A DNA stretch of 50,615 bases, taken from IMG/VR virus record IMGVR_UViG_3300035670_000307, positions 1 to 50,615 of that record; one strand, written 5' to 3'. The position numbers and the translations under genes are program-made. Positions 1-50,615 of the stretch are shown in pieces. The DNA comes from a virus (taxonomy: Duplodnaviria; Caudoviricetes). The notes under the pieces are model-generated. The model saw nothing but the letters and a program-made list of their open reading frames with translations. It searched no databases and was not told where the DNA came from. Position 1 is the first letter of the stretch, and every line of letters starts with the position of its first letter.

Positions 1-308
1 CGACCCGGCCCCGCCAAGCCCCACCCAGATCGACAGACAGCATCTGGGATTTAATTCAAATCAAATGCCCTGCCGCTCATGCCTCGGCACATCATCCATT
101 TATTTTCGATTTAATTTATCCGCCTGATCGATAGCCAGCCGGGCCCGCGGCGTGCACCAGGGCGAGGGGTCTGCAGCGCGTTCACCTGGTATGCTAGCAG
201 AAATCGCAGACACTATCATTTTTATTGTTGACACGCTGGTGCCACCCGTGCGAATCTTCGTTTCACAGTCAGAGCACGCCCTTCCGGGCACAGCAAAGGA
301 ACGAACCA

Positions 309-413
309 ATGATCAAGATGATTGCCCGCCTGTTTCGCAAGCGCTCGAACGCCACGCTTGAGGCAGCCACGCTTGACCTTATCGCATCAACATCAGCAAT
401 GCTTAACCGCTAA
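309..413 (+). CDS. small early protein (34 aa, MIKMIARLFRK...)
   Basis: AAAGGA RBS plus the GCCC..GGGCA leader shared with neighbouring genes; TTGACA at 228-233 upstream. Confidence 0.55.
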   Translation: MIKMIARLFRKRSNATLEAATLDLIASTSAMLNR

Positions 414-561
414 CAATTCGAGTAATTGCTAGAACTGCGAAAAAAATCGCATCAGATAATTTTTTCGCTTTACAGCCCCCGAATCGTCTGGCACTATTCA
501 AATCACAGGAAGCGAACAGCACCTGCCACCGCCCTCCCGGGCAAAGCAAAGGAACAAGACA

Positions 562-909
562 ATGCCTATCTCTCTCTCAAAGATCAGCGACAACAACTAC
601 AACTTCAGCAACTTCACTGCTGCAAATCAGGCTTTGATTGCATGCTCTGCGCATCTTGATGGAGTTGAAGAAGTAAGCGAAAGCATCGCTATTGCTCTTG
701 CAGAAGATTTTTCTGAAAATCTTTATGATGCAAGCGTGGACATGGGATTCAATGATCTCCAGATGCACGATATCGCATGGTCGCAGATCAATGATATCAT
801 AACATCGCTTGAGCATGCCGTTATAACTTTCAAGGTTGGTTATTTGATGAAGAAGAAGATCCAGTCGTATATTCGTTCACTTCATGAATTCGGATACATA
901 GCAGGGTAA
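562..909 (+). CDS. hypothetical acidic early protein
   Basis: 115-aa ORF with AAAGGAA RBS and the shared leader cassette. Confidence 0.75.
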   Translation: MPISLSKISDNNYNFSNFTAANQALIACSAHLDGVEEVSESIAIALAEDFSENLYDASVDMGFNDLQMHDIAWSQINDIITSLEHAVITFKVGYLMKKKIQSYIRSLHEFGYIAG

Positions 910-1033
910 TTAAACACAGGCGGCGGTCCATCAGCCCGCCCGCCATTTGAGCGCCGGGCTTTGTGCCTTTGTCCGGCTCTCAAATGGCGCAAGCCACCAC
1001 CGCCCAACCGGGCACAACGAAGGAAGCAAGACC

Positions 1034-1183
1034 ATGCGTAGAATTGAATCTGAATCGTTCGACTCGTTCATCGATATCGACGCCGCTCTCGACCGTCTGG
1101 GTCGCACCGTTGGCGAAGGCTATTTCTTCAACACCGACGAAGACGCAGAATTCCTCGATTTGAGCGATTACGAGATCAACTGA
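1034..1183 (+). CDS. small, very acidic protein (49 aa)
   Basis: ATG 1034 after GAAGGAAG RBS and the shared leader; D/E-rich. Confidence 0.65.
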   Translation: MRRIESESFDSFIDIDAALDRLGRTVGEGYFFNTDEDAEFLDLSDYEIN

Positions 1184-1236
1184 TCCCAGCCGGACCTGAT
1201 CAACGCCCCAGCGGGCACATGCAAGGAATCAAGACA

Positions 1237-1746
1237 ATGCCGACCCTCGAACAGCTCAAGACATACACAGCCGCCAAGCGCCTAGGAGCTGGCAAGCTGC
1301 TGACAGATGGCCGCAATTTCTGGAAAATAAGCGACTACTGCAACAGCGATCGCAGGGCATACGGTCGCCCCGTCGAACAGGTTTTTCCCGGCGTATTTGC
1401 CGAAGCTGGCAGCTATTGCCAACTGCCGGACGGGCTCGAGGCGTTCAAGGGTGAAGCCGTTTTCTCGTTTTTCCCTGCTATGATGCATCGCAAGATCGAG
1501 ACAATCGAACAGGCCAAGGCATATCTCGAAGCTCTCGAGTCTACTGGCTACATGCACCACCTCGAGGATGACCCGTTCGATATCATTTGGACAGGCGGCT
1601 ACGAAGCCCCGGGGATTGCCGATCTGCAGCTGCTCAAGCGTCAGGCTAATGCTTGCTACAATGACGCTTTCGATTGGGCCGAGCATGAATGCCCGATTGG
1701 CTACGTGCTCGATCTAAAAGGCTTCGACAGCGACAGCGAAGATTGA
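1237..1746 (+). CDS. hypothetical phage protein
   Basis: ATG 1237 after AAGGAA RBS and the shared leader; 169 aa. Confidence 0.8.
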   Translation: MPTLEQLKTYTAAKRLGAGKLLTDGRNFWKISDYCNSDRRAYGRPVEQVFPGVFAEAGSYCQLPDGLEAFKGEAVFSFFPAMMHRKIETIEQAKAYLEALESTGYMHHLEDDPFDIIWTGGYEAPGIADLQLLKRQANACYNDAFDWAEHECPIGYVLDLKGFDSDSED

Positions 1747-1812
1747 GCAGCTGACCTTAGCCGGACCCGGCAACGAGCTGGGTCTAGCCGGACCCAAACA
1801 AGGAGATCGACC

Positions 1813-2058
1813 GTGAAATTTCCAGACCATCTGAAGACCGACGTAATCGAAGAAATGCGCGCCAAGCTGACCGAATCCCGGATTAGCCTCATGAACACCA
1901 TGAGCGATCTGGCAGGCTATAGCGCGCTCGAAAGCAAGGACTTCGACGAATTCGAGAACGCGCTGCAGGCCATGAGCAAGATCAATTTCGAATTGATGTA
2001 TGAGGTCGACAAGCGGCTCGATCTGCAGACATTCATCAGGGAGCTGGCAGATGTTTGA
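1813..2058 (+). CDS. hypothetical helical protein
   Basis: AAGGAG RBS, GTG start. Confidence 0.75.
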   Translation: MKFPDHLKTDVIEEMRAKLTESRISLMNTMSDLAGYSALESKDFDEFENALQAMSKINFELMYEVDKRLDLQTFIRELADV

Positions 2059-2275
2059 TTGTGGGCGTGGATTCGACTTCTTCCCAGATCTTAGCAAGGA
2101 TATAGAGTATGCTGAAAAGCTTTCCGATGAAGATCTATTGGCCAAGATAAGGGTTATGGCTCTTATCGAAAGTCTTTCGGGAATACCATCTGTAGCCATG
2201 CACGGGATGGAATCTATAGCTTTGTCGATTGTTGCAGAGCAAAGAGGCTTGATCAAGCGCGTCGCTGAAGACTGA
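2051..2275 (+). CDS. hypothetical protein
   Basis: ATG 2051 overlaps the upstream gene end; GGGAG RBS. Confidence 0.6.
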   Translation: MFDCGRGFDFFPDLSKDIEYAEKLSDEDLLAKIRVMALIESLSGIPSVAMHGMESIALSIVAEQRGLIKRVAED

Positions 2276-2315
2276 ACCTAGCCAGCCCCCGGGGGCACAT
2301 TGAAGGACTTGCCAG

Positions 2316-2735
2316 ATGATTTTCAAGATCGTTTCAGATGATCAGATCGCCATATCGTTCGACAGCCGGGATATCGCCAAGCTGCGCACGATTGAGCGCA
2401 ATGGGGCAGAGGCCGACTGGCTGCCCGAATGCACCTACAGGCGTTCAACGGGCACTTGGAGCATCACGCAGAACGCCCCCGGGGGCAACAAGACGCCGGC
2501 CTTTGAGCTGATGCGCCGCTTTTGCCGGGAATTTATAGACCGGGGCGTCTATGACGATACGGCACGAGGCCTCTCGACGATGGTTCTCTCGCTTGATCGA
2601 TTGATCGATTTGATGGTCATATCGCGCCGGATGACTGAAACGGAGACAGAAGCGGTATTTGGCGGGCAGGACTTGATCGAGAAGGCTCCGGTCAAGTCGC
2701 ACCCGGTCAATCCCTACAGCAAGCGGCCGGACTAA
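2316..2735 (+). CDS. hypothetical protein
   Basis: GAAGGA RBS plus the shared leader hairpin. Confidence 0.75.
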   Translation: MIFKIVSDDQIAISFDSRDIAKLRTIERNGAEADWLPECTYRRSTGTWSITQNAPGGNKTPAFELMRRFCREFIDRGVYDDTARGLSTMVLSLDRLIDLMVISRRMTETETEAVFGGQDLIEKAPVKSHPVNPYSKRPD

Positions 2736-2736
2736 T

Positions 2737-2765
2737 TTGCAAGCCCATTTGGGCGGCCGTATACT
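2737..2765 (+). promoter_or_regulatory. sigma70-type promoter
   Basis: TTGCAA-N17-TATACT upstream of the ORF at 2806. Confidence 0.6.
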
Positions 2766-2805
2766 TCCAAAACGACGCCCAAGGGCAAAGCGAAGGATTA
2801 ACCCT

Positions 2806-3048
2806 ATGAAACACTCGAAGCTCTATCTCGCAGGCGCTGCCGTCCTGATGGCCATTGCCGTGATGGCATTTCTCCCGGACTTTATAGCCGTCGCCTCCCT
2901 GCTGATCACCAGTTCAATCGCTTTTGGCTGGTCGCTCTACTCGAGGATGCTGGATCGCCGTTCGGTCGAAGTCGACGCTATCCTCTCCCAGTATGACCAA
3001 TACGAGCTGCGCAAGGCTACCCGCTGGGTTGGCCGCAGCTCACTCTAG
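2806..3048 (+). CDS. small membrane protein (2 TM)
   Basis: ATG 2806 after GAAGGA; two hydrophobic segments. Confidence 0.7.
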   Translation: MKHSKLYLAGAAVLMAIAVMAFLPDFIAVASLLITSSIAFGWSLYSRMLDRRSVEVDAILSQYDQYELRKATRWVGRSSL

Positions 3049-3102
3049 CCGGACCTCGCTCAAACGCAGCTGACCCTAGCCGGACCTTTTCGGGAATTTA
3101 TC

Positions 3103-3936
3103 ATGATTGAATTCGACAACACATTCGACACTTTCGAGCAGCTGCCGGAGAAGCTTCACGTCACCCCCGGCCGTTCGTTTCATGCTTCCCTGATGCGTTC
3201 GATGGGCGCGAAGTTTTCGGACGTGGCCACGTTCTTTGGTGTGCCGTTCCTCAATCCGGAGCACCCTCTGGTCAAGGCGCGATACCCGTTCTTTGCCCCC
3301 ATGCTTGCCCCGCTGCAGCGTGCCGTCAACGTGATGGCGTTCGATGCCGGGGTGATACTGACCGACGATCTCGAGGACGTGATTGCTACGCAGGCGACCA
3401 ACCTCACGATTGCCCGGGCGGCGTTCATGAAGGCAGTCTATGCCGACCCTCTCGAGCTGCAGGACGAGGATCTGGTCGAGAATATCGACTACCTCTGCGA
3501 AGCCTTGCTGCCGACCGACTATGCCGACAGCGAAGATATGCGCCGGGAGCGTGCCAAGCGCTACGAGGACTGCTTGCCCGATGATCGCCGCGTGCCTCTA
3601 GTCGACCATGCTTCCCCTTGGTCTGTGCTGATGGGCATGTGTGGCATTGGCGCCCAGAAGATGATGCAGTTTGGCTATTCGAAGGCGCAGTCAGGTCTTA
3701 TCGGACAGGGCAGGCTGGCTATCGACGATGAAGATGCGATCTTCTGGATTGCTGATCAGGCCGTCCAAGTTGCCGAGAAGCTGCGCATTATCCACGCCAT
3801 TGGAATTGATGATCCTGACAGCTTCATGATCGACAAGATCGAGCAGCTGACCCCCTCGCAACTGGCAACGGCTTGGCAGCTATTCCCGACCAGCCGGACC
3901 CAGATCGAGACTTACACACCCTACCTGTCAATCTGA
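3103..3936 (+). CDS. hypothetical protein
   Basis: 277-aa ORF with phage-typical codon usage; no recognisable motif. Confidence 0.8.
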   Translation: MIEFDNTFDTFEQLPEKLHVTPGRSFHASLMRSMGAKFSDVATFFGVPFLNPEHPLVKARYPFFAPMLAPLQRAVNVMAFDAGVILTDDLEDVIATQATNLTIARAAFMKAVYADPLELQDEDLVENIDYLCEALLPTDYADSEDMRRERAKRYEDCLPDDRRVPLVDHASPWSVLMGMCGIGAQKMMQFGYSKAQSGLIGQGRLAIDDEDAIFWIADQAVQVAEKLRIIHAIGIDDPDSFMIDKIEQLTPSQLATAWQLFPTSRTQIETYTPYLSI

Positions 3937-3950
3937 AGGGACGACCGCAC

Positions 3951-4151
3951 ATGAGATGGATCTTCGCACTTGCCGCCATCCTGTGTGTGGTCGGACTTCT
4001 GCCTTTGAACGTTCTGGTAGTGCCATTGCTGATGGCGATCATCTTCAGCCTGGTTCAAAACCTAAGGCGCAAGCTCGCCCTAGCCGGGCCCTCGAGCAAG
4101 CTGACTCTAGCCGGGCCCACACACCCTCCCATGAAGAAAGCGATCACGTGA
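3951..4151 (+). CDS. small membrane protein
   Basis: ATG 3951; hydrophobic N-terminal half. Confidence 0.55.
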   Translation: MRWIFALAAILCVVGLLPLNVLVVPLLMAIIFSLVQNLRRKLALAGPSSKLTLAGPTHPPMKKAIT

Positions 4152-4318
4152 CAGCTATCATCCTCTCTCTATTCGGAATCCTGCTTGCTGCTGGAACTGC
4201 TCTCATTGCTGTGCAAGGATGGCAGATCCTCGAGCAAACCGAGCATGCGACAGCAGATCTGGCAGCCGCAGACCAGGCTAACGTGGATCAAATCAAGAAC
4301 ATCCTCGAGATCCGATAA
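4148..4318 (+). CDS. small membrane-anchored protein
   Basis: GTG overlaps the upstream TGA; N-terminal TM. Confidence 0.5.
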   Translation: MTAIILSLFGILLAAGTALIAVQGWQILEQTEHATADLAAADQANVDQIKNILEIR

Positions 4319-4421
4319 TAACGGGCTTTTTTGTTGGAAATAATAGCAGTTCTAGCAATTTAGGGCTTGGTGATCTTCTTAAAATCGCATATAATGCCAA
4401 TGTAACGAAGGGAGCCGTGTC

Positions 4422-4811
4422 ATGCCAGAAAGCATCCGAGTTAGTGTCCATGCGATCATGCGTTATGCCGAACGATTTGTCGGTATTGATACGGCGCGTG
4501 AGATACGAAAGCTCGAGTCTGCTTACCCTGGCCGACAGATCAAGGAATCCGACGTCATGAAGCACCTGTGCATGCAGGGCGTCATCGACAAGGAAGCGAT
4601 CATAACAGCGCTCACACCACCGGCCGTGCAGACAGCCGCTGCTCTGGGATGCTGCAATGTGATCACCAGTGAAGGCGTGATCGTGGTGAACAACTACGCA
4701 GTCGTGTCCTTCTTGTCTCACGAAATGCGCAGGCACAACCGCAAGCTCAAGGAAAAGGAAGGTCTTTTCTACAAGGGCGGGCGGAGACTGCGCCACAAGA
4801 AAGCGGCGTGA
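4422..4811 (+). CDS. conserved phage hypothetical protein (HAxxRYxER motif)
   Basis: VSVHAIMRYAERFVGID motif, common in alphaproteobacterial phages; GGGAG RBS. Confidence 0.75.
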   Translation: MPESIRVSVHAIMRYAERFVGIDTAREIRKLESAYPGRQIKESDVMKHLCMQGVIDKEAIITALTPPAVQTAAALGCCNVITSEGVIVVNNYAVVSFLSHEMRRHNRKLKEKEGLFYKGGRRLRHKKAA

Positions 4812-4896
4812 TCTAGGGCGAAAGCCTCTCTGACATTGCTGATGGTTTTAACGTGCAGAAGCGCGATTGCCTTTCTGCGTCTGACGGGAGCGTCTT

Positions 4897-6135
4897 ATGG
4901 GTGATGACAAAGTATATTTAAGCATCAGCAATGGAAAATCGACGTTCATGAACATGGCTGATCTAAACAAGGCGTATTTTCAGATGGTTGAAAAAGAAAT
5001 TCGTTTCAGAGAAACAACGTCTGGTATGTTATTTCCTGTAACATATGATAAAAATAATGGAGACGAAGACGAGCTCGATGATAATGCTTATGAGGCATAC
5101 GAGGAAGCCCGTCGCAGCGTTGAAAAATACCTGCATGATGCTGATGATATCGACGGATCATTCGACCACATCTACGGAAACGAGGATGCTCTCTCCAGCC
5201 TGACTGGACTTATCCGGGCACCGGTCGAACATGCAGAGCTCTACAAGGCGTATGGCATGTCACTGCCAAAGGGCGTGCTGCTCTATGGCCCTCCGGGATG
5301 TGGCAAGACCATGTTTGCCCGTGCCGCTGCTGCTGAAATGCACGAGATCTACGGCGAAAAATTGACTGTGGAATTCATGCTGATCTCTGGGGCAGAGCTG
5401 CAGAGCCCTTACGTCGGTATGACAGAGCGGAAGATCAAAGAAATCTTCACGTTCGCCAGAGCCTACAAGGCGTTCAAGAAGCACCCGCTCCTGATCTTTA
5501 TCGATGAAGCTGATGCGATCCTGCCAGATCGTAATACGTCTCGGAATTCGTGGGAAAAGACACAGGTCGCCACTTTCCTTGCTGAAATGGATGGCGTGAT
5601 CGAGAGCGGCGCTTTCGTGATGCTGGCAACCAACCGGCCGGACGCCATAGACCAGGCGGTGCTGCGTGATGGCCGCTGCGACATGAAGATCTGCATCAAG
5701 CGCCCGAACATGGATGCTGTCGAGCATATCGTTCGCAAGAATTTCGAGGGTGTGCCGCTGCATGGCGGATCAATCGATGACATGGTTTTTGCAGCTGTCG
5801 AGAGCTTCTTCGACCCTCACAAAATCATCATGGAAGGTCACGCATTCGTCGCCAATCCACAGGACAAGACCGTTGCGAACGTGCTGAACAAGCACTTCAC
5901 GCTCGAGAATATCGTCTCTGGTGCGATGGCTGCATCTGTTCCCAGCCGTGCAAAGATCCGTGCTTTCCAGCGCGACAAGCTGTCTGGAACGCTCACTGGC
6001 GTGACCACTGATGATGTGATCGGAGCGGTCAAGGATATCTTCGACGAGAACAAAGGGCTCTCGCATTCCTTTGCCGAGATGGAATTCCGTCAGGAATTCA
6101 GCGCTGAACTTTCAAAGAAAATGGGAGGTAAGTGA
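4897..6135 (+). CDS. AAA+ ATPase, ARC/Mpa (proteasome-ATPase)-like
   Basis: Walker A GPPGCGKT, pore loop PYVG, Walker B IFIDEAD, SRH ATNRPDAIDQAVLRDGR; C-terminal SGAMAASVPSRAK resembles the ARC/Mpa SGAM..VVDRAK segment. Confidence 0.9.
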   Translation: MGDDKVYLSISNGKSTFMNMADLNKAYFQMVEKEIRFRETTSGMLFPVTYDKNNGDEDELDDNAYEAYEEARRSVEKYLHDADDIDGSFDHIYGNEDALSSLTGLIRAPVEHAELYKAYGMSLPKGVLLYGPPGCGKTMFARAAAAEMHEIYGEKLTVEFMLISGAELQSPYVGMTERKIKEIFTFARAYKAFKKHPLLIFIDEADAILPDRNTSRNSWEKTQVATFLAEMDGVIESGAFVMLATNRPDAIDQAVLRDGRCDMKICIKRPNMDAVEHIVRKNFEGVPLHGGSIDDMVFAAVESFFDPHKIIMEGHAFVANPQDKTVANVLNKHFTLENIVSGAMAASVPSRAKIRAFQRDKLSGTLTGVTTDDVIGAVKDIFDENKGLSHSFAEMEFRQEFSAELSKKMGGK

Positions 6136-6136
6136 G

Positions 6137-6484
6137 ATGAGCGACAAGGATCAAGCTATCGCTAACCTTAACGAGCTAAGAGGCTCAAATCTGTGGGCGG
6201 ATAAGGGTGGAATCGCTATCTCTGATCAGGTGGTCGACTATGCCATAGATTTGGTTAAGCGATTTGATGAGGTATCTTACCTTCCAATCTCGCCAACTCC
6301 TTATGGAACTATTCTGTTCGAGAAAGGCCCTGTCTCATACGAAATAGGGCCTGCTGGTATTTTCGAAGCCTATGGATTTGACAAGAACTCCAAGCACGAC
6401 GCTTATGATTATGAAATAGATCTGACGGAAGATCCCGAACCTATCATCGCAAAGGTCAGGGAATTTTGGAAAGGCAGAGCATGA
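6137..6484 (+). CDS. hypothetical protein
   Basis: GGAGG RBS; coupled to the ATPase gene. Confidence 0.75.
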   Translation: MSDKDQAIANLNELRGSNLWADKGGIAISDQVVDYAIDLVKRFDEVSYLPISPTPYGTILFEKGPVSYEIGPAGIFEAYGFDKNSKHDAYDYEIDLTEDPEPIIAKVREFWKGRA

Positions 6485-7041
6485 ACGACAGCGTAAAACC
6501 TTCCACAATGACTGCTTTGTGGTTCGAAAACAACGTTATTGACAGATATGAATTGCCTGAACATCTCACGGTAGAAGGAAGCGTCGACTTATCCAAAGTT
6601 CCTACACCCATAAAACTACCAAATAATCTTAAGATACTAGGCAATCTCAACTTGGAGGATTGCAAAGGCATAACTGAACTTCCGGATAACCTTTATATTG
6701 ATAAATCGTGCTTCATAGATGGGTGCACTAACCTGACAAATATTCCGAAGAATATGTCAGTCGGTTTATCACTCTATTTCAGTGAAAATATTCATCCAAA
6801 AAGCTTTAGCTTTGTTAGAGCAAGCCGATATCACGGAGACGAAATTTTCTATTCGACGCCGGAGAATATGCTGCGGATCAAAAAAGATTTGCCAGATTCT
6901 GTAATTCTGCAGATGGATGGTCGCAAAATTGAGGAAATCTTTGATCATTGGTTCTTGGATGTGACAGGCATCAGAGGCCTTGCAATTGAGAGCGCAGAAA
7001 AAACACGTGAGGGAATAGAGATATATCTAGAACTGGAATGA
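6481..7041 (+). CDS. leucine-rich-repeat protein, paralogue 1
   Basis: LPxxLxVxGxLxL repeats; C-terminal LPDSVILQMDGRKIEEIFDHWFLDVTGIRG. Confidence 0.8.
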   Translation: MNDSVKPSTMTALWFENNVIDRYELPEHLTVEGSVDLSKVPTPIKLPNNLKILGNLNLEDCKGITELPDNLYIDKSCFIDGCTNLTNIPKNMSVGLSLYFSENIHPKSFSFVRASRYHGDEIFYSTPENMLRIKKDLPDSVILQMDGRKIEEIFDHWFLDVTGIRGLAIESAEKTREGIEIYLELE

Positions 7042-7050
7042 CAACCCGTT

Positions 7051-7839
7051 CTAGTTCCCCAGAGCCCTCTCCACTGCAGCATCGATCAGCCTGATAGCCT
7101 TCTGCGGGATCTTCTCCTTGCCGAAGCGCATACCGTCCTTCTTGAAGTGCAGGCGCGGGTTATTATAGTCTGCTTCCTTAGAGAAGCGGACTATAAGCTT
7201 GGTTTTCCAGCGATATTTCAGCTTACCGCCAAACCATTTTCCAGGCAGACCCCGGCGTCCCTTGGTCACAGCCTTCGAAAGCTTGGTCAGCTCCCAGATA
7301 CCGTCGACTTCAGGGAACCTGGCCTGTCCGCCATGATTCTTGAGCTTGAAGATGCGATAGAGCTTGGTGCCGGCCGGGTAGGCTGACTTACCGCTGCCCT
7401 TGAACTTGGCGACACGCTTGGGCGTCTTGGACAGCCACTTACGCTGCCAGCCGCCCTTGCCATAACCGCCACCATACTGGTCCTTCTCGCTTGCAGCGAT
7501 GGCAGCCGGGCCGTCCTTCTCGCCAGCCTTGTGCTTTTTGACGCCGCCGTATTCAGGGTATTCCAGATACTCTGCTTGCTTTGGCCTCACGTAAGCACGG
7601 GATTCTAGCACGGGTTGCCCGCGCTTTACGCCATCCCAGTCATAAGCACCACGTGTGAATGTTCGAGGCCGGTCGATATCCTGATCAATCCTGCCTTTCT
7701 TGTATTCCACGTAGTCCTTGGCGCCATAGGTCAGCGCGCTTGCTATGGCTTTCTCGACTTCACGCTCTGATAGGCCACGCATACGCGCAGCAAGAATGGC
7801 CATTTTTGGCGACTTAACTGTGACCGTGACGAAGCTCAT
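7051..7839 (-). CDS. putative neck/tail-completion protein (gpZ/HK97 gp10-like), displaced
   Basis: basic protein with DRPRTFT...AEYL..PEYGG and C-terminal YNNPRLHF motifs typical of this family; has its own promoter. Confidence 0.6.
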   Translation of the reverse strand: MSFVTVTVKSPKMAILAARMRGLSEREVEKAIASALTYGAKDYVEYKKGRIDQDIDRPRTFTRGAYDWDGVKRGQPVLESRAYVRPKQAEYLEYPEYGGVKKHKAGEKDGPAAIAASEKDQYGGGYGKGGWQRKWLSKTPKRVAKFKGSGKSAYPAGTKLYRIFKLKNHGGQARFPEVDGIWELTKLSKAVTKGRRGLPGKWFGGKLKYRWKTKLIVRFSKEADYNNPRLHFKKDGMRFGKEKIPQKAIRLIDAAVERALGN

Positions 7840-7947
7840 GCCTGGATCATACAGGAATAGGTAAAAAAATGCTAGAACGGCGAATTTTTCGCTTGGCGTC
7901 TAGCAAAAATAGCATTATTATTCCTATCCAGCGAGGGAGAATATCAA

Positions 7948-8535
7948 ATGTCGTCATCAGGTGATGTATCTAACGGACCAAACCTGCCGAAACTGCGCCC
8001 TGAAGACATATCCGATGACAGTCTTAGACTTCTCGCTGCTGACATAATCAACGACGCGATCAAGAAAGCCAAGCAAGAGCTGGTGCATGATCCATATAGT
8101 TTCGGCCGAAATCAGCGCTTCCTCTTGAACTACCATACCGAATGCATTGAACAGAATCCTTCCTTCCTTCCCGTCTGGCTCGCCTGCTTAGGCTTGGATG
8201 TTACATTTTTTGTCGAGTGGGCAGAGACATTCCTCGACAGCTTCGCTCAAGAAATTATCGCTTCAGGCAAGATCGTCCCTATCAAAAAGCGCTCACGGGT
8301 CGGACGGGGTAAGTCTGCACAGCAGGCTAACAGCGCGACAGAATACGATGATGATGATCTCGACGAAGAGATTGAGCAGATCATCGAAGAAACCGACGCC
8401 AAGGTTTTAACCAAGATCAATCTGGAACTCTGGGTAAAACTCCCAGTCCACCACGCCCCACCACGCGACAAGATCCGCGTGCGGCAAAGCAAGGATCCCA
8501 GCGCAGACCAGTTCGAGCTTCTGGTCGCTGCCTGA
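7948..8535 (+). CDS. hypothetical protein
   Basis: GAGGGAG RBS; 195 aa. Confidence 0.75.
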   Translation: MSSSGDVSNGPNLPKLRPEDISDDSLRLLAADIINDAIKKAKQELVHDPYSFGRNQRFLLNYHTECIEQNPSFLPVWLACLGLDVTFFVEWAETFLDSFAQEIIASGKIVPIKKRSRVGRGKSAQQANSATEYDDDDLDEEIEQIIEETDAKVLTKINLELWVKLPVHHAPPRDKIRVRQSKDPSADQFELLVAA

Positions 8536-8602
8536 ATAACTGAATCCCGCCCGATCCTGATCTTGGGTCGCGCCATAGTCGTGTCATCGAAGGAGACGTT
8601 CA

Positions 8603-9523
8603 ATGGACAATATAATTCCGATCCGGCTTAACACACCGGAATCGTTCAAGACGCTTGCATCAAAGTCGACACACAACTTTCGGTTCCCATTCATTTTCGA
8701 TGGCACTGAAACTGAAGGTGCGACGGTCGACTGGACCGTCAAGAACCTTCTGATCGGCGGCGGCGTCTCTGCGGTCTATGGAGCACCGAAGAGCGGCAAG
8801 AGCTTCTTCGCTCAAGATCTGGCAGAACGCGTTTCCAGAGGTATGTCGTTCTTCGGACGCCGCACGAAGCCCGGACTGGTCATCTACATGTGCGGTGAAG
8901 GCATTGCCGGATTCAAGCGTCGCATGACAGCATGGCGCGAAGTGAACGATCAGGATCCCAGCCGCAATTTCATCATGATGCCAGCCACCTTCAATCTGGT
9001 ATCGGACACCGACGCTATCGATGCCGTCATTGCCGATATCAAGGCGATCTGCGTGCACATGAACCAGCCGGTCGCCATGATCGTGGTCGACACGCTCAAT
9101 CGCTACTTCGGCGGCAATGACGAGAACAGCGCATCTGACATGAGCTGCTTCGTTTCATCCATTGGCCGTATGCAGGAAGCTCTCGATCAGGCCTTCAACA
9201 TGCGCCCTCACGTGATGATCGTGCACCACACCGGCAAGAATGCATCTGACGGGATGCGTGGATCGAACGCCCTTCGTGGCGCTCTCGATTGCTCCATCGA
9301 AGTGATGGCCAATGAAGACGGTATCCGACAGGCACGCGTGGTCGACATGAAGGACGGCGGCAATATCGATCCCATGTATTATCGCCTTCGCAGCATCAAG
9401 CTTGGCGATGACGAGGATGGCGAAGCTATCTACAGCTGCGCAGTGGAACGCACTTCCATCGAAGGGCCGTTCGAAACTGAAAAGCCGAAGGGTCGTGGCC
9501 CTGCCAAGAAGGCCGCTGCCTGA
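8603..9523 (+). CDS. RecA-fold replicative helicase (RepA/AAA_25 type)
   Basis: Walker A GAPKSGKS, Walker B IVVDTLNR, DEN, HHTGK, RGSNAL motifs. Confidence 0.9.
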   Translation: MDNIIPIRLNTPESFKTLASKSTHNFRFPFIFDGTETEGATVDWTVKNLLIGGGVSAVYGAPKSGKSFFAQDLAERVSRGMSFFGRRTKPGLVIYMCGEGIAGFKRRMTAWREVNDQDPSRNFIMMPATFNLVSDTDAIDAVIADIKAICVHMNQPVAMIVVDTLNRYFGGNDENSASDMSCFVSSIGRMQEALDQAFNMRPHVMIVHHTGKNASDGMRGSNALRGALDCSIEVMANEDGIRQARVVDMKDGGNIDPMYYRLRSIKLGDDEDGEAIYSCAVERTSIEGPFETEKPKGRGPAKKAAA

Positions 9524-10812
9524 TGTGGCGTGCTGCTCAACTTGCACAAATGATGAGCCGCCCGGGCAAGGGCAAGGCTCAAAAGAAGGGTTCGAGCTGG
9601 ATGGTCGTGTGCCCCGTGCATACCGACCAGAAACCATCGCTCAACCTGACTGACGGTCGCAAGGGATTGATCTGGCATTGCCACGCTGGATGCTCACAGG
9701 AAGAGGTTGGAGCTGCGATCCGGAGCATCACTTCGGGTCACACTCCCTCTCCAACCCGTGAGGCGGTCAAGACAAAGCAGGTCATCGAGATCCGGTCACA
9801 CCGGCCCACTATCGAAGATCTGCGAGACATAGGGCCAGGGTCATTCTTCCATTTCGAATATGGTGATCCTGCCAGTGTCTGGATATACAAGAACAGGGAA
9901 GGGCTATCCCTGTTCTATGTCGCCAGATACGAGACGCCAGACGGCAAGGAGATCGTGCCTTGGTCGTGGTATTCGAGCGATAATGGCCCGGTGAAATTCG
10001 GCATGAAGGCATGGCCGAAGGATCGCCCGCTCTATAATCTCGACAAGATTGCAGCACGTCCTGATGCCCCTGTCCTTTATGTGGAAGGCGAGAAGGCTGT
10101 TGCTCCTGCCGAGAGGCTGTTTCCGAACTTCGTGGTCACCACCCATCAGGGCGGGAGCAAGGCGCTAGAGAAGACCGATTTCAGCAGCCTGCGTGGTCGT
10201 CTTGTCATTATCCAGCCTGATGCAGACGAGCCGGGCAAGCTCATGGCAGAACGCCTTGCGATCGCTCTGGACGGCATTGCTAGAAAGGTGCTCCGACTGG
10301 ACTGGCCCAAGCAATGGCCGGACGCCAAGGATTATGTCCTGCGCAAAGGAGACGACTGTTTCGACCACGAGGCAGCCGGATGGACACGCGATCATCTGGT
10401 GCAGCTGAAAGAGGCTGGCAAGCTGAAGCTGGTGGAGCAGGACAGCGCTTCGAAGTTTGGCGAGGGCGAGCCGGGAGAGCATTGGGCAAAGGTGATGATG
10501 CGCAAGGATGAAACTTGTGCACTGGTTTGCTCTGGTAATGTGGTCGCAAGCGTGACCGGGAAGCAGTGGCGGGCTGTAGTGCCTTGGCTTGAGGCTGACT
10601 TCAATCGCCGGCTCGAGGCCAACCGTGCTCCACATGGTCGCTTCCCACGTTGGGAGAAAGAAGTCGACGTTGCTCCATTCATGGTCGCGGAAATCTACGG
10701 CCTGATGAAGCAGATAAACGTCGCCACAGATCCTGAATCAGCTCTCATGCTCCACATCCGCATGACCCCGTTTGCACGGTCACGCGCTTGGAAAAACAGA
10801 TCGGACAAGTGA
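9523..10812 (+). CDS. DNA primase (Zn-binding + TOPRIM)
   Basis: CPVH...HCHAGC zinc finger; VEGEK and PDADEPG TOPRIM motifs; TGATG coupling to the helicase. Confidence 0.88.
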   Translation: MWRAAQLAQMMSRPGKGKAQKKGSSWMVVCPVHTDQKPSLNLTDGRKGLIWHCHAGCSQEEVGAAIRSITSGHTPSPTREAVKTKQVIEIRSHRPTIEDLRDIGPGSFFHFEYGDPASVWIYKNREGLSLFYVARYETPDGKEIVPWSWYSSDNGPVKFGMKAWPKDRPLYNLDKIAARPDAPVLYVEGEKAVAPAERLFPNFVVTTHQGGSKALEKTDFSSLRGRLVIIQPDADEPGKLMAERLAIALDGIARKVLRLDWPKQWPDAKDYVLRKGDDCFDHEAAGWTRDHLVQLKEAGKLKLVEQDSASKFGEGEPGEHWAKVMMRKDETCALVCSGNVVASVTGKQWRAVVPWLEADFNRRLEANRAPHGRFPRWEKEVDVAPFMVAEIYGLMKQINVATDPESALMLHIRMTPFARSRAWKNRSDK

Positions 10813-11315
10813 TGGCACAGAAGCGAAAGAAGGCCGGTGAGCCTATCATTATGAATCAAACCGAGTTCGAAAGACGGGTTAAAGCTGGTTATAAGCTGTC
10901 TGATAACGTGATAGTTCGAGGCACAGTTAATCTCGCACGTTGCACAAATTTGACGTCATTACCTAATAACCTGTTGGTTTGCGGGTGTCTGATCTTGTCT
11001 GGTTGCACAAGCTTGACATCGTTGCCTGATAAACTGATTGTTAAAAGATCGCTAATATTCCATGGTTGCACGGGTTTCGAAAAACCAAAGTTTGTTTCAG
11101 CTGATCGTTATTACACAGATTCAATATTTGTGTATCGAGATGAAAAATCTGTAGAAATTAAATTCCTTCTTCCTGAAATCGTCATCTCACAACTTCCCGG
11201 TCGTCGAATTGAAGAAGTGGTCGATCACTGGATGCTGGACGTTTCAGGTATCAGGGGTAGGACAATTGTGTCCGCTCGATCAGAAGAAAACTTCATCTCC
11301 ATAATATTGGATTGA
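10812..11315 (+). CDS. leucine-rich-repeat protein, paralogue 2
   Basis: CTNLTSLPNNLLVCGCLILSGCTSLTSLPDKL repeats; LPEIVISQLPGRRIEEVVDHWMLDVSGIRG. Confidence 0.8.
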   Translation: MAQKRKKAGEPIIMNQTEFERRVKAGYKLSDNVIVRGTVNLARCTNLTSLPNNLLVCGCLILSGCTSLTSLPDKLIVKRSLIFHGCTGFEKPKFVSADRYYTDSIFVYRDEKSVEIKFLLPEIVISQLPGRRIEEVVDHWMLDVSGIRGRTIVSARSEENFISIILD

Positions 11316-11385
11316 ACTCCCCTTATTTGAAAACCTTCTAGCACTTCTAGCATAATTACTCCCTAAGCGGCTAGGGAGTGGCTGT

Positions 11386-12333
11386 GTGGCAGCGTATTAC
11401 AACGAGATCGATCCTTACGCTGCTCAATGGCTTCGCAATCTGATCAAGGCCGGACACATCGCCTCGGGTGATGTGGATGAACGCAGCATCCGGGATGTGA
11501 AGTCTGATGACCTACGCGGCTACACACAATGTCATTTCTTCGCTGGAATTGGCGTCTGGAGCCATGCTCTACGAAGAGCAGGGTGGTCAGATGACGTTCC
11601 TGTTTGGACTGGATCCTGCCCCTGCCAGCCCTTCAGTATCGCTGGCAAGCAAGGCGGGTTCGAAGATGACCGCCACCTTTGGCCAGTCTGGTTCGATCTC
11701 ATCAAAGAGTGCCGCCCTGCAGTCGTCCTTGGAGAGCAGGTTGCGAGCGCTCTCGAGTGGATCGATCTTGTATCGTCTGACTTGGAAGGACAGGATTACG
11801 CCTTCGGGGCGTCGGATCTGTGCGCTGCGGGCTTCGACGGTGCGCACATCAGGCAGCGACTCTACTTCTGCGCATCAGATGAAAGGGTGGATCACACCAG
11901 CTCAAAGAGACTGGAAGGATACGCCTGGTATGGCCGTAGTAAGCCAGACAGGGCGCAAGAGGCTGGATCAGCTGCCGAGAGAAGCGGGCTTGGCTGGTTG
12001 GCCAACTCCGACAGTAGGGAACGCCAGCGGGTCGCAGATGGCGAAGGATGCGAGCACGACGGGTCGCAGGCCGGATGGCAGCAAAGCGACAGTGAGCTTG
12101 AATCAGGTAGCATCACAGATCGTCCCTGTCCGCCTATGCTCGGACGGAACCCTGCTGACTGGCTATTCTGCAGAGATGGAAAGTGGCGGCCGGTTGAACC
12201 CGGCACATTCCCGATGGCTCATGAGATTGCCCAAAGAGTGGGACGATTGCGCGCCTACGGCAATGCCATAGATGCCGAAACAGCTACTGCATTTTGCACA
12301 GCTGCGAGACAATCCATTATGCAGGCTGCATAA
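11386..12333 (+). CDS. C5-cytosine DNA methyltransferase, alpha polypeptide
   Basis: motifs I FFAGIG, IV SCPCQPFS, VI EQV, VIII HIRQR and X RLRAYGNAI; motif IX is absent. Confidence 0.9.
   Translation: MAAYYNEIDPYAAQWLRNLIKAGHIASGDVDERSIRDVKSDDLRGYTQCHFFAGIGVWSHALRRAGWSDDVPVWTGSCPCQPFSIAGKQGGFEDDRHLWPVWFDLIKECRPAVVLGEQVASALEWIDLVSSDLEGQDYAFGASDLCAAGFDGAHIRQRLYFCASDERVDHTSSKRLEGYAWYGRSKPDRAQEAGSAAERSGLGWLANSDSRERQRVADGEGCEHDGSQAGWQQSDSELESGSITDRPCPPMLGRNPADWLFCRDGKWRPVEPGTFPMAHEIAQRVGRLRAYGNAIDAETATAFCTAARQSIMQAA
11666..12271 (+). CDS. nested out-of-frame beta polypeptide of the C5 MTase (M.EcoHK31I-type)
   Basis: alternative frame open 11507-12271; carries motif IX-like GRLNPAHSRWLMRLPKEW and WPTP repeats; start uncertain. 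Confidence 0.75.
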   Translation: MTATFGQSGSISSKSAALQSSLESRLRALSSGSILYRLTWKDRITPSGRRICALRASTVRTSGSDSTSAHQMKGWITPAQRDWKDTPGMAVVSQTGRKRLDQLPREAGLAGWPTPTVGNASGSQMAKDASTTGRRPDGSKATVSLNQVASQIVPVRLCSDGTLLTGYSAEMESGGRLNPAHSRWLMRLPKEWDDCAPTAMP

Positions 12334-12587
12334 CCACCAAACTGGCTGATATTTTTCTTGACGGATTTTTCCGCAGAAATGCGTGCCCGTTAATATCTTC
12401 GTTAATTTCTGCAGACTCATGTGGCAAAAATGCCACTTGTCAATTCGTGCTGCTCGAACGTATCAGAACGGGTCACTTGCCACTCTGGCCTGTTTAACCC
12501 TCGTTCTGCCAGTTGCCGCTTGCAAAAATCGCATATAACATCATCATACATCACACATTCATGGAAACATATCAGGGGTTCAACGAT

Positions 12588-13019
12588 ATGTCCGATTTCG
12601 AATATGCACCAGTTGAAGGCGACGGACTTTTATCAATCAGCGCTAGAGAGCGTCGCAACAAGATTAAGCAGGTTCTGGGGGATGCACTCACACGCGAGCT
12701 CTCCAATGCAGGGATGACGCAGAAGGATCTGGCTACCAAGACCGGCATGCAGGAATACGAGGTCAGCCGCTACGTGCTGGGCAAGTCGACTGCAAAGCCT
12801 GCCAAGGTCGAAGCTATGGCGAAGGCTATCGGCATATCGCCTGACAAGCTTGTTCCAGGCTACGTCAGCAAACAGATGCCAGCCGGAATGGCGATCCAGT
12901 TCAAGAAGCTCGATACTGGCAACGTCTGGGTAGAGTTTTCTGGGGCGTTTGATCAGGACACCACGTCAAAGCTGCTCGAGATCATGAGCAAGGTGCAGAT
13001 CGGGGAGAATGCAGGCTAA
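12588..13019 (+). CDS. XRE-family HTH regulator (repressor candidate)
   Basis: GMTQKDLATKTGMQEYEVSRYVLGKS HTH; no C-terminal S24 peptidase seen. Confidence 0.85.
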   Translation: MSDFEYAPVEGDGLLSISARERRNKIKQVLGDALTRELSNAGMTQKDLATKTGMQEYEVSRYVLGKSTAKPAKVEAMAKAIGISPDKLVPGYVSKQMPAGMAIQFKKLDTGNVWVEFSGAFDQDTTSKLLEIMSKVQIGENAG

Positions 13020-13138
13020 TTCGCATTCTGAAGGCCGCCGTCTTAAAATAATTTCGCAAACGCTTGGTGGAACGAGAAGTCGCTCCTAAGAGCATTGCCC
13101 AAGGGGATTGTCCGCTTGGGTTAGCGGAGTAGAAGACG

Positions 13139-13399
13139 GTGGCTGATGAGCCTGCAACTGTAGACACGGTAATAACCGTGATGAGCGACGGATCATTCCG
13201 TGTCGCTGAATTCGATGGGGAGACTGACGCATACCGGGTTATTGAGTTTGATAACCCTGACGGCATGTGCCCCGGTTCAATCATAGGCAAGTATGTCGAC
13301 GGTGATCTTGCGCTTCCACTGGAAGTGTCGAGAGTGACGATCCGGCGCCAGAACACTGGTGGATTGAATGTCATCCCCTTTGAGCCAAAGGGGGCATGA
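13139..13399 (+). CDS. hypothetical protein
   Basis: GGAG RBS, GTG start. Confidence 0.55.
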   Translation: MADEPATVDTVITVMSDGSFRVAEFDGETDAYRVIEFDNPDGMCPGSIIGKYVDGDLALPLEVSRVTIRRQNTGGLNVIPFEPKGA

Positions 13400-13402
13400 T
13401 CG

Positions 13403-13639
13403 ATGACGACCTTAACACCGGGCGAAGACGAGCCCATCACCCTCTCCCAGTATGCAGAGCTTACGCAGCGTTCGATCAGGTCGGTCAATCGCGACGTAAA
13501 GGCTGGGAGAATACCGGCTTGGAAGGATCCCACGATCAAGCGTTCGAAGGTGACCAGCCTTGGCGCTATTCGCCGGATCCGGGAGGCAGCTGCAGCGAAG
13601 GCAGAAAAGGCCTTTATGCAGAAGGCCAAGCTTACCTGA
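13403..13639 (+). CDS. excisionase-like HTH protein
   Basis: ITLSQYAELTQRSIRSVNRDVKAGRIPA winged-helix pattern; lies about 1 kb from attP. Confidence 0.65.
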   Translation: MTTLTPGEDEPITLSQYAELTQRSIRSVNRDVKAGRIPAWKDPTIKRSKVTSLGAIRRIREAAAAKAEKAFMQKAKLT

Positions 13640-13658
13640 ATAGATCTACAATCGGATG

Positions 13659-13694
13659 AAACGGCTATGCTCTATCAAGGGTGTAGCCGTTTTC
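13659..13694 (+). terminator. intrinsic terminator
   Basis: AAACGGCTA/TAGCCGTTT stem followed by T-rich tail; a TTGACA-N17-TATGAT promoter follows at 13699-13727. Confidence 0.65.
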
Positions 13695-13752
13695 GCATTT
13701 GACAGCTATTAAATGATCGAGTATGATATTTTTCTGATTTCGGGAGAATATC

Positions 13753-14088
13753 ATGAGAAACAAGCACGACGCGCTGGTATCAGCTGCGAACTCCTTCGTT
13801 CATCAATATTTCGGGCGTCACGCTCGCTCACACCTGGTCGCAGAACATCATGTGGAAGTTTTGTGGACACATCCTCACTCCGGCACACTGCATCGCATCA
13901 AGGTGTGGTCAGAAAGCTATGAGGGCACCAGCCGTCTGCTCTGGTCATATATGGATGATGACGGATCATTCGGCCGCACGCGTGACAACAAGGACGATCC
14001 TGTTGTCTTGGTGAAGTGGAACGAAGGATCGGACAAGGAACCTAAGGTTTCTGTCTTTCTTTCTCTAGCTGCTCAACTCGACGCTTGA
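13753..14088 (+). CDS. hypothetical protein
   Basis: own promoter and GGGAG RBS. Confidence 0.7.
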   Translation: MRNKHDALVSAANSFVHQYFGRHARSHLVAEHHVEVLWTHPHSGTLHRIKVWSESYEGTSRLLWSYMDDDGSFGRTRDNKDDPVVLVKWNEGSDKEPKVSVFLSLAAQLDA

Positions 14089-14182
14089 GCAGGCTTACCT
14101 CGGCAGCGAGGTCATTGATCATCTTGAGCATTTCGAGATTGTCCATGCCCCGCTGCATAGCTGAAAACCGTTAACGAAGGAT

Positions 14183-14515
14183 TTGAGCGTGAGCGAGCCA
14201 CAGGTCAAAGAGCAAAGTGCAGAATGTTACGAATCCTTTGGGCGTTTCGCCTTTCATTACAGGTGTAACGTCATAGATTATGAGATCTTGATCGAAGCCT
14301 TCAAGATAGCTGAAAATCTTACGCCAGCGCAGGAAAGAGCTGTGAAGATAGGTATTCGACCTGATGGCAAAGGCAAGTGGCCTCTCATTAGCGCACTGAT
14401 TGAGAAGAAGCTCTTTGCCTCTGGGCCGTATGGCGGTGAGTGGCATATCACCGGTATCGGCAAGCTTGTTCGTAATATCGTGAATGGCGAAATCACTAAG
14501 ACAAGTGTCGCATAG
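14183..14515 (+). CDS. hypothetical protein
   Basis: GAAGGA RBS; 110 aa. Confidence 0.55.
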   Translation: MSVSEPQVKEQSAECYESFGRFAFHYRCNVIDYEILIEAFKIAENLTPAQERAVKIGIRPDGKGKWPLISALIEKKLFASGPYGGEWHITGIGKLVRNIVNGEITKTSVA

Positions 14516-14520
14516 GGCGA

Positions 14521-14807
14521 ATCGTGTGCACATCGTGTGCACGAAGGACGACAAGAGTTGTCCAACAAGTGTCCGACTCGTTGTTTTTCCGTGACTTGCA
14601 GCGTCCTGCTATTGTCGCTATTATCTGTGGATAGCCTTTGGGTTCGAGGGGTATAACCCCCGAAACCCGCAGAAAACCTAGGTTTTTGGTGTGGTAGCGG
14701 AGGAGGGACTCGAACCCCCGACACGCGGATTATGATTCCGCACATCAATTCCCGCAAATACTGGAGCATATCGTGTGAAAAGTCAAATCGTGTGCAAATC
14801 GTGTGCA
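14521..14807 (+). repeat. putative integrase arm-type sites ATCGTGTGCA
   Basis: copies at 14521, 14532, 14770 (variant), 14787 and 14798 flank the attP core. Confidence 0.75.
14692..14741 (-). other. attP core: 3' 50 nt of a tRNA-Met(CAT) gene
   Basis: reverse complement GCGGAATCATAATCCGCGTGTCGGGGGTTCGAGTCCCTCCTCCGCTACCA gives anticodon arm, T arm and CCA; the 5' half is absent. Confidence 0.9.
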
Positions 14808-15104
14808 GATGCAGATTGCGACTGCTATTTGAAGCTCGAGCTGGCTCTAGAGGCTTTGCATGATTTGATATCCCGATGCGAGTGGATCGAAAATCTGAAC
14901 GGTCAAAGTCTCGCCATCCTTGCTGAAATGCAGGTGACCACAGAGGTTCGCGAACAAGCAGCTTATAATCGCGGCGAGAAGTTCACAGCCAAAGCCATAC
15001 GGGCAGAGCTTAACATTTACCGTTGGAAGCTCCTGAACTTTGGCAAGGAGATCCCTGTCGCTTTACAGATGCGACGTAGGTTCGGTGATGGAGATGACGC
15101 ATGA
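14775..15104 (+). CDS. hypothetical protein
   Basis: 109-aa ORF coupled to the next gene. Confidence 0.55.
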   Translation: MKSQIVCKSCADADCDCYLKLELALEALHDLISRCEWIENLNGQSLAILAEMQVTTEVREQAAYNRGEKFTAKAIRAELNIYRWKLLNFGKEIPVALQMRRRFGDGDDA

Positions 15105-15403
15105 GCAAAGCGACAGCAGTGTGCAGGAACAAGAATTGCCCGTGCAATGATCCGGACAGTGCATTCTTCATGTTGCTGGCAGAAGCCTCTGCAGCGAAGG
15201 ACGCACATGAAAATGCGAAGGCCAGGAAGGACAGCTCTGCAATGGCCAGTGCAGCACGCAAATACGAGAGCGTTGCAATGATGGGTATGTGGGGAGGCTT
15301 ATGGAACCCTGCGATGGCTGGCTTGGCTAAGGCGTTGAAGAAGCATCCGCCTGAATACAAGCCAGCCTACATGCTCAATAGGAACGCTGGAGAGGCTGCG
15401 TGA
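15101..15403 (+). CDS. hypothetical protein
   Basis: GGAG RBS; ATGA overlap. Confidence 0.65.
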   Translation: MSKATAVCRNKNCPCNDPDSAFFMLLAEASAAKDAHENAKARKDSSAMASAARKYESVAMMGMWGGLWNPAMAGLAKALKKHPPEYKPAYMLNRNAGEAA

Positions 15404-15963
15404 GCATCGAGATGCAGAAGTTCATCGAAGGCGTCGGTGTCCACGATTTCAAGAAACGTCTTTTGGCGGGCGAAAATTTCAATGATCACTTGATCGTTCG
15501 CCCGGAGTTTGTTCGAGGTGAATTAGTTTACGATCAACTCGTTCTAACAAGCGCTGAAGAGGTAGAAATTCTACCAAGGCATCTTATCCTAACGTGTGAT
15601 TTAATTTTACAGGGATTAACAAGGTGGCCGAAATTTCCAGACGGACTGCATGTAAGTTCCGTTTTGTATTTTAGGTCATGCAAGTTTACATCTGGCATCA
15701 AGCCTGACAAGGTAGACGCCTTCGTTATCTGTGATGAGATGATCGAAGCTACCATGGATTACGTGTCTGTTCGATCAAACTTGCCTGAAGCCGTTATCGC
15801 TAAGCTTCCCGGCATGAGACTTGGTGACGTGGTAGATCATTACATTCTGCATGTGGCAGGTGTTGCCGACTGCGAGATCAAAAAAGCCAAGAATGGTGGT
15901 GGTCGAGCTTTTATCGATCATTCTGGACATGTGCGCGTATCGATGGTGGTGGTATCAATCTAG
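15400..15963 (+). CDS. degenerate LRR protein, paralogue 3
   Basis: LPRHLILTCDLIL / FPDGLHVSSVLYF repeats; LPEAVIAKLPGMRLGDVVDHYILHVAGV. Confidence 0.75.
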   Translation: MSIEMQKFIEGVGVHDFKKRLLAGENFNDHLIVRPEFVRGELVYDQLVLTSAEEVEILPRHLILTCDLILQGLTRWPKFPDGLHVSSVLYFRSCKFTSGIKPDKVDAFVICDEMIEATMDYVSVRSNLPEAVIAKLPGMRLGDVVDHYILHVAGVADCEIKKAKNGGGRAFIDHSGHVRVSMVVVSI

Positions 15964-15985
15964 AACAAACGCGGAACAGTTGACA
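15963..15985 (+). promoter_or_regulatory. alphaproteobacterial LexA box next to a -35 element
   Basis: GAAC-AAACGCG-GAAC (15963-15977), then TTGACA (15980-15985), upstream of the MTase. Confidence 0.6.
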
Positions 15986-16034
15986 GAGAGGCGTTTGCTC
16001 CTAGGACTCTTGGCTCACTGATTTTGACGGCGGA

Positions 16035-17513
16035 ATGATGACTCTCAAAGAAGCACCGGGCTTAACGTTGGCGTCCGAACGGGCGGATCACATGAGGCTC
16101 GTTATATCGCCCGGTCTGGACACAGAGCGCAGGAGCAAGCTGGGTCAATTTATGACGCCGGCACCTGTTGCAAGCCGTATGGCTGACATGTTTTCAGAGA
16201 TGCCTGATCATGTGCGCCTGCTTGATGCAGGGGCTGGGATTGGAGCTCTGACAGCTGCTTTCGTTTCCAAAGCGATCTCGTCGGATCAAAAACCGAAGTC
16301 TATTAGCGCGACCTGCTTTGAGGTGGATCCGCAGATGGCCAAGCATCTAGCCGAGACGCTCGAGCATTGTGCCGACGCGTGCGCAGAGGCTGGGATCGAA
16401 TTCACCTCGGAGATCGTGCCAGACGATTACATCCTAGTATCGGCCGAACCGCTGATCAGTAAAGCCCGCACGTTCAACCGCGCCATTCTCAACCCGCCAT
16501 ACGCCAAGATTGCCACCACCTCGAAATGGAGGCTCGCTCTCCGAAAGGTGGGGATTGAGACGGTGAACCTGTATTCCGCCTTCATTGCTCTGGCGATAAA
16601 CCAGATGGAGCAAGGTGGGGAGATCGTGGCGATTACACCCCGGTCGTTCTGCAATGGACCCTACTATCAGCCGTTCCGCAGGCACATGCTGGATAACACC
16701 TCACTCCTAAGGCTGATGGTGTTTGAATCCCGAAAAAAGGCTTTCGCGGATGATGACGTCTTGCAGGAGAACGTGATCTTCCAGCTTCGGAAGGATCATG
16801 ACCAGCCGGAGACAGTGAGGCTCGAGACTGACACCGGAGACGCCCGGCTCGTGCCATTCGTCGACGTGGTGCACCCGCGTGACAAGAACGCATTTATCCG
16901 GCTGACTATCTCCGACGATGATGCAGAGCTTGCCAAACGTGTGCAGTCTCTCCCGTGCTCTCTGGAAGACTTGGGCATCAAGGTATCGACAGGTCGTGTT
17001 GTCGACTTCCGTGCCAAGCAGCAACTTCGCAAAGATGCCGGAGCTGACACCGCTCCCTTGATCTATGCCAGTCACATGAAAGCCAGCCGTATCGTTTGGC
17101 CGATCCCTGACTTCAAAAAGTTCAACGCTCTGGCAATCGACGATCACACCAGACCGCAGCTTGTGCCAGCTGGTCGCTACGTCCTGACCAAGCGGTTTTC
17201 ATCGAAAGAAGAGAAGCGCAGGATCGTTGCTGCGATCTATGATGCTCCGGAACCCGCTGGCATCGATAACAAGATGAACTACTTCCACAGCGGCGGCACC
17301 GGCTTGCCAGAATATCTCGCTGTGGGCTTGTGCGCGTTCCTGAATTCAACAGCGGTGGATGACTACTTCCGTCTGTTTTCCGGGCATACACAGGTCAATG
17401 CCACTGACCTTCGAACGCTTCACTACCCGACCAGGCCGCAACTCGAGAAGCTCGGGAAGCTGGCACCGGAAGGGCAGGAAGCAATCGACGCAGCTGTTTC
17501 AGCCTTGATTTAA
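16035..17513 (+). CDS. type II N6-adenine methyltransferase (BsuBI/PstI family)
   Basis: GQFMTP, LLDAGAGIG, NPPY motifs; C-terminal FSGHTQVNATDL typical of the M.BsuBI/M.PstI group. Confidence 0.9.
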   Translation: MMTLKEAPGLTLASERADHMRLVISPGLDTERRSKLGQFMTPAPVASRMADMFSEMPDHVRLLDAGAGIGALTAAFVSKAISSDQKPKSISATCFEVDPQMAKHLAETLEHCADACAEAGIEFTSEIVPDDYILVSAEPLISKARTFNRAILNPPYAKIATTSKWRLALRKVGIETVNLYSAFIALAINQMEQGGEIVAITPRSFCNGPYYQPFRRHMLDNTSLLRLMVFESRKKAFADDDVLQENVIFQLRKDHDQPETVRLETDTGDARLVPFVDVVHPRDKNAFIRLTISDDDAELAKRVQSLPCSLEDLGIKVSTGRVVDFRAKQQLRKDAGADTAPLIYASHMKASRIVWPIPDFKKFNALAIDDHTRPQLVPAGRYVLTKRFSSKEEKRRIVAAIYDAPEPAGIDNKMNYFHSGGTGLPEYLAVGLCAFLNSTAVDDYFRLFSGHTQVNATDLRTLHYPTRPQLEKLGKLAPEGQEAIDAAVSALI

Positions 17514-18520
17514 TCGAAGGACGAAACGAGCAGCTGCTTGGCCGGATCTGCCTGAATCCAGATGTAGCTTCCGACAGCGATGTTGCGGTGTGCGGCCTGA
17601 CGAGCAGCGGCGTCCTTCCAAGTCAGATACGTTGTGGTGAAGCCAATGTCGGCCTTGCCATAACGCTCGGCAAACTTGGTCATGTTTGTGACCTTGGTCA
17701 GATCCACCTCGCCATCGCTGGTGACGGCTTCAATAACCCAAAGCTTGTCGGTCTCTGGATTCCAGAGCAGCACGTCAGGCATGGCATCGCCAAGCTCGAG
17801 CTTAACGCCTGCCTTCTCCATAGCAGCGGCTTCGTCAGGGCTGATGCGGTCGCCGTCGCTGTCGTCAACGTAGAGCACCTTGTAGCCAGGCAGAAACTTG
17901 GCCGCGTAGTGGTCGACCGATGCCTTGATCAATTCGCCGTGATTGTTGTCGACAAGTCCCTTAGCTGCCTCTGCGATCTGTGCCTGGAATTCGAGACGCT
18001 TGCGGGAGACGTCCTTATTGGCCCACTCGGAGAGCATTGCGCTCCACTCGCTATCGTCTGCCATCAGAACAGCCTTGAAGCCGTCTTCCAGCTTGTAGGC
18101 TGACGAGGGTGACTTCGGCTTGGGATGACCGGCGATGAAGTTGCCTTCGTGCAGATACACTGCCTCAAATCCGCCAAGATCGCGAAGGGGCTTGATCCAG
18201 TAGTCCCGGCCTTCACGATCCAGCTTGGTCTTGCCACGCTGAAGAATGCCGATGTGGCAAGCGATCTGTGCAGTGGTGGCCCCATCACCAAACTTTGCAC
18301 CAGCTGGAGGGTTCGACATCCAGCTGTCGGTTTCATCGTCTAGGAGCGCATATACGGCGTCGATCAGATCCACGTTCGAAAGTGCGATCTTCTCGAGAAC
18401 GGCCTTCACCTTGGCCTTTGAGACGCCTTGGAATTCTTCGGGAACAGGCTTCCCCGTAGCTTTGATACGCTCTTTCCGGAGCGCCGCTGCTACGTCGTCT
18501 ACTTTAGCCACTAGAATCAC
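17510..18520 (-). CDS. BsuBI/PstI-family restriction endonuclease
   Basis: MPDVLLW...WVIEAVTSDGEV catalytic motif; convergent with the MTase. Confidence 0.85.
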   Translation of the reverse strand: MILVAKVDDVAAALRKERIKATGKPVPEEFQGVSKAKVKAVLEKIALSNVDLIDAVYALLDDETDSWMSNPPAGAKFGDGATTAQIACHIGILQRGKTKLDREGRDYWIKPLRDLGGFEAVYLHEGNFIAGHPKPKSPSSAYKLEDGFKAVLMADDSEWSAMLSEWANKDVSRKRLEFQAQIAEAAKGLVDNNHGELIKASVDHYAAKFLPGYKVLYVDDSDGDRISPDEAAAMEKAGVKLELGDAMPDVLLWNPETDKLWVIEAVTSDGEVDLTKVTNMTKFAERYGKADIGFTTTYLTWKDAAARQAAHRNIAVGSYIWIQADPAKQLLVSSFD

Positions 18521-18602
18521 CTCATTGATAACTAAGGTGAAGCTAGCGGCGGATCGTTAAAACTCCGAATCTCATAAACTGCATTATGGTGGAAATTCAA
18601 AG

Positions 18603-19889
18603 CTATCTGGCGAGCAACATCTTCTCCATGTCTGATGCGACCGTGTTACCTTCACCACGCCGGTGCTTGAACAGGTGCACGTAGATCTTGAGCGTTACGT
18701 TGGTATTCGCATGGCCAAGTGTATCAGCGACCAGCTGTGCTTCCTTGCCAGCATTGATCAGGAGAGACGCGTGGTAGTGTCGGCAATCGTGCGGCGTCCA
18801 CACGTTCTTGCCGTCTGATTTGAAGCCAGCTGCTGTCATCAGATCCGACCATTGGCGTCTGGTGAAATTGTTGGTGTTGAGCGGCTTCTTCCGATCCGTG
18901 CCGAAAATGAACTCGCCTGGTTCGCGGTCGTTCGACCGGACATAGAGCGTGCGCAAAATCTGCATGAAGTCCTTGCCCATCAGGATCGTGCGGATCGAGT
19001 GCTTGTTTTTGGGAGCGCCTATCTTGCCAGAACGCTTGCGAGCGCGACGTATCGAGATTGTCCGCTTATCCCAGTCAACATCACCCCACTGGAGCGCAGA
19101 TGCCTCTCCTATGCGGGCGCCACTGGCAATCAGGAAGTAGATCAGCGGGCGTGCCCACTCCCACGATTTCATCCGCTGCTGTTCCTGCACCTCTCCCATG
19201 CCGCGTCCAGACTGCCCGGGGATCTTGCCGGTTGCTGCCAGAGCATCGGCCGCGTCGAGAATGCGCTTTACCTCGTCAGGCGACAGGAAAGATTCCACCG
19301 GCACGAGATCGCCATCTTCGTTAAGCTCGAGCTCGTCCTTGATCTGGAGGTTCTTGATTGCTGCGGCCGGATCCACAGGCATCGAGCCGATCTGCACCTG
19401 GTAGCCAAGCGCCTGCTTGACCACGCCCAAAGCCCGGTTGGCAGCGTCTCGCGTGTGATCAGTAGCTACACGGTCACGCCACTTCCGTAGCATCGGAGTG
19501 TTAAGCTCTGAAATCTTCAGGAGGCCGATTGTCGGATTGATGATCGTCCTGATGGAGCTGCGGTATCTGTCAGCTGTTGCCTGCTCGATAGGCATGCGCC
19601 CATCAATGCCGACCTTCTCTGCCATAGACAGCCACTCGCTGCAGGCGTCGGATATCGTCGACTTGGTATCCTTGGCCAGCCTTCCGACCGTGCGCAGGCG
19701 TGTTTTCTGCTCTTCCTGCCATTCTCGAGCTTCCTGAAGGGTATCGAACCACTTGGAAGTAACGCGCCGGAACGATCCAGATTCCGTCTTGTCAGATTTG
19801 TCGGTCACATAGGCCCGATATTGCCTACGTGCTTTTCCACGAGAATCATTGACTCTCGATGATATTCCGAGTGGTAATTTGCTAGCCAT
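18603..19889 (-). CDS. int: tyrosine integrase
   Basis: GARIGE, PK, HDCRH, LGHAN and TLKIYVH catalytic residues; N-terminal arm-binding region. Confidence 0.95.
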   Translation of the reverse strand: MASKLPLGISSRVNDSRGKARRQYRAYVTDKSDKTESGSFRRVTSKWFDTLQEAREWQEEQKTRLRTVGRLAKDTKSTISDACSEWLSMAEKVGIDGRMPIEQATADRYRSSIRTIINPTIGLLKISELNTPMLRKWRDRVATDHTRDAANRALGVVKQALGYQVQIGSMPVDPAAAIKNLQIKDELELNEDGDLVPVESFLSPDEVKRILDAADALAATGKIPGQSGRGMGEVQEQQRMKSWEWARPLIYFLIASGARIGEASALQWGDVDWDKRTISIRRARKRSGKIGAPKNKHSIRTILMGKDFMQILRTLYVRSNDREPGEFIFGTDRKKPLNTNNFTRRQWSDLMTAAGFKSDGKNVWTPHDCRHYHASLLINAGKEAQLVADTLGHANTNVTLKIYVHLFKHRRGEGNTVASDMEKMLLAR

Positions 19890-19913
19890 AACTGCTCTGT
19901 TGTATCATACCTT

Positions 19914-20306
19914 ATGCCTAAGATTAAATCACCACCGCCATGCTCATCTTACGAATTCGCCGCACGTAGACGCGCTGCCGGTATAGATAATGCTACGCTC
20001 ATGGCTTTAACGGGATGTTCAATCTCTAGCGCAACCAAGTGGTCATCCGGTCTGATTCCAGTATCTCGCAAAGCCTATGACGCTCTCGTCCAGGTAGAGA
20101 CTGCCATAGAGAACAAAGTCGAGTGGATGATCCAAGAATACGAGGCCGATCTCGAGGCTTCGAAGGGCATGGATCTTCCGGCTTACGATACCGACAGCGA
20201 ATGGCCTTATGGCGATTCAAGCTATGAGATAGCTGCATGTCGTGCCCGCACAATTCTGGAACAAACAACGGAAAAGCCGGTCAGGCTGGTAGGCCGACCG
20301 GCTTGA
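19914..20306 (+). CDS. HTH protein (Aca2/YdiL-like), divergent from int
   Basis: EFAARRRAAGIDNATLMALTGCSISSATKWSSG HTH; TTGCTA-N18-TATCAT promoter ends 5 nt before the ATG. Confidence 0.65.
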   Translation: MPKIKSPPPCSSYEFAARRRAAGIDNATLMALTGCSISSATKWSSGLIPVSRKAYDALVQVETAIENKVEWMIQEYEADLEASKGMDLPAYDTDSEWPYGDSSYEIAACRARTILEQTTEKPVRLVGRPA

Positions 20307-20309
20307 GGT

Positions 20310-20894
20310 TCATGACCAGCTGGCTTTTGACGACCAGTGCTGGGGGTTCTGCTTTCGTCGGATCGCATTGATCTGTGACATGAGGGCAAAGCGGTGGGCG
20401 TTTATCGCTGCCTCTTTATCCTGATCACGCGTCCCATCTGGAGCACGCATCAGCAAAGCCTCTGACAGAGCCTGTGGCAGGCACGTAGCGCCAACGCCAT
20501 CAGGCCAAGGCATCTCCTTTTCCGTCAGAACGAGCTGGGCAAGATCTTGACGCCACTCTGGTGTAGCGTCGGACCACATAAAGAAGACCTTCTCGGCATT
20601 CTGGTAATCATGTGTCGCCACCATCAGCACTGACAGCTCTGTGGCAAGACGCGCCGGTATGCCGAAATCCTCGCCTCTCGTTGGCAGGATAATTCGTTCA
20701 AGCCCTGCGGCTTCCATGCGATCGCCAAAATGCTTTTCAATTTTATGAGCTACGCGCTCCCACAGCGTAGCAGGCATGACAGCCAAATCCCTTCGGTCGT
20801 TAGAGACATTCCCAAAGGCATCCGGCGTTCTCTTGATCATGTAGAGGACGGCATGACCGGACTCGCGGACGTTCAAGCGATAGAGTGGCTTCAT
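20310..20894 (-). CDS. hypothetical protein, DUF3780-like
   Basis: LWERVA..IEKHFGDRM..AGL...LATELSVL..A...W...TPEWR resembles the DUF3780 pattern. Confidence 0.5.
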   Translation of the reverse strand: MKPLYRLNVRESGHAVLYMIKRTPDAFGNVSNDRRDLAVMPATLWERVAHKIEKHFGDRMEAAGLERIILPTRGEDFGIPARLATELSVLMVATHDYQNAEKVFFMWSDATPEWRQDLAQLVLTEKEMPWPDGVGATCLPQALSEALLMRAPDGTRDQDKEAAINAHRFALMSQINAIRRKQNPQHWSSKASWS

Positions 20895-21025
20895 CTTGTG
20901 ATCAGTCCAATCTTTTCGCGGATCTGCTCGAGACGGGCTCTGTCCTCGAGTTTCGAAGCGTCACGATGTGTGACAGGTTGTCTATCGCGACTATTGATCT
21001 GACGATTGAGGTTGGGCTTTTCCAC
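20891..21025 (-). CDS. small protein (44 aa, MEKPNLNRQ...), not in the ORF track
   Basis: AAAGGAG RBS, GTG start, ATGA coupling to the gene starting at 20894. Confidence 0.55.
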   Translation of the reverse strand: MEKPNLNRQINSRDRQPVTHRDASKLEDRARLEQIREKIGLITR

Positions 21026-21092
21026 GACGCGTCTCCTTTGCTAAGATATTATAGCACGTCATTTTATATCAGCAATATGCTATATATGCTAC

Positions 21093-21350
21093 TCACTTCC
21101 CGTGGAGATGGTCGTGGAGCTTCATTGCCGCGATTATCGCGCAAGAGCCTGCCAGACCGTAGGTCATCAAAGCCGGAATGCTGTGGTCGACTGCGATCTT
21201 TATGATTATCGAACCTTCGCTCACGGCAATCAGGAAACTGGTGGCAGCTGCCGACTTGATCCTGCCAGTGTTTACGTTGCGAGACTGAAACCCTGCAGCA
21301 AACACCCGGACGAAGCCGGCAACGAACACCGTGGCCAGATTAGTAAACAT
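21093..21350 (-). CDS. small membrane protein
   Basis: three hydrophobic segments; coupled to the upstream gene. Confidence 0.65.
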   Translation of the reverse strand: MFTNLATVFVAGFVRVFAAGFQSRNVNTGRIKSAAATSFLIAVSEGSIIIKIAVDHSIPALMTYGLAGSCAIIAAMKLHDHLHGK

Positions 21351-21579
21351 TACGCTTCACAAACCGGCCGGTCTTGGGATCTCGAGCAGACAAATTCGGC
21401 GATTGCATCAGGTCTGCGTATTCCTGATAGAGCTCGTCGAAGGACTTCTCGTATTCCGCAAGATCCCTCTTGGTGTCGAGAAGCTTTGTGTGCAAGATCG
21501 CCAGCTCTTCCCGCATAAGCATACATATCAATGCCAATGCCATTGACAGAAACATCAAAACAATAGCTGCGTATTCCAT
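21340..21579 (-). CDS. TM + coiled-coil protein with RDPKTGRF motif
   Basis: GGGAG RBS before ATG 21579. Confidence 0.7.
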   Translation of the reverse strand: MEYAAIVLMFLSMALALICMLMREELAILHTKLLDTKRDLAEYEKSFDELYQEYADLMQSPNLSARDPKTGRFVKRNVY

Positions 21580-21600
21580 AACAACTCCCGTCAATAAGAT

Positions 21601-21649
21601 TGAATATCCGAATTGGCCCACCTCTCAACAAGCCCAATTCGGATATTCA
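21601..21649. repeat. perfect 16-bp inverted repeat
   Basis: TGAATATCCGAATTGG-N17-CCAATTCGGATATTCA. Confidence 0.85.
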
Positions 21650-21661
21650 CACCGACCACCG

Positions 21662-21973
21662 TTAAGCAGCCAGTGGTGTTTCTTCGGCTTCGACAACCTG
21701 CTTTGCCGCCTTGCGCTGTGCGCGATACATGGCGACCTTCATCATCCCGCGTCTCTTGACCTCGTGGATCAAGGCCTGTGCATGGGCGCGCTTGGCTGCA
21801 ACCTTTCTCCAGCCCTTGGTCGGATGCAGGTATGAGTATCCGCCGTCAGCATTCATTCTGTAGACGGTGGAATTGTGGCCAACGTCTGAATCGACAGACG
21901 CATCGTCCTGCTTCGGTGTCTCCACCTTCTGCAGCTTGGCAAAACGACGGTTAAGGGCACGCTGTAGGCTCAT
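21662..21973 (-). CDS. hypothetical basic protein
   Basis: GGGAG RBS; own promoter TTGCGT-N17-TAGCAT. Confidence 0.75.
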   Translation of the reverse strand: MSLQRALNRRFAKLQKVETPKQDDASVDSDVGHNSTVYRMNADGGYSYLHPTKGWRKVAAKRAHAQALIHEVKRRGMMKVAMYRAQRKAAKQVVEAEETPLAA

Positions 21974-22041
21974 TCACTTCACTCCCGTTGAAGTTGTAGG
22001 AAACATGCTAGAACTGCTAGCGTCAGGACGCAAATAAGGCG

Positions 22042-22440
22042 TCACAGTTGATAAATAAAATAAAAGATGACTATAGCTATGATTGTCCAAATAACCAGTT
22101 TTGAGAGTTTTGAGCTTTCGAAACTCTCAACATCAAATGGAACGCCCATTTCATCATTATAGAAATCTTTCGAAAATTCGAATCCTGGAATAAACTGTCT
22201 TGGTTCAAAATTCTTGCCTTCCACACCACAATCACCAGAATCCTTGCGTTCTTGCAAAGATTCCTTGGGATTTTCTGTTTTAAAATGACCTCTTACTAAA
22301 TTGAAATTTTCATTCTTGTTAAACAAACATAGATCCATACCTAAAGCGCGATTTGGCTCTAAATATCTAAGAAAATGCTCGCAGTTCTTGCAGAGCGGCA
22401 CGTCAGGTTTTTCAGTTTCAGCTGCTTCACTCACGTTCAT
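22042..22440 (-). CDS. AT-rich hypothetical protein (CxxC, C-terminal TM)
   Basis: LCKNCEHF; hydrophobic C-terminus; GGGAG RBS. Confidence 0.75.
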   Translation of the reverse strand: MNVSEAAETEKPDVPLCKNCEHFLRYLEPNRALGMDLCLFNKNENFNLVRGHFKTENPKESLQERKDSGDCGVEGKNFEPRQFIPGFEFSKDFYNDEMGVPFDVESFESSKLSKLVIWTIIAIVIFYFIYQL

Positions 22441-22478
22441 TCTCCCGATGGAACGTTAAAACACTCAAGGATAGACTG

Positions 22479-22760
22479 TCACTTCTCGTGGATTATAAGC
22501 TGCACAATGTCGTCGTTTGCCAAGATCTCTTTGAAAGCATCTACAAGATTTTGCAGAAGCAAAGATGATGTGTCCGAATAACCTATCATCTCTGGATTCT
22601 CATTGGTTGACATAAAAAGCACAAACTTTCTTTCACCAACTCCAATGGTAACTCCATAAACCTTCACATTACGAAGGTTATCAATATCTGACGCCTTCAG
22701 ATATATCGGGGTGATGGGTTTTGTTTTGATATGACTTAACAGCTCGTCCATCATGTTCAT
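22479..22760 (-). CDS. AT-rich hypothetical protein
   Basis: same 24-bp start region as the previous gene. Confidence 0.7.
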   Translation of the reverse strand: MNMMDELLSHIKTKPITPIYLKASDIDNLRNVKVYGVTIGVGERKFVLFMSTNENPEMIGYSDTSSLLLQNLVDAFKEILANDDIVQLIIHEK

Positions 22761-22775
22761 TCTCCCAATGGAACG

Positions 22776-23099
22776 TTACTCGACAGGCGGTATTGCCTTC
22801 GAGAATTCTTGCTGACGCTTTTCGGTTGCCCGCCACGTCCTACGCGTCACCTCGAGCTTGTCCCGGCAATCACGACCGGCCGCTCTAAGATCTGCGATGT
22901 AAGTCTTCTGCGCGCTCTCACGGATGCGCAGGTCACCAGCCTTTGCAGTCGGAACAGCAGGCTCATCTGCACATGTCATCTCTGCATCAGAGACAACTGG
23001 CAGGGCCACACCAGCCACGACCACAGGCGGAGTTGGGATTGTCTTGCAAGCAGCACACAGCAGGCTTGCACCAGCGATCAGGACAAGACGAAGGCTCAC
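22776..23099 (-). CDS. o-spanin (Rz1-like lipoprotein)
   Basis: lipobox LCAAC followed by a Pro-rich segment; follows the i-spanin. Confidence 0.75.
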   Translation of the reverse strand: MSLRLVLIAGASLLCAACKTIPTPPVVVAGVALPVVSDAEMTCADEPAVPTAKAGDLRIRESAQKTYIADLRAAGRDCRDKLEVTRRTWRATEKRQQEFSKAIPPVE

Positions 23100-23473
23100 T
23101 GCTCGTCTCCCTTGCGCAATTCGTCGTAAAACTCCTGCATGCCTTCCGACACGAGAGGATCGCCATCCACGACAGCGCGTTCCACGATTTTCTGGCGAAT
23201 TATTCTGTCATGTCTGACAGCAGGGGCGCTCTTGGCAGCAACATCATCGACGATGGCTGCGTGCTCGGCCTGAACATCGGCCGCGGCCTGGTTTATGATG
23301 GCTTGCGCTTGAGACGCGACGGCCTGTCGCTTGGCCGTCGTCTGCGCCTTCTCTTCCCGCTCCCTGGATAGCTCGATCCTTGGAGCAGCGACAAGGAAGT
23401 ATAGAGCGATCGCTATGGCGAGGCCGGCAACCCCGATGACGAGCGCTTTGTAATTGAGGCTTGTTGGTAGCAT
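23096..23473 (-). CDS. i-spanin (Rz-like)
   Basis: N-terminal TM plus Ala/Gln-rich coiled coil. Confidence 0.7.
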   Translation of the reverse strand: MLPTSLNYKALVIGVAGLAIAIALYFLVAAPRIELSREREEKAQTTAKRQAVASQAQAIINQAAADVQAEHAAIVDDVAAKSAPAVRHDRIIRQKIVERAVVDGDPLVSEGMQEFYDELRKGDEQ

Positions 23474-23527
23474 GTCCGCGAGTATAGCCGCGAACTGCTA
23501 TTCCTGCAAGTAAAATATTAATCAGTG

Positions 23528-23950
23528 TCAGTCATGCATCATTCGTCTACTGCGCTGCAGCTCGTGTGCCTCTGACATTTCATCGCCCATGACCTGCCTC
23601 TGGACATACCAGTATCCCGGTTCGACGATCTGCGCCTCATGCTGATGCTCTTCACGATGATGGGTCAGCTCTGTCGGCTCTTCCAGTGCCATCCAGAAGT
23701 GATCCCTGCGGACAGGAACGAACTTTTCCTCGTCCCTGTCATCTTCCATGTAGAGGGTCACGCCAGTCGACGGTATCACGTGGTTATGACCTGTCTCACT
23801 ATGAGCTAGGACAAGTTCGGTCATGCTTCTTTCGAAGTTATGCGCGACTGCATACTTGGGTATGGTCTTCACCGGAACCAAGGTAACATCCCCTTGCAGA
23901 ATGGTTTTGCGATCACGGTCGAAATCAGGTCTATAGTCTTTCATCTTCAC
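23528..23950 (-). CDS. conserved His-rich protein (QGDV...HSETGHNH), partner of DUF6745
   Basis: motifs QGDV, ETGHNH, H..EH, PGYWYVQRQ. Confidence 0.75.
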   Translation of the reverse strand: MKMKDYRPDFDRDRKTILQGDVTLVPVKTIPKYAVAHNFERSMTELVLAHSETGHNHVIPSTGVTLYMEDDRDEEKFVPVRRDHFWMALEEPTELTHHREEHQHEAQIVEPGYWYVQRQVMGDEMSEAHELQRSRRMMHD

Positions 23951-24999
23951 GTCCTCCTTTTTGACGCTCTCAACATCCAGAATGGTATGTTGTTATTGAT
24001 AAGCTCTTGAGCATCTTCCACTGTCATCACGTCTGAAGGAACTGGGAGACAGAACCACCTACCGGTTCCGCACAGCACCTTCAGGAATCGCTTGGGCTCG
24101 GATTTGGGCAGATGCATCTCGATAAGGCTGCCCCATTCTGGATCTGCTCTGCGGTGTATGAGATCGGCGCCGATATGCTCGAAGATCCGATACCAGCCGT
24201 ATTCAGCGCAGATATCATCCCGTAGCTTTTGGTCGTCCATGTGGAGGAAGTCCCGGGGATGCAGCATTCGAACATCAGCAAACTGGTCAGGGATATGCAT
24301 ACCCCTGCGGATCCATAGCTTCTTGCCGCTCTTGAGTGTGACTGCAGGCCTGTCAGACGTGCATGTCAGGTGATAAATCTCGTCGTGAAATACGTCGGCA
24401 GGCCAGTCGATAACCTCGAACCTGTCGTGCAGAGCTCGAGCTGCCCACACGTTGGTCAGGATCGTCAGCCAAGCGTGATCATACTCGAGAACGTCATAGC
24501 CGTAGAATGAGCGGCGCTTGGTGTTGCCGACGAAACGCGGGATAGCGTGGGTCTTGAACTTGTGTTGCGCCGGATCTGTGTATGGCTGGGCGATAGACAT
24601 CTGGAACGACTTCGTTCCTTCCATCACCAGCATGATCTCTTCGCACCAGTTTCTGGGGAAGCACATCGGCCCGATGTAGTGCTGGAAGCTTGGGAAGGCG
24701 TTCACCTCGAGAAGTTCTGCCAGCACGTAAGCGCCGCTGTCTTCAATGAACTGCTTGTCTTCGCCATATGCACGGAAGCGGTTGTGAACGCCGATAGCGT
24801 GGCGAAAGGTATATGATGAGCTGAACTCGCTCCAGTTGGTTTTCTGCCCCCTGGCATAGACCATCTCCGGCATAGGAAGCTGGAAAGCCTTGTAGACGGT
24901 TTCGACGGCTTCCTCGAGACGCCCGCGATGGCACGAACCAATTCCTATGGATCGCCGGAAGGCTTCCATTCGCAGATTATCGAAATCGATCTTCGTCAT
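23947..24999 (-). CDS. DUF6745-like protein
   Basis: C-terminal RFLKVLCGTGRWFCLPVP...TVEDA and DRPAV motifs. Confidence 0.7.
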   Translation of the reverse strand: MTKIDFDNLRMEAFRRSIGIGSCHRGRLEEAVETVYKAFQLPMPEMVYARGQKTNWSEFSSSYTFRHAIGVHNRFRAYGEDKQFIEDSGAYVLAELLEVNAFPSFQHYIGPMCFPRNWCEEIMLVMEGTKSFQMSIAQPYTDPAQHKFKTHAIPRFVGNTKRRSFYGYDVLEYDHAWLTILTNVWAARALHDRFEVIDWPADVFHDEIYHLTCTSDRPAVTLKSGKKLWIRRGMHIPDQFADVRMLHPRDFLHMDDQKLRDDICAEYGWYRIFEHIGADLIHRRADPEWGSLIEMHLPKSEPKRFLKVLCGTGRWFCLPVPSDVMTVEDAQELINNNIPFWMLRASKRRT

Positions 25000-25078
25000 G
25001 CCCTTAGCATCACACCGGTTTCATCCCAGTGCAATACCATTTTGCATCACTCAAAAACCCAGCAAATGCTAGATATTG

Positions 25079-25441
25079 CTATGCTAATGTTTCATTTTGG
25101 GATTTAAATTGCGGCGAATCATCATCGTCGCCACCGCCCGACGCTTCGAGCTCGAACGCCAAGGCCTTGCCTTTGAACGAGCGCCGATTGATCGCCATTC
25201 CCAGAGCAGAAATCGCCATCAGCATGCCGCCAAGCAGGACGATCATGCCAATGCCAAGCCACTTGATACGCTCGTCTTCTGTGCCTTTGCCCCAGCCGCC
25301 AAGCCACAGGATATAAACCAGCCATACAGAAAACAGTGTCATGACGCCGGAGCCTACTATCGAGGCCACCAGCGCCACCATCGCCCGGATATCCCGGGGC
25401 TGCCAAGGGAGCTGCGCCCAATAGCGCTTGCCTTCGGTCAC
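25079..25441 (-). CDS. putative holin (2 TM)
   Basis: two TM segments with a charged C-terminal tail; coupled to the endolysin. Confidence 0.6.
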   Translation of the reverse strand: MTEGKRYWAQLPWQPRDIRAMVALVASIVGSGVMTLFSVWLVYILWLGGWGKGTEDERIKWLGIGMIVLLGGMLMAISALGMAINRRSFKGKALAFELEASGGGDDDDSPQFKSQNETLA

Positions 25442-25887
25442 AGCGGATCGATCCCCACGCTACGGCACCAAGACTTCACATCGAAGCTAGGGCAGGCCTT
25501 GGTAACGCCCGGCCAATCCCGGTGTCCCTTGATCTCCGCCTTGGGATAGGTTGCACGCAGCTTGAGCAGGAGAGCCTTCATGGCTGCCTTCTGGGAATCC
25601 GTCCTGGTATCGGCAGGCGTCATCGCCTTGTTATTTTCCACGCCACCGATGTAGCAGATCCCGATGTTGCCAGTGTTGTTCTTGGCAACATGGGCGCCCC
25701 TCTGGTCATAGCGAAGGGTCTGGACGTTCTTGCCGTCAAGCTCGATCACATGGTGATAGGAGATCTGTCCGAACTTGTCGGTATCCCACTGGGAGATAGT
25801 AGCAGCCTTTACATCGCGCCCTCTGGGAGTGGCAGCGCAATGAATGGTAATTGCACGGATAGCTTTGGGGTCCATTGGAGCAGGCAT
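25438..25887 (-). CDS. endolysin, T7-lysozyme-like N-acetylmuramoyl-L-alanine amidase
   Basis: IHCAAT, YHHVI, GAHV, IGICYIGG, GHRD...KACPSFDV motifs. Confidence 0.92.
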   Translation of the reverse strand: MPAPMDPKAIRAITIHCAATPRGRDVKAATISQWDTDKFGQISYHHVIELDGKNVQTLRYDQRGAHVAKNNTGNIGICYIGGVENNKAMTPADTRTDSQKAAMKALLLKLRATYPKAEIKGHRDWPGVTKACPSFDVKSWCRSVGIDPL

Positions 25888-25894
25888 GACAACC

Positions 25895-26461
25895 TCACAC
25901 GATTGCGCTGGTCGGCACATCGATTGCGTAGATCGTGAAGCCAACGAGGGTTGAACGGGAATAATCGGGGATCTTGAGCAGGGTGATCGACGCGCTCGAG
26001 CCGTCCTGCATGTCGACGTTATCGTATCGCGCCTTGTGATCAGGCGACCGCATGGCCTGGTTAGTCAGCGACCTGATGTGAGACGCGACAGCAGCCGGCC
26101 ATATATCTTCATGCCGCTTTCCGAGAACGTCTGAAGGCGTCTTGCCATTCGGCGTGAGAAATCGATCAATGAAGTGGCGGTTGACGTGGATGCACTCGCC
26201 GTTTCGATCCACCTGCCATGTCGGAAAGGGGAAATCGTCACGAGCGGCTTCCAGGCCGTCTATGCGCAACTCCATTTTCTGGACCAGATTTCTAAGGCGT
26301 TCGATCTCGTCTTTTTGCTCGAGGAACTGACGACTGCGTTCTTCGAGAATGGTGCGGAAGTCATCGCGGCGATGTTGCCGGACAGCACCGATCCATCCCG
26401 ACAGAACGCCAAGGATTAGGAGGATTGCCTGTTTGCCAAGATCCCAGAATAGATCGCTCAT
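25895..26461 (-). CDS. membrane-anchored PAS-domain protein
   Basis: N-terminal TM, coiled coil, then PFPTWQVDRNGECIHVNRHF...DVLGKRHEDIWP PAS signature. Confidence 0.8.
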   Translation of the reverse strand: MSDLFWDLGKQAILLILGVLSGWIGAVRQHRRDDFRTILEERSRQFLEQKDEIERLRNLVQKMELRIDGLEAARDDFPFPTWQVDRNGECIHVNRHFIDRFLTPNGKTPSDVLGKRHEDIWPAAVASHIRSLTNQAMRSPDHKARYDNVDMQDGSSASITLLKIPDYSRSTLVGFTIYAIDVPTSAIV

Positions 26462-26463
26462 GG

Positions 26464-27000
26464 TTAGCCACGCCCGAAGGCAGCCTCCCACACAGCAAGC
26501 GACACCACAGGGGGAATGTCTTCATTCGGAACGATGACCCGGGGGGTTACCGAATTAATATCATCAGGATTTGGCTTGGCTGCCTTGCGTGTAAGCGTGA
26601 CTATCTTGCCGCCAGCGGCTTCGATCAGAACTGCTTCACACTCGAGGCGGACGTCATCGATAGCAACGATGGCATCAGAAGGAATCTTCTCGGCAATCCA
26701 GTCGAGCAGACGGATGCACCAGATATCCTCGCCATAAAGATCACGGTCGCGCTTGCCGATCTCAATCAGCTTCTGACGCGGTGTAAGTCCACCCAAGAGA
26801 GGGTGCGGCTTGTCCTTATCTTCGCCTTGGGCAAACGCAGCAACCGCGAACCCCTCACGGATAGCCATATCGCGGACACGACCTGCAATCGAGTGAACTC
26901 GCACCTGTCTGTCCGCGATCATTTGAGTTGCGATTGTTGTCTTCCCAGATCCGGGGTTGGGAGAGTGAAGACCGATGATCGTTGGATACTGTTTCTGCAT
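26464..27000 (-). CDS. deoxynucleoside monophosphate kinase
   Basis: P-loop GSGKTT, TPRQKLIEIG, DIW and DDVR..E motifs of the T4 gp1/T5 dNMP kinase family. Confidence 0.85.
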   Translation of the reverse strand: MQKQYPTIIGLHSPNPGSGKTTIATQMIADRQVRVHSIAGRVRDMAIREGFAVAAFAQGEDKDKPHPLLGGLTPRQKLIEIGKRDRDLYGEDIWCIRLLDWIAEKIPSDAIVAIDDVRLECEAVLIEAAGGKIVTLTRKAAKPNPDDINSVTPRVIVPNEDIPPVVSLAVWEAAFGRG

Positions 27001-27061
27001 ATCGCAATACTAGCTTTTCAAGTGCTATATCTGCAACTAAGCAGACACAAAAACGGCTCAA

Positions 27062-27394
27062 TTAGTTGGTTTCTTCAGTTTCCGGAAACATGGCGTCCAG
27101 GTTTCCGACAAACTTCTGTGCCAAAGCACGACCAAGCACTATGCTTTCCTCGGGATCTGGATCTTCAGGCGTCCTTGTGAAAGGGACCTTGATCTCGCCA
27201 ATTGCCGCCGCAAGTTCTGTGTTAGTAAAGTTACCAACTTCAGCGCGAATTGAATATCCAAGCGAGAACATCAGCGTCTTGACGTTCTTCGCCTTGCAAT
27301 CACGCTCTCCTTCGGCAATGCGACGGATACCAATGAATGCTGGGTTCTTCAGTCCCTTGTGCAAAGCCGCAGCGATTTCTTGCTGTGTAGGCAT
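27062..27394 (-). CDS. hypothetical protein
   Basis: TGATG coupling to the upstream gene. Confidence 0.7.
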   Translation of the reverse strand: MPTQQEIAAALHKGLKNPAFIGIRRIAEGERDCKAKNVKTLMFSLGYSIRAEVGNFTNTELAAAIGEIKVPFTRTPEDPDPEESIVLGRALAQKFVGNLDAMFPETEETN

Positions 27395-28200
27395 CAGTCA
27401 ATCCTTCTTATGTTCAAGCTCATCATGTCGAGAGAGACGGCATTTTGAGATTCAGAGGCCAGCACGAATCTGAAGCGCTTGCTTCCACCAGTTCCGTTAC
27501 CTGCAAGCGTCCCTGACATACTGATGAGCTGACGCGCAGATCTTGCCGAGAAGTCCAGGCCATTAAGGACGTTGTCCTGCCAAACTCCATTTATAAGAGT
27601 TTGAGACTGCAGGTAGATATAGTCCTGATATCCGTTGTTTGCCAAAAGGCGGGCTGTCAGAGAGAAGTCGAAGCCACGTCCCCATCCAGTAAGATAAATC
27701 CAGTCGTTATCGGAGAGATTGAACATCAATTCCCCGCCGTCATTAGAAACGAGAAAACTATTAGAGAAGCTACGAAGGTTCATCTGAATTGGAAGAATGT
27801 TAGCAGATCCCGCTGGCTTCTGGATAGGGTTAGCATTCAGGCAAGTTATCCCCATATGCTGAATCGTTGCCAATGAAGCACTCTGCTTAAAGCCTTGAAC
27901 ACCATTACCCATGATGGAGATAAGCTCCATAGACACAGGCGATAAAATGGTATCTATCTTTTCGACCAGATTACCAAAATCATCATAAGTGTAGTCATAG
28001 TAAGATCCCATTTCAGGATCTTCTATAAGCTGCATAACTGGAACCCGCTGCACAGCGATCAGCGCTGTGATCGGGTATTGCTCTGTCCAGTAGTAGCTCT
28101 CGATTTCAAGGAACTTTTCGTCTGTCAGACCCTTGATCTGCGTAAGACGGTCACCCAAAGGTGCGCCAGTTCCGCTCATCTTCGGACCCATGATCAGCAC
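27394..28200 (-). CDS. hypothetical protein (possibly virion-associated)
   Basis: 268 aa with a beta-rich C-terminal half. Confidence 0.7.
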   Translation of the reverse strand: MLIMGPKMSGTGAPLGDRLTQIKGLTDEKFLEIESYYWTEQYPITALIAVQRVPVMQLIEDPEMGSYYDYTYDDFGNLVEKIDTILSPVSMELISIMGNGVQGFKQSASLATIQHMGITCLNANPIQKPAGSANILPIQMNLRSFSNSFLVSNDGGELMFNLSDNDWIYLTGWGRGFDFSLTARLLANNGYQDYIYLQSQTLINGVWQDNVLNGLDFSARSARQLISMSGTLAGNGTGGSKRFRFVLASESQNAVSLDMMSLNIRRID

Positions 28201-28571
28201 TCCACTGCAGTTACGATCATGCCGTCACGATCACCGGAGATATAAACAGCATCACGGGAAGGGACGCTCATGACTGCGCCTGGTGCAATCTTCCACACGC
28301 CAAGCGAATCTGGACCAGCGATACCACCAGTGAAATTGAGCCAAAGATTACCATCTTCGTTAGGATTATGGACAGAGCGACAGATGATCGAGTTATCTTC
28401 AACTGCCTCAAAAAGCAGCGAAATCTCGCCAGTCAAACCAAGATTAATGGACCTGTCTGTCCAAGCTCCAATAGGAGCCATGTCGACCGATATGACCGGA
28501 TTGACGCGCTCTGGTGTGGAGCTGCCGCTCCTTACGTAGGGCAGATCGCTGGCTGGCGTATCTGTCATCAC
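28194..28571 (-). CDS. hypothetical protein (possibly virion-associated)
   Basis: AGGAG RBS; own promoter TTGCAA-N18-TATAAC. Confidence 0.7.
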   Translation of the reverse strand: MMTDTPASDLPYVRSGSSTPERVNPVISVDMAPIGAWTDRSINLGLTGEISLLFEAVEDNSIICRSVHNPNEDGNLWLNFTGGIAGPDSLGVWKIAPGAVMSVPSRDAVYISGDRDGMIVTAVEC

Positions 28572-28617
28572 ATGCTCCTGCTAAAACGTTCTAGCCGTTA
28601 TAGCAGGTCTGGCATGA

Positions 28618-30534
28618 TTATTGCAACAAGCAGGGCGGGAGGAAGCCTATATCGTTGCAGAAACAGATCTGACGGCTACCATCTTTATGCCCGATCACGA
28701 AGGCAATTGCCCACCCGCTGGGGCCTTCCTCGTTATATCCCTGATAGAGATTGCAGCACCCGGCAGACACAAAGCCATCACGCTGGAATGGCGAGTGTGT
28801 GTGACCAGCCGTGATCATCAGGTAGACGCGGAACAGGTTGTTAGGCGTGCCTCTTGCCCCGTTCGGTCCCTTGTCACCATGCAGGGCGTGCTCCACCCCA
28901 TAGACCCGGAAGCTCTTGCGGGCGTCAACGAAGAGAACGTCCTTCAGAGCGCAAGCCTGCTTCTCTCTAAGGATATGCTCAAATACATCGACCTCACGGC
29001 CTTCCATGAGAGCCTTGGCACGGATCGCATTTGCGTGGTGATAAATGTAGGCGTTCCGGCCGTCTTCGATAACCTGTGGCGAGTCCATCCAACGCTTCAT
29101 GGCGCTGTCGTGGTTTGATCGCACCACGACCGACTTGCACCAATCGCGCCTTGTCTCACGTAGGAAGTCGGAAACGCCTTTCAGGGCAGTGTCGACACAA
29201 TCCTCGTTCCTGTAAGCCGTGCTTATCCAGTGACCGGGATCGTTGCGCCTGTGATGGTTACGAGGGGCGAAGTCAGACACGTCATGAAAGAACTGGTATT
29301 CAGGCTTCAGACGCTCGAGCATGCTATCAGCAAGCCATTCTGGAACGGTTTTGTTTGAGCTGGTGTCCAAGCCCCAGAGCAGTCTTGCCACGCGGGCATC
29401 GAGCTTTTCGTGATGGATATCGCCATAGGAGATTGAGGCGACACGATTGCCTTTTGTGATCTGTCCATCGGCCACATGCAGATCGAGATGGTAGAACGCG
29501 CCTGTCTCGGAATCCGCCTTAACCAGCATCGTCCAGTATTGCCCGGACGGCATGACATGCGTGATGGCAAAGCCAAGCGTGTGGTGCTGCTCTGCCTTCT
29601 GTCCAGCCTTCTTTCTGATGTAGTTAGGCATGGTTACAGTGCCGGTCGACATGATCGTTCTGACAGGATCTGTCGGCATACGAGCCGGCGTCTCGATGTG
29701 CTGCTTGACGTGAGGGAAGATGCCAGAGCGCATCCCGGTATAGGTGTTGAATCCGGAAAGCGGACGCTCTGCTGTCGGAAGGATGTTGGTTTCACCGCAG
29801 ATATCGAGAATGCCATCGATCTCTATACGATCATCCACCAAATGCCCGTCTAGGCAGTGATCGAAGAAGACCGTCTTCTTTATGTCGATCTCTTCCATTT
29901 GGTAGAGCTGGTGCGGATCAAGGAAGTGTCGCTCCTGCGTTGCAGGATCTCCGAAAGCGCCTTTGTTGTAGAGCGATGTGCCCACCATCAGCTTGGTTTG
30001 GCCGTATTTCTCGAAGTGCTTCAGAAGCGCCTGGATTCCCTGCCAGAGCTTGGGGTGGACAGGGGTAGCATCCTGCGCACATGTAGTGATCACGGTCATC
30101 ATGCCGGTTTCAGGCAAGGGGATGATCGTGCGCTTTATGATCCTCTCGCCAGTCGCGAATATGCGCTTTGGCTCCGGCTTTTCGGCCTCCGAATTATCGG
30201 TTTCGCTTTCGGTTTTGCCAGCCTTTGTCTTCTTACGGAACTTTTCTGTCGTGACCCCTTCGCTGGTAGCGAGCAGGAGTTTCACACGTTCGGCCGAGTT
30301 TCCTTCCCCAGCCTTTATGAGCTGACTGATCTTGGGAACCTTATGTCCACTGATGATCGCCTTGTTGCGCTCATAGGCCATCAGATGTTTCGAGACGCCA
30401 GCCGCATTGATGCCCATGATCCGGGCGACCACTGACAGATTATTGTGCTTCTGATAAAGATCGTAGGCTGTCTGCTGTTTGGGAGTTATTACCCCCCTGA
30501 CGCCGTGCATGGTGGCAAGCGCACTGGAATTCAT
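28618..30534 (-). CDS. T5 A1-like nuclease (calcineurin-like phosphoesterase fold) with N-terminal HTH
   Basis: NILPTA.RPLSGF.TYT, NYIRKKAGQKAE.HH, GDIH, HD.SDF..RNHH, SNHD, HGDKGPNGARG, GHTHS motifs; start moved to ATG 30534, downstream of its promoter. Confidence 0.8.
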   Translation of the reverse strand: MNSSALATMHGVRGVITPKQQTAYDLYQKHNNLSVVARIMGINAAGVSKHLMAYERNKAIISGHKVPKISQLIKAGEGNSAERVKLLLATSEGVTTEKFRKKTKAGKTESETDNSEAEKPEPKRIFATGERIIKRTIIPLPETGMMTVITTCAQDATPVHPKLWQGIQALLKHFEKYGQTKLMVGTSLYNKGAFGDPATQERHFLDPHQLYQMEEIDIKKTVFFDHCLDGHLVDDRIEIDGILDICGETNILPTAERPLSGFNTYTGMRSGIFPHVKQHIETPARMPTDPVRTIMSTGTVTMPNYIRKKAGQKAEQHHTLGFAITHVMPSGQYWTMLVKADSETGAFYHLDLHVADGQITKGNRVASISYGDIHHEKLDARVARLLWGLDTSSNKTVPEWLADSMLERLKPEYQFFHDVSDFAPRNHHRRNDPGHWISTAYRNEDCVDTALKGVSDFLRETRRDWCKSVVVRSNHDSAMKRWMDSPQVIEDGRNAYIYHHANAIRAKALMEGREVDVFEHILREKQACALKDVLFVDARKSFRVYGVEHALHGDKGPNGARGTPNNLFRVYLMITAGHTHSPFQRDGFVSAGCCNLYQGYNEEGPSGWAIAFVIGHKDGSRQICFCNDIGFLPPCLLQ

Positions 30535-30647
30535 ATCGTCGCCTTCTTCAGGTGATGACGGGCAATGCGATTTATATAGCAGAGTTCTGCCAATATTGCT
30601 AATATAATTGCGCACGCCAGACATACTTGTTCCTTTTTGGGACACTG

Positions 30648-31730
30648 TTATGGAGCGACTATGTGGATCGACGTGGAATCCGCTGCCAGAGCGAACCCCG
30701 GAGAAGACACCACATCATTTCCATCCAAGAACAGTTGGTAGTCGCGGACCCACATATCCCCTAAACGGTTGTTCCAATTCTGCCTGGTTGTTTTAGTCGG
30801 ATCATTGGCGACTGTGAACCAAGGGCCGTTATCTATTGAAAACTGTGCTTTAGAATTAATTCTAAGCTCGCCATCAAACAGCGACCACGTCATATCGAGA
30901 TCCGAATAGTTACCGGATAACGACAAATATGGATCGGCACCATTGTTATAGCCAGTCATCGCATCAGTTATATCTTTATAATCATATACAATGTTTCCTT
31001 CAGAGTTTGTTGCTGCAACTGCGACGCGTCCAGAAAATATCTTTGAAGTCAGATATCCAGACACGAAATTCCTATCAGTTAAATCAATAGGTGTGCCGTT
31101 CACTCCTGATCTCACGGGACTGTAGCTGACAAGATAGCTGTTAGCTGAAATAAGGTATATGTAAGCCGCCTGTGGAAAGTTTAGTCCAACGGCCACACGC
31201 GAACCAATTTCACCAGTTTTTTCAATTTGAGTGTATGTTGGGACAGCTCCTGTTCCGATTTTTCTAGCAATTACTACATCTTTAAGAATATGATAATCAT
31301 AGACTGTCGCTGTAACCCCTTGATCAAAAGTATATACTACTGAATCGCCATTGAATCGACGTTTTAACCAAGCTTGGACAAGCTGATCAGGTGTGTCTGT
31401 TACATATACGTCTACATCAGTATATTGACCGGTTGTTGGATTAGTAAAGTTTCCGCCGTTAGCATAATACGTTACATTCTGTGACACACGTGGTGCTACA
31501 AAGCTGTTTAGCTGCAAATCTGACGAAGGCTTTCCATTTTGACACAAAAACTGATTATTACTTCCTGATCCAAATAAATAACTATCCCGGAAAGTTTTAG
31601 CTGTAGTCGTTCCTGTGTATTCGAAACCACCACCTGCACGACGTCGGATCCGACCAAGCCCGAAAACCATGTAGGCATCAGGAGTATATGACCATGCCAA
31701 GGTCTTACGGATTGAATCGGCCGTAAACAT
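30648..31730 (-). CDS. AT-rich tail-tip protein, receptor-binding candidate
   Basis: last gene of the tail block; lower GC; Tyr/Thr/Gly-rich. Confidence 0.6.
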   Translation of the reverse strand: MFTADSIRKTLAWSYTPDAYMVFGLGRIRRRAGGGFEYTGTTTAKTFRDSYLFGSGSNNQFLCQNGKPSSDLQLNSFVAPRVSQNVTYYANGGNFTNPTTGQYTDVDVYVTDTPDQLVQAWLKRRFNGDSVVYTFDQGVTATVYDYHILKDVVIARKIGTGAVPTYTQIEKTGEIGSRVAVGLNFPQAAYIYLISANSYLVSYSPVRSGVNGTPIDLTDRNFVSGYLTSKIFSGRVAVAATNSEGNIVYDYKDITDAMTGYNNGADPYLSLSGNYSDLDMTWSLFDGELRINSKAQFSIDNGPWFTVANDPTKTTRQNWNNRLGDMWVRDYQLFLDGNDVVSSPGFALAADSTSIHIVAP

Positions 31731-32329
31731 CAGGCACCCGCAGGCTTGATTGCAGGGTAGAGGCGGATGAGCGGTCGAAGCCCTGGAACAAGATTTACCG
31801 CATAGGCAATCTCATAGTTCCCAGACTTATTGATTGTCGGTGCAACACCCTTAGGAGCATACATATCAGCGGGAATTGTAACAGTGTTATCGCCTTGGTT
31901 CTGGATTATGATCGTGCCAGCAAGATCCACGCCTTCTGCGCCATCACTACCAGAGTAGCGCTCGAACTGCTCAATCGGCCAAAGGTTGGCCACGAGGTAT
32001 ATCGTGCAGTCGCCTGTCACCACCAAACGCCAGCAAAGCGCCTGATCGAGACTAAGGTAGATATCCTCGTCAACATCGGTGCGAAGCACGCAGAACTGGC
32101 CCTCTGACTGCAGCTCCATGTGCGACTGTCGACGGCCGTTGTAATTGTTATGCGAATTTAGATCAGGCGCACCTGTCTGCTTTACTTCACCGAAGTAACG
32201 GGAATCCGGACCATCATAATCAGTTTGCGTGCGGACAGGATAAGAGACGCCCATCTCTTTATCAGGGACACGATCGCCAGCCGGCTCTTGATATGGTGTG
32301 AACTTTGATATCTTTCTATCAATGCTCAT
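31730..32329 (-). CDS. tail protein
   Basis: position in the tail block; TGATG coupling. Confidence 0.6.
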   Translation of the reverse strand: MSIDRKISKFTPYQEPAGDRVPDKEMGVSYPVRTQTDYDGPDSRYFGEVKQTGAPDLNSHNNYNGRRQSHMELQSEGQFCVLRTDVDEDIYLSLDQALCWRLVVTGDCTIYLVANLWPIEQFERYSGSDGAEGVDLAGTIIIQNQGDNTVTIPADMYAPKGVAPTINKSGNYEIAYAVNLVPGLRPLIRLYPAIKPAGA

Positions 32330-34473
32330 CAGTCACCTATATCAATCATTGCCGGAGTATCGATGTAGAATACACCCATGTTGTGATTAATTTCAAACTT
32401 CACGTTCTTGGCAACCGGAGACAACTGGAAGTCCATTGTAGCATGCATTGCTTCAACGGTTGCAGTTATGTCCGGCGTGCTTGCAGTTCCGCTAAAATTC
32501 TGAACATTACCATTAGCATCTATTGAAGCAGATGACTTTATATCGAGTTGCTTGGTGTTGTTCGCATGCACACGAAGCGTCTTATTTTTTGCATTAAGAT
32601 TATTTACAAAGACACTGTAATTGAGCGACGAGGAATATTCATCCAGCATACTCTCAACATTCCCGGCAGCATTCACCAGAGTGGCATCGATAACATATCC
32701 ACCTGGAATTCCAGGGATGTTGTAAACGGGGATCTCGGGAATGAAGTAGGAGCCACCATTGCCCGGGATCGATGCGATCTTGAGCGTGGCTTCCTGCGTT
32801 ACGAGTGAGCAGGAGATCGAGACGACCTTGCCACGGATCTCTCCGCCCTCAATCGCATAGGGATCGGCAATGCGGACGATCTCCGAGCCCGTCAGAGTGC
32901 GGACATATGACCAAGGTGCTTCAAACGAAACATATTCACGTCTGGAATCAAGCATCTTGGCTCGGGCATTGCGCCAAGCATACATGATCGCCTGATAACC
33001 CGGTGCAGGATCCTGAAGGATCACCTTCTGGTTTCCATTTGCCAGTGTCGAAGACAACCGCGCCGGACGAGAGAAGAAGGTAGGAACACCCGGGCCGCCC
33101 ACAGGATCATAGACGTCCAGAACGACGGGAACCCAATATGTCAGGCTTTCGTAAAAATTGCTGGGGGCAGTGTGTTCGGTTACACACTCCCATTGCGCAC
33201 CATCGATCTTCACGTTTGCGCCAGATGCATAATGTATACCAGCCTGCCACTCTGGATAATCTACAAACCCGTCAAGGTTCGAGACAGAGAGATTCAGAGA
33301 CTCTTCTGCCGCGTCGTATCCAGCGGTATCCTGACCAGCCCAATCGACAATAAAATGCAGCACCTCTTTGCGCTTTGCTGTAGCGATAGAGCATACCTTA
33401 TAGTTTATATTGTAGAAGTGACGCTGGAAGGATTTTTGCTTAGAAAACTCCTTGTAATAAGAATTACCTAGCGAACTTTCTTCATCAAAGCTCTCTTTTG
33501 GCGTGAACACAGGACGGCCATTGATGAAGCTGACGTCAACATCCGCCGTCGCCAATTCAGACTGCTTTTTAGCAGCCTTCTTTGGCTCTGTGTTGAAGTT
33601 TGTGCGGGTTGCCATGATGTATGGCCGCGTCCATGAATTGAACGGCGCCACACGCTGCATGTTGGCCTGATAAACCGTCCAGTCGCCTATCTTCTCTCCG
33701 ACGTTCTTACCTAGCTTGGAAGCAGGCGTAAGGCTGGCAAAAGAGCCCGGGCCGAACATGACGGCTTGGTTTCTGTCATAGAGAGCCTGACCAAGATCCA
33801 GATATTGGAAAACTTGCTGCTCGAATTCAGCAGAGAGCGTGACCCTCACTCTTCCAATAGGCTTGGTGTCAGAGGATTCATAGGACAGTGAGCCCTCGAA
33901 GAAGTTCTCTCCGAGATCGAGATACCCATTGCCATAGAGCAGATCTGTCAGCACCGGAGCGTTATGATCCGTCCTGCCCCAGTTAAGCTTGGCATACCGT
34001 GAGCTAAGGCGCTCTTCCGGCTTGCGGCGCTGTCCAATCGGCGTGTTTGTGAAGAATCTCCAAGGATCATCGTCGACGCCCGCAAGAGCCTGGTCTTCCA
34101 GATCCTGCCGCTTCACGATACCGTCGTTTGCGTTCGAGAAGTTCACAGTCGGAGGTGCAGCGGTCACGTTGACGGTCACCTTGTCGCCAATGCGACCGAC
34201 AGGCCACTTCTCGACACGACCAGTGAGCACGTGGAAAAACTCACCAGTGTCCTGATCTCTTTCCGAGATGATCACGCGCTTTTTGGTCTTGTCGCCTCTC
34301 CAATTGGCGTCGACCGCTTCGATTACGATATCCGCAGTCCAGAAGCTGTTCTCGTCATTCTTTTTGACGATCACATCGGACACGTTGAAGTCGAGACGGC
34401 AGTGCACATCCGGATCGAATGTCACGCCCTCTCCAACCAGTGCAACGTAGATTTCACGGTGGTTTACGCTCAT
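32329..34473 (-). CDS. tail hub/tip protein with CBM5/12-like module
   Basis: EWQAGIHYASGANVKIDGAQWECVTEHT carbohydrate-binding-module pattern; second gene after the TMP. Confidence 0.7.
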   Translation of the reverse strand: MSVNHREIYVALVGEGVTFDPDVHCRLDFNVSDVIVKKNDENSFWTADIVIEAVDANWRGDKTKKRVIISERDQDTGEFFHVLTGRVEKWPVGRIGDKVTVNVTAAPPTVNFSNANDGIVKRQDLEDQALAGVDDDPWRFFTNTPIGQRRKPEERLSSRYAKLNWGRTDHNAPVLTDLLYGNGYLDLGENFFEGSLSYESSDTKPIGRVRVTLSAEFEQQVFQYLDLGQALYDRNQAVMFGPGSFASLTPASKLGKNVGEKIGDWTVYQANMQRVAPFNSWTRPYIMATRTNFNTEPKKAAKKQSELATADVDVSFINGRPVFTPKESFDEESSLGNSYYKEFSKQKSFQRHFYNINYKVCSIATAKRKEVLHFIVDWAGQDTAGYDAAEESLNLSVSNLDGFVDYPEWQAGIHYASGANVKIDGAQWECVTEHTAPSNFYESLTYWVPVVLDVYDPVGGPGVPTFFSRPARLSSTLANGNQKVILQDPAPGYQAIMYAWRNARAKMLDSRREYVSFEAPWSYVRTLTGSEIVRIADPYAIEGGEIRGKVVSISCSLVTQEATLKIASIPGNGGSYFIPEIPVYNIPGIPGGYVIDATLVNAAGNVESMLDEYSSSLNYSVFVNNLNAKNKTLRVHANNTKQLDIKSSASIDANGNVQNFSGTASTPDITATVEAMHATMDFQLSPVAKNVKFEINHNMGVFYIDTPAMIDIGD

Positions 34474-34976
34474 GGCTGATATTCTGCCTTAATGCTCCAA
34501 GTATAGACTGCACGCGTATCGTCATAACCCGTGTCGACTGCATCGATCATGATTGTAACCCGGGGAATCCACATGGTCATCGTTACTCGAGGATCGCCGT
34601 GTTGCAGCGGAATCAACCTTTTATCGTCTGTCTCACCGAAATACCAAATACGGTCTTCACCGGGGGAAAACGGAAGATCTTCTCTGGCGTAGTCACCAAA
34701 GAACTGCTCGAACTTCGGCACATCGATTTCGATTTCATCACCGAAACTGATATCCGAAAGCGGAGCCGGCACGACGGAATCGCCGCTGATGGTGATCTTG
34801 CGCAAGTTGAGCAGGTGCGGCCGACGCAGGGTCACACGATGCCCGGCGACCAGGCGGCGGTTCGATCCAACCTCGTCAAGGAAGCCCCCATCGGCCTTCA
34901 CATTGCGAAGGCACTTATGGTTTATGTCCTTGCCGATGATGCGGAAGTAAGTGGAAGCATTGTTCTGGTTAGACAT
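34470..34976 (-). CDS. distal tail protein candidate
   Basis: immediately follows the tape measure gene. Confidence 0.55.
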   Translation of the reverse strand: MSNQNNASTYFRIIGKDINHKCLRNVKADGGFLDEVGSNRRLVAGHRVTLRRPHLLNLRKITISGDSVVPAPLSDISFGDEIEIDVPKFEQFFGDYAREDLPFSPGEDRIWYFGETDDKRLIPLQHGDPRVTMTMWIPRVTIMIDAVDTGYDDTRAVYTWSIKAEYQP

Positions 34977-37900
34977 TATCTACCCCACGAGGAAGCGCCG
35001 TTGGCTCTTGCTCGAGCAACGTCATTGTCCAGTTCGCTGACGGTCTGCGTGTCCATGTTGCCTTCGTAAACTCCAAGGCCAAGGCGCGTCAGATCGATGA
35101 TGATTGGCTGCTTCTGACCAGCTACAGCCGGATCTGTGGCAGGTGCCTGTGTGCCAGCGCCGAAGGTAGCATTGTCATTTGCAGCCATGTCGTTCGCGGC
35201 AATCTGCTGTTGCTGCTTCATGAGATCGGCAGTGCTCTGGTTGTTCTTGATCTGCTCATTGAGAAGCTTGCGCTGGGCTTCTGCAGCGGCGATCATGTCG
35301 CTGGTCATGGAGATTTCAGGCGTCATGTTCTGCCCGAAAGCGACATACTGCGCCATCTGTGCAGCTTCGGCAGGATCATAGCCTTGGTTCCGGAACGCTT
35401 CGAAGTTCCGGTTACCCTTCATGCTATTAGCAAGGTCATTCAAACCAGCGCGAGCTTGGAACGCATCAGTCTGGAATGTCAGAAGGTCTGCGCCACCCTT
35501 GATCTGGTTATCGAAGCGCTCGTAAACCTTGTATGTCGCATACAGTGCAACAGCAGCGGCGGCCAAGGCAGCAACAGCCACACCAGCCGTTGTCGCAGCT
35601 GCACCAAGAGCGGCAAGGCGTGTGGCTCCACCAGCCATCGCAGTTGCATAAGATCCGACGATAACACCGTTGAAGGCAGTGACAGCACCTGTCGCCAGAG
35701 CAACAGCGCCCGGGATCCTGCTGAAAGCGAACAGCGCGCCAAGGAGGTATCCGACGTTACCCTGAATTCCGACGCTCTTTAGCGCATCAGAGATCAGCAG
35801 GAACGCATCAGCAATGCCGCGTGCAGCGTCAGCCATGCCTTGGAAGGCCATGCCAATCGTGTCTTTGTTATTGACGATCCACTGCAGGGCATTCGTGATG
35901 ATATCGCGCACCTGGAATGCCAGTTCGAGCGACTTGGAATCGTAAGGCGCATTAGGATCGGTGCTCGAGACGTTATCCTGTCCAGTGACAAGATTGCCGA
36001 GAGCATTCCTGAATCCATAAGCCTGCTTCATACCGCTGGTGGCATCCACAGGTGCAGACTTATCACCGCTAAGCAGGCCCCAAAGCCCCTTTAGTGAGGT
36101 TTTGAGATTTTCGATCTTTTGATTGTAATCCTCGAGATTATTCAGGATCCCAAGGCCAGTTTCATCCAAGAGAGGATTCAACTTTTTCGTGCGGAAACCA
36201 GCAAGGGCCATACTAAGCTGGCCAAGCCAGTAAGCGGCATAGAAGATCGCATCTCCGAATGTCTCGAAGGTGTTTGATCCAGTGAGCGCCTTAAGACCCA
36301 TCTTCGAGATTTCGAAAGACACAGAGATCAATGACGAAGCAAGATCAGCAAGCGGATTGCCCGACAGAGTGCCCTCGTCGAGATTGATGTTAACCTCACG
36401 AATGAAGTCTATCAGAGACTCAAACGCCTGCGACACAGACGGGATAACCACGCCTGACTGCTTCAGGGCATAGAGCGCACGCGAGAACACTTCCTTCACT
36501 TCGGTGAAGACGTCAACCACGCCCAAGCCGACAGTGACAATCGTGTCGAAACCCTTTGCCAGAAAATCGAGCACGCCTTCGAAGCGATAACCGCCCTTGT
36601 TGGCCAGCTCTATGCGCTCATTAATTCTGTCAATTGATGCAGCAAGCTTCTCGCCAAAGCGAGTGAATGCTCCATCCTTCGACAGCGCCGTGAAGATGTT
36701 GGAGATGTTCTGGTAAAGACGCATCATCGATTCATCGAGCTTGCCCGATGCGATGACAGTCTTGGCATTTTCCCAAGCTGACTTCAGACGGCCGAAAGCG
36801 ACACGGCTTGTGTTAGCCATGCTTTCGGCAGCCGCGCCATATTCCTTTTCTAGCTGTGCAGAGAATTTCTTGATGAACTCGGCGGCACTGACATCTTCCT
36901 TCTGCACCATCTCATTGAAATCTTTGACAGACATTCCATAAGCGCGTGCAGCTATTCCGACAGCACCGGGCAGAGCTTCAGCTAGCTGCCCCTTAAGTTC
37001 TTCGGAGTAGATCTTCCCCTTAGAAGCCATCTGCCCGAGAGCAATAAAGGCTCTCTTGGCATTGTCTTCTGTTCCGCCAAGAACGGTGTTGGTGGCAGTC
37101 ACTGTTTTAAACAGCTTCTGCATATCATCACTTGCAAGGCCTGTGCCCTGCGTTGAAGCCTTCAGACGGATGTAGCTGCCAGCAAGGTCATTGACCGACA
37201 GACCATGCTGGTATGCCAGCTGATTAAGGTATGCCAGATCCTGCGCTGTGGTTTGAGCATTTCCAGAGTTTATGTCACGAAGGCCAGGACCATTTGTGTC
37301 AGACGCAAAAACCGGACGGCCATTAGCAGCATTGATTTCAGTGTTAAGCGCACGCAGAGCCGAGACGCTGCCCTGAAGGCTGGCGTTTGAGTTATAGAGA
37401 TTCTGGAATCCGCGTGCCAGTGCAGCAACGCCAAAACCAGCTGACAGGATCGAGAAGCCAAGCGTCCTTACAGCACCGTTGACGGCCGAAACAGCACCAC
37501 GAATCCCGTTGAATACAGGAACGATACCGCCAAGGTTTCTGATCGCAGTAAGAGCGAACGATCCCAGCTGACGCATGCCGCCAAGCGTGGTGTTAAACGT
37601 GAATGAGCCGACACGACCCATCGTGTTGAACAGGCGTCCGAAATCAGCCTGTAGAGACGAAGCGAACGTCTTCAGGCCAGCGCCATTGAACTGGCGACGG
37701 TTGAAGTTGTCCGACTGACGCTGCAGCTCTCGCATCTGCGCAGTGAGACGGTTGGCACGCTTTACATCTTCCTCCGACAGGAGATGGATGCCATGCGCAT
37801 TCAGGAATCCGACAAGACGCTGCAGCTCGAGAAGGTCACGCTTGAGAGATTCCAGATAGCGCTTGTTATCGTCAGACAGTCCGCCCTTTTCCGACTTGAG

Positions 37901-39382
37901 CCGGCCAAGACGGTTGAGCTCCGACTGGATAGCCTTCTGCTCACGGATTGCTTCATCAAGCTTGGCTTTGATGCCAGCTTGAAGCGCAATCCTCGGATCG
38001 GTGTTGACGTTCTTGACCTCACGGATTTGCTGCGCAACCCGGCGCCACTGCTCCTGAAGGCGTGTGACGTCCTTGATCTCGTTGGGATCGAGCAGACCAC
38101 GACCGTTGCTCTTTACCGAACGGATCTGATTGCCGATCTGCGCAAGCTCACCACGCAGACGCTGGAGCTGTTGCAGGTCACGGGCATCGAGAGCACCGGC
38201 CTGTCCAAGCTTGCCGAGACGGTTTAGCTCGCTCTGGACATACTTCTGATCAGCGACCAGGCGACGATACTGATTACGCAGAGCCTCGAGCTTGGCAATC
38301 GCAGGATCGACAGAAGGAGGTGGAACGTTCTGCACCTCACGGATCTTCGCCCCGAGACGGCCGAATTCCCGTGTCAGACGGTCGACGTCCTTGATCTCGT
38401 TGGGATTCAGGATGCTCTTGCCGTTGCGGTTAAGCTCCTGAAGCACCTTGGCGAGATTGCGGTATTCCTGCTTCAGGCGAGCAAGGTCAGCCTGCTCACG
38501 AGCACCGATGCTGTTCTTGTTTCCAAGGTCATTAAGACGCTTGTATTCCTTCGACAGCTGCGTCTGCTCGCGGACAGCGCCTGCCAGATCGCCACGAAGC
38601 TTGCTGGCATAGCTGTTAGGAGCTGACGAGGAATTCTTAACCTCACGGATCTGCTGTGCAACCAGTCTCCACTGATCTTGCAGACGGGCAACGTCCTTGA
38701 GCTCGTTAGGATCGAGCAGTCCCTTGCCATTCGTCTTGACCGTGCGGATCTGACGACCAACGTCAGCAAGCTCGTTGCGAAGGGACTGAAGCTTCTGGAA
38801 GTCGGCAGATCCCAGATTGCCCGCAGCACCAAGCCGAGACAGTCTCGAGATTTCGTTCTGCAGGAACTTCTGATCTACCAGAAGACGGCGATACTGATCA
38901 CGCAGAGCCTGTGCACGCGCAACGTTCGGATCCACCGGGGTAGGTGGCACATTGCGGACAGAGCGGATCTTTTCACCAAGACGACCGAATTCACGAGTGA
39001 GACGTTCAACGTCTGTGAATTCACCGGGATCGAGTATACGACGGCCGTTCCGGTTAAGGTCACGGATGACACGGCCGATATTATTGTATTCCTGCTTTAG
39101 TCTGGCAAGATCGGTCTGTTCGCGTGACCCAAGAGCATTCTTCGATCCGAGATCCTGAAGACGACGCATCTCCTTGGCGAGATAAGCCTGCTCTTTGATC
39201 GCCCGGGCATAATCTTCACGAAGCTTGTTCGCAAAATTGGTCGCACCGGCCTTCTTGCCCATGCGAGACAGCTGTTCATCCGTCCTTGCAGCATCCTGCG
39301 AGATAACCCGCAGGGCATCCTGAACATCCTTGTGTCCAAGCGCCTTGAAGAACAGCTCAATCGTGGAACGCTCTTTACCCAT
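34976..39382 (-). CDS. tape measure protein
   Basis: 1468 aa; LGQMASKGKIYSEELKGQLAEALPGA TMP domain; five ~105-aa N-terminal repeats. Confidence 0.92.
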   Translation of the reverse strand: MGKERSTIELFFKALGHKDVQDALRVISQDAARTDEQLSRMGKKAGATNFANKLREDYARAIKEQAYLAKEMRRLQDLGSKNALGSREQTDLARLKQEYNNIGRVIRDLNRNGRRILDPGEFTDVERLTREFGRLGEKIRSVRNVPPTPVDPNVARAQALRDQYRRLLVDQKFLQNEISRLSRLGAAGNLGSADFQKLQSLRNELADVGRQIRTVKTNGKGLLDPNELKDVARLQDQWRLVAQQIREVKNSSSAPNSYASKLRGDLAGAVREQTQLSKEYKRLNDLGNKNSIGAREQADLARLKQEYRNLAKVLQELNRNGKSILNPNEIKDVDRLTREFGRLGAKIREVQNVPPPSVDPAIAKLEALRNQYRRLVADQKYVQSELNRLGKLGQAGALDARDLQQLQRLRGELAQIGNQIRSVKSNGRGLLDPNEIKDVTRLQEQWRRVAQQIREVKNVNTDPRIALQAGIKAKLDEAIREQKAIQSELNRLGRLKSEKGGLSDDNKRYLESLKRDLLELQRLVGFLNAHGIHLLSEEDVKRANRLTAQMRELQRQSDNFNRRQFNGAGLKTFASSLQADFGRLFNTMGRVGSFTFNTTLGGMRQLGSFALTAIRNLGGIVPVFNGIRGAVSAVNGAVRTLGFSILSAGFGVAALARGFQNLYNSNASLQGSVSALRALNTEINAANGRPVFASDTNGPGLRDINSGNAQTTAQDLAYLNQLAYQHGLSVNDLAGSYIRLKASTQGTGLASDDMQKLFKTVTATNTVLGGTEDNAKRAFIALGQMASKGKIYSEELKGQLAEALPGAVGIAARAYGMSVKDFNEMVQKEDVSAAEFIKKFSAQLEKEYGAAAESMANTSRVAFGRLKSAWENAKTVIASGKLDESMMRLYQNISNIFTALSKDGAFTRFGEKLAASIDRINERIELANKGGYRFEGVLDFLAKGFDTIVTVGLGVVDVFTEVKEVFSRALYALKQSGVVIPSVSQAFESLIDFIREVNINLDEGTLSGNPLADLASSLISVSFEISKMGLKALTGSNTFETFGDAIFYAAYWLGQLSMALAGFRTKKLNPLLDETGLGILNNLEDYNQKIENLKTSLKGLWGLLSGDKSAPVDATSGMKQAYGFRNALGNLVTGQDNVSSTDPNAPYDSKSLELAFQVRDIITNALQWIVNNKDTIGMAFQGMADAARGIADAFLLISDALKSVGIQGNVGYLLGALFAFSRIPGAVALATGAVTAFNGVIVGSYATAMAGGATRLAALGAAATTAGVAVAALAAAAVALYATYKVYERFDNQIKGGADLLTFQTDAFQARAGLNDLANSMKGNRNFEAFRNQGYDPAEAAQMAQYVAFGQNMTPEISMTSDMIAAAEAQRKLLNEQIKNNQSTADLMKQQQQIAANDMAANDNATFGAGTQAPATDPAVAGQKQPIIIDLTRLGLGVYEGNMDTQTVSELDNDVARARANGASSWGR

Positions 39383-39452
39383 TCAGGTATCCTAGCATAA
39401 CTGGCATGAAAATTGCTAGAGCAGCTAGCAGCGTCCCACGACTAAAGCCGAG

Positions 39453-39926
39453 TCAGAATGGGATCTCGTCTTCTTCAAAGCGGGAATTGCCGCCTCTTTG
39501 ATCACCACGGTCACGCTCATCACGCCTGTCATCACGGCGATCATCGTTGCGAGCATTGCCACGACCGGTGTCATTGCCACCTTCTGCACGCCCCAGAAGC
39601 TTCAGCTCTCCGGTGTATTTTTCGACCACAACTTCTGTGACCAGGCGATCATTGCCGTCCTTGTCGACCCATTTGCGTGTCTTGAGCTTGCCCTCGAGAT
39701 AGACCTGCGAACCCTTCTTCAGGAACCGCTCTGCAACATCGATAATACGCTCATTGAAGATTACGATGTTGTGCCACTCTGTGGCTTCCTTGCGATCGCC
39801 TTCGCGTGTCTTATAAACGTCGGTTGTAGCAAGACGGAAGCTGGTAAGCTTGCCATTGCCGATCTCACGGGTTTCCGGGTCGGATCCCAGATTACCAATC
39901 AGTGTTACCTTATTGAGGCTGCTCAA
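39453..39926 (-). CDS. ssb: single-stranded DNA-binding protein
   Basis: LNKVTLIGNLGSDPE, TEWHNIV, LKKGSQVYLEGKLKTRKW, acidic EEDEIPF tail. Confidence 0.97.
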   Translation of the reverse strand: MSSLNKVTLIGNLGSDPETREIGNGKLTSFRLATTDVYKTREGDRKEATEWHNIVIFNERIIDVAERFLKKGSQVYLEGKLKTRKWVDKDGNDRLVTEVVVEKYTGELKLLGRAEGGNDTGRGNARNDDRRDDRRDERDRGDQRGGNSRFEEDEIPF

Positions 39927-40350
39927 TTTTACTCTCCTTCATAGCGAAGAACATCTTCGCCTGTTCAAGTGCGGCTTGGCTGGCACTTTCATAATCGTCG
40001 CTGTTTTCGACGTCTTCGGCAGGCTTGTGCTGCACCAGTTTCACCACCTCACGCTTCATGAGACGGTTCACATGCTCGTCGAACAATGAGACGGCCTTGC
40101 CGCCATTCACACCGGCCGCGATAGCGAGGAACGTGGCTCTTGCATCAGCAGCACGACGCCTGTTCAAGGCTGCTGTCATATTGCGATGCAGACAGACCAT
40201 GCGCCTTGGCGAAAGTGTTTCAGGGCATGGATGCACGCCGTTCAAGCGCAGATCCATGCACATCTCCGACCAAAGCTGCCAGAGGCTTACTTGGTCTTGG
40301 CTACTGCCTTCTTCGCCACCTTCTTCGGGGCGGCGATAGGTTCGTTTCCC
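39910..40350 (-). CDS. tail assembly chaperone GT extension reached by -1 frameshift
   Basis: the -1 frame is open from the slippery G GGA AAC (40344-40350) into the 39910..40263 ORF. Confidence 0.75.
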   Translation of the reverse strand, partial: GKRTYRRPEEGGEEGSSQDQVSLWQLWSEMCMDLRLNGVHPCPETLSPRRMVCLHRNMTAALNRRRAADARATFLAIAAGVNGGKAVSLFDEHVNRLMKREVVKLVQHKPAEDVENSDDYESASQAALEQAKMFFAMKESKIEQPQ

Positions 40351-40712
40351 TCGTCTTCAACAATGACGTTCTGGGGCATGCTGACAGACAGGATCTTGTT
40401 CGCAGCTACCTGACGCTCGATCCGAGAGAAACCAAAGCGAATGGTGTTGCAGGTATTTTCGAAGTCTTCATCGCTAATGTCAGCAGCGGTTGTCGCTGTA
40501 GCGATGATGGCTACCTGAAGCTCTGTCTCATCAACAGCGGCAGGAGCACCTTCAAAAAAGGCAGCTACATTGGGGAACTTGCGGCTGATACGGGCAAATT
40601 CATCGATTGCGATTTCGCGAAAGGCAACTTCACGACCACGAATATTGAGAACGTTTGGTTCGACCACATCCGGAACGGGGATATAGTCAAAGGGGTTCAC
40701 TGTAGTGCTCAT
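40287..40712 (-). CDS. tail assembly chaperone G
   Basis: lies between tail tube and TMP; contains the slippery heptamer. Confidence 0.75.
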   Translation of the reverse strand: MSTTVNPFDYIPVPDVVEPNVLNIRGREVAFREIAIDEFARISRKFPNVAAFFEGAPAAVDETELQVAIIATATTAADISDEDFENTCNTIRFGFSRIERQVAANKILSVSMPQNVIVEDEGNEPIAAPKKVAKKAVAKTK

Positions 40713-40738
40713 AAATTCTCCCGGTTGATCAAAGGTAA

Positions 40739-40766
40739 CCCGGGGGAGCGATCACTCTCCCCCGGG
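40739..40766 (-). terminator. stem-loop after the tail tube gene
   Basis: CCCGGGGGAG/CTCCCCCGGG stem. Confidence 0.55.
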
Positions 40767-40773
40767 GCATTCA

Positions 40774-41556
40774 TCAGGCAGCTTGGATCAGATACCCATA
40801 CTGCTCGCCAGTCGGCTTGGTGGTGTCGGCGAGAACCGTAAACTTACCAGTCACAGTCTTGAGTTCGGCGTTGGTATCGATCTCCGAAATGTCGCCATCC
40901 AGAACAATCGAAACACGGTGCAGAATTGCAGTAACAGGCTTGGTCGGGTTGTCCGCCTTGACGCGCTCCTGGAACATCATTTCCATCTCGAACTTCGAGT
41001 TTGCGAGCAGGTAGTTGGTCTTCAGCTGCTTCTGATTGCAGCCGAAATCAACCTGAACGTCATCACCAGCAACAACACCAGCGGGCAGCGCAGTGATTGT
41101 CACAACAGCATAGCTGTCGCCATCATTGTGCAGCACGTAGTGAGTGCCTTCATCGAATTCGATGGCATCACCATCGGAAACTACAACATCCTTCACATCG
41201 AACTTTTCGAGAACGATCACGTTGCCAACAGCAGCCTTGCCAGTGACAGTGATCGAAGCGGATGCAGGCTGATTGACCGCATTCTCATCGCCCATGGCTG
41301 CAATCATCTTGGCAGCCTTGTTCCACTGGAAGAACTTTATTGTTCCAGTGATTTCAGCACCATCAAAATCCTGAAAGGACAGCGCCTTGTTGGCCGATTC
41401 AGGGGTGTAACGCTTGAACTCGTCACCAGCGCTGAAAGAGCGGGTAAGTTCAACGTCACCAAAGTAAAGGCCGTGTCCGGCAAGAACACCAGTCAGGAAC
41501 TTTCCCGTTGTCTGCCCACGTCCAAACTTGTAACCATCAATTTGCTGCTTGATCAT
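40774..41556 (-). CDS. major tail tube protein
   Basis: YKFGRG N-terminus and GEQYG C-terminus; position; AAGGAG RBS. Confidence 0.75.
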   Translation of the reverse strand: MIKQQIDGYKFGRGQTTGKFLTGVLAGHGLYFGDVELTRSFSAGDEFKRYTPESANKALSFQDFDGAEITGTIKFFQWNKAAKMIAAMGDENAVNQPASASITVTGKAAVGNVIVLEKFDVKDVVVSDGDAIEFDEGTHYVLHNDGDSYAVVTITALPAGVVAGDDVQVDFGCNQKQLKTNYLLANSKFEMEMMFQERVKADNPTKPVTAILHRVSIVLDGDISEIDTNAELKTVTGKFTVLADTTKPTGEQYGYLIQAA

Positions 41557-41567
41557 TTCCAAACTCC

Positions 41568-42032
41568 TTAAAGTGCCCTGCCTGGATCAGCTGTCGACGT
41601 CTTGTAAAAGACTTCAAGTTCGGTCGCCGTGCTGATCACAGTATCGTCGTCGACCTGATCGTAAGACCAGCGGGTTTTGGAGATGAACCAATCATCAGCA
41701 ATACCTGCCAGACCCTCACTCTCTGCTAAAGCCCGCTCAAGGTCACCCATGACAAGGCCTTCAAATTCTTCCGGCGTCATGTCCTTTGGAACTATTGCTA
41801 CGCAAATTAGTCCAATGGTCAGCTGCCTATTCAGGACGCCTCGACCAAGATCGTTGCCACCATCCTTTTTCGAACGCTCTTCGACCAAGGATATGTCGCA
41901 GATCGCACCCTCTTCAGGATGATCGAGCTCCGGCGATGACGAATCTACAGAATTCAAGGACGGCACGGATCTGACCGCAGCTTCAACAGCTGCAAGCAAG
42001 CGTTGCCGGACATGGGTTCCTGTGAACGTCAT
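41568..42032 (-). CDS. tail terminator protein
   Basis: HVRQRLLAAV N-terminus, acidic, YKT...DP C-terminus; position. Confidence 0.7.
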   Translation of the reverse strand: MTFTGTHVRQRLLAAVEAAVRSVPSLNSVDSSSPELDHPEEGAICDISLVEERSKKDGGNDLGRGVLNRQLTIGLICVAIVPKDMTPEEFEGLVMGDLERALAESEGLAGIADDWFISKTRWSYDQVDDDTVISTATELEVFYKTSTADPGRAL

Positions 42033-42086
42033 AACGCGATAATAGCCTAAAACATGCTAGAAATGCAAGATACATGCCAAATGGCT

Positions 42087-42416
42087 TCAGCGCTGGATAA
42101 GCTTGACGTAACAGGTGGTAATTCCGAGCGGTGATTTATCAGCTCGCGTTACTTCGAATACCCTGCCGTCCTTGAGCGTGACCGTATCCTTGGTCATGGT
42201 CTTTTGATCCCAAGGAAGCCCGTCAATGCGGAATACGCGCTCATGGGTGAATGAGGCACGCTCGCCAATCTTGTCGGTCGCGACCAGCTTCTGCTTGTCG
42301 TATATGTCGACGTCGGTAAGCGTCTCGTTGGTCTTGGCATGAAAATAGTCGCCTTTGAGGCCACCATTCAAACCCTTGATCAGGATCGAGCCAAAACCGC
42401 TCATTCCGCCCAGCAT
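42087..42416 (-). CDS. head-tail joining protein (gpFII-like)
   Basis: size, position and the DTVTL.DGRVFEV beta motif. Confidence 0.6.
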   Translation of the reverse strand: MLGGMSGFGSILIKGLNGGLKGDYFHAKTNETLTDVDIYDKQKLVATDKIGERASFTHERVFRIDGLPWDQKTMTKDTVTLKDGRVFEVTRADKSPLGITTCYVKLIQR

Positions 42417-42487
42417 ATTTAATTCCTAAAAATAAGGGCGAGCACCCGTTGCCGAATGCCCGCCCTTTCCGCCGTGGTTTATTCCTA

Positions 42488-42889
42488 TTAGGCGTCAGCG
42501 CCGCCAGCATCCTCGATTGCTTCTGCCTTGGTTGTGACCGGCAGAATTTCGACAGAAACCTGAATCACCTTGGTTTCACCTGCTTCAACTTCGCCCATCG
42601 CATAACCGATCAGACGGCCTGATGCGTTGCCAAACTTCGGAGTGGCATTGTCATCAAAATAGACGTCATCGCCGATACCGATATCAGTTGAAGTCGCCTT
42701 CACTTCGACAGCGAACACACCGGTGCGATCCAGAGTGAACAGCTCACCTTCAGCGTTTTCAGCCGAGCAAGTCAGCTGCGAAAAACCGAAGAATCCGCCG
42801 ATAGCGATAGGCTGGCCAACCGTGATGCCCTCTGCAGGCACCGGAAGGGTGATGACCGAGTTATTCTTGTAAACCTTGGTTCCGTTCAT
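42488..42889 (-). CDS. capsid cement/decoration protein (DUF2190-like)
   Basis: TGVFAV...IGDDVYFD...IGYA motif; directly after the capsid gene. Confidence 0.75.
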   Translation of the reverse strand: MNGTKVYKNNSVITLPVPAEGITVGQPIAIGGFFGFSQLTCSAENAEGELFTLDRTGVFAVEVKATSTDIGIGDDVYFDDNATPKFGNASGRLIGYAMGEVEAGETKVIQVSVEILPVTTKAEAIEDAGGADA

Positions 42890-42916
42890 GACCTTAACTC
42901 CAAAAATCCTGTTGCC

Positions 42917-42940
42917 TCGGGGTGGCCCGCGCCACCCCGA
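42917..42940 (-). terminator. stem-loop after the capsid gene
   Basis: TCGGGGTGGC/GCCACCCCGA stem. Confidence 0.55.
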
Positions 42941-42950
42941 TCACCTCTCA

Positions 42951-45038
42951 TCAGGCAGGGAAGACAGCCTTCACGGCGCCAAGGTGGCTTGCGCCGACGA
43001 AGTTCGAGTGCTGGTAGGATTCCCAGTCGACACGAAGTGCCGAAGTCATCGCCAGACGCTCGATGCGAGGATCGCCATTGCCCTGCAGGAAGGCGCGCTT
43101 GATCATGCCCTTGATGCCATTGGCACCAGCAAGATAGCAGGTCTTTTCCTTGAATGAGTCGACAACCACAACTTCGATGCCGGTGTAAGCCTGCACGTCA
43201 GAAGCCTTCGTCGCATTGATCTGGGCAGTCAGCTTGCGAGCCTTACGCTCCAGATCATACGAGACGATCAGGTAACGGGGAGCAGTGCGGACAGCGATCC
43301 CACCAAGCTTGGGCGACTGCGACTGTGTGCGCAGAGCGATAACCATCTTTTCGAGGTTATCTTCGTCAAGATCAGTGATGTTGACGAGGTTGCCAGCGGC
43401 CTGCGAGAAGATCTTGCGCTTACCATCCGAGCTGTTGACATAACCGTTCTCGAGAACGTTCATGAACAGAGCTTCGTTGTAGAAGTTCCAGGTGATGCCC
43501 AGATCGCGCATGCCTTCCATGAACATGCCAATGTTGTCGCGGATCAGAGCCTGAACAGTCAGGGCGATCTTGATACCATGGGTATCAGTCTTCGCCGTGT
43601 AGCTGTTGCCGCTCATTGAGGCGAGGGGCAGTTCGCCGTCTTCCGAAACCTTCGCGATTCCGTTGAACAGCGACATTGAGAAGACCTGACGGCCATCAAA
43701 GTCGGTCATCGGCATCTGGCCGGCAAGGCGCTGCCAGTTGGTTTCAGGGATGGTTTCCTTCCAGCTCTGATCAATCACAGCCTGTGCCGGCTTGGCATAG
43801 ATTGCGAGGAAGTCGGAGCTGGTGATACCACCGCCAACCGAACGCTTCAGAGCCTGTTCGACAAGCGAAGCGTCAGAAGCGCGCTCGTCAACGAATTCAC
43901 CCATCGAGCGAAGGTAGGCAATAGCCGCACCACGCTGGCCATGACCGGCATACTGGCGAGCCTGATCAGAGGGAGTGAACGAACCTGTTGCAGTGCGGTC
44001 AAGCAGTTCCGCAGTGAACATTTCACCGCGAAGCTCCATTTCCGTGCGGAAAGAGCGCTGATTGTTAGCGCCCGAGCCATCAGCGTTAATGCTCACTTCG
44101 GTCTTCCTTTCGTTTGAAACTTCGTTCTTGAGGTTGGCGCGGACGAAATCAGCGAACGAGACGCCTTCTTCGATGGCACGCGATGCAACAGAAACATCGA
44201 GACTGTTTGCAGCGGCATAACGGGTGATATCAGCAGCATCCGGGCTGACAGTGCGCTCGCCAGAAGCTTCGGGAGCAGCAGTGGTTGTTTCAGTCGCAGC
44301 AGCGGCCGGAGCAGCAGGAGCCTGGTCGTTACGCTGCTCGTTGCTTACAGAAGCAGGAGCTTCACTACCTTCAGTCTTAACAGTCACATCTACCTCCGAT
44401 GTATTTGCAGGTGCAGTGCGAGATTGATCTTCCCGGACACTGCACCCGCTGTCCGCCGGAATAGCCACAAGGCTAATTTCGTAAGGCTCCCAATCGACAG
44501 CCCGCTTTTCTGTGATCTTTCCTTCGGCTTTCGTGATTTCCCACTTACGAACACGATAACCGACAGAAATCTTTCCGATGATGCCGTCACGAACATCCAT
44601 CCAGATATCGTCAACATCAGAACGGTTGGAAAAACGGACAGTAGCGTAACCAACGCCGTCTTCAATCCAGACCTTTTCGACACGGCCAAGAACATCTTCA
44701 AGACTATATGACCAGTGCGAATTCAGGAGCGGTGCCCCATCGTTCATGCGACCAAGGTCAATAGAATCTTCGTCAACTTGAAGGGATTCGTTATAAAATT
44801 CGTCGCGATACCAGTCATAACGAAGGACAGTCGCACCAGTCGTCCAGATTACATCTACTGTTCTGGACTTGCTGCCAGTTGTCTCGTCGACAATCTCACG
44901 AGCAGTGTTTGAGCGAACTGTGACTTCGCGAAGCGAGAGCTCATCACCGCTTTCGAAACGAGCAATACCGTTACGGATCTCGACAGGCGCATGGCCAGCG
45001 AACCTTCCGATATCGTTATTTCGAGCTGCCTGTGGCAC
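42951..45038 (-). CDS. prohead protease-major capsid fusion protein
   Basis: HK97-type protease motifs PLLNSH, ISVGY, WEPYEISLVAIPAD, then a linker and capsid domain (TSSDF, PRYLIV); start moved to GTG 45038 after the GAAGGAAG RBS. Confidence 0.88.
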   Translation of the reverse strand: MPQAARNNDIGRFAGHAPVEIRNGIARFESGDELSLREVTVRSNTAREIVDETTGSKSRTVDVIWTTGATVLRYDWYRDEFYNESLQVDEDSIDLGRMNDGAPLLNSHWSYSLEDVLGRVEKVWIEDGVGYATVRFSNRSDVDDIWMDVRDGIIGKISVGYRVRKWEITKAEGKITEKRAVDWEPYEISLVAIPADSGCSVREDQSRTAPANTSEVDVTVKTEGSEAPASVSNEQRNDQAPAAPAAAATETTTAAPEASGERTVSPDAADITRYAAANSLDVSVASRAIEEGVSFADFVRANLKNEVSNERKTEVSINADGSGANNQRSFRTEMELRGEMFTAELLDRTATGSFTPSDQARQYAGHGQRGAAIAYLRSMGEFVDERASDASLVEQALKRSVGGGITSSDFLAIYAKPAQAVIDQSWKETIPETNWQRLAGQMPMTDFDGRQVFSMSLFNGIAKVSEDGELPLASMSGNSYTAKTDTHGIKIALTVQALIRDNIGMFMEGMRDLGITWNFYNEALFMNVLENGYVNSSDGKRKIFSQAAGNLVNITDLDEDNLEKMVIALRTQSQSPKLGGIAVRTAPRYLIVSYDLERKARKLTAQINATKASDVQAYTGIEVVVVDSFKEKTCYLAGANGIKGMIKRAFLQGNGDPRIERLAMTSALRVDWESYQHSNFVGASHLGAVKAVFPA

Positions 45039-45143
45039 TAACTCACTTCCTTCTTTCAACGTCGATAGCGATAATAGCAGAGTTGGCACGAAAATTGCAA
45101 GTGTCAGCCCGCAAGCTCTCGGAAGAGCCTGCGGGCATCAGGT

Positions 45144-46781
45144 CTATGCTGTTGCTACCTTCTTTTTGGCTGGTGTTTTGGCATCGGTTGCATTGGGGTC
45201 AGTTTGTGCTGCATCCGCCTTTTGCGCGGCCTTAGCCATGATCTTGTCGTGAGTGAGGTAATCGAGCCCCTTGGATCTCAAATACTCATCTTCCTCGGCA
45301 ATCTCGTCGACGATCTCGAAGAAGTCTTCGCCTCGAGCAGCACAGGCACGCCGCCTGGACGTAAGCCCCTTTTCGAGCTGCAGGGCATGAACCTTCTCTT
45401 CCTTCTCCGGCTCTGACGAGGGGAAGGCGTCATACTTGAACGAAGCCGTGATATCGGAATCGAACCACAGACCTGCCAGCCTGCCTGCTTCGACACAGGA
45501 ATTGAAAACAAACTGATGCAGGTTGTTTATGAAGAACGACTGATCACGACCACGCTCTGTCTTGAAGTCGAGTGTGCCAAGCTTACCACCACTGAACGAC
45601 ACGCCTTCAATGTCAGCTGTCAAAGCGGCATACGGAACGCGATAAGCAACAGCGATAGTGCGATGCAGATCCTTCATGAATTCCGAGTAGTTCGATCCAC
45701 TCTGAATCATGATGTGGTCAATGTCCCAGCCCGGGGGCAATGGGAAGACCATGTTATCCTGCAGAACCTTATGCTCGACAAAATCGGTAACTATCTGCGA
45801 ATCAATGGTTTCTTCTGCGCCACCGGGCTTTTTCATGCTCATGCCCGGAACTTCAGGATTTTCCTTGGCGTTGAAGTCTTCCTTCAGCACCAGGCCGATC
45901 TTGGCTTCCATACGCAGACGGCGAAGAACCGAATAACGCAGATCCTGCGATTCAAGGATCGTGCCCATCGCGAGAACAGCGGCCGGAATGCCTCTGATCT
46001 GACCCGGGAAGATCTTCTCGAACAGGTGGACGATCTGCGTGCGACCCTTCTCGTCCCTCACAGGAACGCGAACCGGCGTGCGATCATACAGCGTGTTTCT
46101 GGGATTACCCTTGTAGAGCCAGTAGGCTTCAGGGTGTCCAAGCGGCGAAAACTCGATACCAGCCGCGTAGTTGTTACCCTCTTTCACACCGCCCGGCTGT
46201 CCGCCATCGTAAAACTGCGAAGGATCGATAACCTCGAAGGTGACAGGCAGTGTCAGACCATCGGAGAAGTCACGCCAGCGACGGCGCACCAGAACTTCAC
46301 CTGCGCGAAAATAGTGACCAGCTACCAGTGTCTCGAGAGCGACGAAGTTGCCATGACGCGCTGCATCGCAGTCGACTGTCTCGTAAAGATACTTGTTTAT
46401 GGTAGTCGAAACCTTCTTCTGAAGGCTTTTCTTGGCAGATTTTATGATGATATTAACGCCGCTAAGAACGGTGTAATTCACCAGAACCTTGGCAGCCGCT
46501 CGAGCATATGGATTTAGCATCGCCAGCTTGACTGCATTTTCCTGCAGATAAGCTACGTCCTGACCCATCGCATGAGGGCCATATGTCGGATCCAGCGCAC
46601 GCTGGCGATGATCATATGACTTGAAACGGTTGTAGCGATCCATGAACGACCGCACGTGCACCTGATCATTGATCAGCTCACGACGTTGGCTTCCTGTTAC
46701 GTCAACAGCTTCGTCTACCAGATTGCCGAGTTCGGTCTGGCCACGAAATAAGTCTCCGACTTTATCGAGTAAGTTTGCCAT
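45144..46781 (-). CDS. portal protein, lambda family
   Basis: GEVLVR, GIEFSPLG.PEAYWL, PGQIRGIP, LTAD...VSFS motifs. Confidence 0.9.
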   Translation of the reverse strand: MANLLDKVGDLFRGQTELGNLVDEAVDVTGSQRRELINDQVHVRSFMDRYNRFKSYDHRQRALDPTYGPHAMGQDVAYLQENAVKLAMLNPYARAAAKVLVNYTVLSGVNIIIKSAKKSLQKKVSTTINKYLYETVDCDAARHGNFVALETLVAGHYFRAGEVLVRRRWRDFSDGLTLPVTFEVIDPSQFYDGGQPGGVKEGNNYAAGIEFSPLGHPEAYWLYKGNPRNTLYDRTPVRVPVRDEKGRTQIVHLFEKIFPGQIRGIPAAVLAMGTILESQDLRYSVLRRLRMEAKIGLVLKEDFNAKENPEVPGMSMKKPGGAEETIDSQIVTDFVEHKVLQDNMVFPLPPGWDIDHIMIQSGSNYSEFMKDLHRTIAVAYRVPYAALTADIEGVSFSGGKLGTLDFKTERGRDQSFFINNLHQFVFNSCVEAGRLAGLWFDSDITASFKYDAFPSSEPEKEEKVHALQLEKGLTSRRRACAARGEDFFEIVDEIAEEDEYLRSKGLDYLTHDKIMAKAAQKADAAQTDPNATDAKTPAKKKVATA

Positions 46782-46984
46782 CAGTAACTGCACCCCATCG
46801 AGATTCTACCCGGGCGCATGCGCTTCTTCTGACGCTTCTGTGATAGATCAGAAAGGTATTCGTGTCCCTTGATCAGGTTCCCGGTATCCTGCGCCTCGAG
46901 ACGGTCGTTCTCACTGAAAAGGGATTTGACGCCCGTGCCGATCAGCTCTTCCAGCTGTGTAAGATTAGGATCGCTCACAAACAT
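46781..46984 (-). CDS. head completion protein (gpW-like)
   Basis: 67 aa between terminase and portal; LEELIGTGVKS; GGAG RBS. Confidence 0.7.
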   Translation of the reverse strand: MFVSDPNLTQLEELIGTGVKSLFSENDRLEAQDTGNLIKGHEYLSDLSQKRQKKRMRPGRISMGCSY

Positions 46985-47016
46985 TCTCCGGCGCCGGACA
47001 AAATCAGGTCGCCGGA

Positions 47017-49467
47017 TCAATCGCGCTTCTTGCTCCAAGGCACCTTGCGACGTTCGGGAGTTACGCCCAAGTCCGAGCTCATCCAGCGTGATCGATCCGA
47101 CTCTCGCGATTCTAGCGCATTTGGCACAACTTTTGCAAGTGGCCCAGGATCTGGGCGCGGAGGTGGTGCAGAATCAGCATCTGCAGGCTTGATCTTTGGC
47201 ATCGTTGGACGCTTCTCGATCTTCGCCACAGGACGCGCACGGTTCTGCTCAATCGCCCGCTTGGTCTGTTCTCCGATCCGCTCGAGCATGTCGTCAGTGA
47301 ACTGCTCTTTTTCGTAATCGGTCAGATCCACGCCAATACCGAGATCATCAGCGATATCCTCGACAAGGAACGGGTTTTCATACTTGGCTTTCAGACCCTC
47401 GAGCGCTGCCAGAGCATAGGCACGGCAGTCCTGTGGCTCGTTCGGCGTGCTGTCCTTCTTCCGCCAACGCATGACGTTGCCGACCTTGATCCGCTTTTCA
47501 GCGAGCAAGCCGTTATACCAATACATCTCACGGCCAACTGGGAAGTGGCAGTATCCCGGTCCGGGCGTGGTGATCTGCAAGTGACCGTGCACTTCGTTGA
47601 AAAGCACGGTTTTACCGATGATGTAGAGCGGTGTCTTATACTGACCGGCAGGCGTAGGAGACTTCGGCCAAGGATCGCGAATGACGTCTCCCTTTTCAGC
47701 GTCACCCTTGATCGCCCACACGTTCCTGTCGAAACGCTGGTGGCAGTAAGCGTAGATGATACGGGTTGTCTGGACGCGATGACGGCCTGTTTCCGACATA
47801 CCGTCCTGGTTTTCACCACCAGAGTCGACAGCGACAGCCTGAATACCCTGCTCACGGCCATCCGCGCCGACGTAGACCCTCTGCAAAACCTCGTCCAGGC
47901 GCGCACGTGTCACAGGATCATCAGGAGATCCTTCGATAACGATATAATCCAGCGACCAACTCTCGAAGCCTCTGCCCCAACCGACGATCTCGACTTCGAA
48001 GCGATCAGGCTGCGTGTCGACACCGGCCGTGATGACCACAACACGGCTTGGAAGCTCGAAATCGTATTCTTCTTCGCGTGCCTTCAGACCATCGGCCGTC
48101 AGTTTGACCTGATTGCCTTCAGGCGCCGGAAGACCGAGTTCATCGTTATAAAATGACGCTTTACCGCCAGCGATGGAGAGATCGCTCTTCCACTTTTGCG
48201 TCATCTCACTCAAGTGTTTCGGGGAATAAAGGCGAGATGCATTGAAGCCGGCATGCGTATTAGGAACCGCTAGATTCCCACAGTGCCGGCATGTAGCGCG
48301 ACCAACGATCTCATAGCCGTCGTTCTCCCTGATCGTAGGAGTCCAGATAGGGTTATGCGGATCCTTGAGATACGGCTTCCACTCGGATTTACCCATCCGA
48401 TCATAATTCAGCGCTTCAGGATCCTGATATTCTCCACAGCATGAGAACGGCCTTGTCTGCCTCCATTTCAGCTCACTGATTGCCTTTCGACGCTCCCCAT
48501 ACGTGAATGGATGACCGCATTCAGGACAGTTGTAGCTTGCGCTTTCGAAATCCCAGTTGCCCGTGCGCGGATCCACGATCCAAGTAACGTTGTAATCAGG
48601 AGCCTTCTTGCCATGCTTGACGAAATACCTCTCCCGCTCATCATCTGTGGGCTCCCAACGCATGACATGATCGTGACCGCATTCCGGACACACGATGAAA
48701 GGCTGCCTGCGATCAGACAGCTTCCAATACTGCTCCCACATGTAATTTTCTTCAGTGGTGGGAGATGATGCTCTGACGGATCGCCCGAACGGCCCGAATG
48801 TTTCGAGACGCTTGTCTCCGAAAAACACCGGATTTCTGCCACGTATCAAGCCATACTTGGCAACTTCGTCGTAAAGCATCGCTACAGCGAGACGCGAAGC
48901 AAGGCTGTTTTCCGACGTTGCAGCGGCAAGCGTGATGTGTCCGCCAATGAAAAGCACGTCGAACTTGGTCATCTTGTAAACCAAGCCCTTTGTCGCCGGT
49001 GTGTTGTCGAACATAGGCTGCAATTTCTGCGCCATGAAATCGACAGCATCCCTGAAGGATGGCTGCACCAACATAACCGGGCCTGGATTTATCAGCGCAT
49101 ACCAAAGCGCTGTATTTTCGAGCAAAGATGACTTGAAAAGCTGCGTCGGTCCTAAAGCTGTAATCGTGCGGACGCCTGGTTCCGTGATTGCTGCCTGCGG
49201 TCCACGAGCAATCTCGTATTGAGATACATCATACTTACCCGGGGTTGCAGAGCTCTTTGATGTGATGAAACGATAAGCATCAGCGCACTGGTCAACACTC
49301 ATTGACGAGTCAGGTCGCATCGTCTTCCTGACAATATTCAGGATCTCGAGCAAGTTTTCGTTAAATATTTCCTCTCCACGATCTATGAAATCTTCATAGA
49401 GATCAGGACTTTCAAGACGAAAGGAATCATATACCGATGGATCGTATTTAGAGATCAGGTTGCTCAT
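47017..49467 (-). CDS. terminase large subunit (lambda GpA family)
   Basis: TQLFKS Walker A, YDEV Walker B, SSPT, CPECG zinc motifs, AGVDTQPDR nuclease, NEPQDC. Confidence 0.93.
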   Translation of the reverse strand: MSNLISKYDPSVYDSFRLESPDLYEDFIDRGEEIFNENLLEILNIVRKTMRPDSSMSVDQCADAYRFITSKSSATPGKYDVSQYEIARGPQAAITEPGVRTITALGPTQLFKSSLLENTALWYALINPGPVMLVQPSFRDAVDFMAQKLQPMFDNTPATKGLVYKMTKFDVLFIGGHITLAAATSENSLASRLAVAMLYDEVAKYGLIRGRNPVFFGDKRLETFGPFGRSVRASSPTTEENYMWEQYWKLSDRRQPFIVCPECGHDHVMRWEPTDDERERYFVKHGKKAPDYNVTWIVDPRTGNWDFESASYNCPECGHPFTYGERRKAISELKWRQTRPFSCCGEYQDPEALNYDRMGKSEWKPYLKDPHNPIWTPTIRENDGYEIVGRATCRHCGNLAVPNTHAGFNASRLYSPKHLSEMTQKWKSDLSIAGGKASFYNDELGLPAPEGNQVKLTADGLKAREEEYDFELPSRVVVITAGVDTQPDRFEVEIVGWGRGFESWSLDYIVIEGSPDDPVTRARLDEVLQRVYVGADGREQGIQAVAVDSGGENQDGMSETGRHRVQTTRIIYAYCHQRFDRNVWAIKGDAEKGDVIRDPWPKSPTPAGQYKTPLYIIGKTVLFNEVHGHLQITTPGPGYCHFPVGREMYWYNGLLAEKRIKVGNVMRWRKKDSTPNEPQDCRAYALAALEGLKAKYENPFLVEDIADDLGIGVDLTDYEKEQFTDDMLERIGEQTKRAIEQNRARPVAKIEKRPTMPKIKPADADSAPPPRPDPGPLAKVVPNALESRESDRSRWMSSDLGVTPERRKVPWSKKRD

Positions 49468-50170
49468 CTTCGTCCACCTTCGTCTCTTTCATCATCTCCT
49501 TTTCTGCTTCGGCAGACAAAGCATCACTCTGGTCGAACATGCTTCCGCCCTTTTCTTTCATGTCCATGATCACATCGACACAAAGCTCGAGCAGTAGCTT
49601 ATTGACTTCCTTGTTGACAATTTGCGTGCACTTCTCGGCGTTCTTTTCGGCCGAGAGATCTGGACCGATCTTGTAACCAAGCTTTTTCAAACGCATCGAA
49701 ACGTCGGAGAGGATTGTGGAGAGATGATGATACATCTCTTTCTTTGAAATCAGCTCCTTACGCTCTTTCTCGTAGCGAAGGTTCTTGAACAGGTTGTCCG
49801 AGATCATGCCTCGGATCTCGACCTCTTCCCTAGAAACGCCGCTAGCCTGGTCTATGGCCTGAAGCTTTACGAGCAGAGGCTCCTTCGCCTTTTCCTCGAG
49901 CCACTTGACCAGACGTGGCATATCGACCGCGCCACCAGAGCTGATGGCAGGGCAGTAATCCTTGTCTCGCCAGTTTCGAAGCGTGCGATCCGTGATGCCG
50001 AGAAGTTCGGCAGTGTCCTTGAGTGTGAGCCGGCCCATCGCATCCCGCTTGATTGGCGGCATGGTGATCTGCGGTTCGGAAACTTTGGCAGCCCTCTTGG
50101 CACGCGGCTTTTCCGCAGCGGTAACTTTCGCTGGCTTTGCAGGGGAAGAGGTCTTCGGCTTTGCGGGCAT
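49448..50170 (-). CDS. terminase small subunit (Nu1-like HTH)
   Basis: LKDTAELLGITDRTLRNW HTH plus coiled coil; start moved to ATG 50170, 6 nt after a TATTAT -10. Confidence 0.8.
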   Translation of the reverse strand: MPAKPKTSSPAKPAKVTAAEKPRAKRAAKVSEPQITMPPIKRDAMGRLTLKDTAELLGITDRTLRNWRDKDYCPAISSGGAVDMPRLVKWLEEKAKEPLLVKLQAIDQASGVSREEVEIRGMISDNLFKNLRYEKERKELISKKEMYHHLSTILSDVSMRLKKLGYKIGPDLSAEKNAEKCTQIVNKEVNKLLLELCVDVIMDMKEKGGSMFDQSDALSAEAEKEMMKETKVDEDEQPDL

Positions 50171-50269
50171 GTAGCAATAATATCGCATTTCATGCCAGTT
50201 TTGCAAGGTCTGCTAGAACCGGGTCGGGATTATTATAAATTCCCCTTCATGAGCGTAGCGAGTGAGGGG

Positions 50270-50378
50270 CCGGTTGTGTGTATGTGGAGAGCCCCAATCA
50301 TCCCCGAAGGGGAGGGTATATATATTTATATATATATACCCCCTCCGGTGATTGGGGCTAGCTCTCCACCACAACCGG
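50270..50378. repeat. ~110-bp imperfect palindrome with a (TA)n centre
   Basis: CCGGTTGTG..GTGGAGAGCCCCAATCA..GGAGGGTATATATAT pairs with ATATATATACCCCCTCC..TGATTGGGGC..TCTCCAC.CACAACCGG. Confidence 0.85.
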
Positions 50379-50615
50379 AGCATCGACACAGGTAGTAGTT
50401 CGGAAAGGTTTATCAATGAAGAAATGTTGTAGGCGTGACCTTTCTGGTTTCATCAAGGGGAATAGGAACATAGGGATATATTTAATCAAAAAGGTCACGC
50501 CAGAACCCTGTCAGCAATAACAAACATGTCCAAATTACAGGAAAAAAGGGTGGAAAGCGGAAAAGCCTATAGATTTTACCAAAAATTTTCAGAGTATGGG
50601 GTGTCCAACCCCCCA

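Follow-up and report, generated by a model that had tools for sequence, protein, structure and literature searches.

The time at which a phage lyses its host is among the main traits that set its fitness, and beyond the lysis inhibition of the T-even phages, few ways are known to us in which a phage can adjust it in the middle of an infection. In phage T4, the lysis clock is adjusted post-translationally by accessory proteins with a sensing domain, the antiholins RI and RIII. The T4 holin T itself, a protein of about 200 aa, combines a single membrane helix with a large globular part that, like RI, acts in the periplasm. A PAS sensor has also been coupled to lysis, by phage VP882 with its protein VqmA_Phage; VqmA is the PAS receptor of the autoinducer DPO. 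According to a preprint, mutation of F67 or K101 abolishes DPO binding by VqmA (10.1101/2019.12.19.881847). Furthermore, a study on DvhD (PMC13090378) proposes that an event in the cytoplasm is relayed by the PAS dimer and the juxtamembrane helices as far as the membrane and past it, and by analogy this protein may serve as a precedent for inside-out signalling through such elements. Literature searches, covering main texts, brought up no description of a PAS-domain lysis protein.

Herein, a gene joining a putative membrane helix to a PAS domain is described in the window, the whole 50,615-nucleotide stretch of viral DNA that was analysed (Table 1). The gene, P0001, starts with an ATG at 26461, the same start as in the homologues P0002-P0005, and its stop codon lies at 25897-25895. 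The N-terminal helix of the product reaches a Kyte-Doolittle maximum of 1.58 over 19 residues, a borderline value for a transmembrane segment; it is probably a membrane anchor, predicted to lie with its N-terminus out and its C-terminus in. The stalk that follows is highly charged (50% of residues 28-75), and its best heptad register places hydrophobic residues at 9 of the 14 a/d positions. In the AF2 model (mean pLDDT 80), residues 2-72 form one unbroken helix, and the chain stops just past the PAS domain without any output domain. A sequence-only reading of the window had described one N-terminal TM helix with a coiled coil of about 45 aa, a C-terminal PAS domain, the lack of a kinase or other output domain, an amidase endolysin downstream and a separate 2-TM holin candidate after it. 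All five features were found on the minus strand.

Table 1. Features in and around the lysis cassette (positions in the window)
Feature	Coordinates	Strand	Basis
PAS gene P0001 (TM / coiled-coil / PAS, 188 aa)	25895..26461, stop included	minus	ORF, translation, homologue starts, Pfam, AF2
P0001 N-terminal hydrophobic Gly/Ser-containing helix, residues ~10-27	26381..26434	minus	hydropathy, family charge counts
P0001 charged helical stalk with heptad pattern, residues ~28-72	26246..26380	minus	runs on from the membrane helix; AF2
P0001 PAS domain, residues 76-181	25919..26236	minus	Pfam, Foldseek, VIA; preceded by motif D-x-P-x-P-x-W
P-loop dNMP-kinase-like gene	26464..27000	minus	directly upstream of the PAS gene, same operon; phrog_139 3.8e-21
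Amidase_2 endolysin	25438..25887	minus	PF01510 1.9e-15, phrog_822 1.5e-50
2-TM protein, 120 aa, charged C-terminal tail, holin candidate	25079..25441	minus	two hydrophobic segments
Terminator-like hairpin with T-run	25057..25074	minus	just past the 2-TM gene; only the position is suggestive
i-spanin candidate, N-terminal TM and coiled coil	23096..23473	minus	39% identity to the L054 protein following the 2-TM gene
o-spanin candidate	22776..23099	minus	phrog_12081 Rz-like spanin 7.5e-11

The PAS assignment was confirmed at several levels. P0001 matched Pfam PAS_4 (PF08448) over residues 76-181 with E 1.6e-5 and 25.5 bits, above the gathering cut-off of 23.1 bits. In the AF2 model, where pLDDT is about 90 over residues 80-180, strands at 81-85, 89-93, 144-149, 159-168 and 171-180 with helices in between follow the beta2-helices-beta3 order. 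Together they form a five-stranded antiparallel sheet with flanking helices, and both Foldseek and VIA found it to be like that of solved PAS structures. Foldseek returned 49 PDB matches at E<=1e-3, and every match listed, about 30 in number, is a PAS domain or a protein containing one; in VIA, the 50 chains listed gave Z 12.6-10.9 over 94-113 aligned residues.

In the PDB, the PAS domain of DvhD came first both in the sequence search (9rc0, E 3.1e-7) and in the VIA structure comparison, where Z was 12.6 and rmsd 3.0 over 101 aligned residues. However, DvhD also has periplasmic dCache and c-di-GMP-binding HD-GYP domains, and the phage protein has neither. In the input modules of ArcB and BvgS, a membrane helix is likewise followed by a coiled coil or signalling helix and then by a cytoplasmic PAS domain, whereas the phage protein lacks HisKA, HATPase or any other output domain and belongs to a viral family. 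When the family profile was compared with PDB sequences, VqmA structures (6ugl, 6kju, 6ide) ranked near the top, with E of about 4e-5, and they gave Z 11.1-11.2 in VIA. Unlike VqmA, P0001 has no DNA-binding domain, its chain ending 7 residues past the PAS domain, and its output would lie in the putative membrane helix rather than in transcription. At the positions aligned with the VqmA pocket, the family commonly has K (109/142), Y (100/142), F or Y (98/142), D (121/142) and K (129/142). In P0001, V84, F97, I129 and T133 stand in place of K, Y, F and D, and K163 is kept; because the protein thus differs at four of the five common positions, it may not bind what its family binds. The DPO-contact residues F67, F99 and K101 of VqmA correspond in P0001 to I129, L161 and K163, so that only the lysine is preserved, and in the family majority to F/Y (98/142), V/I and K (129/142).

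P0001 is a member of a large, almost purely viral family of proteins of about 190-240 aa with the same layout. A profile search of 1.84 billion representatives gave 1729 matches at E<=1e-3 and 340 at E<=1e-10, and the nearest ESM Atlas clusters, one of them with 1142 members, contain proteins of 183-233 aa and are 99-100% viral. Among 156 family proteins examined, 142 measure 160-260 aa. Within these 142, the motif P-x-P-x-W occurs in 132, an N-terminal hydrophobic 17-mer scoring at least 1.4 in 126 (median start residue 7.5) and a GG pair within the first 45 residues in 93; the stalk, counted from the end of the TM helix to the motif, has a median of 66 residues. Near-invariant positions are P78, P80, W82, N94, L102, P104, G114, W121, K163, G174 and G177. 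The residue-pattern scans were run on the sub-alignments A3-A6 and A10, as A2 and A9 were too diverse. In 116 of 126 members, the C-terminal flank of the helix has more K and R than the N-terminal flank (mean 3.3 vs 0.4), and the PAS domain is therefore predicted to face the cytoplasm. P0001 is read as a kinase-less, probably dimeric module of membrane helix, signalling helix and PAS domain. The family was found in phages of Bacteroidota and, probably, of Pseudomonadota. By tblastn with P0001, phi14:2 g078, P0034 and P0014 against 50,697 phage records, the isolated phages carrying it are Cellulophaga phage phi14:2 and Chryseobacterium phages MA9V-1 and MA9V-2 only.

In the window, the PAS gene lies within a compact operon. 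Its ATG is 2 nt past the stop of the P-loop kinase-like gene, and its own stop is separated by 8 nt from the start of the amidase gene (ATG 25887, stop 25440-25438), so that it is encoded directly beside the endolysin, as expected of a holin. The GTG of the 2-TM gene at 25441 overlaps the amidase stop, and the PAS, amidase and 2-TM genes are translationally coupled. The amidase has a hydrophilic N-terminus without a signal or SAR segment. The 2-TM protein belongs to no family in Pfam or PHROGs; its three relatives have a common W-L-G-G-W turn. A predicted complex of P0001 with the 2-TM protein, run without controls, obtained a score of 0.01 and a mark of 0.32, values that weigh neither way on binding. 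Terminator-like sites in the region numbered 6, judged not above the shuffle mean of 4.8, and promoter counts likewise were not above their shuffle means. The DNA of positions 22000-28000 had no similarity match among the 50,697 phage records.

Whether this arrangement recurs was examined in 31 non-redundant loci, whose sources were viral, metagenome and MAG contigs and the three isolates. The counts cover relatives beyond P0002-P0007, the nearest ones of the window protein; a search of viral and genome contigs with the alignment of its close clade, A1, yielded no related loci. Among the 111 genes within two positions of the PAS gene, the commonest Pfam families are cell-wall hydrolases, namely Peptidase_M15_3 (four), GH108, Amidase_2 and GH19 (two each), in 10 of the 31 loci. 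Of the 28 loci with a gene downstream, 8 have a hydrolase in that adjoining position. With the window added, an endolysin follows directly in 9 of 29 loci; with L061 and the window, 12 of 33 loci have a peptidoglycan hydrolase of one of five unrelated catalytic families at most three genes away. On the assumption that chance would place at most one gene in 10 so near a lysin, P comes to about 6e-4 or less, a value calculated on loci that are partly non-independent (L037 and L038, for instance, are related). The Amidase_2 call in L017 rests on Pfam, as a jackhmmer search from that amidase drifted onto PAS proteins and was ignored. Neighbours of the DUF5675 / phrog_1501 type (L046 at +1, L025 at -3) were not counted as lysins, and PHROGs gave no function for them or for the small TM neighbours. 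The linkage to lysis genes, on which the sequence-only reading had staked its proposal, thus held up: relatives adjoin non-homologous endolysins far above chance.

At 21 of the 33 loci, about two thirds, no recognised lysin lies within three genes, and several of these loci are in head or DNA-metabolism modules. In L042 and L047, the PAS gene stands between an upstream gene that was not family-scanned and protease/crAss capsid genes; in L012 it adjoins capsid-like genes, in L024 Dam and in L036 an RNaseH-like gene. Such settings would agree with a protein unrelated to lysis timing, a late-expressed copy, minus the kinase, of the sensor module found in bacterial membrane kinases, which would only tend to lie at module boundaries that lysis genes share. 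So would the likeness of the full-length model to the N-terminal TM-helix-PAS part of GGDEF proteins and of kinases of the ArcB, BvgS and RpfC types (TM by query 0.70-0.83). A function in host signalling, for example through mixed dimers with host sensors, or another membrane role could then be imagined. However, module boundaries alone hardly explain adjacency to five unrelated hydrolase families. The PAS gene is also translationally coupled to the endolysin gene in the window and, as g078, overlaps it in phi14:2. Moreover, the family extends across phages of two bacterial groups, the second probable, and no close similarity to host kinases was seen, the best PDB sequence match having E 3e-7. 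An origin of this kind without a part in lysis is considered rather unlikely.

Adjacency to the endolysin might also reflect a tether or chaperone, the PAS domain holding the enzyme at the membrane or inactive until the holin fires. The endolysin lies directly downstream in nine loci and the window amidase lacks an export signal, as this role would suggest; yet the partner enzymes have five unrelated folds, all of which one PAS surface would hardly bind. The L061 enzyme also appears to have a hydrophobic N-terminal segment of its own, and at certain loci other genes stand between the PAS gene and the lysin, or no lysin is anywhere near. This role is regarded as very improbable.

A third alternative is that the PAS protein is the holin itself, a single-TMD protein of about 200 aa whose cytoplasmic PAS domain gates hole formation, with the 2-TM protein as antiholin or second holin. 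The gene occupies the classic holin slot directly upstream of the endolysin, a slot that holds multi-TM holin-like proteins in the relatives L054, L055 and L057, and Gly and other small residues abound in the membrane helix, with its frequent GG pair. Another small TM protein is encoded within three genes in 7 of 10 lysin-linked loci. Near the endolysins of L017 and L053 there is no such protein (L053 has only a lipoprotein), and in L019, whose contig ends soon after, the other TM segments are those of the amidase itself; these arrangements suit a holin role better. Likeness to T4 T extends to size and to the layout of one helix plus a globular domain, but sequence similarity is absent and the BFVD match to a T4-type holin is insignificant (E 0.36, probability 0.25). 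The fold here is PAS, with the domain predicted in the cytoplasm rather than the periplasm. As to the GAF-like domain that the sequence-only reading had ascribed to T, neither 'GAF' nor 'PAS' was found in the text of a T4 holin paper. Furthermore, a lone, weakly hydrophobic helix attached to a folded cytoplasmic domain of 100 residues is unlike the holins that we know.

Two loci bear most directly on this question. L054 is a syntenic relative of the window with an amidase 71% identical, and it retains the kinase-like gene (38% identity, same position), the amidase, the 2-TM gene after it (30% identity, E 1e-7) and both spanin genes. It has no PAS gene; in that slot stand two other membrane proteins, one of 88 aa (1-TM) and one of 167 aa (4-TM). 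L061 has the order CHAP, 88-aa TM protein, Phage_lysozyme, i-spanin with embedded lipoprotein, and PAS, with the small TM protein ahead of the lysozyme and the PAS gene behind the spanins, additional to a complete set of holin, lysozyme and spanin genes. As expected of a regulator, the PAS gene is thus a dispensable member alongside a separate holin candidate. Because L054 lacks it and L061 adds it, an accessory regulator is favoured over an essential holin, and a holin role of the PAS protein is considered unlikely. The signal-gated lysis system put forward from the sequence alone is partly supported: the architecture, the PAS fold and the link to lysis genes stand, and the part of essential holin is disfavoured.

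The explanation tentatively preferred, with a chance put slightly below even, is that the PAS protein acts as an accessory, sensor-coupled regulator of lysis timing. A small ligand, a redox cue or a partner would set the state of the PAS domain in the cytoplasm, and this state would be relayed along the continuous helix to the membrane helix by inside-out signalling. Pairing of the membrane helix with itself or with a holin could thereby be altered, and holin triggering delayed or advanced, and with it the escape of the Amidase_2 endolysin from the cytoplasm. As hole-former, the conserved 2-TM protein encoded behind the amidase is the likelier candidate, and the downstream spanin pair would complete the lysis system. 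Such a protein may let phages time the bursting of the host by an internal signal.

What is new here is a large viral family of uniform layout that recurs beside unrelated endolysins. A wider proposal, more doubtful, is that its members are widespread, phage-specific sensors of the lysis clock, in which a tethered PAS domain reads a cytoplasmic small molecule and, within the membrane, acts directly on the holin. Since the pocket of the main, Bacteroidota-phage branch resembles that of VqmA, the signal could be a pyrazinone-type or other diffusible metabolite, and the window's branch would have its pocket retuned to another signal. Lysis timing would then be set post-translationally by the state of the host or its community, without a transcription factor. 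A membrane-anchored sensor family recurring in lysis cassettes would amount to a new class of lysis regulator and give experimenters a direct way to ask whether phages sense the metabolism of the host or signals of the community when they lyse it. The idea is testable, as members occur in the cultured phages phi14:2, MA9V-1 and MA9V-2. To our knowledge, most holins and spanins of marine Bacteroidota phages go unrecognised; there the family could serve as an annotation marker for lysis cassettes, and the protein might find use in engineering as a ligand-controlled lysis part.

Two other roles were considered and rejected. Against a virion protein there is weak evidence: in phi14:2 the neighbours are marked as MS/MS-detected and g078 is not. 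An i-spanin would need an N-in / C-out topology with a periplasmic coiled coil, whereas the K/R bias predicts a cytoplasmic C-terminus, and the window has a separate pair of a TM/coiled-coil protein and an Rz-like lipoprotein at 23473-22776. This spanin pair lies 2 kb downstream and is distinct from the PAS gene; its o-spanin candidate is 53% identical to an L054 protein with an L-A-G-C lipobox.

The 188-aa protein is a PAS-domain protein by all tests. Pfam PAS_4 covers residues 76-181 (25.5 bits against a gathering score of 23.1), and an AF2 model based on seven homologues reached a mean pLDDT of 80, rising to about 90 across residues 80-180, with a single helix (residues 2-72) followed by two strands, helices and three strands. 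With this model, Foldseek returned 49 PDB chains at E<=1e-3, those listed (about 30) being PAS domains or PAS-containing proteins, and VIA-align gave Z scores of 12.6-10.9 for the 50 chains listed, with ~100 residues aligned. Residues 10-27 are hydrophobic at a borderline value of 1.58, and residues 28-75 are half charged, with a heptad register in which 9 of 14 core positions are hydrophobic. The layout proposed in the sequence-only reading, namely an N-terminal TM helix, a coiled coil and a C-terminal PAS domain, was thus borne out, as was its claim that no kinase or other output domain is present, since the sequence ends after the PAS domain.

A word-indexed search recovered only six relatives (40-67% identity); searching 1.84 billion cluster representatives with a profile raised this to 1729 at E<=1e-3, of which 340 reached E<=1e-10. 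Conservation was counted on 156 proteins, 142 of which measure 160-260 aa; the remaining long matches are multi-PAS kinases. Among these 142, a P-x-P-x-W motif marks the start of the PAS domain in 132 (implausibly placed in one) and an N-terminal hydrophobic 17-mer occurs in 126 (median start, residue 7.5), the median distance from helix to motif being 66 residues. Judged by these length, motif, helix and spacing counts, conservation therefore extends beyond the PAS domain to the whole helix-stalk-PAS layout. The nearest ESM Atlas clusters (183-233 aa; 1142 members in one) are 99-100% viral. Among 50,697 deposited phage genomes, members were found only in Cellulophaga phi14:2 and Chryseobacterium MA9V-1 and MA9V-2, where they are labelled 'PAS fold protein', 'regulatory protein' or 'hypothetical'. 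When one sub-family motif was used as a pattern against 185,579 species genomes, matches came from just three MAG contigs, of which two are Bacteroidota.

The main new finding lies at the family level, where gene association points to a link with lysis. Loci were drawn from IMG/VR, one metagenome scan, MAGs and the three isolates; the family gene was placed in each by local HMM, L018 and L033, both short, were excluded for lack of an ORF-level match, and near-identical copies were merged, leaving 31 non-redundant loci. Genes were called crudely as longest ORFs with limited overlap, two evident miscalls being corrected by hand. Cell-wall hydrolases and peptidoglycan-binding domains were the commonest Pfam families in the 111 genes at most two positions away (Peptidase_M15_3 four times; GH108, Amidase_2 and GH19 twice each), and a PHROG ranking was likewise headed by endolysin families. 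The hydrolase is GH19 at +1 in L001 (phi14:2) and L034 (there with PG_binding_1), Amidase_2 at +1 in L017 and L019, M15_3 at +1 in L031, L037 and L038 and at -1 in L020, and GH108 at +1 in L053 and at -2 in L003 (MA9V-1). A hydrolase thus lies within two positions in 10/31 loci, and is the immediate next gene in 8 of the 28 with a downstream gene on the contig. Assuming a 10% chance per random phage gene, 10/31 corresponds to P about 6e-4, a figure weakened by the relatedness of some loci; independence comes from the five different enzyme families involved.

In an additional locus, L061, the order is a CHAP protein, an 88-aa TM protein (DUF7940), Phage_lysozyme, a TM/coiled-coil protein whose gene contains a lipoprotein ORF, the PAS gene and portal. 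With L061 and the window included, 12/33 loci are lysin-linked across the five enzyme families, which argues against a function unrelated to lysis. Such a function is unlikely. Counting against the link, 21/33 loci carry no recognised lysin within three genes of the PAS gene; its neighbours include capsid-like genes (L012), Dam (L024) and an RNaseH-like gene (L036), and in L042 and L047 it sits between an upstream gene and protease/crAss capsid genes. Seven loci are truncated by a contig end. Many loci have small TM proteins or lipoproteins on the flanks of the PAS gene, none of which matched a named holin family.

The window itself is a complete virus record (IMG/VR; CheckV 100%, 50,615 bases) and a temperate siphovirus-type genome, with integrase, small and large terminase, portal, capsid-protease fusion, major tail protein and tape-measure protein. 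Its host is probably a proteobacterium, because relatives of the capsid protein are encoded by phages that infect Rhodobacter, Ralstonia, Xanthomonas, Pseudomonas and comparable hosts. Where the tail module ends, four genes (kinase-like, PAS, endolysin, 2-TM) are tightly packed, with 2 nt between the first two, 8 nt between the second and third, and a GTGA overlap between the last two, in agreement with the earlier claim that the PAS gene precedes the amidase and a separate 2-TM holin candidate. Two unrelated ORFs, including a DUF6745 gene, then precede the spanin pair; they appear to have been inserted into the lysis cassette, because in the syntenic locus L054 the spanins directly follow the 2-TM gene.

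Coordinates of features in the window and in related loci
Record	Feature	Position	Strand	Basis
Window	P-loop dNMP-kinase-like gene	27000-26464	minus	phrog_139
Window	188-aa PAS protein gene	26461-25895	minus	Pfam PAS_4
Window	Amidase_2 endolysin	25887-25438	minus	PF01510 1.9e-15, phrog_822 1.5e-50
Window	120-aa protein, two hydrophobic segments and charged tail (2-TM)	25441-25079	minus	hydrophobicity
Window	Terminator-like hairpin after 2-TM gene	25074-25057	minus	terminator-like sites without enrichment in region
Window	DUF6745 gene (350 aa) and 140-aa ORF	23528-24999	minus	PF20530 1.4e-6
Window	Spanin pair: TM/coiled-coil protein and Rz-like lipoprotein	23473-22776	minus	phrog_12081 7.5e-11
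Window	132-aa Cys-rich protein, C-terminal hydrophobic tail	22042-22440	minus	
Window	Integrase	18603-19889		
Window	DNA methyltransferase, convergent with restriction-endonuclease-like gene	16035-18520		phrog_1600 1e-128; phrog_1639
Window	712-aa head-maturation protease and major capsid protein fusion	42951-45089	minus	phrog_4523 1.4e-109
L001	PAS-family member g078	4983-5609		
L061	TM/coiled-coil ORF	2575-3465		
L061	Embedded lipoprotein ORF	3194-3418		L-A-G-C lipobox
L019	298-aa Amidase_2 endolysin	1460-2353		
L046	DUF5675 protein	4072-4485		PF18925, phrog_1501
L025	DUF5675 protein	226-663		PF18925, phrog_1501
L037	Lipoprotein	4539-4994		
L026	Lipoprotein	4951-5454		
L003	Lipoprotein	4499-5128		

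The amidase of L054 is 71% identical to that of the window, and the kinase-like protein (38%), 2-TM homologue (30%, E 1e-7), i-spanin (39%) and o-spanin (53%) are also shared; in the slot between kinase and amidase, an 88-aa one-TM and a 167-aa four-TM protein replace the PAS protein. In L055 and L057, five-TM, one-TM and two-TM proteins precede the amidase, which is followed by a spanin pair in nested arrangement, and the family HMM matched no ORF in the seven loci fetched through the window amidase. Comparison of these loci thus identifies the 2-TM gene as the conserved membrane partner of the amidase and the upstream slot as variable. The sequence-only reading had proposed a signal-gated holin or antiholin; its connection to lysis is supported by the linked loci, whereas its holin component fares less well. 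That the PAS protein is itself the holin would fit its classic holin slot, the absence of any other small TM protein near it in L017 and L053 (a lipoprotein only in the latter), and L019, where the sole other TM segments are the amidase's own. Yet L054 dispenses with the PAS gene while keeping the 2-TM gene, and the L061 cassette is already complete without it, so that a holin identity appears improbable. The variable slot and L061 instead favour an accessory role, and the tentatively preferred reading, at slightly less than an even chance, is an accessory protein that couples a sensor to the regulation of holin triggering. That the protein serves as an endolysin tether is very improbable.

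Topology bears on how such a regulator would act. Lys/Arg residues are richer in the 15 positions after the hydrophobic helix than before it in 116/126 members (mean 3.3 vs 0.4), with the opposite bias in five and equal flanks in five. The positive-inside rule would place the short N-terminus outside and the stalk, like the PAS domain, in the cytoplasm, which argues against an i-spanin-like role, and a spanin identity was rejected. The state of the cytoplasmic PAS domain would then be relayed inside-out to the membrane, influencing holin triggering. T4 RI and RIII are lysis-timing accessory proteins to which this role may be likened, although fold and topology are not shared. A precedent for the direction is offered by DvhD, whose authors propose that a cytoplasmic event reaches the membrane by way of the PAS dimer and the juxtamembrane helices (PMC13090378). 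A full-text literature search for a PAS-domain lysis protein found no description.

The best PDB sequence matches of the family profile were a DvhD PAS/HD-GYP fragment (9rc0, E 3.1e-7) and three VqmA entries (E about 4e-5), and all three groups share the motif K-x-P, located on a late strand. In VqmA, the residues chiefly holding DPO are F67, F99 and K101, and F67A and K101R abolish binding (preprint 10.1101/2019.12.19.881847). The aligned pocket positions, in VqmA numbering, are K23 (K in 109/142 members; V84 in the window protein), Y36 (Y in 100/142, F in 38; F97), F67 (F or Y in 98/142; I129), D71 (D in 121/142; T133), F99 (V or I in 115/142; L161) and K101 (K in 129/142; K163). In the main, Bacteroidota-phage branch, exemplified by phi14:2 g078, the DPO-pocket-like residues are K, Y, F/Y, D and K, and conservation of this polar/aromatic set suggests a putative ligand site related to that of VqmA, as a lead. 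The window clade is altered at these positions and has an invariant A-R-x-D motif of its own; with its diverged pocket and no DNA-binding domain, the window protein was rejected as a VqmA-type receptor.

Several further observations concern the surrounding genes. In L061, the lipoprotein ORF lies out of frame within the TM/coiled-coil ORF directly before the PAS gene, a layout that by sequence is the classic nested Rz/Rz1 arrangement; the CHAP protein, with an N-terminal hydrophobic segment, lies with the DUF7940 protein upstream of the lysozyme. The L019 amidase, directly after the PAS gene, has two hydrophobic segments in its C-terminal half and could represent either an endolysin bound to the membrane or a fusion of endolysin and holin. 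DUF5675 proteins lie beside or near the PAS gene in L046 and L025, at positions taken by an endolysin in other loci, and are candidates for an unrecognised cell-wall enzyme. In the Bacteroidota-phage loci L037, L026 and L003, lipoproteins encoded one to two genes downstream of the PAS gene carry an extra C-terminal hydrophobic segment, a layout resembling unimolecular spanins. In the window, the Cys-rich protein lies just downstream of the spanins, and the methyltransferase/endonuclease-like pair, which adjoins the integrase, is likely a phage-borne restriction-modification or methylation module.
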